Shown here: positions 1-64,000 of the stretch, in pieces | How positions within the stretch are numbered: position 1 is the stretch's first letter | Layout of the letters: every line of letters starts with the position of its first letter | IMG/VR virus record: IMGVR_UViG_3300005537_000001 | Location: 248,001 to 312,000 of that record | Strand: one strand, 5' to 3' | Length of the DNA stretch: 64,000 bases | Program-made: the position numbers and the translations under genes | Notes under the pieces: model-generated | Databases searched by the model: none | What the model saw: only the letters and a program-made list of their open reading frames with translations | Told to the model about the DNA's origin: nothing

Positions 1-222
1 GTAACCGCGGTAGCTCCTCCCATCTCAAAGGCCAAGGCGCGGGAAGCTGCCTTCGCAAATCTCAGTCACGATGAACTGTTGGCCCTCGTGGTACAGCAAT
101 CACGCTTCCTCGCCGAAGCAAAATCACTCCTTCGAATTGCCGCCAAGACGTTTCGCTGGGTGAACAAGCCAACCGACGCGCAAGTCATCGACGATTTTTT
201 GCGCCGCGTCAAGGGTGACTAG
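1..222 (+). CDS. hypothetical protein, 5'-truncated
   Basis: Frame 1 is open from base 1 (VTAVAPPISK...RRVKGD) to TAG at 220-222, abutting the next GTG. Confidence 0.55.
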   Translation, partial: VTAVAPPISKAKAREAAFANLSHDELLALVVQQSRFLAEAKSLLRIAAKTFRWVNKPTDAQVIDDFLRRVKGD

Positions 223-437
223 TGCAAGAGGCATGTGAGAAGCTTCGCGAGGAGCTTAGAAAGGTAAGCCCGAAGATCTACGTATCCCACGATAACGTAA
301 GCATCATAGAGGTGCACGGTGATCCAAGCATCAAGGCCTACGTACCCAAGAAGTATGATGGCTTTGACGTTCAATTCAGCGTTTGGGATGGTCAAGAAAT
401 TATTCTTGATATCGACGAAATAATTGTCAGCGGTTAG
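222..437 (+). CDS. hypothetical protein (71 aa)
   Basis: ORF track; start overlaps the upstream stop. Confidence 0.6.
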   Translation: MQEACEKLREELRKVSPKIYVSHDNVSIIEVHGDPSIKAYVPKKYDGFDVQFSVWDGQEIILDIDEIIVSG

Positions 438-535
438 TCGGCGCGCTTCAGCACACCGGGGCATAGATGGATGCAAAACGGTTCGAATCCTAAATACGGC
501 CGAGGAGCGCGTTGACACTTTGAAGGAAAATAACA

Positions 536-1462
536 ATGGAAAGAGCTTATCTTGATCTCCTGAGTGAGGTTCTGCGGGATGGTGAAGATCGAATGGATCG
601 TACCGGCGTGGGTACAAAATCCGTATTCGGTCGTCAGCTGCGCTGCAACCTAAAGAATAATTTCCCACTCATCACCACCAAGCGAATCCCATGGAGACCA
701 GTTCTTGGTGAGCTGCTTTGGTTCATAGAGGGATCTGGAGATGAGCGGCGACTTGCCGAAATTACCTACGGAACTAGAGATCCAGAACAAAAAACTATCT
801 GGTCTCCAAATGCCGAGTACACCACGGGATCCAAATTCAAGCCGGAGTTCACTGGTGACCTCGGGCGAGTCTACGGTGTGCAGTGGCGGACTTGGCAGCA
901 TCACGTTGTGCGCCACGCTGGGACATCGGTAAATCACCCAGATGGTGGAGAAACTTTCTACAGCGCAAGCGTTCTCCGTCAGGAAATTGATCAGCTTGCT
1001 AACATCATCAACAAGATCAAGACGAACCCAGCTGATCGTAGGATGGTGCTGACGGCGTTCAACGTTGGTGAGATGGATCAAATGGCCCTGCCACCTTGCC
1101 ACATGTTTTCCCAATTTCACGTTAACGAAATGAAGAAGGAGCTGGACTGCCTTGTCTACATTCGAAGCAATGACTTATTCCTTGGGACGCCGTTTAACAT
1201 CGCGTCATACGCGATACTAACGTACGCGATCGCGCACGTTACAGGGTACACTCCGGGTGATCTCATCGTTACGATAGGCGACGCGCACATCTATCGCAAC
1301 CATCTAGATCAAGTTAAGGAGCAGCTCGCGCGAGAGCCACTCCCTCATCCATATTTGGTTTTAAACCCAGAAGTTACCGATATCGACAAGTTTACCATGG
1401 ATGATTTTCGATTGGTTAACTACAAATCGCATGAGGCGATAAAGGCGCCGATGGCTGTGTAG
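536..1462 (+). CDS. thyA: thymidylate synthase
   Basis: DRTGVGT, ALPPCH (catalytic Cys), RSNDLFLGTPFNIASY and GDAHIYRNH motifs; SD GAAGGA. Confidence 0.97.
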   Translation: MERAYLDLLSEVLRDGEDRMDRTGVGTKSVFGRQLRCNLKNNFPLITTKRIPWRPVLGELLWFIEGSGDERRLAEITYGTRDPEQKTIWSPNAEYTTGSKFKPEFTGDLGRVYGVQWRTWQHHVVRHAGTSVNHPDGGETFYSASVLRQEIDQLANIINKIKTNPADRRMVLTAFNVGEMDQMALPPCHMFSQFHVNEMKKELDCLVYIRSNDLFLGTPFNIASYAILTYAIAHVTGYTPGDLIVTIGDAHIYRNHLDQVKEQLAREPLPHPYLVLNPEVTDIDKFTMDDFRLVNYKSHEAIKAPMAV

Positions 1463-1463
1463 C

Positions 1464-1640
1464 ATGGATAAGCGGTTATTAGAAATTTTAATTCTTGCTG
1501 AAGAGCAGGTTTTTCTACGCACGCAAGAATATCCATTTCAAGATCAATCTGAGCGTAGTCACTGTTGGAATACTCTCAAAAAAATTCAAGATGCGATACG
1601 CGTAGAAACTACAGGGGATAAAGATGACAATGTCAAATAG
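1464..1640 (+). CDS. small hypothetical protein (58 aa, MDKRLLEILIL...)
   Basis: Translated by hand; fills the gap between thyA and the MazG-like gene. Confidence 0.45.
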   Translation: MDKRLLEILILAEEQVFLRTQEYPFQDQSERSHCWNTLKKIQDAIRVETTGDKDDNVK

Positions 1641-1890
1641 GGGGCTCACCAAGCTTATCGAAGAGTGTGGTGAGCTTGCGCAGATTGCCGCTAAGAAGAT
1701 AGCCTATCCCGATACCGACGTGCATCCGGATGGTAAAGGTTCTTTGATTGGTCGACTTGAAGATGAAGTTGCAGACGTCATGGCCGCGATAGCGTTTGTA
1801 GCTGAGAAATTGGGACTTGATGAAGCAAGAATGTTCGCTCGCGGTGATGCAAAGCGCAAGCAATATCAAGAATGGGATACGGAAAAATGA
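1624..1890 (+). CDS. MazG-like NTP pyrophosphohydrolase
   Basis: KLIEECGELAQ and LEDEVADV match the all-alpha NTP-PPase metal-binding EExxE...ExxD pattern. Confidence 0.8.
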   Translation: MTMSNRGLTKLIEECGELAQIAAKKIAYPDTDVHPDGKGSLIGRLEDEVADVMAAIAFVAEKLGLDEARMFARGDAKRKQYQEWDTEK

Positions 1891-2171
1891 AAATAGTAGT
1901 CGAAGATCCTATATCAGGGCAACCTCTCATAACATCTGGCTACATGCAGGTCAGACCAGAACCATTAACAGTAGCGGAACTTCGAAATACAGTGCGTTTG
2001 GCCGCCAAAGGTGTTGCACCAGAAAATCCTACTGGAGCCCTCCTCGCGATGATTCGCGCCCTCGCTCGAAAGTACCCGATGACACCATTCGCCGCGGACA
2101 TCGCTGACGTAATGGGAGAGCCTGAGCTAGTCAACCAATGGAACCCACTCGAGGCTTCCAAGATAGATTGA
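1887..2171 (+). CDS. hypothetical protein
   Basis: ORF track 1872-2171; ATGA overlap favours a start at 1887. Confidence 0.6.
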   Translation: MKIVVEDPISGQPLITSGYMQVRPEPLTVAELRNTVRLAAKGVAPENPTGALLAMIRALARKYPMTPFAADIADVMGEPELVNQWNPLEASKID

Positions 2172-2186
2172 TATCCCACCCGATGC

Positions 2187-2194
2187 TATAAATA
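2187..2194 (+). promoter_or_regulatory. T4 gp55-type late promoter TATAAATA
   Basis: Exact T4 late consensus, directly upstream of a structural gene. Confidence 0.75.
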
Positions 2195-2221
2195 CTCCTA
2201 GTTCTAACTGGGAGTTTTGTT

Positions 2222-4939
2222 GTGTCCAATGCCGCCATTAATATTATAACGGGCATCCCGTTCCCCGTAACATTTAATGCCGGAACAAATACATTCGCGA
2301 TCAATACGGCTGGTGATTATACTGGGATGTTTGTCACCAATGCTATCCTAACCGCGCTAGGTGGACCACCCAATGGTGGCTATCAAAAGGTGATTGCATC
2401 ATCATTTACCGGTAATCACACAACAGTTACCGTATCATCCTATTCAACAAATACCGCATATCCTGGTCCAACAACATTCACTGCTGGAACCGGAACAATA
2501 ATTTGGTTTACCGATACAGCTGCTGGATCAATTCCATACAATGTTCTATTTTCAATTCCAGGCACATATAGCTGGACAGTACCTGTAGGTGTCACTTCTA
2601 TTTCCGCCACGACAATTGGCGGTGGTGGTGGAAGTGGTAATAATTTCGGAAGTGGTGGTGGAGGTGGAGCCAATGCCCACGTGTCCACCATGAGTGTGAC
2701 GCCAGGTGATATCTGGACTATCATCGTTGGATCACCTGGTGCCGTAACTGGCAATGGCGGAGATTCAGTTATGCGCAACGCTGGCTCTACTATAGTTATC
2801 ACTGGTGGAGGAGGTGCGGCAGGCATAAATGGTGGAAATAATTCTGCTGGTGGAGGTGGTGGAGGTGGTGGATATGGTGCCGCCGGTGGATCTGGTTCTG
2901 TTCCAACCACGCTAGAATTTGCTGGCGGAGTTGGTGGAACGCCAACGATTGTTGGCATATCTGGTCTACTTGGTTTTGGCGGAAATGGTGGAGGCTCCGA
3001 TCCTAACGATGAACCATTTCCATCAGGTAGTGATGGCTCAGCTGGAGGTGGTGGAGGTGGAGCTGGTGGATTCGATGCAGCTGGTGACGGTGGTGGCACT
3101 GGAGTAGGACCTACAGTTCCCGGTGCAAATGGCGCCGGCGGTACTTGGTTTCCAGATGCTGGCAACCCTGGATCACCAGGTACTGGTGGTTCACTTCAGC
3201 AATTTGGAGGTGGAGGTGGGGATAGCACCGGTACTGGTTCAACTGGAGGTGGAGGTGCAATTTATATTTTCTCAACTTCACAACCTACTGTGGGTCCCCC
3301 ATCAAATCTCAGCGCTGCTCGCGGTAATCAAATCGTAACGCTCACGTGGACAGCATCAGATGTACCAGGCTGCACATACAATGTTTATCAGGGAACATCA
3401 TCTGGTGGTGAAAGCGGTACACCAGCGTTAACAGGCATATCTTCAACAACAGCTGTAGTAACGTCTCTGACTAATGACACAACATACTTTTTCAAAGTCG
3501 CGGCTGTCTTTAATTCGATGGTAAGCTCATTTTCAAATGAAGCAAGCGCGACACCAGCAAATAATTTAGCTGATGCATCCATAACGTCAGGAACAGATTT
3601 TACATTCCCGTATGGTGGCATTTGGGAAAGCGCTGGCGTAGGTTATTCAAGCTCAAGCGCGAGCGGTGGTCCTACAGGAACGTCAAATATAACAACCGTT
3701 AACGGTCAACCAATATACGCAATTGGAGCGGTGACCGGATTTGGCTATGGATCTACAGCACCAAGTCCAATAGTTCTAGTGGTGCTTGGTGATACGATCA
3801 ATTCTGTACCACAAAATTTCTTTGACCATATCGTAGTCACGTTAGCTGGAGGTTCTTCATTTACCTTTTATTCTGCATCTACAGATTTCTACAATTTTGG
3901 TTCAAGTTCAGCTGCACCATCTGCTGAAGCTACCCAATGGGCGTGGGAAATTTCCAGTCCAACTCCATATTTTGTAAACGGTGAAGTTACCGATGTTAAG
4001 TTTTTTGAGGCACCAACTAGCCCATGGTCACTAGTTACTGGTCATGGATTTACGGGTGTCATAGAAACAGTCGCGCACAATGGAAGCAACCTGTGGGTTG
4101 CAGCTGGCACCAATGGTCAAATAGCAACGTCTCCTGATGGTACAACATGGACGCAGCAGGCAAACAATTTTCTATCTACGGATTCTATAGAAATTTTAAC
4201 ATTTGGTAATGGTATATGGGTTGCCGGAGCCATAGCAGGCACCTCACTATTCACGTCAACGTCAACAGATGGCATCACATGGACGGCTCGTACGTCAACT
4301 CCATTCAATGCTGCTAGTGGGCATGGATCAATGGTGTTCGGCGGAGGTCAATTTGTAGTATTTGTCAATAGTCAGTATGGAACATCTCCAGATGGGGTCG
4401 CCTGGACGCTCCAAACAAGTTTCAGTTTTGGTAACACCAATCAAAGTCCCGATGGTCATCATCTGATATTCGATGGTGTTAATTATGTAGTTACCCTTGA
4501 AGGTCCAGGAAGCACTACAGAAATAGCAAGCTCTACAGATGGAATTAACTTCACGACAAATTCTGTTGCAGCTGGAATTACTTGGTCAAATAACGCAACG
4601 GGTGGTATTGCATTCAGTGGATCACTGTACGTGGTCGGTCAAGGAAATGGCACTACTAAACCGCAGGGCGCATCTGGAAATTCTGTATCTACCATAACAA
4701 CTCCGGTTAACTTTAATTTTCCAAATAGCTTTCGTTCTGCTGATATCTGTTCTTCTATCGCATATGGTAACGGAATGTTTGTAGCTCTTTCAGAGCGATC
4801 AGGTGCAAGTTCTTCGTCGGATGGTATTACATGGATACCGGAAGTACTACCTGGTTCTCCATTTAATATGTTTACGATTGCATACGGTAATAGCAAATTC
4901 GTCGCTGTAGGGTCGTCAAAAATATTCATAAGGAATTAG
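2222..4939 (+). CDS. virion fibre/receptor-binding protein: Gly-rich region, FN3 domain and Asp-box-like beta-propeller
   Basis: Poly-Gly region; FN3 signature (PSNLSA...VTLTWT...YNVY...LTNDTTYFFKVAA); repeated (T/S)SxDGxxW motifs. Confidence 0.75.
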   Translation: MSNAAINIITGIPFPVTFNAGTNTFAINTAGDYTGMFVTNAILTALGGPPNGGYQKVIASSFTGNHTTVTVSSYSTNTAYPGPTTFTAGTGTIIWFTDTAAGSIPYNVLFSIPGTYSWTVPVGVTSISATTIGGGGGSGNNFGSGGGGGANAHVSTMSVTPGDIWTIIVGSPGAVTGNGGDSVMRNAGSTIVITGGGGAAGINGGNNSAGGGGGGGGYGAAGGSGSVPTTLEFAGGVGGTPTIVGISGLLGFGGNGGGSDPNDEPFPSGSDGSAGGGGGGAGGFDAAGDGGGTGVGPTVPGANGAGGTWFPDAGNPGSPGTGGSLQQFGGGGGDSTGTGSTGGGGAIYIFSTSQPTVGPPSNLSAARGNQIVTLTWTASDVPGCTYNVYQGTSSGGESGTPALTGISSTTAVVTSLTNDTTYFFKVAAVFNSMVSSFSNEASATPANNLADASITSGTDFTFPYGGIWESAGVGYSSSSASGGPTGTSNITTVNGQPIYAIGAVTGFGYGSTAPSPIVLVVLGDTINSVPQNFFDHIVVTLAGGSSFTFYSASTDFYNFGSSSAAPSAEATQWAWEISSPTPYFVNGEVTDVKFFEAPTSPWSLVTGHGFTGVIETVAHNGSNLWVAAGTNGQIATSPDGTTWTQQANNFLSTDSIEILTFGNGIWVAGAIAGTSLFTSTSTDGITWTARTSTPFNAASGHGSMVFGGGQFVVFVNSQYGTSPDGVAWTLQTSFSFGNTNQSPDGHHLIFDGVNYVVTLEGPGSTTEIASSTDGINFTTNSVAAGITWSNNATGGIAFSGSLYVVGQGNGTTKPQGASGNSVSTITTPVNFNFPNSFRSADICSSIAYGNGMFVALSERSGASSSSDGITWIPEVLPGSPFNMFTIAYGNSKFVAVGSSKIFIRN

Positions 4940-4942
4940 TAA

Positions 4943-5218
4943 ATGCGAACGTCAGCAATCACTAGACCATTTATCAGTTCACTCATTTCTGCAAATCCCA
5001 CGGCCACGCAATTTCTAGTTGGTGATGCTGGCATGATCTGCAAGAATTTTGTTAATTCAGAGTATACGTCTAAATTAGCAATTTTTAACGGACTAACTGC
5101 CAATACTCCCGTCACGAGTAAAGTGAAGGTTGGATCAACCATGCACACTTTAACTGTAGAGCGTAGATATAGCTCAACGCTTGGTTTTAACTTAGTGTTG
5201 ATAGTTAAAACGAGTTGA
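4943..5218 (+). CDS. small hypothetical protein, paralog of 5271-5549
   Basis: FISSLISANPTATQFLVG aligns with FIISLFAANPSTTHFMIG. Confidence 0.7.
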   Translation: MRTSAITRPFISSLISANPTATQFLVGDAGMICKNFVNSEYTSKLAIFNGLTANTPVTSKVKVGSTMHTLTVERRYSSTLGFNLVLIVKTS

Positions 5219-5227
5219 CTTAACATC

Positions 5228-5235
5228 CATAAATA
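5228..5235 (+). promoter_or_regulatory. late promoter variant CATAAATA
   Basis: Intergenic ATAAATA core upstream of structural genes. Confidence 0.55.
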
Positions 5236-5270
5236 TATTCTTCCTGTGCAACATCACGGTTGTAATTTCA

Positions 5271-5549
5271 ATGAACGCTAAAAAGGCATTTATAATTTCT
5301 CTATTCGCTGCCAATCCAAGCACGACCCATTTTATGATTGGCGTGCAGCATGCTCCACGCGCTCAGCCAACGATGACTAACTACACAGGCAGCGCGTATA
5401 CAGCCAATCTAGCAACGTTTAACTCTCTTCCAGTTGGAGAAACGCGATCTGACACCGCTACAGTTAACGGCGTGCCATGCACGATTAGGTTCACGCGCAA
5501 GCTTGATATGTCAACAAAGATAGATCTGTGGTCTGTAACGAGAAGCTAA
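5271..5549 (+). CDS. small hypothetical protein, paralog of 4943-5218
   Basis: SAYTANLATFNSL aligns with SEYTSKLAIFNGL. Confidence 0.7.
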   Translation: MNAKKAFIISLFAANPSTTHFMIGVQHAPRAQPTMTNYTGSAYTANLATFNSLPVGETRSDTATVNGVPCTIRFTRKLDMSTKIDLWSVTRS

Positions 5550-5550
5550 C

Positions 5551-6831
5551 ATGACAAACGCAATCAACATCATAACGGGAACGCCATTTTCAGCAACGTT
5601 CAACAACGGCACTAACACGTTCACGATAGCTGGTCATGATTACACCAATTTGTTCGTTACTAACGCTATTCTTACCGTGCTCGGCGGTACGCCTAACGGT
5701 GGCTATCAGAAAGTAACATCTTCTACGTTCACTGGTGGCAACACCGTTGTTACCGTAACTTCATATTCTGTTGATACCACCTTTCCAGGTCCAACAACAT
5801 TTTCAACTGGAACGGGTATCGTACTCTTGATGACGAATGTTGCATCACCAGCTGGATTTACTTGGACAACCCTTACAACCGGATTTGAAGCTGATGGAAA
5901 CTACAGCGACCTAACGTATCAAAATGGTTTGTGGGTGATTTCCACCGTAACTGGCACAGGAGTGCGAGGATTCGTCCTAACGTCACCAGATAGAACTACT
6001 TGGACAAAGAGCCTTCTGCCAGTTGCTGCCACTGGCATCCAATACATGTCCAAACCACAATTTGGAAATGGTGTGTGGGTAATCTCAGTCAATATTACCG
6101 ATGGGTCCGATTTAATTTTCACGTCGCCAGACACTGTAACGTGGACACAGCGATCGTGGGGATTCGCTGGCACAAATAACGATGTCGCAATTTCACCATA
6201 TGGAAATGGAACATTCGTAGCGGTTCAAACTTTTGGTTCGGGCGGTGGCGGTGCCCAATACGCAACTAGCCCAGATGGAATAACGTGGACTATGCAGACC
6301 GCGTTTAACGCGGGACAGTGGCAACCAGGAAACGCGTTTAACGCGGGCAATGGTAATGGCGGATTTATATTCGATGGCACACAGTTTGTAACGTTTGTAA
6401 CTCTACCATCAGCGTCGGTGAATAACGCCGTAACGTCTACGGATGGAATCAACTGGACGCCATCGACAACGACATACAACAACAGCCCAGCTGGATTAGC
6501 ATTTGACGGCACCCACTATGTTATGGGCTTTGCGTCAGGTGACAGTGGATTCATCGGAACAAATCCGCTGTTGATTAATACTCCGATTACATTCGCCGAC
6601 GTGTTTAGCGATACCGAAAATCTAGCTTTCGGCGGTGGTTCATGGGCAAGAGTCTATGATGCCGACACTGCGGTAGATTCATCACCAAATGGAACAACCT
6701 GGACAGCAGATGCATCTACGGCTGGTGGCAGCGCGACCCTTTATAGCGTCGCGTTTGGTCAATCACACTTCATAGCGACTGGACTATTCTTTCCAGGTAA
6801 CACAAGTTTTGCGATGGTAAGAGCTGCGTAA
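5551..6831 (+). CDS. virion fibre/receptor-binding protein with Asp-box-like propeller
   Basis: N-terminal ~95 aa closely similar to the 2222 ORF; TSPDxxTW repeats. Confidence 0.75.
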   Translation: MTNAINIITGTPFSATFNNGTNTFTIAGHDYTNLFVTNAILTVLGGTPNGGYQKVTSSTFTGGNTVVTVTSYSVDTTFPGPTTFSTGTGIVLLMTNVASPAGFTWTTLTTGFEADGNYSDLTYQNGLWVISTVTGTGVRGFVLTSPDRTTWTKSLLPVAATGIQYMSKPQFGNGVWVISVNITDGSDLIFTSPDTVTWTQRSWGFAGTNNDVAISPYGNGTFVAVQTFGSGGGGAQYATSPDGITWTMQTAFNAGQWQPGNAFNAGNGNGGFIFDGTQFVTFVTLPSASVNNAVTSTDGINWTPSTTTYNNSPAGLAFDGTHYVMGFASGDSGFIGTNPLLINTPITFADVFSDTENLAFGGGSWARVYDADTAVDSSPNGTTWTADASTAGGSATLYSVAFGQSHFIATGLFFPGNTSFAMVRAA

Positions 6832-6857
6832 TGATTTTGTAGAAAAGGATATGACAT

Positions 6858-7337
6858 ATGACATCAGATATAGACATGAGCTTGAAAGCGGGTTGGAATC
6901 CATACGAGCCGTTCTATCCTAAGGATGATTTTTCCAAGCAGCTTCTTCTATCAATCCCCTCAAAGGTGTCCAAGTGGCTTGAACTTCTTAATCAAGATAC
7001 CACCGGAGAATATGGTGAGCTAGCTTGGAACTACACTCCAGAGGGCGGTACCATAATCTTCGCGAACGAATCAAACGAAAGATTCGTTCAAATCTGGTGG
7101 GACTATCAGGACGGCGTAGTAACAATATGCGGCAGCGATGAGCGCTTTGAAGATATAAGCAGCCATCTTGAATTTTTTACCGCGGTAGAATTTTCCATCT
7201 ATGATGAGCTTGAGTCACTCCATCACGCCATCAACGATAAAACAATCTACGTACCCACCCATGTTAGGGCGGATGAAGCTAAGTCGGCATTTGATCTCGA
7301 TTTAGAAGCTGCACGTCGAAATGCCAAATCAAGCTGA
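6858..7337 (+). CDS. hypothetical protein (159 aa)
   Basis: ORF with SD AAGGA. Confidence 0.7.
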   Translation: MTSDIDMSLKAGWNPYEPFYPKDDFSKQLLLSIPSKVSKWLELLNQDTTGEYGELAWNYTPEGGTIIFANESNERFVQIWWDYQDGVVTICGSDERFEDISSHLEFFTAVEFSIYDELESLHHAINDKTIYVPTHVRADEAKSAFDLDLEAARRNAKSS

Positions 7338-7746
7338 AATATTTCGTCACCTTCGACCCAGCTGGTACGATCGAAAATCACACACCGTTAAACCACTAAC
7401 TAATGGTGGTATCTCCTTTCTGCTGAAGCCTACCGCCGAGCGCACATACAATTTTTGGATTTATATTTGCCCCGAAGACGCATCCTTCTCAGCAAAGCAG
7501 GCGGTAAAAACGCTAAGGGAAATTGCCGCTCGTCAAACCGTTCCGTGGGGAACGCTGACTACAAGCGATGAACCAATAATTGAGCAGCTAACAAAGTTCA
7601 TAATTTATGAGCAACACGTCCTGCCATCCGAAGTGGGACATCAAGTTCTGAAGATAGTAATGGTAAATAGCTATGCAACGCACAAGCTACTTAACGCTCA
7701 GGGTAAATCTGCAGAATCACGCAAGCATTACGTTGATGAAACATGA
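7321..7746 (+). CDS. hypothetical protein (141 aa)
   Basis: ORF overlapping the upstream gene. Confidence 0.7.
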   Translation: MPNQAEIFRHLRPSWYDRKSHTVKPLTNGGISFLLKPTAERTYNFWIYICPEDASFSAKQAVKTLREIAARQTVPWGTLTTSDEPIIEQLTKFIIYEQHVLPSEVGHQVLKIVMVNSYATHKLLNAQGKSAESRKHYVDET

Positions 7747-7826
7747 CGCAATTTTTACTTGACATAGCATTTACACTCCTAGCGCTAGTCATCATCTGGC
7801 GCGTTATCAAGCTTATGATTGGATAG
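7743..7826 (+). CDS. 27-aa single-TM peptide (MTQFLLDIAFTLLALVIIWRVIKLMIG)
   Basis: ATGA start/stop overlap; hydrophobic helix; translated by hand. Confidence 0.4.
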   Translation: MTQFLLDIAFTLLALVIIWRVIKLMIG

Positions 7827-7868
7827 CAGGAGTATCCAACAATAGATAGAGCATAAAGGAGCTCTATC

Positions 7869-8354
7869 ATGATAACAAAAACAAGATTCGTTCGCTTTGG
7901 CGATCTCATAAATGGCGTTGAAGAGGGAGCGATAATCCACGGGTGCAACGCCCAAGGGGTAGCCGGAGCTGGCATCGCCCTTCAAATACGAAACAAATAT
8001 CCAGATTGCTTTGAGACGTACAAGAACACGCTGGTTACGCTAAAGAAAAATGGCATCGACCCCATGGGTCACGTCATTCCATACGAGGCCAGCTCTAAGC
8101 TTATCGTTCTCAACGCGATAACCCAAGATGGATTTGGTCGCGCTGATGGTAAGCGCTACGTAAGCTATGACGCAGTGCTGCAAGCCTTCGAGCACGCGGC
8201 TAGCTTCGCGCACCTAAACAAGCTGCACGTACACTACCCACAGATAGGAGCTGGGTTAGGTCGTGGAGATTGGTCGATAATTTCTGACATAATTGAAGCT
8301 GCATTTCAGCCGTACCCAGAAGTTAATCGAACTCTCTGGATTTATCAAGCATGA
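7869..8354 (+). CDS. macrodomain (ADP-ribose processing) protein
   Basis: IIHGCNAQGVAGAGIA and PQIGAGLGRGDW macrodomain motifs. Confidence 0.9.
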   Translation: MITKTRFVRFGDLINGVEEGAIIHGCNAQGVAGAGIALQIRNKYPDCFETYKNTLVTLKKNGIDPMGHVIPYEASSKLIVLNAITQDGFGRADGKRYVSYDAVLQAFEHAASFAHLNKLHVHYPQIGAGLGRGDWSIISDIIEAAFQPYPEVNRTLWIYQA

Positions 8355-8836
8355 CGCATTACTATGATGAGCCGCTGAATGATGAGACATTCAAGATCAT
8401 CATTTCGACCTGCGTATCGTCTACGCTTAGCAGCTTAAATGACCCAAAGCGCTTCAACACCCGGGCTCGCACGATAGGTAACAACATTTACGATATGTCA
8501 CCCATCTTGTCTGGTAAGATAAGCGTGGGGAGCATTCTAGCGAAGCAGAAAACAATTGAGCATTTTAACGGGCGACAGGAAGGTGGAATAGAAATTCTCA
8601 AGTATGTTAAGCGTCAGTTGATCGCTGGAAGATCACTCAACGTTAAGTTTGTCAAATCTCTAGTCGACAAGCATCGTCAGGTTCACTACACTTCAGCTGA
8701 AGAAAATACAAAGCTGGCCGTCATAGCCAAAAAGAATCCATTGCTGCAGAAGAATTGGAAGAAAATGTATCGAATATGTGGCATCAAGCTGATAAAATAC
8801 GTCAAGCATCGACGATATGAGGACTATTCAGTATGA
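8351..8836 (+). CDS. hypothetical protein, possible His-Me/HNH-like nuclease
   Basis: TIEH...VHYTSAEENTKL loosely resembles an EH...N motif; ATGA overlap. Confidence 0.6.
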   Translation: MTHYYDEPLNDETFKIIISTCVSSTLSSLNDPKRFNTRARTIGNNIYDMSPILSGKISVGSILAKQKTIEHFNGRQEGGIEILKYVKRQLIAGRSLNVKFVKSLVDKHRQVHYTSAEENTKLAVIAKKNPLLQKNWKKMYRICGIKLIKYVKHRRYEDYSV

Positions 8837-8851
8837 TGACTGACGTATGCT

Positions 8852-8859
8852 CATAAATA
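8852..8859 (+). promoter_or_regulatory. late promoter variant CATAAATA
   Basis: Intergenic ATAAATA core. Confidence 0.5.
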
Positions 8860-8890
8860 CCATTGGATCGTTTCCTTAGGACTGGAGAAA

Positions 8891-9106
8891 ATGTCGACAC
8901 CAATCAAGCCGAAGAAAGAATTTCAAGATGACACAGGTCATCACAAGCCCCGCGACTTCAGCAAGAAAAAGCGCAAAAAGGGTTTCTCTGAAGATAAAGC
9001 TGCAAATCGTCAAGAGCGAATTGGTTTTAAAAATTATCTTCGCGAGCTTGAAGAAGATGAGCTGGACGATCAGCTTGATCACATTGACGAAGAGTATCTA
9101 ACATGA
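8891..9106 (+). CDS. small charged hypothetical protein
   Basis: SD GGAG; basic N-half and acidic C-terminus. Confidence 0.7.
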   Translation: MSTPIKPKKEFQDDTGHHKPRDFSKKKRKKGFSEDKAANRQERIGFKNYLRELEEDELDDQLDHIDEEYLT

Positions 9107-9270
9107 CAACTAACGTAAGAGTCGACGCCCACGTATCCCCAGATAAGGAAGTGCACATTCTAATCGCTGGTAAGCTCCACCGTGTTTTGCAAAACGGTGA
9201 AACTGAAACGGTTTACACGTATGATGATCACGTTGTAACGGTCAAAGAAGTTCTCAAACAGGAAATTTAA
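9103..9270 (+). CDS. hypothetical protein (55 aa, MTTNVRVDAH...)
   Basis: ATGA overlap; translated by hand. Confidence 0.55.
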   Translation: MTTNVRVDAHVSPDKEVHILIAGKLHRVLQNGETETVYTYDDHVVTVKEVLKQEI

Positions 9271-9423
9271 ATGGCCAAGTTACTTGGAAATGATGTCGTT
9301 ACGACTGCAGAATTTGAGACATTCAAAAAACAATTTAACCGTGAATTTAGGTTGTGCGCCTTTGTTGGTAGCATTTTGACCCTCATCAACTTAGGTCTTG
9401 TTGTTTACGTTCTAATTCGCTAA
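9271..9423 (+). CDS. 50-aa protein with C-terminal TM helix
   Basis: Abuts the upstream stop; ends FVGSILTLINLGLVVYVLIR. Confidence 0.5.
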   Translation: MAKLLGNDVVTTAEFETFKKQFNREFRLCAFVGSILTLINLGLVVYVLIR

Positions 9424-9443
9424 TAAAATTCAAGTGGAAGCAT

Positions 9444-9665
9444 ATGTCCAAAAAATTCAACTTTATCTCGGGCATAGAAGAAGACAAGAAGAATCCTAAG
9501 GTCAAATATCAAGTTTTCGAAGTAGCGATGGGTATTGAGCGGGCCGAGGTACTAATCCCGATAGACAAGGCTGACGAATTCTTAGCTGAAGCCACAGACA
9601 AAAAGCCAAAAGGTTTCTCATCCCTTAAGAAGATAGCTTCCGAGTTTGGAGGCTTAGTGAAGTGA
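9444..9665 (+). CDS. hypothetical protein (73 aa)
   Basis: ORF track. Confidence 0.65.
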   Translation: MSKKFNFISGIEEDKKNPKVKYQVFEVAMGIERAEVLIPIDKADEFLAEATDKKPKGFSSLKKIASEFGGLVK

Positions 9666-10597
9666 CCGCTACCCAGCTGTTTACCAACAATGCTGTAGCC
9701 TTACTAGCTGCGGATATTGGTCCTACGGATATGTCGCTAACCGTACAGGCTGGCCTTGGGGCCCAATTCCCTCAGCCAACCAATCCTGGTGACTTCTTCT
9801 TGGTCACCCTTGAACCGGTAAATCCTCCCGTTTCGCCGAGAGAAATTCTCTATATTACCGGCCGCGTTGGAGATGTGCTTACCGTTGGCATCCGCGGGTT
9901 TGAAGGTACCACGCCAAGCGCTTGGTCATCCATAACGACTCTAGTCGACCACCGCATTACAGCTTTTACTATAAACCAGGCGATGCTTTTGCCTGCCGAT
10001 GGTGGAGGTGCAGCTCTTAACCTTTATGCTGAAAATCCACAGGCTGGATTTATCTCCCCTTCGGCGATTGGAAATAACGCGGTAGGAATCGGTTATGCCG
10101 CTAACGCTGGAGCTGCAAAGTCACTATCAATAGGCGAGCAATCACAATCTCGAATTCAAGGTGGTGTTGTTCAAGCTTGTGGTAGATTTTCAACAACTGG
10201 CGACGCTCAGACTGGTAGATATTTGGTTCGTACTATCTCAACAAATGCTACACCAACTGAATGCTTTGCGGATGGTCATGGTGGATCAGTTCGCTTGGTT
10301 CTTGTCGACAATTCTACGTGGACATTCAGAATCACGGTGACCGCTCAGCGGCAAGATGCGTCAAACGGCTGGGCTGGTTACGAGCTTAAGGGCGTGATCT
10401 TCAGAACCATAGGCCCAGCATCAGTGACTATGCAGGGAATAGTTTCATCAGAACAGATTGGTGCAAGCAATCAAGCTTGGAAGGTTACGGCATCTCCTGA
10501 TCCAGTTAACGGATCGCTAAAGATATCCGTCACCGGTGAGACCGGTAAGCAGATTAGGTGGTTGTGCTTGGTAGAAACCGTAGAGGTAACGGATTGA
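9662..10597 (+). CDS. virion structural/fibre protein
   Basis: FTNNAVALLA N-terminus resembles phage structural proteins; C-terminal domain shared with 10671-14336. Confidence 0.7.
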   Translation: MTATQLFTNNAVALLAADIGPTDMSLTVQAGLGAQFPQPTNPGDFFLVTLEPVNPPVSPREILYITGRVGDVLTVGIRGFEGTTPSAWSSITTLVDHRITAFTINQAMLLPADGGGAALNLYAENPQAGFISPSAIGNNAVGIGYAANAGAAKSLSIGEQSQSRIQGGVVQACGRFSTTGDAQTGRYLVRTISTNATPTECFADGHGGSVRLVLVDNSTWTFRITVTAQRQDASNGWAGYELKGVIFRTIGPASVTMQGIVSSEQIGASNQAWKVTASPDPVNGSLKISVTGETGKQIRWLCLVETVEVTD

Positions 10598-10625
10598 ACT
10601 TATAGTTGATCTTTCTACAAAAATG

Positions 10626-10633
10626 GATAAATA
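10626..10633 (+). promoter_or_regulatory. late promoter variant GATAAATA
   Basis: Intergenic, upstream of the long fibre gene. Confidence 0.6.
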
Positions 10634-10670
10634 GGAACTGAAGGAATGTTCCTTATGAGAGGTAAATCCA

Positions 10671-13600
10671 ATGGATTTCAATTATGATACAGGTACTATT
10701 GATACAGTATCAATACTAGACACTACCGAGGCATCACCACTGCTTGGTGGCGTAACCGGTGTTCTTTACGTACTTGGTTCTGGAGCGATATCACTTCCAT
10801 TTGGTTCCACCGGACAACAGCCTACTCCAGCTATCGGCGGCATGCTTCGCTACAACACAGCTGGATTTTTAGAATTTTTCAATTCGACAGTGCCAACATG
10901 GCAAACGCTGTCAACGGGCGGTGGTTCAGTTACTTCAATCACCGTAACTACCGGCGCTGGTCTTGATGTTTCTTCTGGTTCTTCCCAGACCATTACTACA
11001 AGCGGTACCTTCGCGCTCACCCTATCTCCGACCCTTCAGAGCCTAGCTGGTCTCGCCTCGAGCGGAATCGTTGTAAACAATGCTGGAACAATTTCAGCTG
11101 CTACAATCACTGGCACGGCCGGTGAGATAGTCGTTACAAACGGTAGCGGTGCCGCGGGAAATCCAACGATTGCGCTTGCCACCGTTGGTACGCCGGTAAG
11201 CAGCTCACTAGTCACCATTACCACCGACGCTTTCGGCAGAGTCACCGCGACAGCTCCGGTAACTCAGTCAGAATTAACAACCGTAATCGGTACATTCTAT
11301 CTACCAGAAGCTGGTGGTACGATGTCGGGCGCCATCAATATGGGTGGCAACGAGATTAACAACATGAGCATGGCCGTCACGCCTGCATCTAGCGATGCAG
11401 CTACCGTCGGTTACGTTCAAAGCTTGATTCAGGGTCTGTCTTGGAAGGAGGCTGTTGCCGCAGCTACGACGACTACCCTATCATCTGTCACGTACAACAA
11501 CGGATCGGCGGGTGTTGGCGCTACGCTAACCGACGCTTCAGCTGGAACGGTGCTTGTAATCGACGGTTACACGGTTCTACTCAACGATCGAATTCTTGTT
11601 AAAAATCAAGCAAGCCAAATTCAGAACGGAATTTATGTGCTAACAACAGTTGGCGTTTCAGGCACGACGCCGTTCGTTCTTACTCGCTCAACCGACGCTG
11701 ACACAAGTTCCCAGTTATTTGGCGCAACTGTTTACGTTAACCAGGGCACTGTCAACGCCAATACCGGTTGGACTCAAACTACATCTGGCACGATTACAAT
11801 CGGCACCTCAAGCATATCTTGGGCACAATTTTCTGGTTCAGGTGCGTTCACTGCCGGCGCCGGAATTTCGATAGTTGGAACAACGATTTCAAATACTGGA
11901 GTTTTGTCATTCCAAACAAACCTAAGTGGTTTGACACCATCTACGTCAACTACTGGAGCTGTAACTTTATCCGGCACCCTAGGTATCGCGTCAGGTGGTA
12001 CTGGTCAAGTTACTCAAACTGCAGCGTTTGACGCTCTGTCACCGCTGTCAACGGCTGGTGATTTGCTATTCTTCAACGGCACTCACAATGCTCGTCTACC
12101 AGTCGGAACCAATGGTCAAATTCTAGCGGTTGTTTCTGGTGAACCAACGTGGGAAACTCTCGCGTCAAATGCTGTCACGAGCATCGCTGGTACCGCCAAT
12201 GAAATTACAGCATCAGCTTCAACCGGTGCGGTAACTCTCAGCACACCAACAACTTTCATCGCTCCAGGTTCAGTAGCTGTAACTACTACGCTTCAGGTAT
12301 CTACAACAAATAATGTAACGTCAGCCGGAAATTCACAGGCTACCGCTACGCCGTTAACGGCAGATTATAACAGGGTTACTACGGTAGCTGCAGGAACTGG
12401 AGTTATTCTACCAATTCCACTACCTGGTAATTTGACCGGTGTTGTAAACCACGGCGCAAATCCGCTGTTCATATACCCAGCAGTTGGCGTAACAATTGAT
12501 GAGCTGATGCCAAACAACGCTGTTGTTTTGCCAGCTGGACAAACCTATACGGTAATGGGCGTAACCTCAAGCAACATGTGCACAGTTAAGCCATCGTTTG
12601 CGGCTGGCACAGGCATGTCGCTAAGCGATCTCAATGGCGTCGTAACGTTCAGCAACGCTGGTGTTCTATCGCTAACTGGAACGGCAAATCAAATTACTGC
12701 TTCTGGATCAACTGGTAACATTACCCTAAGCTTACCAACATCGGTTGCAATATCAAGCTTGACGCTATCCGGTTTGACGGGAAATTCATTCCTATATTCT
12801 GGTACCAGCGGTTTGCTAACAACTACTACTGCCGCACCAACTAACGGTCAGCTGCTAATTGGATCTACTGGCGTAGCTCCAGTAGCTGGAAACATTACTA
12901 CATCCGGCGCTGGTATCTCGGTAACGAATGGTGCCGGAACAATCACGCTTGCAAATACTGGCGTAACATCCATCGTTGCTGGAACCGCTATTTCAATATC
13001 CGGATCAACCGGCGCTGTAACCATAAACAATACCGGCGTTACGTCTTTCAGCGCCGGAACAACCGGCTTCACGCCTAACGCATCAACCGGTGGAGCTGTT
13101 ACTCTCGGTGGTACGCTTAGCGTTGGCAGTGGTGGTACTGGTGATACCAGCTTTACGACCAATGGTATTATCTTTGGTGCTGGTACCGGTGCTCTAGGTG
13201 TAACAGCGGCTGGTACTACCGGGCAGATACTGGTCGGTAACACTGGAACGGCACCGTCATGGGCATCAACAGCATCAACCCTTGTTACATCTTTCCAGAC
13301 AAGCCTATCTGGACTTACTCCGTCAACGGCTTCAACCGGAGCCGTTACGCTAGCTGGTACGCTCAACTCCACATCAGGTGGAACTGGAACAACAACTCCA
13401 CCAACAGCCGGTCAGCTGCTGGTTGGTACAACTGGTGGTCAATACGTACCTTTCACGGTAACATCTGGCACGGGAATTAGTACCACGACAGGATCTGGTA
13501 CGCTGCAAATTAACAACACCGGCGTAACCTCAAATGTAGCTGGAGCTGGAATATCAGTTTCTAGCGCAACAGGCGCGGTGACGATCGCAAACACCGGCGT

Positions 13601-14336
13601 TCTAAGCGTATCTCTTACCGACGTGTCAACGACACCGATATTCACAACGTCACCAACCACGGCAACGACAGGAGCTGTAGCTGAAACGTTAACTCTTGTT
13701 ACTCAAGCTGCCCACACCGTCTTAATCGGACCAACATCTGGTGCGGCAGCGCAGCCAACATTTAGACAATTGGTATACGCTGATGTTGTTGGCCCAGCTG
13801 TAAAGCTGTACGCTGAAAATCCATCATCTCCGGTATCACCATCGGCTACCGGCGCAAATGCTACGGCGATTGGATCAGCTGCTCGATCATCCCAATATGG
13901 TGGGTTGGTACAATCTGCTGGTGAATTTTCACTCGCTGGCGATGCGCAGCACGGTACATACATTCTGAGAAATCAAACTACAAATGCAACTCAAACGCAT
14001 TTGTTTTTGGACGGTACTTCCCTAGAATATATCGTTCCACCAAACACCGTTGTTTCTTTCAACATCATGATCGCGGCAATAAACACCGCGATAACTGGAG
14101 CTGGTGGTGGTTGGAAGTTTGAAGGCGTCATCTACCGTGGTGCAACGGTAAGCACGACGGCGTTCATCGGAACTCCAGCCGAAACAACCCTCGGTAGAAG
14201 TGGAGGATTTAACGCGACGGTTACCGTCGCCGCGAATGCATCTACTGGAGCTCTCGCGATTGAAGTAACTGGATTAACATCAACAACTATCAATTGGCTA
14301 GCAACGCTTGAAACAACTGAGGTAGGCGCTTCATAA
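10671..14336 (+). CDS. long fibre protein (1221 aa)
   Basis: G/T/S/A-rich; repeated VTSFQTSLSGLTPS...TGAVTL modules; DAATxxYV...GLSWK...NGIY domain. Confidence 0.85.
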   Translation: MDFNYDTGTIDTVSILDTTEASPLLGGVTGVLYVLGSGAISLPFGSTGQQPTPAIGGMLRYNTAGFLEFFNSTVPTWQTLSTGGGSVTSITVTTGAGLDVSSGSSQTITTSGTFALTLSPTLQSLAGLASSGIVVNNAGTISAATITGTAGEIVVTNGSGAAGNPTIALATVGTPVSSSLVTITTDAFGRVTATAPVTQSELTTVIGTFYLPEAGGTMSGAINMGGNEINNMSMAVTPASSDAATVGYVQSLIQGLSWKEAVAAATTTTLSSVTYNNGSAGVGATLTDASAGTVLVIDGYTVLLNDRILVKNQASQIQNGIYVLTTVGVSGTTPFVLTRSTDADTSSQLFGATVYVNQGTVNANTGWTQTTSGTITIGTSSISWAQFSGSGAFTAGAGISIVGTTISNTGVLSFQTNLSGLTPSTSTTGAVTLSGTLGIASGGTGQVTQTAAFDALSPLSTAGDLLFFNGTHNARLPVGTNGQILAVVSGEPTWETLASNAVTSIAGTANEITASASTGAVTLSTPTTFIAPGSVAVTTTLQVSTTNNVTSAGNSQATATPLTADYNRVTTVAAGTGVILPIPLPGNLTGVVNHGANPLFIYPAVGVTIDELMPNNAVVLPAGQTYTVMGVTSSNMCTVKPSFAAGTGMSLSDLNGVVTFSNAGVLSLTGTANQITASGSTGNITLSLPTSVAISSLTLSGLTGNSFLYSGTSGLLTTTTAAPTNGQLLIGSTGVAPVAGNITTSGAGISVTNGAGTITLANTGVTSIVAGTAISISGSTGAVTINNTGVTSFSAGTTGFTPNASTGGAVTLGGTLSVGSGGTGDTSFTTNGIIFGAGTGALGVTAAGTTGQILVGNTGTAPSWASTASTLVTSFQTSLSGLTPSTASTGAVTLAGTLNSTSGGTGTTTPPTAGQLLVGTTGGQYVPFTVTSGTGISTTTGSGTLQINNTGVTSNVAGAGISVSSATGAVTIANTGVLSVSLTDVSTTPIFTTSPTTATTGAVAETLTLVTQAAHTVLIGPTSGAAAQPTFRQLVYADVVGPAVKLYAENPSSPVSPSATGANATAIGSAARSSQYGGLVQSAGEFSLAGDAQHGTYILRNQTTNATQTHLFLDGTSLEYIVPPNTVVSFNIMIAAINTAITGAGGGWKFEGVIYRGATVSTTAFIGTPAETTLGRSGGFNATVTVAANASTGALAIEVTGLTSTTINWLATLETTEVGAS

Positions 14337-14374
14337 GCGATAGGTGACTATCGTTTCCAATAGGGTACCCGTGC

Positions 14375-15400
14375 ATGAATTTTGATTATATTTTAGAATC
14401 CATAATTCCTGAAAATACGGGGATGATCACGCTAGGTGGCTTGCAGGGTGTCGAAATTCCAGCTAGCTCAGCTGCGAATCGCCCAAGCTCTCCTGCAGCT
14501 GGATCGCTGCGCTTCAATACGGATACGTCATTTCTTGAATATTGGAATGGTTCATCTTGGGTAACAGGTGGAACCGTAACATCTGTCGCCATATCAGCTC
14601 CAGGCATATTCACAACTAGTGGGACGCCTATTACGGTTGCTGGTACGTTAACCCTAACGCTTGCAACTCAAGCTGCAAATACAGCGTTCATGGGTCCTAC
14701 ATCTGGAGCTGCTTCAGCTCCAACATTTAGGGCTCTTGTGGCATCAGACGTTTCGTCAGTTGCTGTAAACTCATTTAGCGGTGGATCAACTGGATTAACA
14801 CCATCTAGCTCTACTACCGGTGCTATAGTTTTAGCTGGAGCGTTGGCGATAGGATCAGGTGGCACTGGTAAAACGACGCAGTCAGCTGCGTATAACGCTT
14901 TGTCACCGATGACAACCGTCGGCGATATAGAATTTGAAGGTGCCGGTCCTTCAGCAGCACGCCTAGGTATTGGATCAAATGGTCAAGTGTTAACCGTTGT
15001 AGCTGGTTTGCCGGCATGGACAACGCTTGCAGTTGGTGCGGTTACATCTTTTCAAACTAGTCTTGCTGGATTAACTCCGTCAACTGCTTCAACTGGTGCC
15101 GTGACTTTGGGCGGAACGCTTGGTTTAGCGTCAGGTGGAACCGGAACAAATTTGACTGCCGTTAGCGGTGGAGTTGTTTTTAGCACCGGCGGAAATCTTG
15201 GAATATCAGCTGTCGGCACAAGCGGTCAAGTTTTAACATCAGCCGGAACCGGCGCGCCTACTTGGACAACGTTTGCGGGTGGCATTCCTAACGTGATTTC
15301 AGCACCGACGGTTATGCTTGCTGATTTTTCATACGACGTTATTGAGTATCTAAATATCAATTCAATTCTAACCCTAAATGGGAACCTAAGGATATCATAA
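14375..15400 (+). CDS. fibre protein (341 aa)
   Basis: RP...GSLRFNTDTSFLEYWNG motif; shares repeat modules with 10671. Confidence 0.8.
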   Translation: MNFDYILESIIPENTGMITLGGLQGVEIPASSAANRPSSPAAGSLRFNTDTSFLEYWNGSSWVTGGTVTSVAISAPGIFTTSGTPITVAGTLTLTLATQAANTAFMGPTSGAASAPTFRALVASDVSSVAVNSFSGGSTGLTPSSSTTGAIVLAGALAIGSGGTGKTTQSAAYNALSPMTTVGDIEFEGAGPSAARLGIGSNGQVLTVVAGLPAWTTLAVGAVTSFQTSLAGLTPSTASTGAVTLGGTLGLASGGTGTNLTAVSGGVVFSTGGNLGISAVGTSGQVLTSAGTGAPTWTTFAGGIPNVISAPTVMLADFSYDVIEYLNINSILTLNGNLRIS

Positions 15401-16522
15401 ATGTCTGCTCAAATCATCTTCAATGAAAACTCATCTGCTCCAGCTGCCCCAAGTTCAGGCAATATAACGCTATACGCGTTAAATGATGGCAACTTCTACG
15501 TCATCAATCCTTCTGCGACAATTTCACCAATTCTGACGGGTGGTAATCTTGCAGGTACGGCTAACCAAATTGCAACAGCTGTCGCATCTGGAAACGTTAC
15601 CCTCAGCCTACCATCTACCGTGATAGCTCCGGGATCTCTAACATATACTACAGCGTTTTACGACACGACAAACAACGCCGTAACTGCAGCTGGTACCACG
15701 CAAGGCACGGCTACAGCGCTCACTAGCTCATACAACAACGTTACGACTGGAACAGCTAACCAGGGAGTTATTCTACCAACTGTAACGTCAGCTGGTCAAA
15801 CGGTGTACGTAAACAATAATACCGGCAACAACATAACCGTGTATCCACAAACTGGTGCATCTATTAACGGGGCTGGCGCTAACGTAGGAATGACCATCAT
15901 TCCTGGCAACATAAACGCGTTCATCGCGGCGAGCACTTCAGCTTGGACAACAACGATCAACTATTATCAGGGTACGGTAAACCAGATAAACATTTCTGGT
16001 TTCGGCGTTGCGACGGTCTCCCTCGCGCAGCCATCGGTAGCTATAACGACAGCCTCTGGAATAATCAGCACCGTCGAAACGGTTTTGAAAACCCTTTCGA
16101 TTGGTAGCAATATTGCAGTTGGCGACCAATATGTTATCGAAGGATTTGGAACATTTTCGCAAACTAACACGACGTCCGCAAACACGACATTTACAGTTAG
16201 ATGTGGAACTGCCGGCACTACGGCCGATACGTCAATTGGTACGGTTAGTCCGGCAACCTTGGGCGTCGTATCAACCAACGTACCATTTCACTTTCGAATA
16301 CTGGTAACATTCAGAACAATTGGAAGCACAGGTTCGGCTCTTTCTAACGGATTTATAGCAAGCCAAGGATCGGGAATAACATCATCTGGTTTTGTTTCTG
16401 GAAACACATCACCACCCACGGTAAATACAACTACGAATAACATTTTGAGCGTAACCTATTTTACTACAAATGCTCAGCAGTCTGCAACATTCAACACATT
16501 AACAATATCAAAAATAAGGTAA
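15401..16522 (+). CDS. fibre protein (373 aa)
   Basis: TAAGTTQGTATALTSSYNNVTT...GVILP module shared with other fibres. Confidence 0.75.
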   Translation: MSAQIIFNENSSAPAAPSSGNITLYALNDGNFYVINPSATISPILTGGNLAGTANQIATAVASGNVTLSLPSTVIAPGSLTYTTAFYDTTNNAVTAAGTTQGTATALTSSYNNVTTGTANQGVILPTVTSAGQTVYVNNNTGNNITVYPQTGASINGAGANVGMTIIPGNINAFIAASTSAWTTTINYYQGTVNQINISGFGVATVSLAQPSVAITTASGIISTVETVLKTLSIGSNIAVGDQYVIEGFGTFSQTNTTSANTTFTVRCGTAGTTADTSIGTVSPATLGVVSTNVPFHFRILVTFRTIGSTGSALSNGFIASQGSGITSSGFVSGNTSPPTVNTTTNNILSVTYFTTNAQQSATFNTLTISKIR

Positions 16523-16525
16523 AAT

Positions 16526-16927
16526 ATGACGACAACAATGACCCTTGAGCAATCTCAACAGGTTGCCTACGCTAAGATCAACAATTTTACGCAATTTTTG
16601 ATAAATGATTTCTTCACGTGGAATAACAACCAGTGGAACAGCGACGCGCAGTCTCAGTCAAACATCACCGGCGTTAACATGCTCGCGTTGCTAAATGGTG
16701 GAAATTTACCACCAGGATTTCAATGGAGAGATTACTACAACAACATGAACACCGTAACTGGTGCCGACATGGCCGCCATGTTTGTCGCCGGCGCAAATTT
16801 TGTTTTCGCGGTGTATAACGCTGCCTGGAAGCACAAAGCCAACGTCGCCGCCCTAACAGATCCCGATGCCGTAAAGAATTATCATTTTGGTTCAAATTAT
16901 TGGCCAGATCCAATGGTCGAGCTGTAA
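16526..16927 (+). CDS. DUF4376-like tail fibre assembly protein
   Basis: WNSDAQSQSNI...FQWRDYYNN pattern; follows fibre genes. Confidence 0.7.
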   Translation: MTTTMTLEQSQQVAYAKINNFTQFLINDFFTWNNNQWNSDAQSQSNITGVNMLALLNGGNLPPGFQWRDYYNNMNTVTGADMAAMFVAGANFVFAVYNAAWKHKANVAALTDPDAVKNYHFGSNYWPDPMVEL

Positions 16928-17346
16928 TGTCGATAAATTCCTGCACGACCGACAGCGAAAATGTAAATTCAATCGGTCGTGATCGCCGGGCAGCCATCAT
17001 CGCAACGCTGCAGATGAAACTACCGCAGGGTGGTCATCATCCGCAACACGTAAATCCAAACACTAGGCAGAATTTCAACATCTTCCGCAGAGATGTGGAT
17101 AGAGAAGATTCAGTTGAAACTGAAACGCTTGAGCTACCACAGATAGCTGTAACCATTACGCTTGACGGTGAAAGCTTCGTTCAAACTTTGGATCGTGGTG
17201 ATGATCAATTTAGACCGATGATTAACGTATACGGGTTGTCTCTCCGAGAGATGATAGATCCGATCCCGATAATCTACGGGTTAACCATCAGAAACGTGGT
17301 AGACGAATCTGTAAATATCACTATCGATAATATTAGGACCCTCTAA
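16927..17346 (+). CDS. hypothetical (probably structural) protein
   Basis: ORF track 16900-17346; TAATG overlap favours 16927. Confidence 0.6.
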   Translation: MSINSCTTDSENVNSIGRDRRAAIIATLQMKLPQGGHHPQHVNPNTRQNFNIFRRDVDREDSVETETLELPQIAVTITLDGESFVQTLDRGDDQFRPMINVYGLSLREMIDPIPIIYGLTIRNVVDESVNITIDNIRTL

Positions 17347-18015
17347 ATGCAGCTATCATTTTCAGCTGACAAATCAACCGATCTAGCTTTCAAGGTAGGC
17401 ATAGCTGGAACGCAAACAGTACCAACGATGGTTTCTGTCGTACTCGAGCGAGATGGTAAAACCATTTCCTATAAGGCGGAACAGCAGGGGGATGAATGGG
17501 TTGCTAAGATTGAAAACCCTGGTTCGATGTTTAAATTTGGCGAAGTCAAGCTATCCGTAAATGTAGTTATTCACAACCGCATCTTCACACCTCTAAAATC
17601 GGTCGCTATGATCGTCGGTGACACAAGTGATCCCGAACCAGCTGTGCAACATGACGTAGAACCCATGACGGTAGATGTGCCTAAGGATGCGCCAAATGAA
17701 GTCTCGCATGCTGAGATAACACTTCCAGCTTTTGAGGATAGCGACGTGGTTGAACAAGTTGTCCCAACACCTGAACCAGCTGTTGTTAAGCCAACCGAAA
17801 CTGAAGAACAGAAAAAGCAAAAAGTTAAGGATCTTCTGGCGCGCGCCCAAAAAGATGTTGACAAGAAGAAATCAGAATCTACTCACATTCGCACAAGCCT
17901 CCTGAAGAGCGTTGATCAAGCGCCACCTGTCGTAGAATCTGAAAAACCAAAGAAAAAGAAGTCAAAGCCGGCAGATGTCTTCAGCATCAAGAAGCTGGGC
18001 GTTCGCACAATTTAA
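17347..18015 (+). CDS. hypothetical protein with beta-rich N-domain and low-complexity C-terminus
   Basis: ORF track; abuts the upstream stop. Confidence 0.7.
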   Translation: MQLSFSADKSTDLAFKVGIAGTQTVPTMVSVVLERDGKTISYKAEQQGDEWVAKIENPGSMFKFGEVKLSVNVVIHNRIFTPLKSVAMIVGDTSDPEPAVQHDVEPMTVDVPKDAPNEVSHAEITLPAFEDSDVVEQVVPTPEPAVVKPTETEEQKKQKVKDLLARAQKDVDKKKSESTHIRTSLLKSVDQAPPVVESEKPKKKKSKPADVFSIKKLGVRTI

Positions 18016-18049
18016 CATAATTTCGATCGATTTAACATAATAGTTTGAA

Positions 18050-18079
18050 GTGTACTTTCAACCTGATCTATTGTACAAT
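18050..18079 (+). promoter_or_regulatory. T4-like early promoter GTGTAC-N18-TACAAT
   Basis: Same spacing as the promoters at 34043, 41750, 50264 and 53934. Confidence 0.6.
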
Positions 18080-18107
18080 AATGGTCAGGTTGATACAGGA
18101 GCTTCAA

Positions 18108-18629
18108 ATGATTTTCATGATGGCTTTGTTTTACTTGTTCATACCGTTGTTCATACTGTACCTCGTGCTGGTACGTTTTCTCGGAAGAATCAAGGCGCGA
18201 ACAACCTTTTTTCTCATAGTTGCAGCTTGTTTTCTTTACGTATGGTGCTTCATTACCGGCTTGCTGTTCAGCTTCTTCTTTGAACCTGAATCGTATTGGC
18301 ACTCGATGAACATCAACATGGATTATTGGAACGCCTTTGGGCTGCCGTCTGATGCTGATCATCTAGGTCACATCTTCAAGATGCCGTACATCGCGGCAGA
18401 TCAAGCTCTACGCATTTCCTTCTACATCCTGCGAACGCACTTCAACTGGAGCTTTGGTCTCTCCTTTGCAGCTGGCGGCATCATCTACTACGGTTGGTGT
18501 CTCGGTGCCTTCTACGCTCGCCGAATACGTGACCCAATGTTTGGATTCGGTGAAGGAATGACCGAAGCTGCAGTCGAACGTGAAAAGCAAAAATTTCTGA
18601 AGGAGTGCAAGGCCCGCGGCACAATCTAG
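18108..18629 (+). CDS. multi-pass membrane protein
   Basis: Three hydrophobic segments; SD AGGAG before ATG 18108 (track start 18045 lies upstream of the promoter). Confidence 0.6.
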   Translation: MIFMMALFYLFIPLFILYLVLVRFLGRIKARTTFFLIVAACFLYVWCFITGLLFSFFFEPESYWHSMNINMDYWNAFGLPSDADHLGHIFKMPYIAADQALRISFYILRTHFNWSFGLSFAAGGIIYYGWCLGAFYARRIRDPMFGFGEGMTEAAVEREKQKFLKECKARGTI

Positions 18630-18652
18630 TCACTCAACCTGTTAATCAACCT

Positions 18653-18678
18653 GAGCCACCGCGAGGTGGCTCTTTTTT
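18653..18678 (+). terminator. intrinsic terminator
   Basis: GAGCCACC-GCGA-GGTGGCTC followed by T6. Confidence 0.85.
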
Positions 18679-18759
18679 AACCTGGTTCCGGGTTAAAGGT
18701 CTCCAACGGTCTAAATATTGCATCAGCTTCTAGTCATCTCTCACCTGGAGTTCTCCCGC

Positions 18760-19431
18760 ATGGAACTTAAAATGCCAAAACACATCCTAGAGAAAGAAGA
18801 TGGGACGTCCAAGGACTTCAATGAAGTCTCCATCGAATCCTTGGGAGCTCACGTTTTATTCGGAGAGGTAGATAGGGATTCGATGAAGGCGGCTACAACC
18901 TTCTTGCTCAAGGCAAATCAAATTTTTAAACCGAGCCAAGAGCTTACGTTCTTCATCAATACTCTTGGTGGTGATTGCTATGACGGTTTTGCGCTAATCG
19001 ACGTTATGGAGATATCGCGCAACCCAATCAAAACGGTAGGCCTTGGCAACATCGTATCGATGGGGGTGTTGATACTTGCAGCTGGAAACAAGGGACGCCG
19101 AGTAATGACGCGCAACACCCAAGTCATGGCGCACCAGTTTAGCGATGACACTAGCGGTAAATTTCATGAAATCATGGCTGCGTTTAAGGCTGACATCTAC
19201 CTTAAGCGTCAATTTATTGAGCACTTTAAGCGACACACCACGATGAACGTAAAGCAGATTGAAGATATACTTTTTGGGCCAACTGACCGTTGGTTAACTC
19301 CTACCGAGTGCAAAAAGTTTGGAATAGTCGATCACATCGTAGATGAGCTACCACAGTTCAGTCTCGACCTTCCTTCTCAGCTTGTTCAGCAGCCTCTCGC
19401 TTCTTTATCAAAGCGTCGATCTCGGAAATAA
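18760..19431 (+). CDS. clpP: ClpP-family protease subunit
   Basis: GNIVSMG (Ser), VMAHQ (His), TDRWL (Asp); SD GGAG; TCTAAATA late-like motif at 18710-18717. Confidence 0.9.
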   Translation: MELKMPKHILEKEDGTSKDFNEVSIESLGAHVLFGEVDRDSMKAATTFLLKANQIFKPSQELTFFINTLGGDCYDGFALIDVMEISRNPIKTVGLGNIVSMGVLILAAGNKGRRVMTRNTQVMAHQFSDDTSGKFHEIMAAFKADIYLKRQFIEHFKRHTTMNVKQIEDILFGPTDRWLTPTECKKFGIVDHIVDELPQFSLDLPSQLVQQPLASLSKRRSRK

Positions 19432-19582
19432 ACCGAAGGTATTGTGACGCGAAAGAAGCATTTATCCTACGCATGTTGTAGTAGGTATCTCCCATCTGCC
19501 CTTTTACATCGTAAAGCTGAACGATTGATAGCTTGTCCCATTCAGACTTAGGTGGAATCTTATTATTGAATTCTTCTGCCAT
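19358..19582 (-). CDS. hypothetical protein (74 aa)
   Basis: SD AGGAG and CTTAAATA late-like motif on the - strand (19607-19614). Confidence 0.6.
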   Translation of the reverse strand: MAEEFNNKIPPKSEWDKLSIVQLYDVKGQMGDTYYNMRRINASFASQYLRFISEIDALIKKREAAEQAEKEGRD

Positions 19583-19646
19583 GTTGCGTTCTCCTGTAGG
19601 ATGATATATTTAAGTCTTCCCATCCATCACTTCCTGGGGCTCCCGC

Positions 19647-19654
19647 TATAAATA
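19647..19654 (+). promoter_or_regulatory. late promoter TATAAATA
   Basis: Exact consensus in a divergent intergenic region. Confidence 0.7.
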
Positions 19655-19693
19655 TCAAGTGATCAGCAATGATCACCTCATATAGGGATCAAC

Positions 19694-20095
19694 ATGAAGC
19701 TAACAGAAATTAAGCCGGTCGTATCAGAAGACTACAACCTTGCTGAGGGAGTTATTCCGGTACATCTGACAATGACGCTGGAACAAGTAGTTCGTGACGG
19801 TAAAATTACGAATAACGTAGCTTATTTCGTTATCGGCGCTCTCGTAGAAATGTTTAAGAACGGCGGTATGAACACGCGTTGGCCTCGTGATCTCAACGCC
19901 TACTCAATGACGACAAACTCCGAAATAATTGATTCCGTTAGGGGTCTATCCGCGATGGAACATGTTGGCATGGCATCATGGTTGCTAAGTGAGCTGCAGC
20001 GTCCGGTTAACTTTGAAACAAATCCATACTGCGTACGAACTAGCCCACAAGATCCAACCGAATGGATGCGCTGGGTTCTAGCCAGACAGGTATAA
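19694..20095 (+). CDS. late hypothetical protein, possible head protein
   Basis: Late promoter; N-terminal MKLTE...VVSE...NLAE motifs. Confidence 0.7.
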   Translation: MKLTEIKPVVSEDYNLAEGVIPVHLTMTLEQVVRDGKITNNVAYFVIGALVEMFKNGGMNTRWPRDLNAYSMTTNSEIIDSVRGLSAMEHVGMASWLLSELQRPVNFETNPYCVRTSPQDPTEWMRWVLARQV

Positions 20096-20196
20096 TATCA
20101 AAATCCAACAACATCAAACAGGAGGAGCGTAAAAACTCTAACGGCTGAATTTGGTCCGATGACTGCCCCATCAACTAACTCACAAGGGGTCTTTCA

Positions 20197-20940
20197 ATGT
20201 CAAAGCGCAAGCAGCGTTATCCACAAGATGTACCATCAGAAAGTGGTGGTCAAGCGGTGAAAATAAAGCATCAGATAAAGGCGAAGAATCTTACTCAAGA
20301 TCAGTATCTTGAATCGCTTCGCGAACAATCACTCACTATCTGTGGTGGTCCAGCTGGCTCCGGCAAAACATTCCTAGTGACAGCCGTCGCTATGGATAAG
20401 CTAATCAACAACGCGGTGTCGCGCGTAATCATAACTCGTCCAGTCGTTGAAGCTGGTGAAAACCTCGGCTTCCTACCAGGAACTCTTGAACAGAAGCTGG
20501 ATCCATATCTTCTACCGCTGATGGATGCTATCGAAGATCACATTGGCCCAACGATGACAAAGAAGCTTGTTGAGAGCAAAAAGATTGAGATAGCGCCGCT
20601 GGCGTTTATGAGAGGGCGGACGTTCAATAACTGCTTTGTCATTTTGGATGAAGCTCAAAACTCCACGGTAAAACAGATGAAGATGTTTCTAACCCGCATG
20701 GGGTACGATAGCATTTTCGCGATAAACGGGGATACTACCCAGAGCGATCTGGAGCGTCCTCGCGGAGTTGGAGATGATTGGGAAAATGGTCTCCAATATG
20801 TCATCAGAAAATTGAAAGGGAGGGATGAAAATATCAGTTACATTGAATTCCAGAATAGGGATGTTGTTCGATCCCACATGGTCCAGAGAATTCTAACGTT
20901 GCTAGATTCTCCTGACCAAGAGACAAACACGCGGATCTAA
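20197..20940 (+). CDS. phoH: PhoH-family ATPase
   Basis: GPAGSGKT, TRPVVEAGENLGFLPG, MRGRTF, DEAQN and GDTTQSD motifs. Confidence 0.96.
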   Translation: MSKRKQRYPQDVPSESGGQAVKIKHQIKAKNLTQDQYLESLREQSLTICGGPAGSGKTFLVTAVAMDKLINNAVSRVIITRPVVEAGENLGFLPGTLEQKLDPYLLPLMDAIEDHIGPTMTKKLVESKKIEIAPLAFMRGRTFNNCFVILDEAQNSTVKQMKMFLTRMGYDSIFAINGDTTQSDLERPRGVGDDWENGLQYVIRKLKGRDENISYIEFQNRDVVRSHMVQRILTLLDSPDQETNTRI

Positions 20941-21004
20941 TTTCATAGGCTGGACCTAAGGGTACCAGCACTACATTGAGGATGCACGCACTTCACTAAT
21001 CGAC

Positions 21005-21038
21005 CTGGGGTACGTTAGGTGACGTACCCCAGCTTGTT
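21005..21038 (+). terminator. probable intrinsic terminator
   Basis: CTGGGGTACGTT-AGGT-GACGTACCCCAG with a weak U tract. Confidence 0.55.
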
Positions 21039-21049
21039 ATCCGGCGCCT

Positions 21050-21057
21050 TATAAATA
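21050..21057 (+). promoter_or_regulatory. late promoter TATAAATA
   Basis: Exact consensus upstream of a fibre gene. Confidence 0.7.
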
Positions 21058-21131
21058 TCTGATCGGCTTCATGGTCAAATACCGGACATCCATGAATTTC
21101 CACCTTGTGAACCGGCGCAGGAGAAAGCAAA

Positions 21132-23459
21132 ATGACATACGTAATTAACTGGTCTAGCCAGTCCCCATTCAACAATGACACTGGTGAATTTGCCGCGGCG
21201 AACATCGGCAAAACAACGATCAACATCACCAATAATACGTCTAACGGATCAACCACGCTAGTATTAACTGGGCAGGGTTTTTCTGGATACGGTGCCATCC
21301 AGCAGGAAAACTTCATTCGCCTGATGGAAAATTTTGCTTCCGAATCCGCACCAGCTAATCCCACGGTTGGTCAGCTGTGGTATCAAACTACAACCCAAAC
21401 TACGATGGTCTACAACATTGTAACCCCAGCTAACAACACGGTTACCGGTAGCGTAAATTCCGGTTCATTTAGCTCTGGTGAAAACATAACTCAAGCCGTT
21501 ACGGGAGCAACCGCAACGCTCATCGGTACGGTACCATCGGTTGGTCCTATGACCCTAGTAGGAAATTCGATAGTTGGCACCCCAGACGCAACGCATCAGT
21601 GGAGTGGAAATTCAAGCCTTGCGACATTTAGTCCAACAGCTGCTCCAGTATTTCACGCGGCAACATTTGGTTGGTCGGCAATTGTATCTCCGACGTCGAT
21701 CTCTGGTGCTCTAGGGTATGTACCATACAACCCAGGTACAAACATCGCTGGATATCTAACATCGGCTACCGGCATTTCCGGTCTAACCGGTACCGCAAAT
21801 CAAGTTTTGGTAAATGGCACGAGTGGAACACCACAGCATGGAGCTGTTACCCTAACGCTGTCGTCAACGCCGACATTCACTGAAGTAACTATCACCAACC
21901 CACCAGTTCTTGGTACCGACGCAACCAACAAGCTTTACGTAGACACCAACTCGCAGGGACTTAACGTTCATCCAGCTTCAAACTATCTTGACGATGGAAC
22001 TGGACCAAGCCAAATCCCTGGCGCAACGTACACTAACGGATCTCTAGATGCAAATGGTGGACATGGTATCGGAGCTACTCTTTCTGGAACAGGCTCACTA
22101 ACCGTCGACGGCAACGTTGTCGCGCTAGCGCAGCGCGTTGTAGTTAACATAGCCGGTGGTAGCATCAGAAATGGTATATACACGCTAACAACCGCATCAC
22201 CATGGGTACTTACGCGCTCTACGGACATGGATGATCACATTGAAAATCAATTTGTGCCAGGCGATTTTACGTTTGTCACCAGTGGAACAAAATATGCTAA
22301 CAGCGGTTGGTCTCAAAGCGCTCTAGGTTCTGGAGCTCCTAACGTTCCAGCTGGATTCCCAAACAACGCCAATCACTCGATAATAATTGGCACCGATGCT
22401 GCTGCTTTTACCCAATTTTCTGGTCAAGGCGCATTCACGGCAGGCGCCGGATTGAATTTAATCGGTAGTCAATTCAACAACACCGGCGTAATTACGCTGT
22501 CTCCAGGCGCCGGAATAATGATTGGTGGAACATCAACTGCACCAATTGTTACCGCAACAGCATCCATCACCGGAACGTCAAATCAAGTTTTCGCGAACGG
22601 TACTTCTGGTTCAGCACAGGTTGGAGCTGTAACGTTAACTCTCCCTCAAAACATCGGTACATCTTCTACTCCATCGTTTGCTGGATTAAATTTTTCGGGT
22701 GGAACTGGTGCCGCGATATCGCCAAATCCACTAACGTTCGGGTCGATCACTCTAAGCGGATCGAAAGGTTCATCACCACCATTTGCCGGTATCCAGTTTA
22801 GCGATACGATTGGAAATAGAACGTTCATGGTTTCCACACCAGCAACTAACTCAACTTCTGGTCTATTTAACATCGGTACCGGAACTTGGGATTGGTTGTT
22901 TTTCAACGGCACGCTAACCGTCGGTAACATACCAGCTGCAAACATTTTAGCTGGTACAGCATCGATCAGCATAACCGGTTCATCTGGTTCATGCACCGGA
23001 AATGCCGCAACCGCAACCACGGCGGCAAACTGCACCGGCAACTCTGCCACCGCAACCACGGCGGCAAATGGTGGCGTCACAAGCGTCAACTCGCGAACTG
23101 GTGCGGTAACAATATCGTCATCGGATGTAACGAGCGCGCTTGGATTCACCCCAGCTTCAGCTGGAGCGGTTCCATCATTTACGGCAAGCGTTAATGGACA
23201 AGCAAATTTCCCAAGTGGATTCCAGATGAGATGGGGAGTTGTGTCGCACACGGTAGGCAGCACCCAAACTCACTCATTCTCAGCACCATTCAGCAACGCG
23301 TGCTTTGTAGTTATTCCAACGGTTAGAAACAACGTTGGTTCTGGTGTTTCAGCTGGCGTTGAGTTTTTCAACATCGTTGACGGCTCGGTAAACCAGTTTG
23401 GTTGGACTCAATTTTCAAACAACACCTGCCAGATTGAGTACGTCGCGTACGGTAATTAA
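21132..23459 (+). CDS. tail fibre/baseplate-associated fibre with gp53-like C-terminal domain
   Basis: ENFIRLMENFA...P.NPTVGQLWY N-terminal motif; DAT.K.YVD domain; C-terminal FPSGFQMRWG...FSAPFSNAC. Confidence 0.8.
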   Translation: MTYVINWSSQSPFNNDTGEFAAANIGKTTINITNNTSNGSTTLVLTGQGFSGYGAIQQENFIRLMENFASESAPANPTVGQLWYQTTTQTTMVYNIVTPANNTVTGSVNSGSFSSGENITQAVTGATATLIGTVPSVGPMTLVGNSIVGTPDATHQWSGNSSLATFSPTAAPVFHAATFGWSAIVSPTSISGALGYVPYNPGTNIAGYLTSATGISGLTGTANQVLVNGTSGTPQHGAVTLTLSSTPTFTEVTITNPPVLGTDATNKLYVDTNSQGLNVHPASNYLDDGTGPSQIPGATYTNGSLDANGGHGIGATLSGTGSLTVDGNVVALAQRVVVNIAGGSIRNGIYTLTTASPWVLTRSTDMDDHIENQFVPGDFTFVTSGTKYANSGWSQSALGSGAPNVPAGFPNNANHSIIIGTDAAAFTQFSGQGAFTAGAGLNLIGSQFNNTGVITLSPGAGIMIGGTSTAPIVTATASITGTSNQVFANGTSGSAQVGAVTLTLPQNIGTSSTPSFAGLNFSGGTGAAISPNPLTFGSITLSGSKGSSPPFAGIQFSDTIGNRTFMVSTPATNSTSGLFNIGTGTWDWLFFNGTLTVGNIPAANILAGTASISITGSSGSCTGNAATATTAANCTGNSATATTAANGGVTSVNSRTGAVTISSSDVTSALGFTPASAGAVPSFTASVNGQANFPSGFQMRWGVVSHTVGSTQTHSFSAPFSNACFVVIPTVRNNVGSGVSAGVEFFNIVDGSVNQFGWTQFSNNTCQIEYVAYGN

Positions 23460-23495
23460 ACAATATTGATGTCAGTTTTAGGATGGGTTGTGGGC

Positions 23496-23503
23496 GATAA
23501 ATA
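23496..23503 (+). promoter_or_regulatory. late promoter GATAAATA inside a hairpin loop
   Basis: Enclosed by a 15-bp inverted repeat (23479-23493 / 23510-23524). Confidence 0.6.
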
Positions 23504-23535
23504 TGTCAGCTACAACCCATCTTAGGATTTCAATA

Positions 23536-24162
23536 ATGAATACACCAATTAGCCACCGCGTTTCAGATTTAGCAAATGGATCTGGCATTCTTATGCCAGC
23601 TCTCAAGTATCGATTCTACGTTCGATTCCTCGACGCGGATAAGCAACCACTATCATACGGTGATGACCTAACTCGACAGGTTGTTAGCATCTCGCCGTAT
23701 AACCAAACCGCAGATGTTGGTGAAGCCGAGAGCGACGCTCTCTTCATCAAGATGGAAGAAGATGTATCGATGAAGGCCGCGAAGGCGATGCAGCTGCTGC
23801 TCGCTGAAGATGATTTTACCCTGCGGATGGAAACGGTTGATGGAAATGATCGGGTTGTAAAAACCGTCGATATTGAGATGGCCTGGCTCCAAAAAATTAT
23901 TCACAGCGACGTAGATTATGGAGCTACTTCAGGCGGTCGAAATCACAAGCTTCTCAGTCTGAAGATACCGGAACCAATGGGTTCAACGATTAACGCGATG
24001 CGTGAGAAGAGTCCTGAAGCAGAGATGATCTTCCAGCTTATAGCTGGATCAGAATTCAGCCTGCACGCTGAAGATTTCAATTATCTCGGATCTACAGTGT
24101 CACCTATCTTGGTAATAGGTTATAATGCAGGTAGCGTAAAGGTAAACTTCGAGCAAGCATGA
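23536..24162 (+). CDS. divergent tail-tube-like (gp19-like) protein
   Basis: PALKYRFYVRF...LTRQV...ETVDG...DVDY resembles jumbo myovirus tube proteins; track start is 23488. Confidence 0.5.
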   Translation: MNTPISHRVSDLANGSGILMPALKYRFYVRFLDADKQPLSYGDDLTRQVVSISPYNQTADVGEAESDALFIKMEEDVSMKAAKAMQLLLAEDDFTLRMETVDGNDRVVKTVDIEMAWLQKIIHSDVDYGATSGGRNHKLLSLKIPEPMGSTINAMREKSPEAEMIFQLIAGSEFSLHAEDFNYLGSTVSPILVIGYNAGSVKVNFEQA

Positions 24163-24560
24163 AGATCATAACCGGCTATCCACCGCTCATCGACAAGATC
24201 GATGCAGCGTTTAGCTGCAAGGATCAGCCGGTAATCTACGCGTGGGGAGATACGATCTATCAACCGTTCGATTGGATGATTCCAGATTTCCTGGTCGCGC
24301 ACGAGGAAATGCATGGCCAACGGCAGGGAGATGACATCGAAGGTTGGTGGAATCGATACATCGAAGATATCGAATTTCGCTATCAGGAAGAACTTCATTC
24401 TCACGCAAAAGAATTTCAGGTTAGATCCCGCGGAGTCAAGGATCGCAACAAGATATCCCAGCTTCTGATGTGGTCAGCTGCTCGTCTGAATGCTCCTCTC
24501 TACGGCAAGATGACTAACCTGAATAAGGCGATGAAGGATATAAAATCCCTTACACGCTGA
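24159..24560 (+). CDS. HExxH putative metallopeptidase
   Basis: AHEEMH motif with a downstream Glu. Confidence 0.6.
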   Translation: MKIITGYPPLIDKIDAAFSCKDQPVIYAWGDTIYQPFDWMIPDFLVAHEEMHGQRQGDDIEGWWNRYIEDIEFRYQEELHSHAKEFQVRSRGVKDRNKISQLLMWSAARLNAPLYGKMTNLNKAMKDIKSLTR

Positions 24561-24584
24561 TTGAGTGCGTGTTACAATGTGCCT

Positions 24585-24920
24585 ATGAGCACTCATCGTC
24601 AACTTTGGGAAATTCTTGTCCCTACAATCCGTCGGATCGGCGGAAAACCGTATACCACGCGCTATCACCGGGTGTGGGATAAAAAAATTCGCGATATCAG
24701 CCGCGGACTTACCATCTTAGCTCCGTCAAAAGGTCAGTGGATTTCTCCAACCGGAGAATTACTTATCGAGCGAATGATTCCTGTTAGATTTTTAGCGACG
24801 CGCGCTGAAGCTGAAAAGGTTGTTGACATCACGCTCGAGTATTACGATCAACTTGCGGTACTGTGCTACCAGATTTCTTCCGAAGTAATTCTCAAGCATC
24901 GAGCTGAAAATGACCTATAG
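24585..24920 (+). CDS. hypothetical protein (possibly leaderless)
   Basis: ATG 6 nt after TACAAT (24573-24578); track start is 24561. Confidence 0.6.
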   Translation: MSTHRQLWEILVPTIRRIGGKPYTTRYHRVWDKKIRDISRGLTILAPSKGQWISPTGELLIERMIPVRFLATRAEAEKVVDITLEYYDQLAVLCYQISSEVILKHRAENDL

Positions 24921-25245
24921 GCTCTTCATCGACGATGAGCGTGATCCGCCAAATGATGGGCGGGAATGGATTATAGCTCGTTCTTCCAAAGAAGCTATCA
25001 TGACATTCTACAACCTCGGGTCTCCCGATTACGTTAGCTTCGATCATGATCTTGGCGGAGATGACACTTCGATAAAATTTGTTGATTGGATGATCGATCA
25101 TACCCTTGATCTTCTCGAGCGTGACATCGACCCGGGTCATCTGTCATTCCCGAAAGCGTATTACATTCACAGTCAAAATTCGGTTGGCGCCGGAAACATC
25201 GACGCTAAGATGAAGCGTTTCATACATCATTTGGACAACATATGA
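24910..25245 (+). CDS. cyclic-phosphate processing receiver (cREC) domain protein
   Basis: LFIDDERDPP...W.IARS..EA...SFDHDLG...IHSQN signature. Confidence 0.8.
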   Translation: MTYRLFIDDERDPPNDGREWIIARSSKEAIMTFYNLGSPDYVSFDHDLGGDDTSIKFVDWMIDHTLDLLERDIDPGHLSFPKAYYIHSQNSVGAGNIDAKMKRFIHHLDNI

Positions 25246-25550
25246 TTATTATCAGCTGCCTTGTTGCATATTATCTAATAGGCACCGCTACCGCCGCTTG
25301 GTTGTCCAAGACATATCCAAGCATAGATCATCAAGATCCAGCGTTAAAGCATGTTATGATACCGCTCTTTTGGCCACTTGTTGCGCTTATGTTTATCATG
25401 CGAATAATTTGTAAAATTCACATGATGATCTACACGGTAATGTCCCACGCGCTAAGCGTTTTCAACATGCGCATTACCAAAGATGGTAGCGATACCGTCA
25501 TTCGCTTTCACGTACCAAAGAAGGCAGAACTAAGTGCTAAAGATAACTGA
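25242..25550 (+). CDS. membrane hypothetical protein
   Basis: Two hydrophobic segments; ATGA overlap. Confidence 0.6.
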   Translation: MIIISCLVAYYLIGTATAAWLSKTYPSIDHQDPALKHVMIPLFWPLVALMFIMRIICKIHMMIYTVMSHALSVFNMRITKDGSDTVIRFHVPKKAELSAKDN

Positions 25551-26712
25551 CATCCAGGAGCTTCGCGAGAAGGTAGCTCACAAGGAAGAAATTCGCGAGT
25601 CAACGCTAAGCGCGGATCTCACCAGCTTCTGCTACATGATCTCGGCCGAGAACACCTTCGACAATCCGTGGGCGCGCGAGTGCCGCGGAATCGTGTTCGA
25701 CAGCGCTGGAAAGGTTTGTTCGCGTCCGCTTCACAAGTTCTTCAACGTGAATGAGCGCGAAGAAACGCGCGCCGAAAATTTGGATTGGGCAAACGTTGTT
25801 CGAGTCATGGATAAGCGAGATGGATCGATGATTCATCCCGTTAAAATGTCTGATGGCAGCATTAGATTGAAGTCGAAGAAATCATTTGATTCTGACGTAG
25901 CCAAGGCAGCCACAAGCTGGGTCATAAGGGAATTTGAAGCTGGTAGGAAGGGTGTGAATGACATTCTATCTAAGCTGGTGCTAGATATCGATTGCACCCC
26001 CATTTTTGAATGGACAGCTCCAGATGCTCGAATAGTTTTACCTTATGAGCAACCAGAGCTTCGCCTGCTCCACATCCGAGACAATGAGGATGGAAATTAC
26101 TGGAGTCTATCGGCGTTAGTGCGCATTGCTGAAGAGTACAACATAAAGATGGTAGATGAAGTTGACGAATTTTGGTGGAAGATGGGTGGTGAAGGTTTAC
26201 CAGCCACGCGCGAATTCAACATCGACAAGATGCTCGAAGCGGCAAAGACTCGTGAAGGCATCGAGGGTTGGGTAATCCAATTCAGTAATGGTGAAATGGT
26301 TAAGTTGAAAACCGACTGGTACATGAAGCGTCACAAGGCGATGACATTTCTACGCGAGCGCGATATAGCAGATTTGGTTTTGACGGAAGGGATAGACGAT
26401 CTGAAGGCTCTTCTCATTGGCGACGGTGTTAACATCCAGCAGATCCTCGACATCGAAGCTCGCGTAATTGAAGACATCCGAAACATTGAGCGCAACACGA
26501 AGGCAGTGTGTACCCAACATGATTTTATGCTTGATCGAAAGACGTTTGTGCAAAAATTTCGTGAGAAAGCTGGTCCATACTTTGGTCTGTTGATGAATTT
26601 GTATTCTGGAAAGACAGCAGATTACAGATACTTCTTCGAGAAAAACATGCTCAAACAAAATTACGGGTTGGGACAGCTTACCTTGATACCATCCGTTGCG
26701 GAGGGAGAATGA
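25534..26712 (+). CDS. T4 Rnl1-like RNA ligase
   Basis: ECRGIVF...RPLHKFFN, KRDGSMI (motif I), FEW, EGWVI, VKLKTDWY. Confidence 0.9.
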   Translation: MLKITDIQELREKVAHKEEIRESTLSADLTSFCYMISAENTFDNPWARECRGIVFDSAGKVCSRPLHKFFNVNEREETRAENLDWANVVRVMDKRDGSMIHPVKMSDGSIRLKSKKSFDSDVAKAATSWVIREFEAGRKGVNDILSKLVLDIDCTPIFEWTAPDARIVLPYEQPELRLLHIRDNEDGNYWSLSALVRIAEEYNIKMVDEVDEFWWKMGGEGLPATREFNIDKMLEAAKTREGIEGWVIQFSNGEMVKLKTDWYMKRHKAMTFLRERDIADLVLTEGIDDLKALLIGDGVNIQQILDIEARVIEDIRNIERNTKAVCTQHDFMLDRKTFVQKFREKAGPYFGLLMNLYSGKTADYRYFFEKNMLKQNYGLGQLTLIPSVAEGE

Positions 26713-26849
26713 AACTTAAGTTGATCGAAGCTTTGCTTGTAGCGCTGCTTGTCTTGGCAATAGCTGGATTTATTGCCCACGTCGTGTGGCTCTTTACCAT
26801 CGTGGTGCTGCTTGCCATCGGCGTTTACGCGCTGAGGATGCTATTTTGA
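26709..26849 (+). CDS. 46-aa hydrophobic membrane peptide
   Basis: SD GGGAG; ATGA overlap; translated by hand. Confidence 0.55.
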   Translation: MKLKLIEALLVALLVLAIAGFIAHVVWLFTIVVLLAIGVYALRMLF

Positions 26850-26858
26850 AAGGCTATC

Positions 26859-27116
26859 ATGGAGCTAACTGAATTAGAAATTATCGCGTTGGAAGTTCTA
26901 GCACAAGCTGGAGACTCAATGCTAGTTTCAAAAATTCCTGATCGTAAGATATCCGGAATGTTCGGTCCAGAACCAGGAATGGCGACATACAAGAAGCTTG
27001 AAAAGAAGGGGTTGCTGTTCTTTACTGAACAAGATTCGATGCCGGATGGATTTCAATTTACCGAAGAAGTATATTTAACCGATGCCGGTAAGGTAGAATT
27101 TGAGAAGCATAGATGA
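26859..27116 (+). CDS. hypothetical protein (85 aa)
   Basis: ORF track. Confidence 0.65.
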   Translation: MELTELEIIALEVLAQAGDSMLVSKIPDRKISGMFGPEPGMATYKKLEKKGLLFFTEQDSMPDGFQFTEEVYLTDAGKVEFEKHR

Positions 27117-27448
27117 GGAATGCGCGTAAGATACGAGCGGCCATTGCTAGGAAAAAGAAGGAACGTCAAGTAGCGCCCAAGAAGATTGAGCGCATATCGT
27201 TGAGCGAATTCGTGAAGCAGAGAAAAGAAAATACTAGGCGAAACACGTTTGTGCCGCTATATACCCACAGATCCAGCTTGGATGAGATTAGCAGACCAAA
27301 TACAGCTTCATGCGTAACTGGTAAAGCTGAACAGCAGAAATATACCGGTGACAAACTTCTCGGGATTGCGTTACTTCATAAATCGAATTACGTGCCAATC
27401 TTCAACCACGAAGAAGCTGTAAGCGTGGCAAAAATGAGGAGAAACTAA
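27113..27448 (+). CDS. conserved T4-like phage hypothetical protein
   Basis: YTGDKLLGIALLHKSNYVP...AKMRR pattern recalled from T4-like phages. Confidence 0.65.
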   Translation: MRNARKIRAAIARKKKERQVAPKKIERISLSEFVKQRKENTRRNTFVPLYTHRSSLDEISRPNTASCVTGKAEQQKYTGDKLLGIALLHKSNYVPIFNHEEAVSVAKMRRN

Positions 27449-27636
27449 TGCGGTGGCTTCTGAAATATCCAATTACAGCTGATGAGGTAAATCAGCAGCT
27501 TGCTGAAATTCAAATTCACGTTGGTCCCGATTCACCCTGTGGTGATATTGGGCCGATGATTCGTCAGGGCATCCAGGAATTCTTCCAAAGTGAAGACAAC
27601 ATGGCTAAGCTTCTAGAACATTTGAGGATCAAATGA
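27448..27636 (+). CDS. hypothetical protein (62 aa)
   Basis: ORF track; TAATG overlap. Confidence 0.55.
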   Translation: MRWLLKYPITADEVNQQLAEIQIHVGPDSPCGDIGPMIRQGIQEFFQSEDNMAKLLEHLRIK

Positions 27637-27872
27637 CTATGGTAAAAGTACACATTAACATGGATGAAGGTTGGAGTTGGTCAATTGGACAGCGCCTCGG
27701 CTGCACTGAAACTATTGAGATTGATGAAGAGCTTGTGCGCGAGTACAACATGCTCAGTCGACATTGGTATGATCTTCAAGGTCGCCTTGAGCAACTGTAT
27801 CGAGTACAAGAAGGATTGAAACCGTGGACTCAACCAGAAATTCCAGAACACGTGCGGTTGACGGGAGGATAA
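27633..27872 (+). CDS. hypothetical protein (79 aa)
   Basis: ORF track; ATGA overlap. Confidence 0.55.
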   Translation: MTMVKVHINMDEGWSWSIGQRLGCTETIEIDEELVREYNMLSRHWYDLQGRLEQLYRVQEGLKPWTQPEIPEHVRLTGG

Positions 27873-27873
27873 G

Positions 27874-28947
27874 ATGGAACGCAAGCTAGTAACGGTTAGA
27901 CAAATCAACACCCTTGACCCAATTCCTGGCGCAGACGCTATTGAGGTTGCCGGAATCGAAGGTTGGAAGGTAGTTACGAAGAAAGGTGAATTCAACATCG
28001 GAGATTTTTGTCTCTACTTCGAAATTGACTCATTCCTGCCTGAAAGTGATCCTCGCTATTCATTCTTGATGAAGAGCGGGGTGCGTGAATTTGAGGGCGC
28101 GCGCGGTCACAAGCTACGCACAGTCAAGCTGAGGGGGCAATTGAGCCAAGGGCTAGCGCTACCGCTCGGATTATTTCCTGAGCTATCGATTACGGGTGAT
28201 GCTAGCCTAAAAATCGCGATGCGCGATTTCGATCTAGCCGAGAAGCTGGGTATCAAGAAATATGAAGCTCCAATCCCAGCTCAGCTAGCTGGTCTTGTGA
28301 AGGGCGCGTTTCCAAGCTTCATCAAGAAGACTGATCAAGAGCGCTGTCAGAACCTTATCGGTGAAATTTTTATCGATAACAAGCATTCATCCTATGAAGT
28401 TACGACGAAGCTAGATGGTACCAGCGTTACTTTCTATCACTACGATGGTGAAGGTGGAGCGTGTAGCAGAAATCTTGAAATGAAAATTGTAGATGAAAAC
28501 AAGGAAAATTCAATAGTCCGAATGTTCATCGACAGTGGGATTCAGCGTGCGCTCACCTTTCTTAACCACAACGTAGCTATTCAGGGTGAGCTGATGGGAC
28601 CATCTATTCAAGGTAACCGTGAGGGCCTAAAGCACCATGTATTCTACGTGTTTGACATCCAAAATTTGCACACAGGGGGATATTTCACCCCAGCTGAACG
28701 AACGAATTTTGTTGATGGGCTTATTGCCGGTGGCATGAATAGTGGCATCGTATCTCACGTTCCGGTTCTTCATGAAGCTAAAACGCTTTCTCAGCTGGGT
28801 ATTTCAAACGTTGAAGAGCTGCTCGCGTACGCTGAAGGTGTAAGCATAAACAACCCAATTCGCGAGGGAGTTGTATTCAAGCGTACCGATGGAAAGTTCA
28901 GCTTCAAGGCAATAAGCAATTCTTTCCTAACGAAAGAAAAGGACTAA
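27874..28947 (+). CDS. RNA ligase, Rnl2/DRB0094 family
   Basis: N-terminal RKLVT...IPGADAIE...GWKVV.KKGEF; TTKLDGTS, QGELMG, REGVVFK, FKAISN. Confidence 0.9.
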   Translation: MERKLVTVRQINTLDPIPGADAIEVAGIEGWKVVTKKGEFNIGDFCLYFEIDSFLPESDPRYSFLMKSGVREFEGARGHKLRTVKLRGQLSQGLALPLGLFPELSITGDASLKIAMRDFDLAEKLGIKKYEAPIPAQLAGLVKGAFPSFIKKTDQERCQNLIGEIFIDNKHSSYEVTTKLDGTSVTFYHYDGEGGACSRNLEMKIVDENKENSIVRMFIDSGIQRALTFLNHNVAIQGELMGPSIQGNREGLKHHVFYVFDIQNLHTGGYFTPAERTNFVDGLIAGGMNSGIVSHVPVLHEAKTLSQLGISNVEELLAYAEGVSINNPIREGVVFKRTDGKFSFKAISNSFLTKEKD

Positions 28948-28948
28948 C

Positions 28949-29392
28949 GTGAGCATTTCAGCCAAGCTCGCCGCTGATCTTCTAGCTATGGCGATTCGCT
29001 TTAGCGGTTTACCCGGAATGCCAGCCGATCAGCTGCCATTTTTTGAGCCAATGACAACCGCTCAGCTGGGAATGCAGGTGTGTCCGTACGTAATGACAAA
29101 ATGCGATGGAATAGTTTCGGCATACAACCATGAAGACTATGTCGTTATCTACCTTGACACGCTAAACGTCGAAGATGTAGTTGACAGCTCGTTCTTAGTG
29201 CATGAGCTGGTACACGTGCTGCAGCATCACGCTCACATCGTCCCAAAGCCATTGACCTGTGAAGCTTTGAAGCGAATGGAAATTCAAGCTTATTCTGCCC
29301 AGAACGCCTACTTGAAGCACATGGGCAGCAGCTTGAGATATGGTCGAACCGCTGAATCGACAACGTGTGAATCAATGCTTGATAAATACTAG
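28949..29392 (+). CDS. HExxH putative metallopeptidase, possibly exported
   Basis: VHELVHVLQ...E.QAY motif; hydrophobic N-terminus. Confidence 0.6.
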   Translation: MSISAKLAADLLAMAIRFSGLPGMPADQLPFFEPMTTAQLGMQVCPYVMTKCDGIVSAYNHEDYVVIYLDTLNVEDVVDSSFLVHELVHVLQHHAHIVPKPLTCEALKRMEIQAYSAQNAYLKHMGSSLRYGRTAESTTCESMLDKY

Positions 29393-29398
29393 GCCGTG

Positions 29399-29429
29399 AT
29401 TTACTTTCATTGTTACCCTGTGATATAAT
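29399..29429 (+). promoter_or_regulatory. early promoter ATTTAC-N19-TATAAT
   Basis: Intergenic; perfect -10 preceded by TGTGA. Confidence 0.55.
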
Positions 29430-29446
29430 TTGCAAAAGGAGAACAT

Positions 29447-29935
29447 ATGGAACTCAGGCTGTATTCTTTTGTAAATTTTTACCTCTCGTCAATCCAGCAG
29501 GGAATCCAAACCGGTCATGCCGCGGTTGATCTCGTTCGCAAGTATGAAGAGAACACCGCCCATCCAAGCGATGATCACCAAGATCTTTGCGAGATGGTTG
29601 CTGACTGGGCCGACAATCATAAGACGTTCATCATTCTTAACGGTGGCGACAAGGATGCTGTTGCCGCTTCCACGCAAATTATCAGTACGTCCGGATTTCC
29701 GTTTGCGGTGTTTTTGGAACCTGGCATCAACAACGCTGAATGCGTAGCTGCTGTTCTACCGGAGTCTATCTTCAACGCTAAGCTCCGTCAATCGAATGCG
29801 GCCCTGAGCCTACAAGATTCTCAGCCAGTGTACGAGTACGTTAATCCTGAAAATACTCAGGTTACTGCGTACTACCCTAATCACAAGCATTACGAGCTTA
29901 TCAAGCTGCTAAGAGCGAGTCGCTTAGCATCATGA
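29447..29935 (+). CDS. putative peptidyl-tRNA hydrolase (PTH2-like fold)
   Basis: YLSSIQQGIQTGHAA...WA.NHKT.I.LNGG pattern. Confidence 0.5.
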   Translation: MELRLYSFVNFYLSSIQQGIQTGHAAVDLVRKYEENTAHPSDDHQDLCEMVADWADNHKTFIILNGGDKDAVAASTQIISTSGFPFAVFLEPGINNAECVAAVLPESIFNAKLRQSNAALSLQDSQPVYEYVNPENTQVTAYYPNHKHYELIKLLRASRLAS

Positions 29936-30516
29936 GCTATGTAGTAGGCCTGAGCGGCACCCACGGCACCGGAAAATCAACAATCTTGCAGGGCGTTAAA
30001 GCCGCGGGACATCCTGTAGTAGAAACATCTCTTTCGCGCGAAGCGCAAAAATCTCTAGGATGGTCAGCGCTAACTGAGGCTGAAAAATCCATTGAGAATA
30101 TGTGGGCGCTTCAAGAAGCTATTCTGTTCGCTATGTTCAATCGCGATATGACTATTCACGAATCGAAAGTTCTAACTCTCGTAGAACGCACGCCCGCCGA
30201 CGTGTGGGCTTACACCGCGATGTGGTGTAAGCGCCATGATATCGATCCTTTTGAAGATTGGCACGCCAAGATGTATCTGGAGAGATGTCAAGAACTGGCG
30301 CGGGATTATACCTTGTTTATTCAGGTACCAATTACGGAAGACGTTCAGTTCGTTGCAGAACCAAATCGCGCCGATCTTCCAAGCCGGCTTTTCGTAGAAA
30401 CAACAATTGACAATTTTATCCGGTACGGTGCTTTACCGTCTATAAAAATTAAATCAACGACACCAAACAATCGCATCGCGGATACAATTTCCGCGATGCA
30501 TCACGTTAGAACATAA
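29932..30516 (+). CDS. P-loop nucleotide kinase/AAA_28-like protein
   Basis: GTHGTGKS Walker A; ERTPAD. Confidence 0.75.
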   Translation: MSYVVGLSGTHGTGKSTILQGVKAAGHPVVETSLSREAQKSLGWSALTEAEKSIENMWALQEAILFAMFNRDMTIHESKVLTLVERTPADVWAYTAMWCKRHDIDPFEDWHAKMYLERCQELARDYTLFIQVPITEDVQFVAEPNRADLPSRLFVETTIDNFIRYGALPSIKIKSTTPNNRIADTISAMHHVRT

Positions 30517-30526
30517 GAAGAAAAAT

Positions 30527-31174
30527 ATGACAGAGAAAAAGAAGACAACGCAGCAGACTCCGGAATTTGGTTTGGCGATGGATTGGGAAACGAGTGGAGC
30601 TGTGTTCGGTGGAGACAGCTCCAAGGATCATCAAGGATTGTCTTTCGGTGCAATCATTTTTCGTACTAAAACTTTCGAGCCAGTAGCCAAGCTATATCGC
30701 TTAATCAAGTTTGATGAAAAATATACATGGACGGAGGGCGCTCAAAAAATTCACGGTCTCACCAAGGAACATCTTGCAAAAAATGGTGTAACTCAAGAAG
30801 AAGCTGCAACGGATCTTTTGGAAATTATTCTGAAATATTTTGGTCCATCTTCCAAGATTATGTTTCTAGGTCATAATCCATGGTTTGATATTGGATTCAC
30901 GAACCAGCTACTCAATGCGGTTGAATTTGAACTCACCGATGAAATCCTAAATCCCAAGCATCCAACGTTTACGCAGCTGGAACTCCATCACGTTATTCTT
31001 GATACATCGGCGCTTGGTTTCATCACGCTTGGACTATTTAAATCTGATTTGCTGTTTGACAAAATTGGTGGTGATGAATACGCGCGAGCTGAACATAATG
31101 CCCTGCGCGATGCCGAAATGACGCTACAAACGTGTCAAGCTATTAAACAGCTGGTAGAGGTTGCCCTTGGATAA
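30527..31174 (+). CDS. DEDDh 3'-5' exonuclease (DnaQ/RNase T-like)
   Basis: DWETSG, GHN.WFD, DT, HNALRDA. Confidence 0.88.
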   Translation: MTEKKKTTQQTPEFGLAMDWETSGAVFGGDSSKDHQGLSFGAIIFRTKTFEPVAKLYRLIKFDEKYTWTEGAQKIHGLTKEHLAKNGVTQEEAATDLLEIILKYFGPSSKIMFLGHNPWFDIGFTNQLLNAVEFELTDEILNPKHPTFTQLELHHVILDTSALGFITLGLFKSDLLFDKIGGDEYARAEHNALRDAEMTLQTCQAIKQLVEVALG

Positions 31175-31634
31175 AGTTAAAACTCTAAAGCAGCTAGTAG
31201 CTGCATGGGTTCGCTATCGAAAAAGCGGTGGTGAATACGTAAATTTGTCAGATGATGTCGACCGATACTGGCGTGAACAGCTTGGTGACCTCTATGAGCA
31301 ATTCTACACGGATGTAGATCTGGATGTTAGCGTCGGCCTTGGCTGGATAAAACTGTACGTTGAGGCGTGTCGCAAAATGAAGGCGGTCATCGATGCCAAT
31401 CCTACCGTACAGCTTAAGGTTGTTCAAGTAAAGCAGAAATTCGGCGGCTTGAGAATCTACGCTCAGGTGCCGGGTGAGGGCGCTACGGTTGATCTTGTCA
31501 AAAAAGCTATAAACGAGATTATCAAATGCGCGGCAGAAGAAGCAGATAGAACATGTGAGGTATGCGGTGATCCTGGAGCTTTAGTTTCCGGAGCTGGCAT
31601 CCGCGTTTCTTGTTCAAAGCATTCCCGCATATGA
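31161..31634 (+). CDS. hypothetical protein with C-terminal Cys cluster
   Basis: VKQKFGGLRIY...TCEVCGDPG. Confidence 0.65.
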   Translation: MPLDKVKTLKQLVAAWVRYRKSGGEYVNLSDDVDRYWREQLGDLYEQFYTDVDLDVSVGLGWIKLYVEACRKMKAVIDANPTVQLKVVQVKQKFGGLRIYAQVPGEGATVDLVKKAINEIIKCAAEEADRTCEVCGDPGALVSGAGIRVSCSKHSRI

Positions 31635-31834
31635 AAGAAACATTTGTATTTGACGGAATAGAGGTCGCAAAAACTGGTAGAGAAGCATTCCGTGAAATAA
31701 AATCAACTACCAGCGCTAAACTACCACGAAAAATGAAGCTGGTGGAAATTACACCGGCTGACACTGATGTAGGTGATTGGAAAAAGTGGATCGACCCATC
31801 GCAGCTGTACATCATTGAACCATCTGATAAATAA
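31631..31834 (+). CDS. hypothetical protein
   Basis: ATGA overlap; track start is 31610. Confidence 0.6.
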   Translation: MKETFVFDGIEVAKTGREAFREIKSTTSAKLPRKMKLVEITPADTDVGDWKKWIDPSQLYIIEPSDK

Positions 31835-31837
31835 AGC

Positions 31838-33037
31838 ATGGCAATCTACAATGTTCTCCAATGTTCAGTGTGTCGGCGGAAAAAGGATGTTCTTCGAGAT
31901 CCAGTTCACGCCGCGCCCAATCAATGCACCATTACCAAGTCGTGCAGTGGATTTCTGTTTCCAATCGGCGAAACCACCATTTTAACTCCACCTCCGCCGG
32001 TAGTTGGATTGACAGATTGGTTTCCAAGAGGTCAAAAACCAACATCAGTTCCTCTTGCCCCAGCTGAAAAAACGGTAGATCTTTCTACCTCTGGTACGGG
32101 CATCATAACCATGGGACTTTCAGTTCCAATGTCAACCGCGCCAACACCAGCTAATCCATGGGGAGCATCGCCGCCAGCAAACGTTGTTGTCGCATTTACC
32201 CAACAGCTAACTCAAGATATTCCTTTTAACGAATTCATTTTCAACGTGGCGTCAACTACAGCGATAATAGCTGGTCAGGATTCTACTGGAAAAAATCTTC
32301 GCTTCAGCTTAGCTAACGTGTTAGATGGTTTGGTGTTCGTGCTGGTTAACGGCGTCGCAAGCTTTCCAGATAATACTCCAAGTGGTTGGTCAACCACGAT
32401 CGCCAACCAAATTACCTTCAACACCCCAATCGCAGCTGGTTCAATTGTAACCGTTTCGATATTCGTTAAGCCACCAACGGCGATGGTTTTCCTGCAATTC
32501 AACCTAAATCAAACCCTCATCTTGAATGCAAATTCCGGGTCATGGGGAAATATCAGGTGGGTTGAGGAATATGATCCAACAACTGGCACCATCAAGGCGA
32601 ACAAGTGGTGGTTGTATACGTGCACTGAAGTTGCCGATCTAGGAAATTCAGCTCGGCTTTCGCTGCTTGGCGTTTTTACAGACACCACGATGTCCAAGCC
32701 GGTGCTACCTTATGCTGCAACCCCAAATGATTTTAGCGGCATAAGATTCTTACTCGCGTCGCCGCCTTATGATAACACCGATCGCTATCTTAATTTTTTC
32801 ATCGATGGAAATTTACTAGCTGGTGAATCGGCGCTGGTTACCGCAACATCCACCATCACCGAATTGTTCGCTGATACGTCGGCTCTAGCTGAACTGTATC
32901 CGCCATTTCAGCTGATAGAAACTGCTAACCTGTCAACGTCGTACATCAGTGCCGATACGTTTCCAACCAATGATTCAGTTCCATTGTCAACACCAAAATC
33001 TCTACTATCTGGTACAAAAATATTGGGGCCAACATAA
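31838..33037 (+). CDS. late, probably structural protein with N-terminal Cys motifs
   Basis: GATAAATA at 31826-31833; CSVC...C...C; T/S/P-rich. Confidence 0.7.
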   Translation: MAIYNVLQCSVCRRKKDVLRDPVHAAPNQCTITKSCSGFLFPIGETTILTPPPPVVGLTDWFPRGQKPTSVPLAPAEKTVDLSTSGTGIITMGLSVPMSTAPTPANPWGASPPANVVVAFTQQLTQDIPFNEFIFNVASTTAIIAGQDSTGKNLRFSLANVLDGLVFVLVNGVASFPDNTPSGWSTTIANQITFNTPIAAGSIVTVSIFVKPPTAMVFLQFNLNQTLILNANSGSWGNIRWVEEYDPTTGTIKANKWWLYTCTEVADLGNSARLSLLGVFTDTTMSKPVLPYAATPNDFSGIRFLLASPPYDNTDRYLNFFIDGNLLAGESALVTATSTITELFADTSALAELYPPFQLIETANLSTSYISADTFPTNDSVPLSTPKSLLSGTKILGPT

Positions 33038-33579
33038 TGCTAGCTGATAAGCTTATACCAAGCTTTTACATCATCGAGGTCGAGGGTAAGGCCGTCGACA
33101 CGTTAATTCCTGGAAATTTCGGCATTCAAAAAATATCAGTTGGGTCTCGCGATTTTACCAATGACATGATGGCGTGGGCCGCGCTTTCGGACGCGATGCA
33201 GTTCATCGTGCTTAATCCAGAGCTAGACAAAGCTGGAGCTCAAGAACAGATGGATTATAATCCAGAATTTTTCCCAACGCTGCAACACGCACCAACTCCC
33301 GAAGAAAAAAATAAGCTGCAGGAAGCTGAGGATGCTGCCGATGAGGCTACAGAAGCTCTCGGAATTCCGGGTAGAATTGCTGTTCCAATAACGCGAGTGT
33401 TTGATCCTCTTGGTGATTTTGTTGAATCTCGATGGGTTATCGAATCACCGGAATTTAAGGTTCAAGGCAAGATAGCCGTAAATCCGGACAAATACATGCA
33501 CTACAAGATAGCAGATCTTGAGGTAAAATCCGGTCCTCCACAGCTCAAATCAACCCAATCAAGCATCTACCTGCACTAA
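33037..33579 (+). CDS. hypothetical protein (180 aa)
   Basis: TAATG overlap. Confidence 0.7.
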   Translation: MLADKLIPSFYIIEVEGKAVDTLIPGNFGIQKISVGSRDFTNDMMAWAALSDAMQFIVLNPELDKAGAQEQMDYNPEFFPTLQHAPTPEEKNKLQEAEDAADEATEALGIPGRIAVPITRVFDPLGDFVESRWVIESPEFKVQGKIAVNPDKYMHYKIADLEVKSGPPQLKSTQSSIYLH

Positions 33580-34040
33580 TGGAAACATCAACCCCAGCCA
33601 GCTTCAACTATGACGTTAAAATCGGTCATGGCGCTGATATTTTAAAAACCGGACCACTTGGAAAGGGTCTGGTAAATTGCGGTGAAATCGTAATTACTTC
33701 ACGGTCATTTACCGATTACGCTGAATGCGAGAAGACTCTATCCAATCTCATGTCGGCGCTTTCCTTTATTGAAACAAAGTGCAGCTCCCAGGGGCACGTC
33801 ATAGTTACAAAGCTTAATCCTATCCTGGATACTACCGGCAAAAAGCACAATGACGCTGACTCATGGGATAAATTTACCGTCATGCGCTCATACGTCGCTA
33901 ACGCCGATGAGCTTAAAAAATCAACTCTCAACTATCACGTTCTCGGTCAGATAAGGGTGGATCAAATGATAGTTGGTGTTAAGCCTGTTCCCGCCCCACC
34001 CTTGAGCCCAATAGCTCAAACGCAGATTGAATTCAAATAA
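33579..34040 (+). CDS. hypothetical protein (153 aa)
   Basis: TAATG overlap. Confidence 0.7.
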   Translation: METSTPASFNYDVKIGHGADILKTGPLGKGLVNCGEIVITSRSFTDYAECEKTLSNLMSALSFIETKCSSQGHVIVTKLNPILDTTGKKHNDADSWDKFTVMRSYVANADELKKSTLNYHVLGQIRVDQMIVGVKPVPAPPLSPIAQTQIEFK

Positions 34041-34042
34041 GC

Positions 34043-34072
34043 GTTTACTTTCACGAGGTAGCGCGTTATAAT
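34043..34072 (+). promoter_or_regulatory. early promoter GTTTAC-N18-TATAAT
   Basis: T4 early -35 consensus and perfect -10, heading the replication operon. Confidence 0.75.
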
Positions 34073-34114
34073 TGACGTACTCCCTCTCTAATAACAATCC
34101 CATAGGAGATCAAT

Positions 34115-34450
34115 ATGGCAAAGAACCAGCTGGTGGTGCCCGGCAGAAAGAAATCATTCACTGAAATTTCTGACATCATCAAAAATCCATCGACAAACTC
34201 CAAGCTTAAAGCATTCATCGATGAAGCGGTAAATGCAAAAATCAAAATTCTAGATCAAAATGAAGCTATCAAGGGTCTTCGCGATGAAGCTCTTAATCAG
34301 CTCGGTCTTCAACCAAAAATGTTCAACTTTCTTGTTAGCTTGATGTTCAACAACAACTTTGACGAGAAGCTGCACGAGATCGGTGAGCAGGAGACCGCCA
34401 TCGAGGGGTTGATGCAGACTGGATCCTCAGCGAAATCGGATGATGAATGA
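34115..34450 (+). CDS. T4 DsbA-like dsDNA-binding protein
   Basis: IDEAVNAK...IKGLRDEA...LGLQPKMFN helical pattern. Confidence 0.65.
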   Translation: MAKNQLVVPGRKKSFTEISDIIKNPSTNSKLKAFIDEAVNAKIKILDQNEAIKGLRDEALNQLGLQPKMFNFLVSLMFNNNFDEKLHEIGEQETAIEGLMQTGSSAKSDDE

Positions 34451-37275
34451 TATCTGATTTGAATTCCGAAAAGCGGAATTATGTGGCGGCATGGGCTGAT
34501 TACAAAAGCGATAAAATTGTAGTCATCGAGCGTGATGCTAGCGGTAAGCGACATCGCAAGCGCTATAATCCTCCATATTATTTCTACGTCCCAGATGAAG
34601 AGGAAGGAACAGAAACCTCAATCTTCGGTGATAAGCTGACTCGAGCTGAATTTGGGACGCGCGAAGAATATACGGCCGCGAAGGAACAATTTCAAGTCAA
34701 GTTTGAATCGGATATTTCACCGCTTCGGCGAATTCTCATGGACATCTATTATGGGCGTCCAACTCCTATCGTGCATTACGCGTTCCTTGACATCGAGGTA
34801 GATTATTCACAGGCACTCGGATTCGCTGGCCCGCAAAACCCATACGCGCCAATCAACGCGCTATCAATCTACCAGTCATGGACTGGTAAATATCTTTCAT
34901 ACGTGGTTCCCCCTAAGGGGTGGTCTGGGTCAGTTGATGATTTATATTCTGAGATAGACAAGCTTATTTCAGAAGGTAAGCTGCGTAAAAGCATAATTCC
35001 AGAAATCATCATATGCAGAGATGAAACTGACATTCTCAACAAGCTGGTTGAAGCGGTTGAGGATGCCGACATTCTTTCGGGATGGAATTCAGAATTTTAC
35101 GATATTCCATACATTTGCTTAAGAATTAAACATCTTTTGGGTTGCGGATCATTAGAGATACAGCCGCTGCAGAAGGAAAATTGCGGTGATGGAAAGCGTT
35201 GTAAAAAATGCGAACTAGCATTAGCAAAACTAGATCATCAGGGATGTTCAGGGCCCAAATTGGAGTGGAAACGTAAATTTAATGTTATTAAGGGTCAACC
35301 TAAGGATATAGGTGGTAAGGAACTGGATCCTCTTTTTGTATTCACAGGTAAATCTCACTTAGACTACATGGCGCTCTTCAAGAAATTTACATTTGAAGGT
35401 CGAACGTCATATTCACTTGGCAACATCCTAAGTGAAGAAGTAGACGTTGGTAAGTTGGAATATGATGGCACGCTTGAGCACCTATACAAAAATAATTTTC
35501 CACTGTTTACAGCCTATAACTTCAGAGACGTTGATGGTCTTGTTCAGCTTGATCAAAAATTTAAATTCATCGCGCTCGTAAATCAAATGGCGCATGAAAA
35601 CACCGTAGAATTCAAGCACATGCTTGGAACGGTTGCATATGTTGAGACAGCTATCGCAAACCACGCGCACTATGTTCTCAACAAGCGCGTTCATGATAAA
35701 AATATCATCGAGCATGACAAAGTTGAAGGCGCCATCGTTATGACGCCAAAAATCGGCCTTCATCCCTACGTAGGATCGGTCGATATCAAATCTCAGTATC
35801 CTAATACCATTCGCTCTCTCAATATTTCTCCCGAGATGATTCGTGGGCAGTTTGAAGCTAACGAACAAGCATGGCAGGATATTCGCGATGGCAAGGAAGT
35901 TCAACACACCCTGATTCTTGAAAGCGGTGGCATTGAATCGCACACCGCTGAGGAATGGAGATGGGAACTGCTGCAAAGACAGTGGGCGATATCAGCGTAC
36001 GGTACCGTATTTGATCAAAGTCAAGGTCCTGGCATCGTTGCGCAGGTAGTAGGATTCTGGTATGAGGAGCGCAAGCGCCTCCAGAAGGAAAAGAAGAAAT
36101 TTGACAAGCTCGCTAAGGACGAAACAGATCCTGCCAAGAAGAAGGAGTATGAGAAGCAGGCGGAGCACTTCGATCTTCTGCAGCTTACCAAGAAGATCTC
36201 CATGAACTCTCTTTACGGTGCGCTCCTCAACGTTGCGTTTAGATTTGGTGATGAGCGAATGGGCGCATCAGTAACAGCGACTGGACGAGCAATCACCACG
36301 CACGTAGTTGAAACTCTCAGCGACATCCTTACAGGTTCTCGCACCGGCTTCAACGTAAAAAGATTCATCAATAAGAAAAGCGGTAAGAGAGAAGTAACTT
36401 ACGAACCAATCTCAGATGCCATCATCTACGGTGATACCGATTCATGCTACTTCAAAACGTACGCGGACAACAAAGCTGATGCCGTAGAGACTGCAGATCT
36501 GGCAGCCACCCAGCTGAACGCCTCTTTCAAACCATTCATGACAACAGCTTTTAGCTGTCAGCCAGATTTTGCTATCTTCATCGAAGCTGGGCGTGAAATC
36601 GTTGCGGTGAGGGGTTTGTTTCAGGCGAAGAAGAAATACGTTCTCAAGATAGTCGATCTAGAAGGATTTCCACCAAAACCAGATAAAGAGATCAAGAGCC
36701 AGGGATCAGAAATCAAAAAGGCTGATACGCCCAAGATCATTCAGAAATTCTTGAAGAAAACGGTCGACATGATCCTAGATGGATCAGATTATGATTCCAT
36801 CTGCACGTTTGTAAATCAGCAGCGCAAGGAAATTTTGAAGACCAAGATCAACGTGTTCCAAATAGGGGTTACCAAGCAAGTAAATAAGCTTGATAAGTTC
36901 CTAGCGGAGTACAACAACCCGGGCACGGTACGAAGTGAATCAGGGCGCAAGCTCAGCGTCCCAGGTCATGTTAGAGCCGCGTGCAACTACAATTTTCTGC
37001 TCAACACCTTCGATAAGGGTTCAAAGGATATTCGGTCTGGTGACAAGGCCACTGTTTATTATCTCAGACCCAATCAATTCAATTTTGATTCAATAGCCTT
37101 TCCAGCTGAGAACAGCAAATTTCCCAAATGGTTTGAAGAAAACTTCAAAGTAGACATCAAGAGAACCGAAGACAAAATGTTTGACAACAAGCTGAAGGGA
37201 ATTTTCAAGGCGCTCGGCAAAGATGTTCCATCGCCGCAATCAGTGCTCACGAATAGTATATTGGATTTCGGATGA
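34447..37275 (+). CDS. family B DNA polymerase (gp43-like)
   Basis: ExoI DIEVD, ExoII GWNSEFYD, ExoIII YNFRD; polymerase DIKSQYP, KISMNSLYG, YGDTDS. Confidence 0.97.
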   Translation: MISDLNSEKRNYVAAWADYKSDKIVVIERDASGKRHRKRYNPPYYFYVPDEEEGTETSIFGDKLTRAEFGTREEYTAAKEQFQVKFESDISPLRRILMDIYYGRPTPIVHYAFLDIEVDYSQALGFAGPQNPYAPINALSIYQSWTGKYLSYVVPPKGWSGSVDDLYSEIDKLISEGKLRKSIIPEIIICRDETDILNKLVEAVEDADILSGWNSEFYDIPYICLRIKHLLGCGSLEIQPLQKENCGDGKRCKKCELALAKLDHQGCSGPKLEWKRKFNVIKGQPKDIGGKELDPLFVFTGKSHLDYMALFKKFTFEGRTSYSLGNILSEEVDVGKLEYDGTLEHLYKNNFPLFTAYNFRDVDGLVQLDQKFKFIALVNQMAHENTVEFKHMLGTVAYVETAIANHAHYVLNKRVHDKNIIEHDKVEGAIVMTPKIGLHPYVGSVDIKSQYPNTIRSLNISPEMIRGQFEANEQAWQDIRDGKEVQHTLILESGGIESHTAEEWRWELLQRQWAISAYGTVFDQSQGPGIVAQVVGFWYEERKRLQKEKKKFDKLAKDETDPAKKKEYEKQAEHFDLLQLTKKISMNSLYGALLNVAFRFGDERMGASVTATGRAITTHVVETLSDILTGSRTGFNVKRFINKKSGKREVTYEPISDAIIYGDTDSCYFKTYADNKADAVETADLAATQLNASFKPFMTTAFSCQPDFAIFIEAGREIVAVRGLFQAKKKYVLKIVDLEGFPPKPDKEIKSQGSEIKKADTPKIIQKFLKKTVDMILDGSDYDSICTFVNQQRKEILKTKINVFQIGVTKQVNKLDKFLAEYNNPGTVRSESGRKLSVPGHVRAACNYNFLLNTFDKGSKDIRSGDKATVYYLRPNQFNFDSIAFPAENSKFPKWFEENFKVDIKRTEDKMFDNKLKGIFKALGKDVPSPQSVLTNSILDFG

Positions 37276-37505
37276 TAATTCCTGGATTATACACTCCTGA
37301 CGAGTTCATCTCACCTCTAATTGGTCAATTTAAACTTGAGGGAACAACGCTACATGTTTATGTTGGCGTAAATAACTACAATTGGGTAGAACTGGGCGAG
37401 ATACGCAGCGCGTGGATTATTATTGCGGCTGCTTTAGCAGAGGCTGGCTGGACTGCAGATGAAGTGATCGCGATAATGAAAAATATCAGACCGAGAGAAA
37501 CATGA
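37272..37505 (+). CDS. hypothetical protein (77 aa)
   Basis: ATGA overlaps on both sides. Confidence 0.55.
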   Translation: MIIPGLYTPDEFISPLIGQFKLEGTTLHVYVGVNNYNWVELGEIRSAWIIIAAALAEAGWTADEVIAIMKNIRPRET

Positions 37506-38254
37506 AACTGACACCACAAGACACCAAGAATCTTCTATCAGTTCTTACCGCGTGCGCGGTAGGAGGAATAGAGTCAATCATAATCGAAGATGGCATCGCC
37601 CGCGGAGCTAATGAGGCGAGGACTTTTGCCATTCTTACCACCGACAGCGATGTTCCCAAGCTTCCACAGAAGATGGGATTAGGATCTGACAAGGCTGCCC
37701 GCTTAAGCTCTCTCAGACAGCGTCTTGAGCTTTTCGGCGGAGACACCAGCACCATCATCGATGCTAAGGAAACGGAACGAGGTGAAATAAGCTCACTCGA
37801 TATCACGTCCGGTAAAAACAAAGTTCAATTTCGCTGCACGTCTGCGATGCTGATCAAAGCTCCAAAAAGCATAAATGATGTACCAACGTTCAAGCTGTTT
37901 GTAACGAGACCTGAGCTGAAAATGATTCTTAATTCGATTAAGATTATGGGCGGAAAAACCGTTCAGATAATCATCAAGAAGGATCGTACCGCTCAAATCA
38001 TCGCCGTAGATGAAGCGAATGATCCATTTACTACGGCCCTTGAAACTCCGGTAGAGATATTAACCGGCGATGAGCAGGATTCGGTAGTTCACTACTATCA
38101 TGGTGATATTTTCCATTCTACGCTGAGAGCTCAAGCTGATGTTGACGTCATAACCTTTGATGTCGGATCATCTGGAACGATCCGCGCAAAGATACATGGG
38201 CATTCTGTTGTCGTGATGCCCAAGATTCCAGAAAATTCAGACGAGGAAGAATAA
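37502..38254 (+). CDS. probable sliding clamp (gp45-like)
   Basis: About 250 aa with alternating beta/alpha pattern, just downstream of the polymerase. Confidence 0.5.
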   Translation: MKLTPQDTKNLLSVLTACAVGGIESIIIEDGIARGANEARTFAILTTDSDVPKLPQKMGLGSDKAARLSSLRQRLELFGGDTSTIIDAKETERGEISSLDITSGKNKVQFRCTSAMLIKAPKSINDVPTFKLFVTRPELKMILNSIKIMGGKTVQIIIKKDRTAQIIAVDEANDPFTTALETPVEILTGDEQDSVVHYYHGDIFHSTLRAQADVDVITFDVGSSGTIRAKIHGHSVVVMPKIPENSDEEE

Positions 38255-38255
38255 C

Positions 38256-38636
38256 ATGTCGGAACAACCAATCGCCCCAATTCGCCAAAGCAGCTTTTCG
38301 GATGCCGTGACCATCGGCGCCCTCAACACTAAGCTTGCAGAAGCTAACGCGGCCCTCGCGAAATGGAAAATAAGCATTCTCGGAGATGTGGTAGCTGCAG
38401 AAGGCGGCTTTGCCGTCAAGCTTAACATCTTCAACGGCAATGACCGAGGATTTATCTACGTAATTACTCCTGAGGATGTTGAGTATTATTCAGCTGATCA
38501 ATCTGGGTTGATCGATACTCTTGTAGAGTTGGTTCACACGCATCTCTTCAAGGAGCTAATCAAGAATGAGCTTACCCCATTCGTTGCAAATGGTATTCGA
38601 AACGCAGCGCTGCGCAAATCGCAGAATAAATCATGA
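38256..38636 (+). CDS. hypothetical protein (126 aa)
   Basis: ORF track. Confidence 0.7.
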   Translation: MSEQPIAPIRQSSFSDAVTIGALNTKLAEANAALAKWKISILGDVVAAEGGFAVKLNIFNGNDRGFIYVITPEDVEYYSADQSGLIDTLVELVHTHLFKELIKNELTPFVANGIRNAALRKSQNKS

Positions 38637-38947
38637 AGCAGAGTTGGTTAGTAGCCCTTAAGGAAAAACTATCGAGGCGATCAAAGCAGCCATGGGCATG
38701 CTTTGAAACAACAGGTCCTGATGCAGCCGGTAAGCTTGGATTTTCGATAGCGTGGAATCCCGCCTTTACCGAAAATCTTCAGAAGCTAGGTATGGCTGGT
38801 CAGACTGACGAGGAAACCATCCAGCTGTTCTTTCTACAGCTTAGAATGATTCCAGATAGCATGAATCCAGATTCTGAAGTTGCAGCGGTAAATCCGGAAG
38901 CAACGCCAAATCTTACCGATGAAGCCAACAAATTCGTAAGAGGTTAA
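38633..38947 (+). CDS. conserved jumbo-phage hypothetical protein
   Basis: PW...IAWNPAF...L...G..G.TDEE pattern. Confidence 0.7.
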   Translation: MKQSWLVALKEKLSRRSKQPWACFETTGPDAAGKLGFSIAWNPAFTENLQKLGMAGQTDEETIQLFFLQLRMIPDSMNPDSEVAAVNPEATPNLTDEANKFVRG

Positions 38948-38949
38948 AC

Positions 38950-39405
38950 ATGAATGTGACCGTGTGCGCTAAAATACGCCCATCACAAAGCAAAAAGTTG
39001 GGTGGTGTTAGACAGATGTGCGGTAACCCACACGCGCATGATGGCGAATGTGGTAGTTGGATACTTGTATCTCAGCCAGAACATGCTGTGGCTATGAGAA
39101 CCCATACTATCAAGCTGGTTGAGCTAGAGGAACGCAACGTGCCAACGCTAGAAACAATTCTCACCGAAATTCGCTCAGAGCGAACCCATCAAGATAAGAA
39201 ATGGGGAACAAAGTTTGATGATGCAAACACCATCAATGACTGGGCCGCCTATGCTAACATTTATCTCAGCAATGCTACGACGATGAAGGCATCGCGCGAG
39301 GAGCAGCGCGAAGGTATCCTCCAGGCGGCAAGCCTTCTCATAGCTGCGCTCGAAGCATTTGACCGCAATCGCGGCTTCCCAGCTCGTCACTACGATAAGA
39401 AATAA
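38950..39405 (+). CDS. hypothetical protein with NTP-PPase-like C-terminal domain
   Basis: EIRSERTHQDKKWG...DW...Q.A...IAA.E; possible internal GTG start at 39139. Confidence 0.55.
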   Translation: MNVTVCAKIRPSQSKKLGGVRQMCGNPHAHDGECGSWILVSQPEHAVAMRTHTIKLVELEERNVPTLETILTEIRSERTHQDKKWGTKFDDANTINDWAAYANIYLSNATTMKASREEQREGILQAASLLIAALEAFDRNRGFPARHYDKK

Positions 39406-39420
39406 TTGGAAAAATAATCT

Positions 39421-40419
39421 ATGAAGCGAATGGTAGTAGACACGGCTAACCTCCTTTTCCGAGTTGCCGCGGCGCATGGCAAATACAACCAAACTGGTAC
39501 GGCTGAAGAGCGAGCTGGATTAGCTTTACATATGGCGCTTAACAGCTTGAACAAATATTACAAGATGTTCAAGCCCGATCAAGTGGCTATGACGTTTGAA
39601 GGATTTAACAACTGGCGAAAAGAATACACCAAATCCTCCGCGTGCAAATCGCAGAAGGTGTACAAGGCTAATCGAGTGAAGGATCCATCGATGATTCCCT
39701 TCTTTGAGCTCATCAAGGCTTTCGAAGATTTGGCGCGCAATCATACCTCGCTAGTTTGCCTATCTGCACCAACCCTTGAAGGTGACGATCTTTTCGCTGG
39801 GTACGTTCAGCGCTTCACCGAAGCCGGAGATGAGGTTATCGGTATCTCTGGCGACAAGGACTTTGTTCAACTACTCAAGTATAAGAATTTTCAGCTCATC
39901 AATCCAGATACCGGCAAACCTCGCAATCTAATCGACGTCTGCGGAGTAGATGATTCAATCTTCTTCATGTTCGAGAAGGGCATGCGCGGTGATAAGGGTG
40001 ACAACGTGTTTCCTGCCTATCCTCGCGTGCTCAAGAAGCGCCTGCTAAAGTGTCTCAACAATGACTATGAGCTCACGAAGATCATGAATGAAACGTGGAG
40101 CTTTACTGATCCAGAAACTAAGCTGGAAACAACCTATCGCGTTGGAGATCTCTTTGATGAAAATATCTTGCTCATGGATCTCAGCGCTCAACCAGAAAGC
40201 GTGAAGAAGGTAATAAGCGACACGCTAGATCATGAGTTGGTAAATCATGGCAAGTGGAATTTTTTTCAGTTTACCAAATTCTGTGGTAAATATGGTTTGA
40301 AGCAGATAGCAGAAAATTCTACACAATTCGCAAAATTATTTTCCGTAACCGGAACAAACTCTCCGCATAGAGAAGAAACGGAAGCTATCGCTAAGAAGAA
40401 AGAGCTGCTTGAATTTTGA
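39421..40419 (+). CDS. rnh: T4-type RNase H / 5'-3' exonuclease
   Basis: VDTAN, FEG..NWRK, YKANR, LEGDD, SGDKD, GDKGDN. Confidence 0.92.
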   Translation: MKRMVVDTANLLFRVAAAHGKYNQTGTAEERAGLALHMALNSLNKYYKMFKPDQVAMTFEGFNNWRKEYTKSSACKSQKVYKANRVKDPSMIPFFELIKAFEDLARNHTSLVCLSAPTLEGDDLFAGYVQRFTEAGDEVIGISGDKDFVQLLKYKNFQLINPDTGKPRNLIDVCGVDDSIFFMFEKGMRGDKGDNVFPAYPRVLKKRLLKCLNNDYELTKIMNETWSFTDPETKLETTYRVGDLFDENILLMDLSAQPESVKKVISDTLDHELVNHGKWNFFQFTKFCGKYGLKQIAENSTQFAKLFSVTGTNSPHREETEAIAKKKELLEF

Positions 40420-41114
40420 TTCGATGGAATAATTCTTCTTTAGTTAAAGTTGATTTAGAATTCTTTTTACAATTGTGCCTCCACGGAATCATTTTCAAAT
40501 TGCATCTGTGACCTATTATTTCGGGTTCTATGTTTTGTAAAAATCCATCTTTGATAGACAAAAGATGATCCAATTTGATATGCTCCAGGCACGCCGCAAA
40601 GTCCTCGACGCTCGAAATGTTCTAATAACGTAAGATCATTTTTGAAGGTGACGCGCATGCAGGCCGATCGATATTTTTCGAATTTAGATCGTTTAGCATC
40701 TGGTAGATGTAGACCCTTTTCGATTTTCGTTTTGTGCGCCTTAATGTACATCGCATTATATTTTTCCTGGGACATACTCAATGCACGCTTTTGGGCTCTA
40801 TTTGCTATTCCAGTGTCACCCATAGTTTGTAGAATCATTTTTTGAGTACAGTCAGACGAGCACGTTTTATTGTATCTGGGGATTCCTCTCTCTTCAAATC
40901 TAACAGCACCCCCACATATTTGACATGTTGGACGCTCAATTAGTTCGGCGTTGATGAAATGTAATCTCTCTTTAAGAGAGGCAGAGGTAAGTATTTTTGT
41001 TGCTTGATTTATTTCTTCGAGTACATCTGGTCGACAACGAATCATTCGTTGCGCGTTGACATTTATTCTATCTGCGCCCAATATTTTAAGCTGGATTAAT
41101 TTATCTTTCATCAA
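40391..41114 (-). pseudogene. HNH homing endonuclease split by a +1 frameshift
   Basis: The 215-aa ORF reads ...GAYQ and continues in another frame as LDHLLSIKDGF...NLKMIPWRHNCKK; one extra A at 40574-40576; own late promoter GATAAATA (- strand, 41139-41146). Confidence 0.8.
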
Positions 41115-41169
41115 ATGATCTCACAATATTTTATGGGATATTTATCCTGATCAATCATCCTGTCTCCGC

Positions 41170-41177
41170 TATAAATA
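41170..41177 (+). promoter_or_regulatory. late promoter TATAAATA
   Basis: Exact consensus, divergent from the HNH promoter. Confidence 0.7.
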
Positions 41178-41251
41178 CCAGGTACCTACCAGGTATGGGG
41201 TTTTTCAAAACGTAAGCACGTCATCCCCAAATAGCAATAGGAGACTCCAAC

Positions 41252-41698
41252 ATGGCACAGGCTAAAGACACAATCGAATTATCTCAAACTTCCCTTCCAC
41301 ATGTATTTCTCTGCGACATCGACGACTCGGGTCTGCTCAAGGAAATTTTGGTTGTTAAGAAGTTCAAGGATGGTTCAATCTACTACGTAGAAATCGACAC
41401 CCTCCACACGATCGACAAGGGTCGCATCAAGAAAATCGTATCCTCACAACACGCCGACAAGTATGAGTGCTGGGAACTTCTCTCACAGGCGCGTCTTTCA
41501 AACGGCATGAACGCTCTAGATTTCTTCCACAGCAACAACGTCAAGGTCAAGCGCCCTCGTGGTGCTCGCGCGGTAACTGGCTCTCTCGAGCAGGTACAGG
41601 CGTATGGTTCTGACAAGCTGATTGGTACCGAATTCGGCACCAACCCAGCTGAAATTAACCTAGACAAGGCTTCTGGCGTATTCGTTCCTAAGTCATAA
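41252..41698 (+). CDS. late hypothetical protein (148 aa)
   Basis: SD AGGAG; late promoter. Confidence 0.75.
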   Translation: MAQAKDTIELSQTSLPHVFLCDIDDSGLLKEILVVKKFKDGSIYYVEIDTLHTIDKGRIKKIVSSQHADKYECWELLSQARLSNGMNALDFFHSNNVKVKRPRGARAVTGSLEQVQAYGSDKLIGTEFGTNPAEINLDKASGVFVPKS

Positions 41699-41749
41699 TC
41701 TGCTTCGCGTTAGAAAATCACAGGGCTTACTTAACATAACGTAAGCCCT

Positions 41750-41779
41750 GTGTACTATACGGAGGTTGCGTGTTATAAT
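41750..41779 (+). promoter_or_regulatory. early promoter GTGTAC-N18-TATAAT
   Basis: Overlaps the 3' arm of a 12-bp hairpin (41719-41752). Confidence 0.7.
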
Positions 41780-41817
41780 CTAACGACAGACCGACCCTAA
41801 TAAGGAAGGAGATGTAG

Positions 41818-42459
41818 ATGAAACTTAGCAGCGCTTTGGTTTCAGTGTTAACGATGTTTGTAGTTGGAGTTGTGGTAGGAAATTTATTTCAATCACCTCC
41901 TCCGCAAGTGAACATCCCGGTAGCACCCAACGACGGTAGTGGCTACGAAATAAAATACCCGGAACATCCCACACGACGACAATCACAGATACTTGGACTA
42001 GCTTTTGACATCGCTAAGAGAGACGGTCATAAGTATCCGCAGCTTCTCCAGGGAATTATCCTTCAAGAAACGTTAGCTGGAGATTTGAAGCGATACAAGG
42101 TAATTGGGCAGGAATTCGGACTTAAACCTAACCAGCGGTATTACGGAGTGTCGCAAATCAAGCTGGCAGCGACGTGGGAAGTTTTAAGACGCTATCCAGA
42201 AATGTGGGAGCAATTTGCATTTAACACCCACACTGACGAAGAGATTATCGCGAAGCTTGTAGATGATGATCACTTCAACATGGCCGTAGCTAGCAAGTAT
42301 CTGCTAATACTTGGTGAGCGCGGTTATGATACAATGGCTTCACTGGCCTGCGCGTACAACAAGGGTGCAGGTGGAGCTCGAAAAACAGATCCTAAAACAG
42401 ACCCATATTCAATGGGCGTCATGGCACACATTGGAGTTATAGCACGAAATGGCCAATAA
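41818..42459 (+). CDS. SLT-type lytic transglycosylase with N-terminal signal/TM
   Basis: IILQET (catalytic Glu), YGVSQIK, FN..VA..YL, AYNKG. Confidence 0.78.
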   Translation: MKLSSALVSVLTMFVVGVVVGNLFQSPPPQVNIPVAPNDGSGYEIKYPEHPTRRQSQILGLAFDIAKRDGHKYPQLLQGIILQETLAGDLKRYKVIGQEFGLKPNQRYYGVSQIKLAATWEVLRRYPEMWEQFAFNTHTDEEIIAKLVDDDHFNMAVASKYLLILGERGYDTMASLACAYNKGAGGARKTDPKTDPYSMGVMAHIGVIARNGQ

Positions 42460-42787
42460 AATAGAAGAATACGTTGAGAAACTTGACGACGATGAGAAGA
42501 TAAAAATCATCAATGGATACGAAGTTCTTTCGTCGACGGGCGTAATTGGTGATGAACCTATCCGCACTCACGCGGAAGCTCTCATGAAGGAAGAACTATC
42601 TTTCAGCGCCTCACATGTGTCCATGTGGATGTCTCAGGTGGCGTTTGAATGCTATCGCTATTTCGCGTGGAAGGAAATTAGTATGAGGTTGATCGCACAG
42701 GCTGAGATGAATTATTACAAAAATAAGAAAGAAACGCTAACACCAATACCTCCCGGCTATACGCTTGATCAAACTCCAGAAGCTTGA
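42449..42787 (+). CDS. hypothetical protein (112 aa)
   Basis: ORF track. Confidence 0.6.
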   Translation: MANKIEEYVEKLDDDEKIKIINGYEVLSSTGVIGDEPIRTHAEALMKEELSFSASHVSMWMSQVAFECYRYFAWKEISMRLIAQAEMNYYKNKKETLTPIPPGYTLDQTPEA

Positions 42788-43751
42788 AGATCTAATACAC
42801 GAAAAGATTGCTTTAGGAACTGCGGACTCAAGGGGATTCTTCTCTCTCAAGTGCCAAGTATGCAACGACTACAAGGTGCGCGCGGGATTCAAGTTCGACA
42901 TGGGCAGCATTGGGTACAATTGTTGGAACTGCTCAACTACTGGCAAGTATGAAGAGTTCGGTGGCCGTATCTCAAAGAATTTCCGTAGGATCCTAAACGC
43001 ATATGGAATTGAAGACAGCGAGATTAGCGCGGTAGTCAACACCACTTTCTTCGTTAAGAAGGAAAAAGAAGACACTAAGATCACGCTGGCAAAGTTGACC
43101 AAGATCAACACGGCAACACCCACGGTAAAACTTCCACCTAAATCTCTATCTCTTGGTCATCCAGAATTTCTAGATTATCAGCAGAAGCTAGTTACGTATC
43201 TCATGGAGCGCAAGATTGATCTTGACAGGTACAAATTTTTCTTTTCTCTTGAGCCGAGATTTCTAAACCGAATCATCATTCCTTTTTACCGAGATGGTAA
43301 GCTCATCTACTGGCAGGCACGACACATAGACAACTCTGAAAAGAAGCGCTACGACAACGCGCCGATTGGTAGAGATGCCGTGATGTACAACTTCGATCAG
43401 CTAAACAGCTATTCCCACGCTCCACTATTTGTAGTAGAGGGAGTGTTTGACGCGATGATGGTGAATGGTGTAGCTATCCTAGGTAGCAAGTTGAATGAAG
43501 CTAAAATTGAGCTACTTTCAAAGACCGCGCGCAGGCTAGTTTTTGTGATAGATAAAGACAGCAATGGTAAGCATCTAGCCGAAGACGTCTTAACTAGAGG
43601 GTGGGAAATAGCATTTTCTCCAGATGGATCAGAAGATCTCAATCAAAGCGTGCGCAAATTCGGTCTGCTATACACGATATACGAGCTAAAGAAGAGCGTT
43701 ACAAATAACAGCGATCAAGCTCACCTCTTGATTAACAAATATTGCAGGTAA
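42765..43751 (+). CDS. DNA primase (gp61-like)
   Basis: Zn ribbon CQVC...CWNC; TOPRIM VEGVFD...DKD. Confidence 0.9.
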   Translation: MIKLQKLEDLIHEKIALGTADSRGFFSLKCQVCNDYKVRAGFKFDMGSIGYNCWNCSTTGKYEEFGGRISKNFRRILNAYGIEDSEISAVVNTTFFVKKEKEDTKITLAKLTKINTATPTVKLPPKSLSLGHPEFLDYQQKLVTYLMERKIDLDRYKFFFSLEPRFLNRIIIPFYRDGKLIYWQARHIDNSEKKRYDNAPIGRDAVMYNFDQLNSYSHAPLFVVEGVFDAMMVNGVAILGSKLNEAKIELLSKTARRLVFVIDKDSNGKHLAEDVLTRGWEIAFSPDGSEDLNQSVRKFGLLYTIYELKKSVTNNSDQAHLLINKYCR

Positions 43752-43752
43752 T

Positions 43753-44046
43753 ATGACGACTGAATCTCGAGCGACCGCGGACAATCCGCGTGGACTGATT
43801 AACCATTTATTGGCAGCACCGGACACCCAGCTGGACGCATGCGTGAAACCGCTCATAGAGCAGTGGGATGACGAACCAACTGCCTACCAAATTCTAGAAG
43901 TCCTCGATCATTGCATCTACGGACCATTGGCATCCGGTTTCGTAATCAGGGTTTTACAGGGGATGTGTAATCAAGCTTTGGAAAACGAAGGTAAGACCCA
44001 CGAAGAGGCATACGCTTATGCCGTTCGGCACTGGAGGAAGCGTTAG
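43753..44046 (+). CDS. hypothetical protein (97 aa)
   Basis: ORF between primase and helicase. Confidence 0.65.
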   Translation: MTTESRATADNPRGLINHLLAAPDTQLDACVKPLIEQWDDEPTAYQILEVLDHCIYGPLASGFVIRVLQGMCNQALENEGKTHEEAYAYAVRHWRKR

Positions 44047-45356
44047 TGGAACTTGAAAAGCAAAAGCTGATCCTAAGCTTGGTTGCCGGAAACCGAGATC
44101 TGTTGGCGCTTACAGCTGGCATCATCAAGCCATCATACTTTGACCCTTCGCTTAAGAAGAGCGTCAAATTCATTCAGGATTATTTCGAAAAGTACAAGGA
44201 CGTTCCCAAGCTTGCGACTCTTCGCGCTGAAACCGGGTTGATATTGGAAGATAGCGGAAAGATAACCCGCGCGGACGTTCAATACGTTGCGAGTGAGATG
44301 GAAGATTTTTGTAAGACCAGGGCGGCTACTGAAGCCGTTATTCAGTCGATGGAATTCATTCAAAAGGGAGAGATTGGAAAGATCATTCCCGCGCTAAAGG
44401 AAGCCGTAGCGATCGGTCTTCAGAAGGACATTGGCATAAATTACTTTGAAAACGTTGAGGAGCGGCTCAAGCAGACGTTAGAAGTTGAAGCTCGGCTTTC
44501 AACTGGATGGGCAGAGGTTGATGAGATGCTGGGCGGTGGGGTTGCTAGGCAGGAACTTATCGTCTTTACCGCAAATTCTGGAGGAGGCAAGTCCATGACG
44601 ATGCTTAACCTCGCCAGGAATTTTCTAGCCCAGGGTTATAACGGCGTCTACATATCCCTTGAAATGCGGGCTGGAGTTGTATCTAAGCGACTAGATTCCA
44701 TGATCTCGCTAATCTCACAGGAAAACCTGCTGCGGGAGATGCAGAAGGTTCTAGTTGCTATCGAAAGTTCAGCTGGAAATATGGGTAAATTTTTCGTCAA
44801 GAGGATGCCGGAAAATAGAACCAACATCAACGACATTCGATCATATCTACAGCAGCTTGAGCAATCAACTGGATTTAGACCCGATTTTATCGTTGTAGAT
44901 TACCTCGACATCATGGGTACTACCATGTCAGTTTCTCACGACAATCTGTTTATCAAGGACAAGTACGTAACTGAAGAAGTTAGAAGCTTGGGATTTGATT
45001 ACGATTGCGTAATGGTCTCTGCTTCTCAGCTTGGAAAGCACGCCGCTAAATCAGAAACGCTTGATCAATCAGATGTGCAAGGTGGTAGTTCCAAAGTAAA
45101 TACATCCGACTACACGATAGCGGTCAAACAGGACGACCTGATGCGGGCCGCCGGTGAAATCTTTTTCCAAGTTCTGAAGTCTAGAAACTCACGTGGAGTT
45201 GGTCGACGAGTTTTATTGGGTTGGGATCCCATTTCTCTGCTCATTAGCTCACTGCAAAAAGCTAAAAATGGCTTGCAGTTGAACAAAAAGAAATCACCGA
45301 TCATTTTGGAAACAGCGCAGGGGAATGATGGAGTCCTCGGATTGATGAACACGTAA
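44046..45356 (+). CDS. replicative DnaB/gp41-like helicase
   Basis: ANSGGGKS Walker A, YISLEM, IVVDYLD, SASQL, KSRN. Confidence 0.93.
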   Translation: MELEKQKLILSLVAGNRDLLALTAGIIKPSYFDPSLKKSVKFIQDYFEKYKDVPKLATLRAETGLILEDSGKITRADVQYVASEMEDFCKTRAATEAVIQSMEFIQKGEIGKIIPALKEAVAIGLQKDIGINYFENVEERLKQTLEVEARLSTGWAEVDEMLGGGVARQELIVFTANSGGGKSMTMLNLARNFLAQGYNGVYISLEMRAGVVSKRLDSMISLISQENLLREMQKVLVAIESSAGNMGKFFVKRMPENRTNINDIRSYLQQLEQSTGFRPDFIVVDYLDIMGTTMSVSHDNLFIKDKYVTEEVRSLGFDYDCVMVSASQLGKHAAKSETLDQSDVQGGSSKVNTSDYTIAVKQDDLMRAAGEIFFQVLKSRNSRGVGRRVLLGWDPISLLISSLQKAKNGLQLNKKKSPIILETAQGNDGVLGLMNT

Positions 45357-45385
45357 AACAATATTTTTCTCGGAGATAATAACAA

Positions 45386-45685
45386 ATGAAGATCGAAGCC
45401 CCAGCCACAATCACAGTTGATGGTAAGGAATATCCAGTATCAGGTTTCAACGAAAACATTCAGCGCCTTGTCGCTATTCACACCGCGTGGAGAAATGATC
45501 TACAGGAAGAGCGTCTTGCTCTTGCAAAGACTGAAGCTGCTATTCGAGCCCTCGATGTTGAGCTTTCACAGAATGTTCAAGCCGCGGTAGCTCCAGTACC
45601 GCCAGCTCCGGTTGCCCCAGCTGATGTGACGCCTGCAGCTCCAGCTGCAAACGACGCTACACCGACTGCTCCAGCTGCAGTTTAA
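45386..45685 (+). CDS. hypothetical protein with coiled coil and Pro/Ala tail
   Basis: SD GGAG; ORF track. Confidence 0.7.
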   Translation: MKIEAPATITVDGKEYPVSGFNENIQRLVAIHTAWRNDLQEERLALAKTEAAIRALDVELSQNVQAAVAPVPPAPVAPADVTPAAPAANDATPTAPAAV

Positions 45686-45706
45686 GTCCTTTTAGCGTGA
45701 CTTATT

Positions 45707-45733
45707 AAGCGGACCCTCACGGGTCCGCTTTTG
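45707..45733 (+). terminator. intrinsic terminator ending the replication operon
   Basis: AAGCGGACCC-TCAC-GGGTCCGCTT followed by T residues. Confidence 0.85.
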
Positions 45734-45752
45734 TATCTGTAGTGATCTGAAC

Positions 45753-45760
45753 CATAAATA
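45753..45760 (+). promoter_or_regulatory. late promoter variant CATAAATA
   Basis: Directly after the terminator. Confidence 0.55.
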
Positions 45761-45772
45761 TCTCATGACAAT

Positions 45773-46597
45773 ATGCACGGACATCTCATGAACACGACCA
45801 CTGATAAGTGGTGCGTATACATTACGCGTCATAGAACAGGAAAATTCTATGGCGGTAAAGGTGTGACCGAAGCCGTGCAAAATGGAACCTATAAGGGTTC
45901 TGGAGTAATGCTTCACAAATATTTCAAAAAATATCCAGCAACTGAGTGGATATCAGAAATTTTATCAACTCATGACATTGAAAATGATGCTTATGCAGCT
46001 GAAGCAAATTTTGTAACAGAAGAAATGCTGTTAAATCCAGACTGTTTAAATCTTATACCAGGTGGACATGGATGGACATCCGAGCAAGTGATAAAGCACA
46101 ATATTGAGATGTGGAAGAATCCATTATTTGTAGATAAAATGAGAAAGATGAAAGCAGCTCATTGGTTAGATCCACAATTTGTAGAGCGCATTACAAAAGC
46201 GGCATCCGAATTTCAAACTAAGCGTTGGCAAGATCCAGAATACCGCAAATTTATGACAGAGGTGTCAAATCGCACTGTTAACAGAACCTGGAGAAATCCA
46301 GAATTTCAAGCAGAAATGAGTAGACGAGCTTGGGCAAAACCAGAAGTGAGGGAATTTCAGAGGCGTAAGACAACTGAGCGTTGGGTATCTGGTCCACTCC
46401 GCGAACAACAAAGAATAGGCGCTCAAAAGGTATGGGAAGATCCTGTTAAGAGTGCACAAATGCGAGTTCAACGTTCAAATAGAATGAAAAATATTCGATG
46501 GATGAATAAAGATGGAGTTGCTCGACAAATACCGATTAATTTGATTGCACAGTTCGAAGCTGATGGATGGAATGGGGGAATGAAATGCAAATCCTAA
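45773..46597 (+). mobile_element. free-standing GIY-YIG (Seg-like) homing endonuclease
   Basis: CVYIT...KFYGGK...YKGSG...AYAAE N-domain followed by W..PE.R helical repeats; appears AT-richer than its flanks. Confidence 0.8.
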
Positions 46598-49500
46598 AAT
46601 CAATAGTATTGACAGAAGGCATCGATCATATTGAAGATTTGCCACCTCAGCAATTCATTCGCACAATAGAAGCTCTGAAAGATAAAATTATAACTGAAAA
46701 ACTGGATGGAACTGCACTTCGGTTTGGAATCGATGATGCTGGATTCTTTACATCTAGAGAAGGTAAATCCCCCAAGCGTGGTCGGTTCTACAGCGTTGAT
46801 GATTATCCATCAACAGCCAATTCTAACTCATTCCGCGCGGCCCACGTAGCCTTGGAAAAGGTCGAGCCGATAATTAGAAAGTATCTAAAATCCGGAGATA
46901 CGGTTGAAATTGAAGTACTGTTTGGTCGTCAGCCCAACACCGTAACCTACGGTCACGATGGAAAAAATTTCATCGTTCTTCTGCGCGGAGTGAATGGCAC
47001 ACCAGATGAGCGAGTTAGCAACTTAGCAGGCGCGCTCAAGGATAAGATTGTTTCGGCAGAGTCCGAAGTAATTTCATCACCAGATGGTGATAAGCTTGAA
47101 GCTAAAAGTGAAAAATCTAATTGGCAGTTCACAAACGTAGCTCCAATTCAAGCTGAAAAGATAAACACAAAGCAGGCGCTAGAGATGCTTGCAGAATTGA
47201 AAGCCTACATGGCCCAAAAGAATGAAGCATTTCCGGATAAGACAAATGCTGAAGTAGCTGAACTTGTTCTTACCGGTGTTCCAAAGGAGCAGCGTGGGTC
47301 GGCAAAAGCTGAGCGCGAAAAGGTAAACGCGCACATCATGGATAAATTCAAGAATCCGATCAAGGAGCTGCTGCTCAATCACTTTGTGCGAAAGATAAAA
47401 CCGTTCCTTCAGGATAAGAAGCTTGGTAAGGGTGAGGACATCGGCGTTGAGGGTGTAGTTGTTCGCGACCCAGTTACCGGCAGTCAAACGAAGATCGTTG
47501 ACAAGGATGTGTTTACCGCGATCAACACTTTCAACTCCGCTGTTCGCAACAACATTTCGGGACTTGTAAGAACGACTGATGAGAAGGCGCCAATCGAGAT
47601 GCGAGGTGGTGCTTTTGGTCAAGCGAAGATAAAAATCGCTGAATTATTGGGAGCGCATGAGCTGGCTCTATCATCAGCCATGAAGCGCTATATTTCTCAA
47701 TACAAAGGTTCTGATGAGGCAGCTACAGCCCTTAACGTTGCTAAACATCTCAGCATTACCAGCTTACCGGCTGTCCGCACCAAAATTTCCGGCATTCTAA
47801 CGGGTGTCGTGAAGGAGGTCAACACTATTCTTCAGGGATTCAAGAAGGAAGCTGGTGAGTTTAAGCTTCAACTTAAAACCGGTAAAGAAATTGGTATCAG
47901 CTCGGAGATCATGAAGCGAACGCTTACCGCCTTTGCTGAAACAAAGAAAGAAATAGCTGAAGTAAATTCTAACGTTCTGCATAGTCGCACGGCAGCAGAC
48001 CTCATAATGGCGCTGTATGGCAAGACGATAAGTCAGATCTTCAGTGAAGGAGAATCAAAGGTGAAGGAAGAATTTGAATTAATCCGTTCTGCAGATGCGA
48101 TAAATGAAGCCGACAGCGTAAAGCGCGAAGCATTTAAAAAGGTTAAGGAGCTTCAAGATAAAAATCCTGAGGCTCGAGTTTCCTGGAATGTAGTAAAGGG
48201 TGTAGCGACGGTATATCTTGGAACCAAAAAGGTTTGGTCAAAACCACTAGCTGAAGCTGGTGGGGTTGGTGCTAGTGCCGCAGGCGGCATGGGTTCAGGT
48301 AATGGAGCTATGGCTGCAGGTGGTGCCATAGGCGGATCTGGCTATGGTGGTGCGTTTAGCGGTGGGCACGGTAGCACAGGTCCAGGATTTTCTGGTGGAC
48401 GTGGTGGTAGCTTAGGTGGAAAATCTTCTGGAGGTAAGGAGGCGCGTATGTCTGATCCTTCAAAATATCTCAAGGAGCCTTCCGAAAAAGAACCTAACGC
48501 AAATCCATTTAAGATGCTCAAGGGTAACAAAATGGTAACCAAAAAAATTCGTAATTTCGTACGGCCGCTTAAATTTCCAATAGTCCAAAAGGAACCAACT
48601 GAAAGAAAGAAGCGCGTCGGCGAGGATGCTGGGGCTGCGACAACTTCAGCTGGAGCTATCGGAAATTTCCAGATGCCTGTTGGCGCGATAGGACCGGGTT
48701 TTGCTGGCACCGGATCAAAAGCTAAATTGCTAAGTAGGATTCCAGTGACTAAAAACAAGAAAAAATATTCTCTAATTTCTGCGGTTAACGAAGATGGATT
48801 CGCCCATCTTTCTGACATGAAATTTGCGGCCAATGTTGATGTTCCAGCTGGAAATGAAGTTGAATTCAATCAAGCTAGAAATCAATCACCTATCGACAAA
48901 ATAACTCCCATGACCGTAGATCGATATCTTAACCGCGCGCATGAAATAAACGACGCGGTTGATACGGTAACGTTTGGCATGGAGGCAGATGATGGATCGG
49001 TAACTAAAATCTACGTCAATGCATCTCAAGCTGATGGTTTTGAAAAGGCTCTGGCCGACATGTTGGGAAGAGAAACAGATCTTGAGCAAGTTGTAAACAA
49101 TCTTGCCAATCGCTTTGACATCGTTGATGTCGAGTGGCCTGATACGCTGAAACAGCAAGTTCAACAGCAACCTTCCGTTCCGCAATCTGATGAAACTCCA
49201 GCTGGTCCAGTAGATACATCTACCGAGCAGCCTACCGCAGACGGCGATGATTCCAACATAAACCTCGACCTTGAGCCAGAACATGCAGATGATGCAGATA
49301 CAGCTGGTGATGGAGAAATCAACCAAGAATTGACTCTTGACGAACCAGAAGAAGATGATGAAGATGATGAAATTGACGATGACGACAGCGATGAGGATGA
49401 GGAGGAACTAAAAGCACCTGATGATGAGCTAGATGATAATGGGGATACTGAGTCGAGCAGCGATGAAGATTCCGATAATGAAGATGAGGACAATGATGAA

Positions 49501-50277
49501 GATGAAACCACCGATGATGAGGGGTTAGAGCGTGATGATTTTGGTCAGCTAGTCGATAAATCCAAGAAGAAAAAGAAGAAGAAAAAAGAAGAAACCACTG
49601 AGGAATCGGTAAAGCTTCAAGAGGCGGTATCATTCGCTAATCCAGCCGCTCAGGCGATAGCTGATATGTTAATCGCGATGGGCTTCGACATTAGCGCAAG
49701 TCGAGCATACTCATATCAAGCTAACCAGCTGATAGACAAAAATTCCCCTGGGCTGCTTGTCGCTCGGTCAACATCTGTAGCAAGCAAGCTTGGCGGTGCC
49801 GCATCAACCTTAGCCGCGGCGCTCAAAGTATCTGGTGGCGGTGCATCAACTCCGGCTAAAACAACGACTACTACGCAAACGGCGACCGCCGCGCCTGCGA
49901 CACCAAAATCAACGCCTACGTTTGCAAATCCGGCGATTCAAATTATCGCAAACATATTGTCGGCGATTGGTTATGATTTAAATTCGACGCACTCATTTAC
50001 CGTTCAAATGAAATCGCTCATCGGTCATAATTCCCCAGGTTTGATCGCGGCTAAGCAGCAAAGCGTGCTGTCAAAGATAAAGGGAGCGCGGGACGCTCTT
50101 GCCGCCGGGCTAAAATCCAGTCCAGGTGCTTCTCCTGGATCAGCTTCAGCTGGATCTCTCGGTGGACCAGATTCTGACGCAGGAAGTGGGAGCGGTTCAC
50201 CGTTAGCAATTACGAACCTATCATCAGGATATTCATTGATCGGTTCCATCATCGCTGAAACAAGTGTAAAAATTTAG
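46585..50277 (+). CDS. large multidomain protein with N-terminal RNA-ligase-like nucleotidyltransferase (DUF6267-like)
   Basis: GIDHIEDL...TEKLDG, EIEVLF, EGVVVRD, KIVDK; Gly-rich linker, D/E tract and two C-terminal repeats; track start is 46567. Confidence 0.8.
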   Translation: MQILKSIVLTEGIDHIEDLPPQQFIRTIEALKDKIITEKLDGTALRFGIDDAGFFTSREGKSPKRGRFYSVDDYPSTANSNSFRAAHVALEKVEPIIRKYLKSGDTVEIEVLFGRQPNTVTYGHDGKNFIVLLRGVNGTPDERVSNLAGALKDKIVSAESEVISSPDGDKLEAKSEKSNWQFTNVAPIQAEKINTKQALEMLAELKAYMAQKNEAFPDKTNAEVAELVLTGVPKEQRGSAKAEREKVNAHIMDKFKNPIKELLLNHFVRKIKPFLQDKKLGKGEDIGVEGVVVRDPVTGSQTKIVDKDVFTAINTFNSAVRNNISGLVRTTDEKAPIEMRGGAFGQAKIKIAELLGAHELALSSAMKRYISQYKGSDEAATALNVAKHLSITSLPAVRTKISGILTGVVKEVNTILQGFKKEAGEFKLQLKTGKEIGISSEIMKRTLTAFAETKKEIAEVNSNVLHSRTAADLIMALYGKTISQIFSEGESKVKEEFELIRSADAINEADSVKREAFKKVKELQDKNPEARVSWNVVKGVATVYLGTKKVWSKPLAEAGGVGASAAGGMGSGNGAMAAGGAIGGSGYGGAFSGGHGSTGPGFSGGRGGSLGGKSSGGKEARMSDPSKYLKEPSEKEPNANPFKMLKGNKMVTKKIRNFVRPLKFPIVQKEPTERKKRVGEDAGAATTSAGAIGNFQMPVGAIGPGFAGTGSKAKLLSRIPVTKNKKKYSLISAVNEDGFAHLSDMKFAANVDVPAGNEVEFNQARNQSPIDKITPMTVDRYLNRAHEINDAVDTVTFGMEADDGSVTKIYVNASQADGFEKALADMLGRETDLEQVVNNLANRFDIVDVEWPDTLKQQVQQQPSVPQSDETPAGPVDTSTEQPTADGDDSNINLDLEPEHADDADTAGDGEINQELTLDEPEEDDEDDEIDDDDSDEDEEELKAPDDELDDNGDTESSSDEDSDNEDEDNDEDETTDDEGLERDDFGQLVDKSKKKKKKKKEETTEESVKLQEAVSFANPAAQAIADMLIAMGFDISASRAYSYQANQLIDKNSPGLLVARSTSVASKLGGAASTLAAALKVSGGGASTPAKTTTTTQTATAAPATPKSTPTFANPAIQIIANILSAIGYDLNSTHSFTVQMKSLIGHNSPGLIAAKQQSVLSKIKGARDALAAGLKSSPGASPGSASAGSLGGPDSDAGSGSGSPLAITNLSSGYSLIGSIIAETSVKI
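49627..50117 (+). repeat. two ~68-aa protein-level repeats
   Basis: FANPAAQAIAD...NSPGL...SKL...LAAALK versus FANPAIQIIAN...NSPGL...SKI...LAAGLK. Confidence 0.85.
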
Positions 50278-50293
50278 TGACTTAGGATATAAT
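50264..50293 (+). promoter_or_regulatory. early promoter GTGTAA-N18-TATAAT
   Basis: Conserved spacing; ATG follows 8 nt later. Confidence 0.6.
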
Positions 50294-50301
50294 CAAGACA
50301 C

Positions 50302-50961
50302 ATGAAGTTTGCCTACCCAGAGTTATCATCACGCAATGAATTAGGAATGAGGGTATATGATACCCCTTCAGGCTGGCTGCCATCAGTAACAACGATATTG
50401 GGAACAACGATGCCGGAAGAGAAGGCCGCTTCGTTGGAGAAGTGGAGAACCTCCCTAGGCAGAGAGAAGGCAGATAAGGTAACGCGTGATGCCGCGAATA
50501 ATGGCACACAAGTTCACAAGCTCATAGAGCGTTTTTTGAAGGGTGAAGAACTATTCCGCGAAGGTGAAGCATTTGAACCGTTAGAAATCTCGGGGTTCAA
50601 CGCGCTCAAGCTTAAGCTGAAGAAAATTGATGAGCTGTGGGGATTGGAAATTGCTTTATACTCTGACCTACTTGCGGTAGCTGGACGGTGCGACTGCGTC
50701 GGAATTTACAAAGGTAAACCGAGCATCATCGACTTCAAAACGTCGATGCGGCTTAAGGGTGAAAAGCAGATAGAGGATTACAAGCTTCAAATATGCGCGT
50801 ACTCCATCATGCACAATGAGATGTTTGGTACTGAAATTACAGATGGTGTAATCTTGATGACATCAGCTGGAGGTTTTCCACAAGAGTTTATCGTGGATTT
50901 AACCAAATATGTTGATCCACTGATCGCTCGAATAGATGAATTCTATCAACGACTTTCATGA
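50302..50961 (+). CDS. PD-(D/E)XK RecB/Cas4-like exonuclease
   Basis: PSVTTIL, GTQVH, GRCDC, IIDFKTS, LQICAY. Confidence 0.9.
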   Translation: MKFAYPELSSRNELGMRVYDTPSGWLPSVTTILGTTMPEEKAASLEKWRTSLGREKADKVTRDAANNGTQVHKLIERFLKGEELFREGEAFEPLEISGFNALKLKLKKIDELWGLEIALYSDLLAVAGRCDCVGIYKGKPSIIDFKTSMRLKGEKQIEDYKLQICAYSIMHNEMFGTEITDGVILMTSAGGFPQEFIVDLTKYVDPLIARIDEFYQRLS

Positions 50962-50971
50962 GGTGATCCAC

Positions 50972-52144
50972 GTGAACAAACTACTGACCTACCTCGCCTC
51001 CTTCGTCCTAGCAATTGGCATCGCCGCTTGCTCGCCAACAAATCAACCTCCAGCTCATATCACCCAAACTATCATCCAAGGCGGTTTGCCCGATTTTACG
51101 CCGATAGTAGATGAGGTGATGCCAGCCGTTGTTACGGTGTTTGTTACGGTTCCAGCTAAAGCTTCCCCTGGATTAGATAATCTAATACCATTTTTCTTTC
51201 AGATCGTTCCCAACGATTCTAAGCCGATAGTTCCCAAGGAACCACAGCTACCAAAAACCGTAACGATGCAAGGTTCTGGATTCGTCATAACTACCGATGG
51301 TTACATCATTACAAATAATCACGTAGTTGATGAAGCTACAAAAATTGCAGTTAGATTTTCAGATAATCGTGAGTATGCCGCCAGAATAATTGGTACCGAT
51401 GAACGATCTGACATCGCTCTGCTAAAGATTGACGGCAAGAATTTTCCGACAGTTAGAATTGGACACTCATCTGCTGTGAAGGTTGGGCAGTGGGTTCTAG
51501 CCATGGGGGCACCGTATGGTTTTGAAGGCACGGTTACAGCCGGAATAGTTAGCGCTAACAATCGATACATGCGCTCCGGTGAGCTTGAACCGTACATTCA
51601 AGTAGACGCGGCCGTTAACCATGGAAATTCCGGCGGAGTTCTAGTTAACATGGCTGGTGAAGTTATCGGCATCAATTCTCAAATTTGGAGCAACAGTGGA
51701 GATTTTAACGGCCTTGCATTTGCTATTCCAATCGATTATGCGATAGATGTTGAAAAGCAGCTGCTTGCTACTGGTCACGTAGTTAGGGGTAGAATCGGTG
51801 TCGTTATACAGTTTGTAGATCAAAAGGAAGCAGATGCTGGTGGGCTGGACAGACCTCGTGGAGCCAAGCTAGCTAGCATTGAAGGTGGCGGACCAGGAGC
51901 TGCGGCCGGGTTGAAGAAAGATGATATCGTGTTGTCGGTTAACAACTCTCCCATTGAAATTCATTCTCAGATGCCGCTGCTTATAAGTAATTTGAAGCCT
52001 GGTTCTGTAGCCGTCCTAAGCGTGTGGCGAAATAAGCGGGCTATCACGGTTAAGGTAAAAGTTGACGAAATGCAAACTACGCTAGCCCAAGATAACAAAG
52101 ACCTTAGGTCGCTTCCAGCTCCAAAGGATGATGAAAAGAAATGA
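50972..52144 (+). CDS. HtrA/DegQ-family serine protease, lipoprotein with one PDZ domain
   Basis: TNNHVV, SDIALL and GNSGG triad; SD GAGGTG before GTG 50972; lipobox IAAC. Confidence 0.93.
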   Translation: MNKLLTYLASFVLAIGIAACSPTNQPPAHITQTIIQGGLPDFTPIVDEVMPAVVTVFVTVPAKASPGLDNLIPFFFQIVPNDSKPIVPKEPQLPKTVTMQGSGFVITTDGYIITNNHVVDEATKIAVRFSDNREYAARIIGTDERSDIALLKIDGKNFPTVRIGHSSAVKVGQWVLAMGAPYGFEGTVTAGIVSANNRYMRSGELEPYIQVDAAVNHGNSGGVLVNMAGEVIGINSQIWSNSGDFNGLAFAIPIDYAIDVEKQLLATGHVVRGRIGVVIQFVDQKEADAGGLDRPRGAKLASIEGGGPGAAAGLKKDDIVLSVNNSPIEIHSQMPLLISNLKPGSVAVLSVWRNKRAITVKVKVDEMQTTLAQDNKDLRSLPAPKDDEKK

Positions 52145-52791
52145 CTGTAATTATCAACGCAACCTTTGCACCCGGCGGTGACGCGGATAAATCTTTCGCT
52201 AATGCCGCCGAAGCGCTGCTTAGAGGTTTAGGTCTTACGATTCACGCTACCACTACCCCCGATGGACACATGGTCATCACCGCGCATCAGAGCGCGTCAG
52301 ATGTTCCTGCTGAAATCACGCCATCCACACCCGAATTAACAATTGATCTGCCAGCTGACAGCGTTATCGCAGCTTCTGAAAATCCACAAGAAGTACCAAC
52401 GCTTGAGCAAGGTGTGGTCGTGTTGAAAAATCTTTCTTCAGCATGCCTCGTGCCATTTAGCGTCGACCGGATGTTACCAGCTACAGTTCTCAAGGTGCAA
52501 GATTTGAGTTCAACTGGTGAACTAATTTCATTTTCGTATAGTGGCATGTCATTTAAAATGCCGCCAACTCGAGGTTATTCACGTACTACTGGCGTCGATG
52601 TGCGCAATAATGCTCCGGAATACACTTATATGTCCATCAGATTGTTGGTTGATTTTGTTGGAACTAATTCCGATATACAACCAATTCTTTTCAAAATTGT
52701 GCAATGTGACGATGGTGAAGCTTCGTGTGTAGTGTTTGGGCAAGACGTTGCGAGTTTAGTTGACGAAATAATGGTTAAAAAGTTTGCGTAA
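52141..52791 (+). CDS. hypothetical protein (216 aa)
   Basis: ATGA overlap. Confidence 0.65.
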   Translation: MTVIINATFAPGGDADKSFANAAEALLRGLGLTIHATTTPDGHMVITAHQSASDVPAEITPSTPELTIDLPADSVIAASENPQEVPTLEQGVVVLKNLSSACLVPFSVDRMLPATVLKVQDLSSTGELISFSYSGMSFKMPPTRGYSRTTGVDVRNNAPEYTYMSIRLLVDFVGTNSDIQPILFKIVQCDDGEASCVVFGQDVASLVDEIMVKKFA

Positions 52792-52806
52792 CCGGCGTAA
52801 CTATTT

Positions 52807-52843
52807 GATAAATATACGCATAGCGCCATCGTTAAAATAAATA
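52807..52843 (+). promoter_or_regulatory. two late-promoter-like motifs (GATAAATA, AATAAATA)
   Basis: At 52807-52814 and 52836-52843, intergenic. Confidence 0.45.
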
Positions 52844-52866
52844 TCCCCACAACGTGCCTCAACAAC

Positions 52867-53130
52867 ATGGATACAAAAATGGAAAATGAACCACTAATTT
52901 TGCAGACGCTTATGGAAATGAAACTCGCGCAGGGACGAGTAGAGCAAAAAGTCGATGATGCTAATCTAAAGCTGAATGCAATTGAAACGCAAACAACAAA
53001 AACAAATGGCAGAGTGAGCGTGCTAGAACGTTGGAAATCTTTCCAAAGAGGAAAGATGGTTATGGTTAGCGCAGTATCTGGTGGTGTAATGGCTGTTCTC
53101 ACGCTACTTGCATACATCAAGTACCACTAA
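52867..53130 (+). CDS. coiled-coil protein with C-terminal TM, holin-like candidate
   Basis: TKTNGRVSVLERW followed by a hydrophobic helix; late motifs upstream. Confidence 0.5.
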   Translation: MDTKMENEPLILQTLMEMKLAQGRVEQKVDDANLKLNAIETQTTKTNGRVSVLERWKSFQRGKMVMVSAVSGGVMAVLTLLAYIKYH

Positions 53131-53166
53131 AATCCGTTGATCGATATCACATAATAGAGAGCGAAT

Positions 53167-53802
53167 ATGCATAGTCCTTTTACCGTAGTACAAGATTTCT
53201 TGTCTCCGCTGCAGTGCGAGAAAATAGTGGACAGCATCCACATCGCTCAGCCGGATGTAGACAAGGATGGTCGCCCGATCAAAATTGAGCGTCATAATCT
53301 TTTCTGGGAACAGGATATTGCAGAGCGCTTTCGAACTATCGTTCCTGAAATTGAAGAGCGATATAACTGCGTGTATCGAGGTTTAGAAAAGCCGATATTT
53401 CAGTATTATCCGGAAAATGCCAAGAATCCAGCTGAGCAGCCAGGCTGTGAGAATTCCAGATACATCCGTAAAAAATGGGTTCAATACAAAGATGTCGACC
53501 TAGTTGGATTTATCTGGCTTAAGGATTTTAACGACAACGTTCCGCTTGATATTCGGCATGAAGTGTTTGGTGGTAAGCTAGAATTCCCAGTTCATAACTT
53601 TAGCCTCGTTCCACAGCGCGGAACGCTGGTGCTGTTTCCAGCTGGACCGCACTTTATCACCGTCATCTCTCCTATCCTCCTTAGCGATTTGTATCAGATT
53701 AAACTTAACGTGGCTATTACCACCCAGGGTGGTGGACGGTGGCTGTATCAACCCGTCAATTTTCCTGGAAAGTGGCAAGAGTGGCTCGCCGGTCACTACT
53801 AA
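53167..53802 (+). CDS. 2OG-Fe(II) oxygenase-fold protein
   Basis: DFLSPLQCE, GGKLEFP, PQRGTLVLFP..PH. Confidence 0.75.
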   Translation: MHSPFTVVQDFLSPLQCEKIVDSIHIAQPDVDKDGRPIKIERHNLFWEQDIAERFRTIVPEIEERYNCVYRGLEKPIFQYYPENAKNPAEQPGCENSRYIRKKWVQYKDVDLVGFIWLKDFNDNVPLDIRHEVFGGKLEFPVHNFSLVPQRGTLVLFPAGPHFITVISPILLSDLYQIKLNVAITTQGGGRWLYQPVNFPGKWQEWLAGHY

Positions 53803-53933
53803 TCGTGCGCTCTAGTGATCAAATCACAGCCTGATTTATACTATCAGGTGTTCCTATCGCCTCGTTTACAGTGAAATTCTGTGTCTTGTATAGAGCATAA
53901 GATCCGTGCGTTTTTCATTATTTCAGGTTGAAA

Positions 53934-53963
53934 GTGTAACCGCGTTGATATTTGTGATAAGAT
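53934..53963 (+). promoter_or_regulatory. early promoter GTGTAA-N18-TAAGAT
   Basis: Conserved spacing, TGTGA before the -10. Confidence 0.5.
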
Positions 53964-53993
53964 GCTTCAATTGAAAGAGCTTGTGGAGACGAT

Positions 53994-54170
53994 ATGAAAT
54001 TTTGGGCAGCGCTTTGTTCATCTTTACTGATGGTCGCTGTTTTGCCATCAGTCAGCCTTATTCATCTTGCGCTGCTGTTAAATCCTTTCTGGTTTCGGAA
54101 GAGCGCTCTTGATGCGTTTTATCGTCATCGCTGGTTGAAATATTTTTCCATCTTCTCGATGTGGGTCTAA
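53994..54170 (+). CDS. 58-aa hydrophobic protein (MKFWAALCSS...)
   Basis: SD GGAG; translated by hand. Confidence 0.5.
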   Translation: MKFWAALCSSLLMVAVLPSVSLIHLALLLNPFWFRKSALDAFYRHRWLKYFSIFSMWV

Positions 54171-54171
54171 C

Positions 54172-54465
54172 ATGAAATCCTACACTGACGCTGTCATCAG
54201 TATCGTTGAGAAGATTAGATCTGCTAATCCACACGATTATCGATCCTATCAGATGTGCACGGCACTGTCCATCGTGTACAATATCCCATACGAAAGTGTG
54301 GCGGAAGATATGGCCGCAGTCAATGCTCGTTTTGATCATCTCGCTAAGGAGCGGGTGAAAGCAGAACGCTCGGCGCAAAATGAATCACGCCGTCTTGCCA
54401 ATATCGCAGCGGGTGGAAAACCGAATAGAGAGCCCAAGCAAAGGAAAATGGATCTTCGAGCGTGA
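54172..54465 (+). CDS. hypothetical protein (97 aa)
   Basis: ORF track. Confidence 0.6.
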   Translation: MKSYTDAVISIVEKIRSANPHDYRSYQMCTALSIVYNIPYESVAEDMAAVNARFDHLAKERVKAERSAQNESRRLANIAAGGKPNREPKQRKMDLRA

Positions 54466-54941
54466 AGCCATTTCCAAAGCTGGATGTGATGAAAAAGAAT
54501 GATGTGCTGGTTAGGTTGGAGCTCCGAAAGTACCATTGGCAGCTCGTAAAGGGCTACATGCACGACGCGAGCAAGCAGATACTTCTCGTCGGCGATCGGC
54601 CGGGTCCAAGCGCGCCGAAGGAACCGTATTACCATCACACTCCTTTCTATTCAACTAAGCATTGTTCTGGTTGGTTGAATCTACTTCTTGAACAAGAAAA
54701 GATACCGGAAAAGAAGCTGGTGTGGATTAACAGCGCTGATGAAAACGGTGAGTACTATCCAATCGCCTTAGCAACAGCGATGAAGCCGAAAAAGATTATC
54801 GCGCTAGGTGGTAAGGCAGCAGCTTGGCTTAGAAAGAACGACGTTAACGACTTTATCGCGGCTCCACACCCACAATATTGGAAACGATTTCACAACAAAG
54901 AAGCTTATCCGCTTATAGAGATTCTTCACAATCTCACGTAA
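54462..54941 (+). CDS. uracil-DNA glycosylase-superfamily protein
   Basis: LLVGDRPG...PF...SG.WL; IIALG..A; PHP. Confidence 0.7.
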   Translation: MKPFPKLDVMKKNDVLVRLELRKYHWQLVKGYMHDASKQILLVGDRPGPSAPKEPYYHHTPFYSTKHCSGWLNLLLEQEKIPEKKLVWINSADENGEYYPIALATAMKPKKIIALGGKAAAWLRKNDVNDFIAAPHPQYWKRFHNKEAYPLIEILHNLT

Positions 54942-56565
54942 CTCTACTTCTCCAGTAAGCTACACCACCCAAATCCCTTCCTGCCGCGGCGTTACCGACC
55001 CCGTCGTGGTGAACCAAGCCGTATTGAAAATCACCCTGGTTTAGGTTGGGAAATTGACTAGACCACGCCGTCGAGACGATTGATTTTCCAGCTATCTTAG
55101 TGCTATCAGCTTGGTATGCCGTCCAAAACGGCAAAATTTCCGTTTTGTAAAATGCGATATACGCTCTGGTCGCTAGCGTAGAATCACAGCGGTTCGCGCA
55201 AGTTGGTGGCACACCGATTATCCCATAATAGTGAACAGCCGTTGCGTCCAGCATCTGATATAAGCCAGTTGCTGAGCTAGTTGGATTTTTCGCGAATGGA
55301 TCTAAACTGCTTTCTATAGTGGCGACGGATTGTATAAATTTTGCATCGAATGGTGTCAAGGTAACATCTGACGCGCACGCCGACTGTATAGCGCTAATAA
55401 CTTCAGCTGCATCTGGAGTAATTGCAGGCGCGCACGCTGATCTGTGAGAATTTATGTTGTTGGTCGGAGGCGTTGGTGGATTTCCATCAGGCTGAACTGG
55501 AACAGCCGTATCTTGCGGTAGTACCGGCGGACAATCAGCATTAGCTGCAGCTGTCTCTCCTGTTGTCAATCCAGCGTTAGAATTTGTTATGTTCTCAAAT
55601 CCAGTTGGAGCTGGATCACCATCAACTGTAGCAGCTGGGTCATTGTCAATCGCGACTGAAGTTGTGCCATTCAAATATGCCATAGGATCAACAGGATTTC
55701 GCCATGATCCTTTGTGAACTTCAAAGTGAAGATGCATGCCGGTTCCAATGCCAGCGTTTCCTTCAAGAGCTATTTTTTGTCCAGCTGATACTAGCTGACC
55801 AACGGTAACATATATGTTACCATCATTCATGTGGCCATAAATTGTAGTTGCTACAAGGTTCTCTTGTGAGTCGCGATGCTCGATGACTATCCAATTACCA
55901 AAACCTATCGCTGGACCAGCCTTGGTTACAACACCATCACCTGCTGCCACTATAAACCCCTGAGAATGATCAACCATCGCGATGTCAATGCCGTTGTGCT
56001 GGGTGCTGGCTCCAGGAGCTGGAGGTGTTCTTGGACCAAACGCGCAGGTAACGTGAGCTTCGGAGCTTGTTGTCCCGACAAGGGGGAAAACAAGCTGGAC
56101 AGTATCGGATTTTGTTCCAATCTTTGGGTAGAAATTAAATTCGCGCGAATCGATGAACCCGCTGCCGTCATTGACCTCGATGAGAACTTTGTAAAGCTTA
56201 TTAGCATTCGCGCCGGAGACCGTTCCACTTAGCAATCCAGTTAGCGTATTGAATGATAGTTCCGTAAGCGGTGATAATCCTGAGCTGCCGTTGACCGCTA
56301 TCTGCCAACCTGTTGCTGTTCGCGTGGAGCTTGGCGTAAGCTTGAAGGTAACATTGACGTTCCCGTTAAGATCAGACGTAAGTGAGGTGTTGTTGATGAG
56401 GTTTGGAGTTGTACCACCGATATCATTCTTCAGCCCCGAAACCGAGCCTGCTCTCCGCATGTAACAATCCAGATTTTCGCCAACTTGAATTTGCGTTGGC
56501 TGACGATATTCTGGTATCGGGGCCCACAGCGGTGTTCTATCGGGAGGGGTGCAGCTGCAACTCAT
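54934..56565 (-). CDS. Ig-like + M23 peptidase + SLT transglycosylase muralytic protein
   Basis: HNGID, YGHM and HLHFE (M23); TIESS.DP.A...SATGLYQ (SLT). Confidence 0.85.
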   Translation of the reverse strand: MSCSCTPPDRTPLWAPIPEYRQPTQIQVGENLDCYMRRAGSVSGLKNDIGGTTPNLINNTSLTSDLNGNVNVTFKLTPSSTRTATGWQIAVNGSSGLSPLTELSFNTLTGLLSGTVSGANANKLYKVLIEVNDGSGFIDSREFNFYPKIGTKSDTVQLVFPLVGTTSSEAHVTCAFGPRTPPAPGASTQHNGIDIAMVDHSQGFIVAAGDGVVTKAGPAIGFGNWIVIEHRDSQENLVATTIYGHMNDGNIYVTVGQLVSAGQKIALEGNAGIGTGMHLHFEVHKGSWRNPVDPMAYLNGTTSVAIDNDPAATVDGDPAPTGFENITNSNAGLTTGETAAANADCPPVLPQDTAVPVQPDGNPPTPPTNNINSHRSACAPAITPDAAEVISAIQSACASDVTLTPFDAKFIQSVATIESSLDPFAKNPTSSATGLYQMLDATAVHYYGIIGVPPTCANRCDSTLATRAYIAFYKTEILPFWTAYQADSTKIAGKSIVSTAWSSQFPNLNQGDFQYGLVHHDGVGNAAAGRDLGGVAYWRSRVT

Positions 56566-56978
56566 TATTTCTTCTGCGTTAAGTTTGTTTCCACTTTCTT
56601 CTTTGCTGCATCGGCTGTTTCCGCGGCTTGAGCTGCATCAGACAGCTGCTTCTGCTGAATGTTCTGAGCTGCAGCGGTTTGATCAAGCTGAGCTTGTTGC
56701 CCAGTGAAAAACGTAGCTATGTCCTTAAGCTGATTTTCAAGGGAACGAGTGTACTGTTCCTTAAGCAGCAACCACGCCGCTACGTCAGATTGCTTTGCAG
56801 TATCAACGTTGATAGGTGCTACTGGAGCTGGTAGAGTCATTAGCTGAGCTGGTGGAATCTTGATAACGTATTCAGTTTGGGTAATGATCTGCTTCTCAAG
56901 TGGAACCGGTTTTACGCGCGCTGGGATGCACGCGCTTAGAGATACGCAGAGGGCTAGCGTGATGAGTATGTTTTTCAT
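56565..56978 (-). CDS. o-spanin (Rz1-like) lipoprotein
   Basis: Lipobox LSAC; Pro-rich segment; follows the i-spanin. Confidence 0.75.
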   Translation of the reverse strand: MKNILITLALCVSLSACIPARVKPVPLEKQIITQTEYVIKIPPAQLMTLPAPVAPINVDTAKQSDVAAWLLLKEQYTRSLENQLKDIATFFTGQQAQLDQTAAAQNIQQKQLSDAAQAAETADAAKKKVETNLTQKK

Positions 56979-57415
56979 TATTTTGTTCCTTCGATGCCGC
57001 GAACAGTTTCACGAAGATCTGGTGCTAGAGGACCATCATTTGCAGCATTTTTTTCCATGTCGGAAAGCTTTTTACCAAGAACACCAATTGCCGCAACGTT
57101 TGATTTTTGCTGGGCTGCTAAGCTTGTAACTGCAGCTTGAGCATCGCTTCGTTCTTTAATTAACCCGGCGATTGTAGCTTGATCTGTAGAATTTACGCCA
57201 GTGCACGTGTTTAGATTTGCCTTGAGCACGTCGTTGTTTTCTTGAAGAATTTTGTTATTTTGGGTTAGCGTTGTATTGTTTTGTTCGAGGCGGTGAAAAT
57301 AATCCCACTCATGTTTAATCCAAAAACCACCGCCCAAAGCTAAAGCTACGCAGGCGAGCGCGATGAGCATCTTGACTTCTGTTACGCCAGGAATTAGATC
57401 TGAAAGTAATCCCAT
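56978..57415 (-). CDS. i-spanin (Rz-like)
   Basis: N-terminal TM followed by a coiled coil; ends ...PLAPDLRETV. Confidence 0.75.
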   Translation of the reverse strand: MGLLSDLIPGVTEVKMLIALACVALALGGGFWIKHEWDYFHRLEQNNTTLTQNNKILQENNDVLKANLNTCTGVNSTDQATIAGLIKERSDAQAAVTSLAAQQKSNVAAIGVLGKKLSDMEKNAANDGPLAPDLRETVRGIEGTK

Positions 57416-57437
57416 ATATTATCTCCTATCTGATAGT

Positions 57438-57473
57438 AAAAGGGGCCGACTGATTAAAAGGTCAGTCGGCCCC
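57438..57473 (-). terminator. intrinsic terminator after the giant fibre gene
   Basis: GGGGCCGACTGA 12-bp stem with T4 on the - strand. Confidence 0.8.
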
Positions 57474-57494
57474 TGTACGACGCTCTAGAGCTCA

Positions 57495-60400
57495 TTAGCC
57501 ATGAGCGGCTGGTGTAATACCAGGTACACCCTCGATGACAACGAATATGTTGATCGCTGAAGTTAGCGTAACGATAAGGTTGTTTGCATCGACGAACAAT
57601 ACCTGCTGTGGAAGCAGCATGCTTGGACCAACGTAGATCGTACCAAGAGCACCGCCGGTTGTTACCGCGGATGTTACCGTTATCACGGTGTTACCTCCGG
57701 TAAATACCGAGCTTGATACCGTCCACGTACCATCATTGCTCGTAGAGCCAACTACCGCAAATTGGAAACCATTCACGAAGATTGCCGTTTGATCGCTACC
57801 CGCGATGGTGAACGATGTGGTAGAGGTTGTATTGACAGCAAAGCTGGCAGGTACCGTTGAATCATAGCACACGACAGATACACATTCCTGGTTGAGGTTG
57901 TGGTTAATCTTGTATGCCTTCTTAGCACCAGCATCTGCAGCTGAACTGTACGTAAACTGAACTGGAGAAGCTGTAAAGACTCCGGTAGCAGAAGCAACTA
58001 GAACAGTTCCAACGACAGCGGCTGAGTTGTTGACGCCAGTGCCACCAGATGTTGAGCCTAGAATTCCAGCTAGAGTCACGGCGCCCGTAGTAGATGCGCT
58101 TGGTGTCAATCCGGATAGTGATGTCTGGAATGATGTAACGCCGGTGTTGTTGACTGTTACAGCTCCAGTGCCACCAGAGATCGATATGCCAGTTCCAGCA
58201 ACGATGGATGTAACACCGGTGTTTGCAAGTTGGATTGAACCAGCACCGTTCGTTACTGAGATACCAGCTCCGGTAGTTGTAATGTTGGCTGCAACTGGAA
58301 CATTTCCAGTAGAACCAATCAGCAGCTGACCGTTGGTTGGCGCTGAAGTGGTTACCAGGTTGTTGCCTGCATCGGAGTATACGAATGACTTAGCGGTGTT
58401 GGTATCAACCTTAAGCGTTGTTGTTACCTCAACAGAACCAGGAGCGATGAACGCTGAAGGAACGCTGAGAGTTACGCTGCCAGTTGAAGCTGAGGCTGTA
58501 ATTTCATTGGCCGTACCAGCTAGCGATGTAACGCCGGTATTCGCAAGGGTGATTGAACCAGCACCGTTCGTTACCGAGATACCAGAACCGGAGGTCACGA
58601 TGTTGGCAACAACTGGGTTGGCACCAGTAGAACCGATCAACAGCTGACCGTTGGTTGGTGATGCTGATGCGACAACGTTGCTGTTAGCGTCAGAGAACAA
58701 GAAGGCGCTTGCCGTATTTGTATCAATCTTCAACGTTGTCGTTACTTCTACAGAACCAGGCGCGATGAACGCGGTTGGAATTGCGATCGTTACGCCAGCT
58801 GGAGATGATACCGCCGTTGTTGTAATTTCATTCGGTGTACCGAAGATGTTGAATGATGATCCAACAACCAATGGAACCGTACCAGAGCCATCGGTATCGA
58901 TCGGCGTGGAATTAGTTAGGAATGTTGGGGCACCAGTTCCACCGGATAGAACTATCTGACCGGTAGTACCAGCGGTTGAAACCGCTAGGGCTGTTCCTGT
59001 ACCATAAACTAGTCCACCAGCCGTAGCCGTCAAGCTTGCATTAGTACCACCGCTTGCAAGACCGAGGGTGCCAGCTAGCGTTATGGCGCCAGTTGTTGCG
59101 GTCGATGGTGTAAGACCGGCAAGGCTTGTCTGGAAAGATGTAACGGCTGTCGTTGATGCATTTGCCCACGACGGTGCGCCACCGGTGTTACCGACAAGGA
59201 TCTGACCAGTTGTACCGGCCGCGGTTACCTGCAGCGCTCCGGTTCCGTTACCGTAAACAACGCCGTCAGAGGTAAATGAGGTTGCACCTGTACCACCGTT
59301 GGAAACTACCAGCGTGCCGCCGAGAGTTACGTTACCCGCCATGGTGCTTGAAGGAGTCAAACCGGTTGTTCCACCGTTGAACGATAGAACGCCAGTGTTG
59401 CTGATTGAAGTGTTACCGTTGTTGTAGGTAACTGAAATGCCAATACCATTTACAACGACTGGGTCGATTGAGTACCACTGGGTAGTGGTTGATGCTTGAC
59501 CAGTCCAGGTACCACCAGCTGGTACGCTTATTGAATTGTTAGCACCAGCACCGTCGATGGCAGCTCCACTTGCAGGGAATACCAATACTCCCATCGAGCC
59601 AACGTTAACTACGGTAACTTCAGCACCAGCAAACGCTGGAACTGGAAGTAATACAGCAGTATTGCCCGGTGTTGCGGTTACAACGCAGAATTCATGTCCT
59701 AGCGGAGCCGCGGCACCTTGAGTTGTGCCGTTCGCCGTTATCATGCCCGTGCTCTGATAGGTCAAACCGTCAAATTTCGCGGTTGTCGTAACTTCCAATG
59801 AACCTGGTAGAACAACCGTCGACGGTAAGCTTAGAGTTACAGAACCAACCGAGCTGCTTGCCGCGATTTCATTTGCGGTACCAGCGATGCTCGTTACCGC
59901 GAGCGTGTTGAGAGCGACGAATGTTGGATCAGCTCCGGTATTACCAGTAAGAACGGTACCAGTTGCACCTACCGCCGTAGCGACAATTGAGCTTGTACCC
60001 TCACCAAGTAGAACACCGTGAGTCGTTAGCGTTGTAGCTCCGGTACCACCATTGCCAACCGCTAGGGTGCCAGTGACGGCATTTGCGTTTGCAAGATTTA
60101 CAGCGCTCCACGTAGCTGTTGTGCCATGTGTTCCAGATGATGTTAGCACTTGACCAGCTGTCGCTGAAGAATCTACGGCAACGTTGTTTAGACCATCGAT
60201 GTATGTTGTTACACCATCGGTGCGAACGCTTATGACGTTACCAGCCGTATTCAAACCGCTCGTAAACGTAAAGACCGATCCACCAGAGAACTGGGAGAAT
60301 AGAATGCTAGTTGTACCAATTGTTATTGGGTCTTGTGTAGACTGCACCCAACCAGTTGTTGCCTGAGTTGTACCATCCGTGATGAATACCGCTGCTGCAT

Positions 60401-63400
60401 CCATTTCAGCTGGAGTGTTGTTGTCGGTAGCGCGAGTCAATACCCAATTAGTTGAGCCAGATCCGGTATTTGTAACGGTGTATATACCATTCCACACACC
60501 GCTTGAATTGGTTATGTTGGATTCGTTCTTTACGAGAACTCGCTGACCAGTTGATAGCGTGATTCCATCAAGTACGAGCGCTGCCTGAGTTCCGGCATTT
60601 GTCAGCGTAGCACCGACTCCAGAAGCACCGTTGTTATACGTTGGCGCTGTTCCAGTTAGAGTAAAGAAGTTTTCCGTGGTTCCCGCGGTTACGGCGGTTT
60701 TCCATGATAGACCATTATTTGCGGCGTCAACGTATGCCTTTGTGGCAGCATCAGTTGGGCTTGTAACTGTTCCATGCAGCGTCACACCTGAAAATGATCC
60801 AGTGCCAACGAACGATGCACCGTTGGCAACGAACATGCCAGAACCATCACCTTCGAGAATTTGATTAGTTGTTAGCGTTGATGATACAGACTGCCACGTT
60901 GGAGCACCGGTACCACCAGAGATTAGCGCTTGACCAGCTGTACCAGCTGTACCGATAGCTAGGGCAGAAGCTGTGCTGTAGACTGGAGCACCAGCTACTG
61001 GTGTGAGGTTGGCATTTGTGCCACCATTTGTTAGACCAAGAAGACCGGTTACAGCTGCAGATTGAGCTAGATTTACGGCACCAAACGCTGGTGTTCCACC
61101 GGAACCAGCCTGTAGCACCTGAAATTGAGTACCAGCCGCGGTTACACCGACGGTGCCAGTACCATTACCGAATAGAATGCCATCCGTCGTTAGCGTTGTA
61201 GCTCCAGTACCGCCAGATGCAACGCCTAGGGTGCCAGATAGAACAACGGCACCAGTTACAGGTGAAGCTGTTATACCAGCGAGCGTTGTAGCAAACGACG
61301 TTACGCCGGTGTTAGAGATGATCGTTTCACCTGGTGAATACGTTACCGACAAACCGGTTCCGCTCATTACGATAACTGGATCAATCGTGTACCAGTTACC
61401 AGAGTTAACGGACTGATACGTTGCAGTTCCACCCGTTGGAATCAAAACGGCGGCACCAGTTGCACCACCGTCGATTTGGTCACCACCAGCTGGGAATACA
61501 GCTAGCGTATGAGCGCCCAAGTTAACTACGGAAATTTCAAGACCGACACCAGATGCAGGAAGTACTACGCTGTCATTCGCGGTAGCTACGGTAGTAACTA
61601 CGTTATATGAGTGAGTAAGAGGTGTGGCACCGCTCTGACCACCACCCGCAAATGCCGTGATGCCAGTTGTAGCGCTTTCAAACGTTAGACCATTTACCGT
61701 CAAGTTGCCGGTAGAAGTTACCGAGCCTGGAGCGACAAGAGTTGAGGACAAGCTTAGCGTTACCGTACCAGTTGCAGAAGATGCATTGATCTGATTAGCA
61801 GTACCGAGGATTGAGTTAGCAACGTTGGACCATGTTGGAAGGGCACCAGCTCCTGCCGATGTTAGCACCTGTCCACTAGTGCCAGCTGAACCGTTAAGGC
61901 CAAGCGCACCAGAAACTAGATTTACTCCAGTTCCGGCGCTGATGCCATTGATCGTAAGCGCCGTGCCTGAAGCTGGGGTGTTGATTGTAACGTCACCAGC
62001 AGCTGAAATTGTCATTCTTGTTGACAGTGATGTCGCGCCGGTTTGGAATTGGATTGTACCACCAGAACCATCAGAACCACCAACGCCGGCTTCAAGATTT
62101 AGACCACCACCGTTACCACCAGAACCTGTCGCGTTACCACCCTGAAGCGTTAGCACACCACCAGTTTGAGTTCCACCAGTACCAGTTGCAGCTCCACCAG
62201 CTACCGTAACGGCACCACCTACAGAAGCGGTACCAGTTGCAGCTCCACCAGCTACCGTAACGGCACCACCGTTACCAGTTCCACCAGCCGCGCCGGCGGT
62301 AAGATTTACAACGCCGCCAGCCGTATTGTTTGCGGTGCTACCAGCACCGGCAGTTAGAGTAAGCGCGCGACCTGGATTGGTGTCGGTGCTTGGACCAGAT
62401 TTAACCGTCAGCGCGATGTTGGAACCCATCACGATGTTGCCGCCGAGTGAAGTGTTACCAAACGCTAGCGTTTCGGTTGTGTCGGTCCACGTAAAATCGG
62501 ATGTACCGGTTAGAACGCCACCAGCGCTTCCATAGCCGATAAACGTTGCGGTTAGTGGAGCAGCTGGAGCAGCCCATGTTGGAGGAGAAGTTGATGATCC
62601 TCCAGATGTTAGAACTTGACCGGCGGTACCGAAGGATGGTGTTGAACCAATGCCAAGGGCGCCAGAATCATTAATGGTGAACTGCGTTGAAACTGAAACA
62701 TCACCAGTTTGCAAAATAATTGATCCACCGGTACCAGATGGTGATGTGCCACCCATCAAAATAACTGCACCACCCGGGCCGCTCGTCATACCAGGACCAC
62801 CGGATATCGTTACAGCTTCACCCCGCGCTGGTCCAGCTCCCGCGTGACCACCCGCAATTATTACCCCGCCACCTAGGCTGCCGCTTGATGTTATACCACC
62901 GGTGATAAAAACTCTACCACCTGCAACACCACTGACACCACCACCACCACCATTGATAACCACATCACCAGAAGTTTGACCGATACCAGACGCCTGTCCA
63001 CCTTGAACGGTGACTTGACCGCCAACAGATGTTGACGATGTTCCGCCGGAAATAATTACAATGCCGCCTCGACCAGATCCAGTGTTTGCGCTACCAGTGA
63101 CGTTAAGATTTGGAGATGTTGCTCCAGTTGTTCCTGGGATGGTAAGTATGCCATCTACGGTTGATGAACCAATGCTTAAAGTTTTAGTCGTTTCAGTCCA
63201 GGTAAAATCTGGAGTGCTCGTAACCGTGTTTGTCGCGCTGCCGTACGCTACCTGGGTAGCGGTAAGCGTAGTTGCCGTGGTCGTCCACGTAGGTGGTCCA
63301 CCCGCGCCAGCTGACGTTAGCGTCTGACCAGCCGTACCAACTGAGTTACCAGTACCAACGCCAAGCGCGCCTGATGGGTTAATCGTTAAAGCTAGAGCCG

Positions 63401-64000
63401 CGGCGGTTGTACCAGTTGTGACTGTGAATGAACCAGATGTACCAGTTGCAGAGATACCGGTAGCTAGACTTACGCTACCACCACCACCCGCGCTTGACGC
63501 ACCACCAGCTTGAACTATGAACGATGATCCAGCACCACCTGAAGTTGTAGCAGGAGTAGAGGCACCGGTAAACGTTATGTTGCCACCATGCGCGTTAGCT
63601 CCAGCACCAGGCGTGCCGATTGAAACTAGAAATGCACCTGATGGTTGGTTTGTTGCTCCACCAGCACCAGTCGTTAGGGTTAAATTGTTGCCAGATACCG
63701 TGGACGCGGTGCCGACGCCAGCTTGAATCTGCAGAGTGCCACCACCACCGGATGGACCAGATAGCGTACCGGTTCCGTTGGATGCACCGATGCTTAGAGT
63801 TGCTGTAGATTCACTCCACGTAAAGTCGGAAGTGCCGGTAAGAAGGTTACCAGCTGAACCATAACCAACGAACGTTGACGCTAGGGTTGCGCCAGTCGAA
63901 TTTACAGTTACGGCACCAGTCGCTCCGGACACTGAAATATTGGTACCAGCAACGATGGATGTTACGCCGGTATTGTTGATTTGAAGTGTACCAGCTCCAG
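57495..64000 (-). CDS. giant fibre protein (>2,160 aa), 5'-truncated by the window edge
   Basis: Frame stays open past 63932 to the edge (GAGTLQINNTGVTS...); shares modules with 10671, 15401 and 21132. Confidence 0.88.
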   Translation of the reverse strand, partial: GAGTLQINNTGVTSIVAGTNISVSGATGAVTVNSTGATLASTFVGYGSAGNLLTGTSDFTWSESTATLSIGASNGTGTLSGPSGGGGTLQIQAGVGTASTVSGNNLTLTTGAGGATNQPSGAFLVSIGTPGAGANAHGGNITFTGASTPATTSGGAGSSFIVQAGGASSAGGGGSVSLATGISATGTSGSFTVTTGTTAAALALTINPSGALGVGTGNSVGTAGQTLTSAGAGGPPTWTTTATTLTATQVAYGSATNTVTSTPDFTWTETTKTLSIGSSTVDGILTIPGTTGATSPNLNVTGSANTGSGRGGIVIISGGTSSTSVGGQVTVQGGQASGIGQTSGDVVINGGGGGVSGVAGGRVFITGGITSSGSLGGGVIIAGGHAGAGPARGEAVTISGGPGMTSGPGGAVILMGGTSPSGTGGSIILQTGDVSVSTQFTINDSGALGIGSTPSFGTAGQVLTSGGSSTSPPTWAAPAAPLTATFIGYGSAGGVLTGTSDFTWTDTTETLAFGNTSLGGNIVMGSNIALTVKSGPSTDTNPGRALTLTAGAGSTANNTAGGVVNLTAGAAGGTGNGGAVTVAGGAATGTASVGGAVTVAGGAATGTGGTQTGGVLTLQGGNATGSGGNGGGLNLEAGVGGSDGSGGTIQFQTGATSLSTRMTISAAGDVTINTPASGTALTINGISAGTGVNLVSGALGLNGSAGTSGQVLTSAGAGALPTWSNVANSILGTANQINASSATGTVTLSLSSTLVAPGSVTSTGNLTVNGLTFESATTGITAFAGGGQSGATPLTHSYNVVTTVATANDSVVLPASGVGLEISVVNLGAHTLAVFPAGGDQIDGGATGAAVLIPTGGTATYQSVNSGNWYTIDPVIVMSGTGLSVTYSPGETIISNTGVTSFATTLAGITASPVTGAVVLSGTLGVASGGTGATTLTTDGILFGNGTGTVGVTAAGTQFQVLQAGSGGTPAFGAVNLAQSAAVTGLLGLTNGGTNANLTPVAGAPVYSTASALAIGTAGTAGQALISGGTGAPTWQSVSSTLTTNQILEGDGSGMFVANGASFVGTGSFSGVTLHGTVTSPTDAATKAYVDAANNGLSWKTAVTAGTTENFFTLTGTAPTYNNGASGVGATLTNAGTQAALVLDGITLSTGQRVLVKNESNITNSSGVWNGIYTVTNTGSGSTNWVLTRATDNNTPAEMDAAAVFITDGTTQATTGWVQSTQDPITIGTTSILFSQFSGGSVFTFTSGLNTAGNVISVRTDGVTTYIDGLNNVAVDSSATAGQVLTSSGTHGTTATWSAVNLANANAVTGTLAVGNGGTGATTLTTHGVLLGEGTSSIVATAVGATGTVLTGNTGADPTFVALNTLAVTSIAGTANEIAASSSVGSVTLSLPSTVVLPGSLEVTTTAKFDGLTYQSTGMITANGTTQGAAAPLGHEFCVVTATPGNTAVLLPVPAFAGAEVTVVNVGSMGVLVFPASGAAIDGAGANNSISVPAGGTWTGQASTTTQWYSIDPVVVNGIGISVTYNNGNTSISNTGVLSFNGGTTGLTPSSTMAGNVTLGGTLVVSNGGTGATSFTSDGVVYGNGTGALQVTAAGTTGQILVGNTGGAPSWANASTTAVTSFQTSLAGLTPSTATTGAITLAGTLGLASGGTNASLTATAGGLVYGTGTALAVSTAGTTGQIVLSGGTGAPTFLTNSTPIDTDGSGTVPLVVGSSFNIFGTPNEITTTAVSSPAGVTIAIPTAFIAPGSVEVTTTLKIDTNTASAFLFSDANSNVVASASPTNGQLLIGSTGANPVVANIVTSGSGISVTNGAGSITLANTGVTSLAGTANEITASASTGSVTLSVPSAFIAPGSVEVTTTLKVDTNTAKSFVYSDAGNNLVTTSAPTNGQLLIGSTGNVPVAANITTTGAGISVTNGAGSIQLANTGVTSIVAGTGISISGGTGAVTVNNTGVTSFQTSLSGLTPSASTTGAVTLAGILGSTSGGTGVNNSAAVVGTVLVASATGVFTASPVQFTYSSAADAGAKKAYKINHNLNQECVSVVCYDSTVPASFAVNTTSTTSFTIAGSDQTAIFVNGFQFAVVGSTSNDGTWTVSSSVFTGGNTVITVTSAVTTGGALGTIYVGPSMLLPQQVLFVDANNLIVTLTSAINIFVVIEGVPGITPAAHG
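62179..62270. repeat. 41-bp direct repeat, period 51, inside the fibre gene
   Basis: GTACCAGTTGCAGCTCCACCAGCTACCGTAACGGCACCACC at 62179 and 62230. Confidence 0.9.

What the first reader, a model, noticed from the sequence alone, without database searches (positions are those of the whole stretch)
46585..50277. Candidate head-packaged polyprotein carrying an RNA-ligase-fold enzyme
Seen: an N-terminal nucleotidyltransferase with ligase motifs I (KLDG), III, IV (EGVVV) and V (KIVDK), then a helical domain, a Gly-rich linker, a basic segment, a globular domain, a long D/E tract and two tandem ~68-aa repeats. Hydrophobic-x-E|small motifs sit near module boundaries: VLTE|G, AINE|A, PLAE|A, RVGE|D, AVNE|D, KLQE|A, IIAE|T. 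Known: T4 prohead protease gp21 cleaves after (L/I)-x-E in internal head proteins. Inference: this late gene encodes a polyprotein processed in the head, delivering a third ligase (RNA/tRNA repair or nick sealing) and other effectors with the DNA before transcription begins. The late ORF 19694-20095 has similar motifs.
Basis: partly seen in the sequence, partly recalled or inferred. Interest (0 to 1): 0.75.

Follow-up and report, generated by a model that had tools for sequence, protein, structure and literature searches.

The report
Head-packaged polyprotein with RNA-ligase enzyme
A 1230-residue late gene of a 368-kb jumbo phage encodes a chain of modules, led by an RNA-ligase-fold enzyme and separated by copies of a T4-like capsid-targeting and cleavage motif, so it is probably cut up in the phage head; cleavage itself has not been shown.

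Summary
Window 46585-50277 (+) is one 1230-aa ORF with the modules described.

- **Enzyme fold.** An AlphaFold2 model of aa 1-505 (pLDDT 93.6) is an Rnl2/REL1/Rnl5-type adenylyltransferase domain plus a helical domain. K39, E110, E289 and K303 are each kept in 116-121 of 128 relatives.
- **Short motif alone is chance.** The query has 18 [LIV]-x-E motifs against 17.9 expected.
- **Comparative data rescue the idea.**
  - A longer motif, (F/Y)-S-L-I-K-S-x-x-E, recurs at the same module boundaries in about 65 homologues.
  - Where the modules are separate genes, the same motif is the N-terminal leader of the downstream gene.
  - The leader (aa 1-10) and the boundary (aa 494-505) are modelled as disordered.
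  - The genome encodes a gp21-type prohead protease, and its gp23-type capsid protein has a conserved h-x-E|TA junction. The target copies that junction at aa 677-696.
  - A T4-type late promoter precedes the gene in relatives.
  - The Ralstonia phage RsoM2USA orthologue (ORF438) is a published abundant virion protein.
  - Other abundant RsoM2USA virion proteins start MKTFKQFL..E, close to T4's capsid targeting sequence.

Not shown: cleavage, ejection into the host, ligase activity and substrate.

Verdict: a new variant of the T4 internal-protein system.

The parts
45709..45732 (+). Intrinsic-terminator-like hairpin (8-bp GC stem, T run) that ends the upstream small ORF
   Evidence: Read directly from the sequence. 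The same terminator-then-promoter layout is seen in many related loci.
45753..45760 (+). CATAAATA, a one-mismatch variant of the T4 late promoter TATAAATA. It sits 12 nt before the homing-endonuclease ATG and probably drives the endonuclease gene plus the target gene.
   Evidence: Exact TATAAATA precedes the homologous gene in 20 of 59 distinct loci (background 0.10 per kb), and the CATAAATA variant occurs in several others. The four exact sites in the window all lie just upstream of + strand ORFs.
45773..46597 (+). Homing-endonuclease gene inserted between the promoter and the target gene. It overlaps the target's start by 13 nt.
   Evidence: phrog_314, E 7e-22. It is absent at this position in most relatives, for example L017/L028.
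46585..50277 (+). The 1230-aa modular ORF (P0002), stop codon included
   Evidence: About 70 full-length homologues of 850-1540 aa come from independent metagenomes.
46585..46617 (+). N-terminal leader, aa 1-11 (MQILKSIVLTE|G): a candidate capsid-targeting and cleavage propeptide
   Evidence: Disordered in the model (pLDDT 34). A leader ending h-x-E directly before the conserved G-I-x-H-I-E-D-L is present in 64 of 64 long homologues.
46618..47529 (+). Adenylyltransferase (RNA-ligase NTase) domain, aa 12-315, with motifs I (K39), Ia (T56/R58), III (E110), IIIa (Y122), IV (E289-G290) and V (K303, K307)
   Evidence: AF2 pLDDT 93.6. VIA-align: REL1 Z 9.3, Rnl5 Z 9.1, T4 Rnl2 Z 8.2. Foldseek top hits are all RNA ligases. 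PF09414 hits 8 of 10 relatives. Residue conservation.
47530..48063 (+). All-helical C-terminal domain of the ligase module, aa 316-493
   Evidence: long helices. It matches only generic three-helix bundles.
48061..48108 (+). Boundary sites VKE| (aa 493-495) and motif copy A, FELIRSADAINE| (aa 497-508)
   Evidence: Disordered in the model. V-K-E-S and (F/Y)SLIKSIxE|D are conserved in homologues, with extra cassettes inserted between them in some. The strict motif is present in 53 of 62 homologues against 1.8% in null windows.
48109..48444 (+). Lineage-specific 49-aa insert ending PLAE| (aa 509-557), then the Gly-rich tract (aa 558-620)
   Evidence: Almost no homologue has residues aligned to this stretch (occupancy 0.02-0.26). 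Other homologues carry different small cassettes here.
48445..48624 (+). Basic segment, aa 621-680, ending RVGE|
   Evidence: Conserved 38-aa K/R-rich peptide module in 64 homologues. Fragment pI 10.3.
48613..48672 (+). Copy of the major capsid protein maturation junction, aa 677-696 (RVGE|DAGAATTSAGAIGNFQ)
   Evidence: 13 of 17 residues identical to the MCP's E|TAAAGTSSAGAIGNFQ. It holds the only 8-mer or longer shared with any other protein of the genome, and the DNA differs at synonymous sites (23 of 27 nt). An HMM of the MCP N-terminal arm gives E 5.6e-4, the second-best hit after the MCP itself.
48754..48792 (+). Motif copy B, KKYSLISAVNE| (aa 724-736), directly before the globular domain
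   Evidence: In split orthologues this motif is the N-terminal leader of the downstream gene.
48793..49179 (+). Conserved small alpha/beta domain, aa 737-865 (confident core 771-861), function unknown
   Evidence: Up to 68% column identity. pLDDT 73-93. No informative fold, Pfam, PHROG or Atlas match.
49180..49590 (+). Disordered D/E tract (aa 866-990) and Lys run (aa 991-1002)
   Evidence: Present in the homologues with variable length and sequence.
49612..49623 (+). KLQE| site (aa 1010-1013) before the repeats
   Evidence: Some homologues have a full motif copy here, such as ELKKLLKSLGE|A.
49630..50127 (+). Two tandem helical repeats of about 70 aa (aa 1016-1085 and 1112-1181) joined by a Thr/Ala/Pro linker
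   Evidence: 49% identity over 70 aa, E 6e-22. Repeat 1 is modelled as a helical hairpin with pLDDT 73-91.
50224..50259 (+). C-terminal motif copy YSLIGSIIAE| (aa 1214-1225), followed by a 5-residue tail
   Evidence: Shared only with the two closest homologues (SFSLLGSIIAE|TKD).

Best explanation
The gene is a late-expressed, capsid-targeted modular precursor.

**Proposed mechanism.** Each module is preceded by a copy of a roughly 10-residue amphipathic motif ending in hydrophobic-x-Glu: leader MQILKSIVLTE, then FELIRSADAINE, YSLISAVNE and YSLIGSIIAE. This motif is the local equivalent of T4's capsid targeting sequence plus gp21 cleavage site. The precursor would be built into the prohead core. 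The phage's gp21-type (S77) prohead protease would then cut after the Glu residues, as it cuts the capsid protein at its conserved h-x-E|TA junction.

**Predicted products inside the head:**
- A roughly 53-kDa RNA-ligase-fold enzyme (aa 12-495).
- Basic peptides.
- An acidic alpha/beta domain with its D/E tail (aa 737-1013).
- A pair of helical repeats.

**What is shown:** the fold and catalytic residues; the conserved, position-specific motifs; the split-gene equivalence; the late promoter; the protease and capsid-junction copy in the genome; and virion presence of the RsoM2USA orthologue (from the literature).

**What is inferred:** that cleavage happens, that the fragments leave with the DNA, and that the ligase then seals broken RNA or nicked nucleic acid in the newly infected cell, possibly as a pre-adenylylated single-turnover enzyme.
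For: **Fold**
- AF2 model pLDDT 93.6, pTM 0.90.
- Best structural matches are RNA ligases: REL1 Z 9.3, Naegleria Rnl5 Z 9.1, T4 Rnl2 Z 8.2, T4 Rnl1 Z 7.8. Foldseek hits agree.
- PF09414 hits 8 of 10 distant members, one of them above the gathering score.
- K39 is kept in 121, E110 in 118, E289 in 116 and K303 in 121 of 128 sequences.

**Processing and targeting**
- S77 protease at G000 353256-353912.
- gp23-type MCP with a conserved h-x-E|TA junction in 12 phages.
- Target aa 677-696 copies that junction.
- Leader h-x-E in 64 of 64 long homologues. The strict motif is in 53 of 62 and 33 of 37 boundary windows against 1.8% in null windows.
- The boundaries are the disordered parts of the model.
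- Extra cassettes sit between motif copies in some homologues.
- In RsoM2USA and the roughly 770-aa subfamily the downstream module is a separate gene beginning MTKFLQSLLE / MSLLKDIAE.

**Late expression**
- Exact TATAAATA lies upstream in 20 of 59 loci, against a background of 0.10 per kb.

**Virion presence**
- RsoM2USA ORF438 is one of about 10 abundant virion bands (PMC8504454).
- ORF89, ORF132 and ORF438 of that phage start MKTFKQFLSE, MKTFKQFLNTLME and MLTFKQYAQPILTE. T4's L/I-x-E rule and 10-residue CTS are described in PMC9026906.
- 34 genes of the window's own genome carry such leaders, against 6 expected.
Against: - No cleavage has been observed for this protein or any homologue.
- [LIV]-x-E is not enriched in the query itself.
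- The PA5oct homologue (gp228) is not flagged among that phage's 93 MS-detected virion proteins, although its neighbours are.
- The gene lies beside primase, helicase and nuclease genes in every relative examined. That would also fit a replication or repair role.
- The profile of the conserved basic linker module does not retrieve the MCP (E 6). The capsid-junction copy is therefore solid only in this genome.
- The 51.69 kDa quoted for RsoM2USA ORF438 (62.4 kDa predicted full length, 54.0 kDa if processed) may not be a measured mass.
- Seven family members have lost the catalytic residues, so catalysis is not universally required.
Confidence: 0.6

Rival explanations
1. It is an internal head or core protein whose role is mainly structural: core assembly, DNA charge management through the basic and acidic modules, or lining the capsid. 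Under this reading the ligase fold is incidental or exapted, and there is no role as an injected effector.
For: - ORF438 is abundant enough to be a Coomassie-visible virion band.
- Seven lineages have lost K39, E110, E289 and K303 together yet keep the protein.
- The modules are strongly basic or strongly acidic.
- The capsid N-arm-like segment could dock on the shell.
Against: The catalytic residues are kept in 116-121 of 128 sequences over deep divergence, down to about 26% identity. That argues for selection on catalysis in most lineages.
Confidence: 0.2
2. It is a cytoplasmic replication or repair enzyme that is not packaged. The recurring motifs are linker helices or partner-binding peptides, and the virion detection in RsoM2USA is carry-over.
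For: - Conserved position next to DnaB, primase and nucleases from Atu_ph07 to PA5oct.
- PA5oct gp228 is not in the virion proteome.
Against: - A conserved late promoter precedes the gene.
- The protein is one of the abundant virion bands in RsoM2USA, and it shares its leader with other virion proteins there.
- The motif equals an N-terminal leader in split genes.
- The protein contains a copy of the capsid junction.
Confidence: 0.1
3. It is packaged but not cut into modules. Only the N-terminal leader, if anything, is removed, and the internal motif copies serve as repeated core-binding (targeting) elements rather than cleavage sites.
For: - In T4, targeting and processing determinants of the CTS are separable (PMC9026906).
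- There are no cleavage data.
Against: - Every motif copy ends in Glu followed by a small or acidic residue, as at the MCP junction.
- Split orthologues show that the modules work as separate chains.
- ORF438 is quoted at a lower mass than predicted.
Confidence: 0.1

Closest known systems
T4 internal head proteins IPI/IPII/IPIII and Alt (capsid targeting sequence plus gp21 processing)
   Same: - Short N-terminal leader ending L/I-x-E.
- A gp21-type S77 protease and a gp23-type capsid protein in the genome.
- Late expression.
- An enzyme cargo, as with Alt, and trimming at both ends, as with Alt (PMC9026906).
   Different: - Several cargo modules are strung in one 1230-aa precursor with the motif repeated internally.
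- The cargo is an RNA-ligase-fold enzyme.
- The motif is longer, (F/Y)SLIKSxxE.
- One site copies the capsid protein's own maturation junction.
Rnl2 / REL1 / Rnl5-type ATP-dependent RNA ligases (Pfam PF09414)
   Same: - Adenylyltransferase fold with motifs I, Ia, III, IIIa, IV and V.
- A helical C-terminal domain follows, as in T4 Rnl2 and Rnl1.
   Different: - Only 9-17% identity to solved ligases.
- A helical insertion of about 80 aa lies between motifs IIIa and IV.
- Motif V reads K-I-V-D-K rather than K-x-K.
- The query itself scores below Pfam's cut-off (14.5 against 27 bits).
- No activity data.
Processed ejection and inner-body proteins of phiKZ and SPN3US giant phages
   Same: Many head-internal proteins are cut after Glu by a diverged gp21 homologue, and enzymes are delivered with the DNA (PMC9026906; PMC5694885 and PMC10052503, listed).
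   Different: - A different phage lineage, with a T4-like gp23 capsid protein rather than the phiKZ type.
- A different motif.
- A multi-module precursor.
Ralstonia phage RsoM2USA ORF438 + ORF437 and PA5oct gp228
   Same: - Orthologues of the ligase module (38% and 29% identity).
- ORF437 is the orthologue of the globular domain.
- Same gene neighbourhood.
   Different: - In those phages the modules are separate genes.
- Both are annotated only as hypothetical. Their fold, leaders and link to head maturation were not described.

Membership tests
Covalent nucleotidyltransferase superfamily (ATP-dependent RNA/DNA ligases, capping enzymes) | Motif I K-x-D-G with the nucleophilic lysine | tested here: met
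   E-K39-L-D41-G42. K is kept in 121, D in 125 and G in 126 of 128.
Covalent nucleotidyltransferase superfamily (ATP-dependent RNA/DNA ligases, capping enzymes) | Motifs III, IIIa, IV and V in the right order and conserved | tested here: met
   E110 is kept in 118, Y122 in 120, E289 in 116, G290 in 122 and K303 in 121 of 128. K/R307 is kept in 111 of 128. Motif V spacing is atypical (K-x-x-x-K).
Covalent nucleotidyltransferase superfamily (ATP-dependent RNA/DNA ligases, capping enzymes) | Adenylyltransferase fold | tested here: met
   Model aa 10-313 aligns to REL1 (Z 9.3, 186 residues), Rnl5 (Z 9.1) and Rnl2 (Z 8.2). Foldseek pdb and BFVD top hits are RNA ligases.
Covalent nucleotidyltransferase superfamily (ATP-dependent RNA/DNA ligases, capping enzymes) | Formation of a covalent enzyme-AMP intermediate, and ligation | not testable with these tools
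   Needs a biochemical assay.
Pfam RNA_ligase PF09414 (Rnl2-like) | Score at or above the gathering cut-off (27 bits) | tested here: inconclusive
   The query scores 14.5 bits. Among 10 relatives, 8 hit, one above the cut-off (P0179, 28.8 bits) and one at 25.9 bits.
T4-type CTS-targeted, gp21-processed internal head proteins | N-terminal leader of about 10 residues ending L/I-x-E, outside the folded domain | tested here: met
   Residues 1-11 end in LTE. pLDDT is 34 for aa 1-10. Present in 64 of 64 long homologues.
T4-type CTS-targeted, gp21-processed internal head proteins | gp21-family prohead protease and a gp23-family capsid protein cut after h-x-E in the same genome | tested here: met
   PF03420 E 3e-24. 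PF07068 E 1e-94. The junction h-x-E|TA is conserved in 12 phages. Cleavage at that junction is inferred from T4.
T4-type CTS-targeted, gp21-processed internal head proteins | Late transcription | tested here: met
   TATAAATA lies upstream in 20 of 59 related loci. The variant CATAAATA is at 45753-45760 here. The promoter is predicted, not mapped.
T4-type CTS-targeted, gp21-processed internal head proteins | Presence in purified virions | tested here: inconclusive
   Positive for the RsoM2USA orthologue (PMC8504454). Not flagged for the PA5oct homologue. There are no data for this uncultured phage.
T4-type CTS-targeted, gp21-processed internal head proteins | Observed cleavage after the Glu, and ejection with the DNA | not testable with these tools
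   Needs proteomics and infection experiments.
Viral polyprotein (one ORF cut into several functional chains) | Independent modules separated by repeated protease sites | tested here: inconclusive
   Conserved motif copies sit at every boundary, and the modules exist as separate genes in relatives. Cleavage itself is unobserved.

The most novel reading that the evidence does not exclude
A large clade of T4-related jumbo phages loads its heads through 'cassette' polyproteins. A portable targeting-and-cleavage motif lets arbitrary cargo modules be inserted, fused or split. One cargo is a high-copy RNA-ligase-fold enzyme, packaged in pre-adenylylated form. It would act as a single-shot repair enzyme on RNA or nicked nucleic acid the moment the genome enters, before any phage gene is expressed. 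A segment that mimics the capsid protein's own maturation junction would govern its processing or its docking on the shell.
Probability: 0.25. Interest if true: 0.85.

Novelty: new variant of a known kind. Interest (0 to 1): 0.72.

Why it matters
- **Packaged enzymes.** Enzymes known to travel in phage heads are few: T4 Alt, P1 Dar proteins and the phiKZ virion RNA polymerase. My literature searches found no report of a packaged RNA ligase. It would point to RNA or nick repair as an immediate-early counter-defence, for example against anticodon nucleases or other RNA-cutting immunity.
- **Annotation tool.** The recurring motif gives a sequence-only way to predict head-internal proteins in uncultured jumbo phages. 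About 34 candidates appear in this genome alone.
- **Modular evolution.** The split and fused forms show how such cargo evolves in modules.
- **Existing data explained.** The analysis explains an unannotated abundant virion band in a cultured phage (RsoM2USA ORF438), so the whole hypothesis can be tested directly.

Tried and rejected
- **PHROGs** gave nothing for the target.
- **PDB sequence search** with the family profile gave only coiled-coil noise.
- **hhalign** of the family profile against the phage's own Rnl2-like protein aligned only motif I (probability 2.7%).
- **ESM Atlas** gave only hypothetical viral clusters, plus a DUF6267 lead that I did not confirm. It gave nothing for aa 737-870.
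- **Fold search of the C-terminal model** was uninformative (best Z 5.6, generic helices).
- **Linker-module HMM** did not retrieve the MCP from the proteome (E 6). I do not claim general homology between the linker module and the capsid N-arm. I claim only the 17-residue copy in this genome, plus weak, co-located hits in relatives.
- **The neighbouring HtrA-like trypsin/PDZ protease** (50936-52144) was considered as the processing enzyme. I set it aside because it has a lipoprotein-type signal and is probably periplasmic.
- **The simple xxE enrichment test** on the query alone is negative.
- **PA5oct paper:** no mention of gp228, and no supplements are held.
- **Tool limits:** The search for related loci with the 128-sequence alignment failed. 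One alignment was rejected because it held a GenBank-derived row, and I rebuilt it without that row.
- **Complex prediction** was not used. No binding claim depends on it.

Full report
**1. What is there**

The window is part of a complete 368,054-bp virus record with direct terminal repeats. The window corresponds to bases 248001-312000 of that record. One ORF runs to 50277 on the + strand. The start at 46585 has a GGGGGA ribosome-binding site and agrees with the homologues' N-termini. That gives 1230 aa (P0002).

- KLDG at aa 39-42, EGVVV at 289-293 and KIVDK at 303-307.
- A helical region, a Gly-rich tract and a basic segment.
- A conserved globular domain, a D/E tract and a Lys run.
- Two repeats that are 49% identical over 70 residues.

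Comparison with 70 full-length homologues defines the modules:
- aa 1-500 are highly conserved.
- aa 505-630 are specific to this lineage.
- aa 631-665 are the basic segment.
- aa 737-865 are conserved.
- An acidic tract follows, then the repeats.

**2. Context**

The neighbours are DNA polymerase B, a FEN-type exonuclease, primase, a DnaB helicase, a homing endonuclease inserted immediately upstream, a PD-(D/E)XK exonuclease and an HtrA-like protease. The position downstream of the helicase is conserved in RsoM2USA, PA5oct, Atu_ph07 and metagenomic relatives.

The genome also has Rnl1, two Rnl2-like genes, an ATP-dependent DNA ligase and a weaker ligase-like match. This is therefore not the 'third' ligase.

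**3. The N-terminal module is an RNA-ligase-fold enzyme**

- **Sequence.** Pfam gives only a sub-threshold RNA_ligase hit for the query. Eight of ten distant relatives hit the same family, one of them above the curated cut-off.
- **Family size.** An exhaustive search found 413 cluster representatives.
- **Conservation.** In an alignment of 128, the catalytic set is nearly invariant: K39, D41, G42, R58, E110, Y122, E289, G290 and K303.
- **Model.** The AlphaFold2 model is very confident (pLDDT 93.6, pTM 0.90).
- **Foldseek.** The top PDB hits are all RNA ligases: T4 Rnl1, archaeal Rnl3, Trl1, Naegleria Rnl5 and T4 Rnl2.
- **VIA-align.** Scores are REL1 Z 9.3, Rnl5 Z 9.1 and Rnl2 Z 8.2 over aa 10-313. 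The part from aa 305 to 472 is a generic helical bundle.
- **BFVD.** After the PA5oct homologue, the hits are mostly viral RNA ligases.
- **Exceptions.** Seven family members have lost the lysine together with the other catalytic residues.

**4. Is it a processed, head-targeted precursor?**

In the single sequence the short [LIV]-x-E motif is not enriched (18 observed, 17.9 expected). Seven independent lines support the idea.

(a) **Protease and capsid protein.** The genome encodes a gp21-family protease and a gp23-family capsid protein. In 12 related phages the capsid protein has a conserved h-x-E|TA junction at the position where T4 gp23 is cut.

(b) **Position-specific motif.** A longer motif, roughly (F/Y)-S-L-(I/L)-K-(S/T)-(I/V)-x-E followed by D/E/G, recurs in the otherwise hypervariable linkers of the homologues:
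- It follows the ligase module in 53 of 62 homologues.
- It precedes the globular domain in 33 of 37.
- It occurs in 1.8% of control windows.
- The N-terminal leader ends h-x-E directly before the fold in 64 of 64.
- The query has four good copies: the leader, aa 497-508, aa 724-736 and aa 1214-1225.

(c) **Disorder.** The leader (aa 1-10) and the first boundary (aa 494-505) are the only disordered parts of the model.

(d) **Split genes.** In RsoM2USA the second module is a separate gene that begins MTKFLQSLLE. In the roughly 770-aa subfamily the next gene begins MSLLKDIAE, MNLLKE or MKSLLKE, and often starts with an ATGA overlap. The internal motif of the fused forms is therefore the N-terminal leader of the split forms. 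Some homologues carry extra small domains between two motif copies.

(e) **Capsid junction copy.** Target aa 677-696 match the capsid protein's own junction in 13 of 17 residues.
- The match holds the only 8-mer or longer that the target shares with any other protein of the genome.
- The DNA differs at synonymous sites, so this is not a recent gene conversion.
- A profile of the capsid N-arm finds the target with E 5.6e-4, second only to the capsid protein itself.
- The converse profile of the conserved linker module does not find the capsid protein (E 6). I limit this claim to this genome.

(f) **Late expression.** Exact TATAAATA lies within about 100 nt upstream of the homologous gene in 20 of 59 distinct loci, against a background of 0.10 per kb. 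One-mismatch variants after terminators occur in many others. In this window a terminator (45709-45732) and CATAAATA (45753-45760) precede the inserted endonuclease gene. All four exact TATAAATA sites in the window sit just upstream of + strand ORFs.

(g) **Published experiment.** In Ralstonia phage RsoM2USA, ORF438 was identified by LC-MS/MS as one of about ten abundant bands of purified virions. ORF438 is the orthologue of the ligase module plus the basic tail (PMC8504454).
- It is listed at 51.69 kDa. The ORF predicts 62.4 kDa, and removal of the leader and basic tail predicts 54.0 kDa. Whether the published figure was measured is unclear.
- Three further abundant virion proteins of that phage begin MKTFKQFLSE, MKTFKQFLNTLME and MFDMLKGLINAPITE. 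ORF438 read from Met8 begins MLTFKQYAQPILTE.
- These resemble the T4 capsid targeting sequence. That sequence, its 10-residue size and the L/I-x-E rule are described in PMC9026906.

In the window's own genome, 34 genes carry such leaders at residues 3-9 against 6 expected. Several of them lie in the head module.

**5. Counter-evidence**

- The PA5oct homologue is not flagged as a virion protein, although its neighbours are.
- The conserved replication-gene neighbourhood would fit a cytoplasmic role.
- No cleavage, ejection or activity has been observed.
- Loss of the catalytic residues in seven lineages shows that the protein can persist without catalysis.

**6. The other modules**

- The domain at aa 737-865 is a confident small alpha/beta fold, and the first repeat is a helical hairpin.
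- Nothing informative matches either of them.
- The predicted fragments alternate between strongly basic and strongly acidic.

**7. Verdict**

- The ligase fold is close to certain.
- Head targeting and processing are well supported indirectly (about 0.6-0.7).
- Delivery into the host and a repair function there are inference (about 0.3-0.4).

The system works like T4's CTS/gp21 internal-protein pathway. It differs in three ways: it is a multi-module precursor with the motif repeated internally, it carries an RNA-ligase-fold cargo, and it contains a copy of the capsid maturation junction. My literature searches found no prior description. I rate it a new variant of a known kind.

Noticed in passing
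G000 whole genome (outside and inside the window), e.g. G000:C1:144543, 145927, 152564, 188357, 207418, 330962, 352539, 356635, 362293, 363805: About 34 predicted proteins begin with a T4-CTS-like leader (MKVNELLE, MKIYELLE, MLVRELLE, MRFTEFLIE and similar) against 6 expected from the internal rate. This is a candidate set of head-internal proteins for this phage.
   Followed up: partly
window 45773-46597 (+): A homing-endonuclease gene is inserted between the late promoter and the target gene. Three related loci (L030, L061, L068) have upstream sequence whose end resembles the end of this endonuclease gene, which would fit a recurrent homing site. I did not check those loci for the gene.
   Followed up: partly
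window 50936-52144 (+): A phage-encoded HtrA-like trypsin + PDZ protease with an N-terminal hydrophobic, lipobox-like signal (…AIGIAAC S…), probably periplasmic. Its positional counterpart in PA5oct (EST35_0241, downstream of the exonuclease gene; homology not checked) is annotated as a structural protein by MS.
   Followed up: partly
window 19647-20095 (+): Exact TATAAATA at 19647-19654 precedes ORF 19694-20095. The ORF begins MKLTEIKPVVSE|D, a leader of the same general type. It has no Pfam or PHROG match.
   Followed up: partly
window 25534-26712 and 27874-28947 (+): An Rnl1-type and an Rnl2-type RNA ligase gene lie close together. The Rnl1 protein shares the 7-mer VLTEGID with the target's leader-domain junction (aa 8-14 of P0002), possibly by chance.
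   Followed up: no
window 57495-63998 (-): A giant ORF of more than 2160 aa runs off the window end on the minus strand, next to an M23-peptidase protein (54934-56565, -). It may correspond to the very large structural proteins reported in RsoM2USA and CBB-like phages.
   Followed up: no
A1 members P0112, P0152, P0157, P0187, P0189, P0190, P0200: Seven family members (about 690-930 aa) have replaced the motif I lysine and most other catalytic residues together. They are apparent pseudo-enzymes retained in their phages.
   Followed up: partly
L049-L070 (~770-aa subfamily): A subfamily has a different C-terminal domain after the ligase module, with a hydrophobic stretch (…YLATVLMAVIIY…). The boundary motif is E-(G/A/S)-L-L-x-E, and the globular acidic domain is encoded by the next, overlapping gene.
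   Followed up: partly
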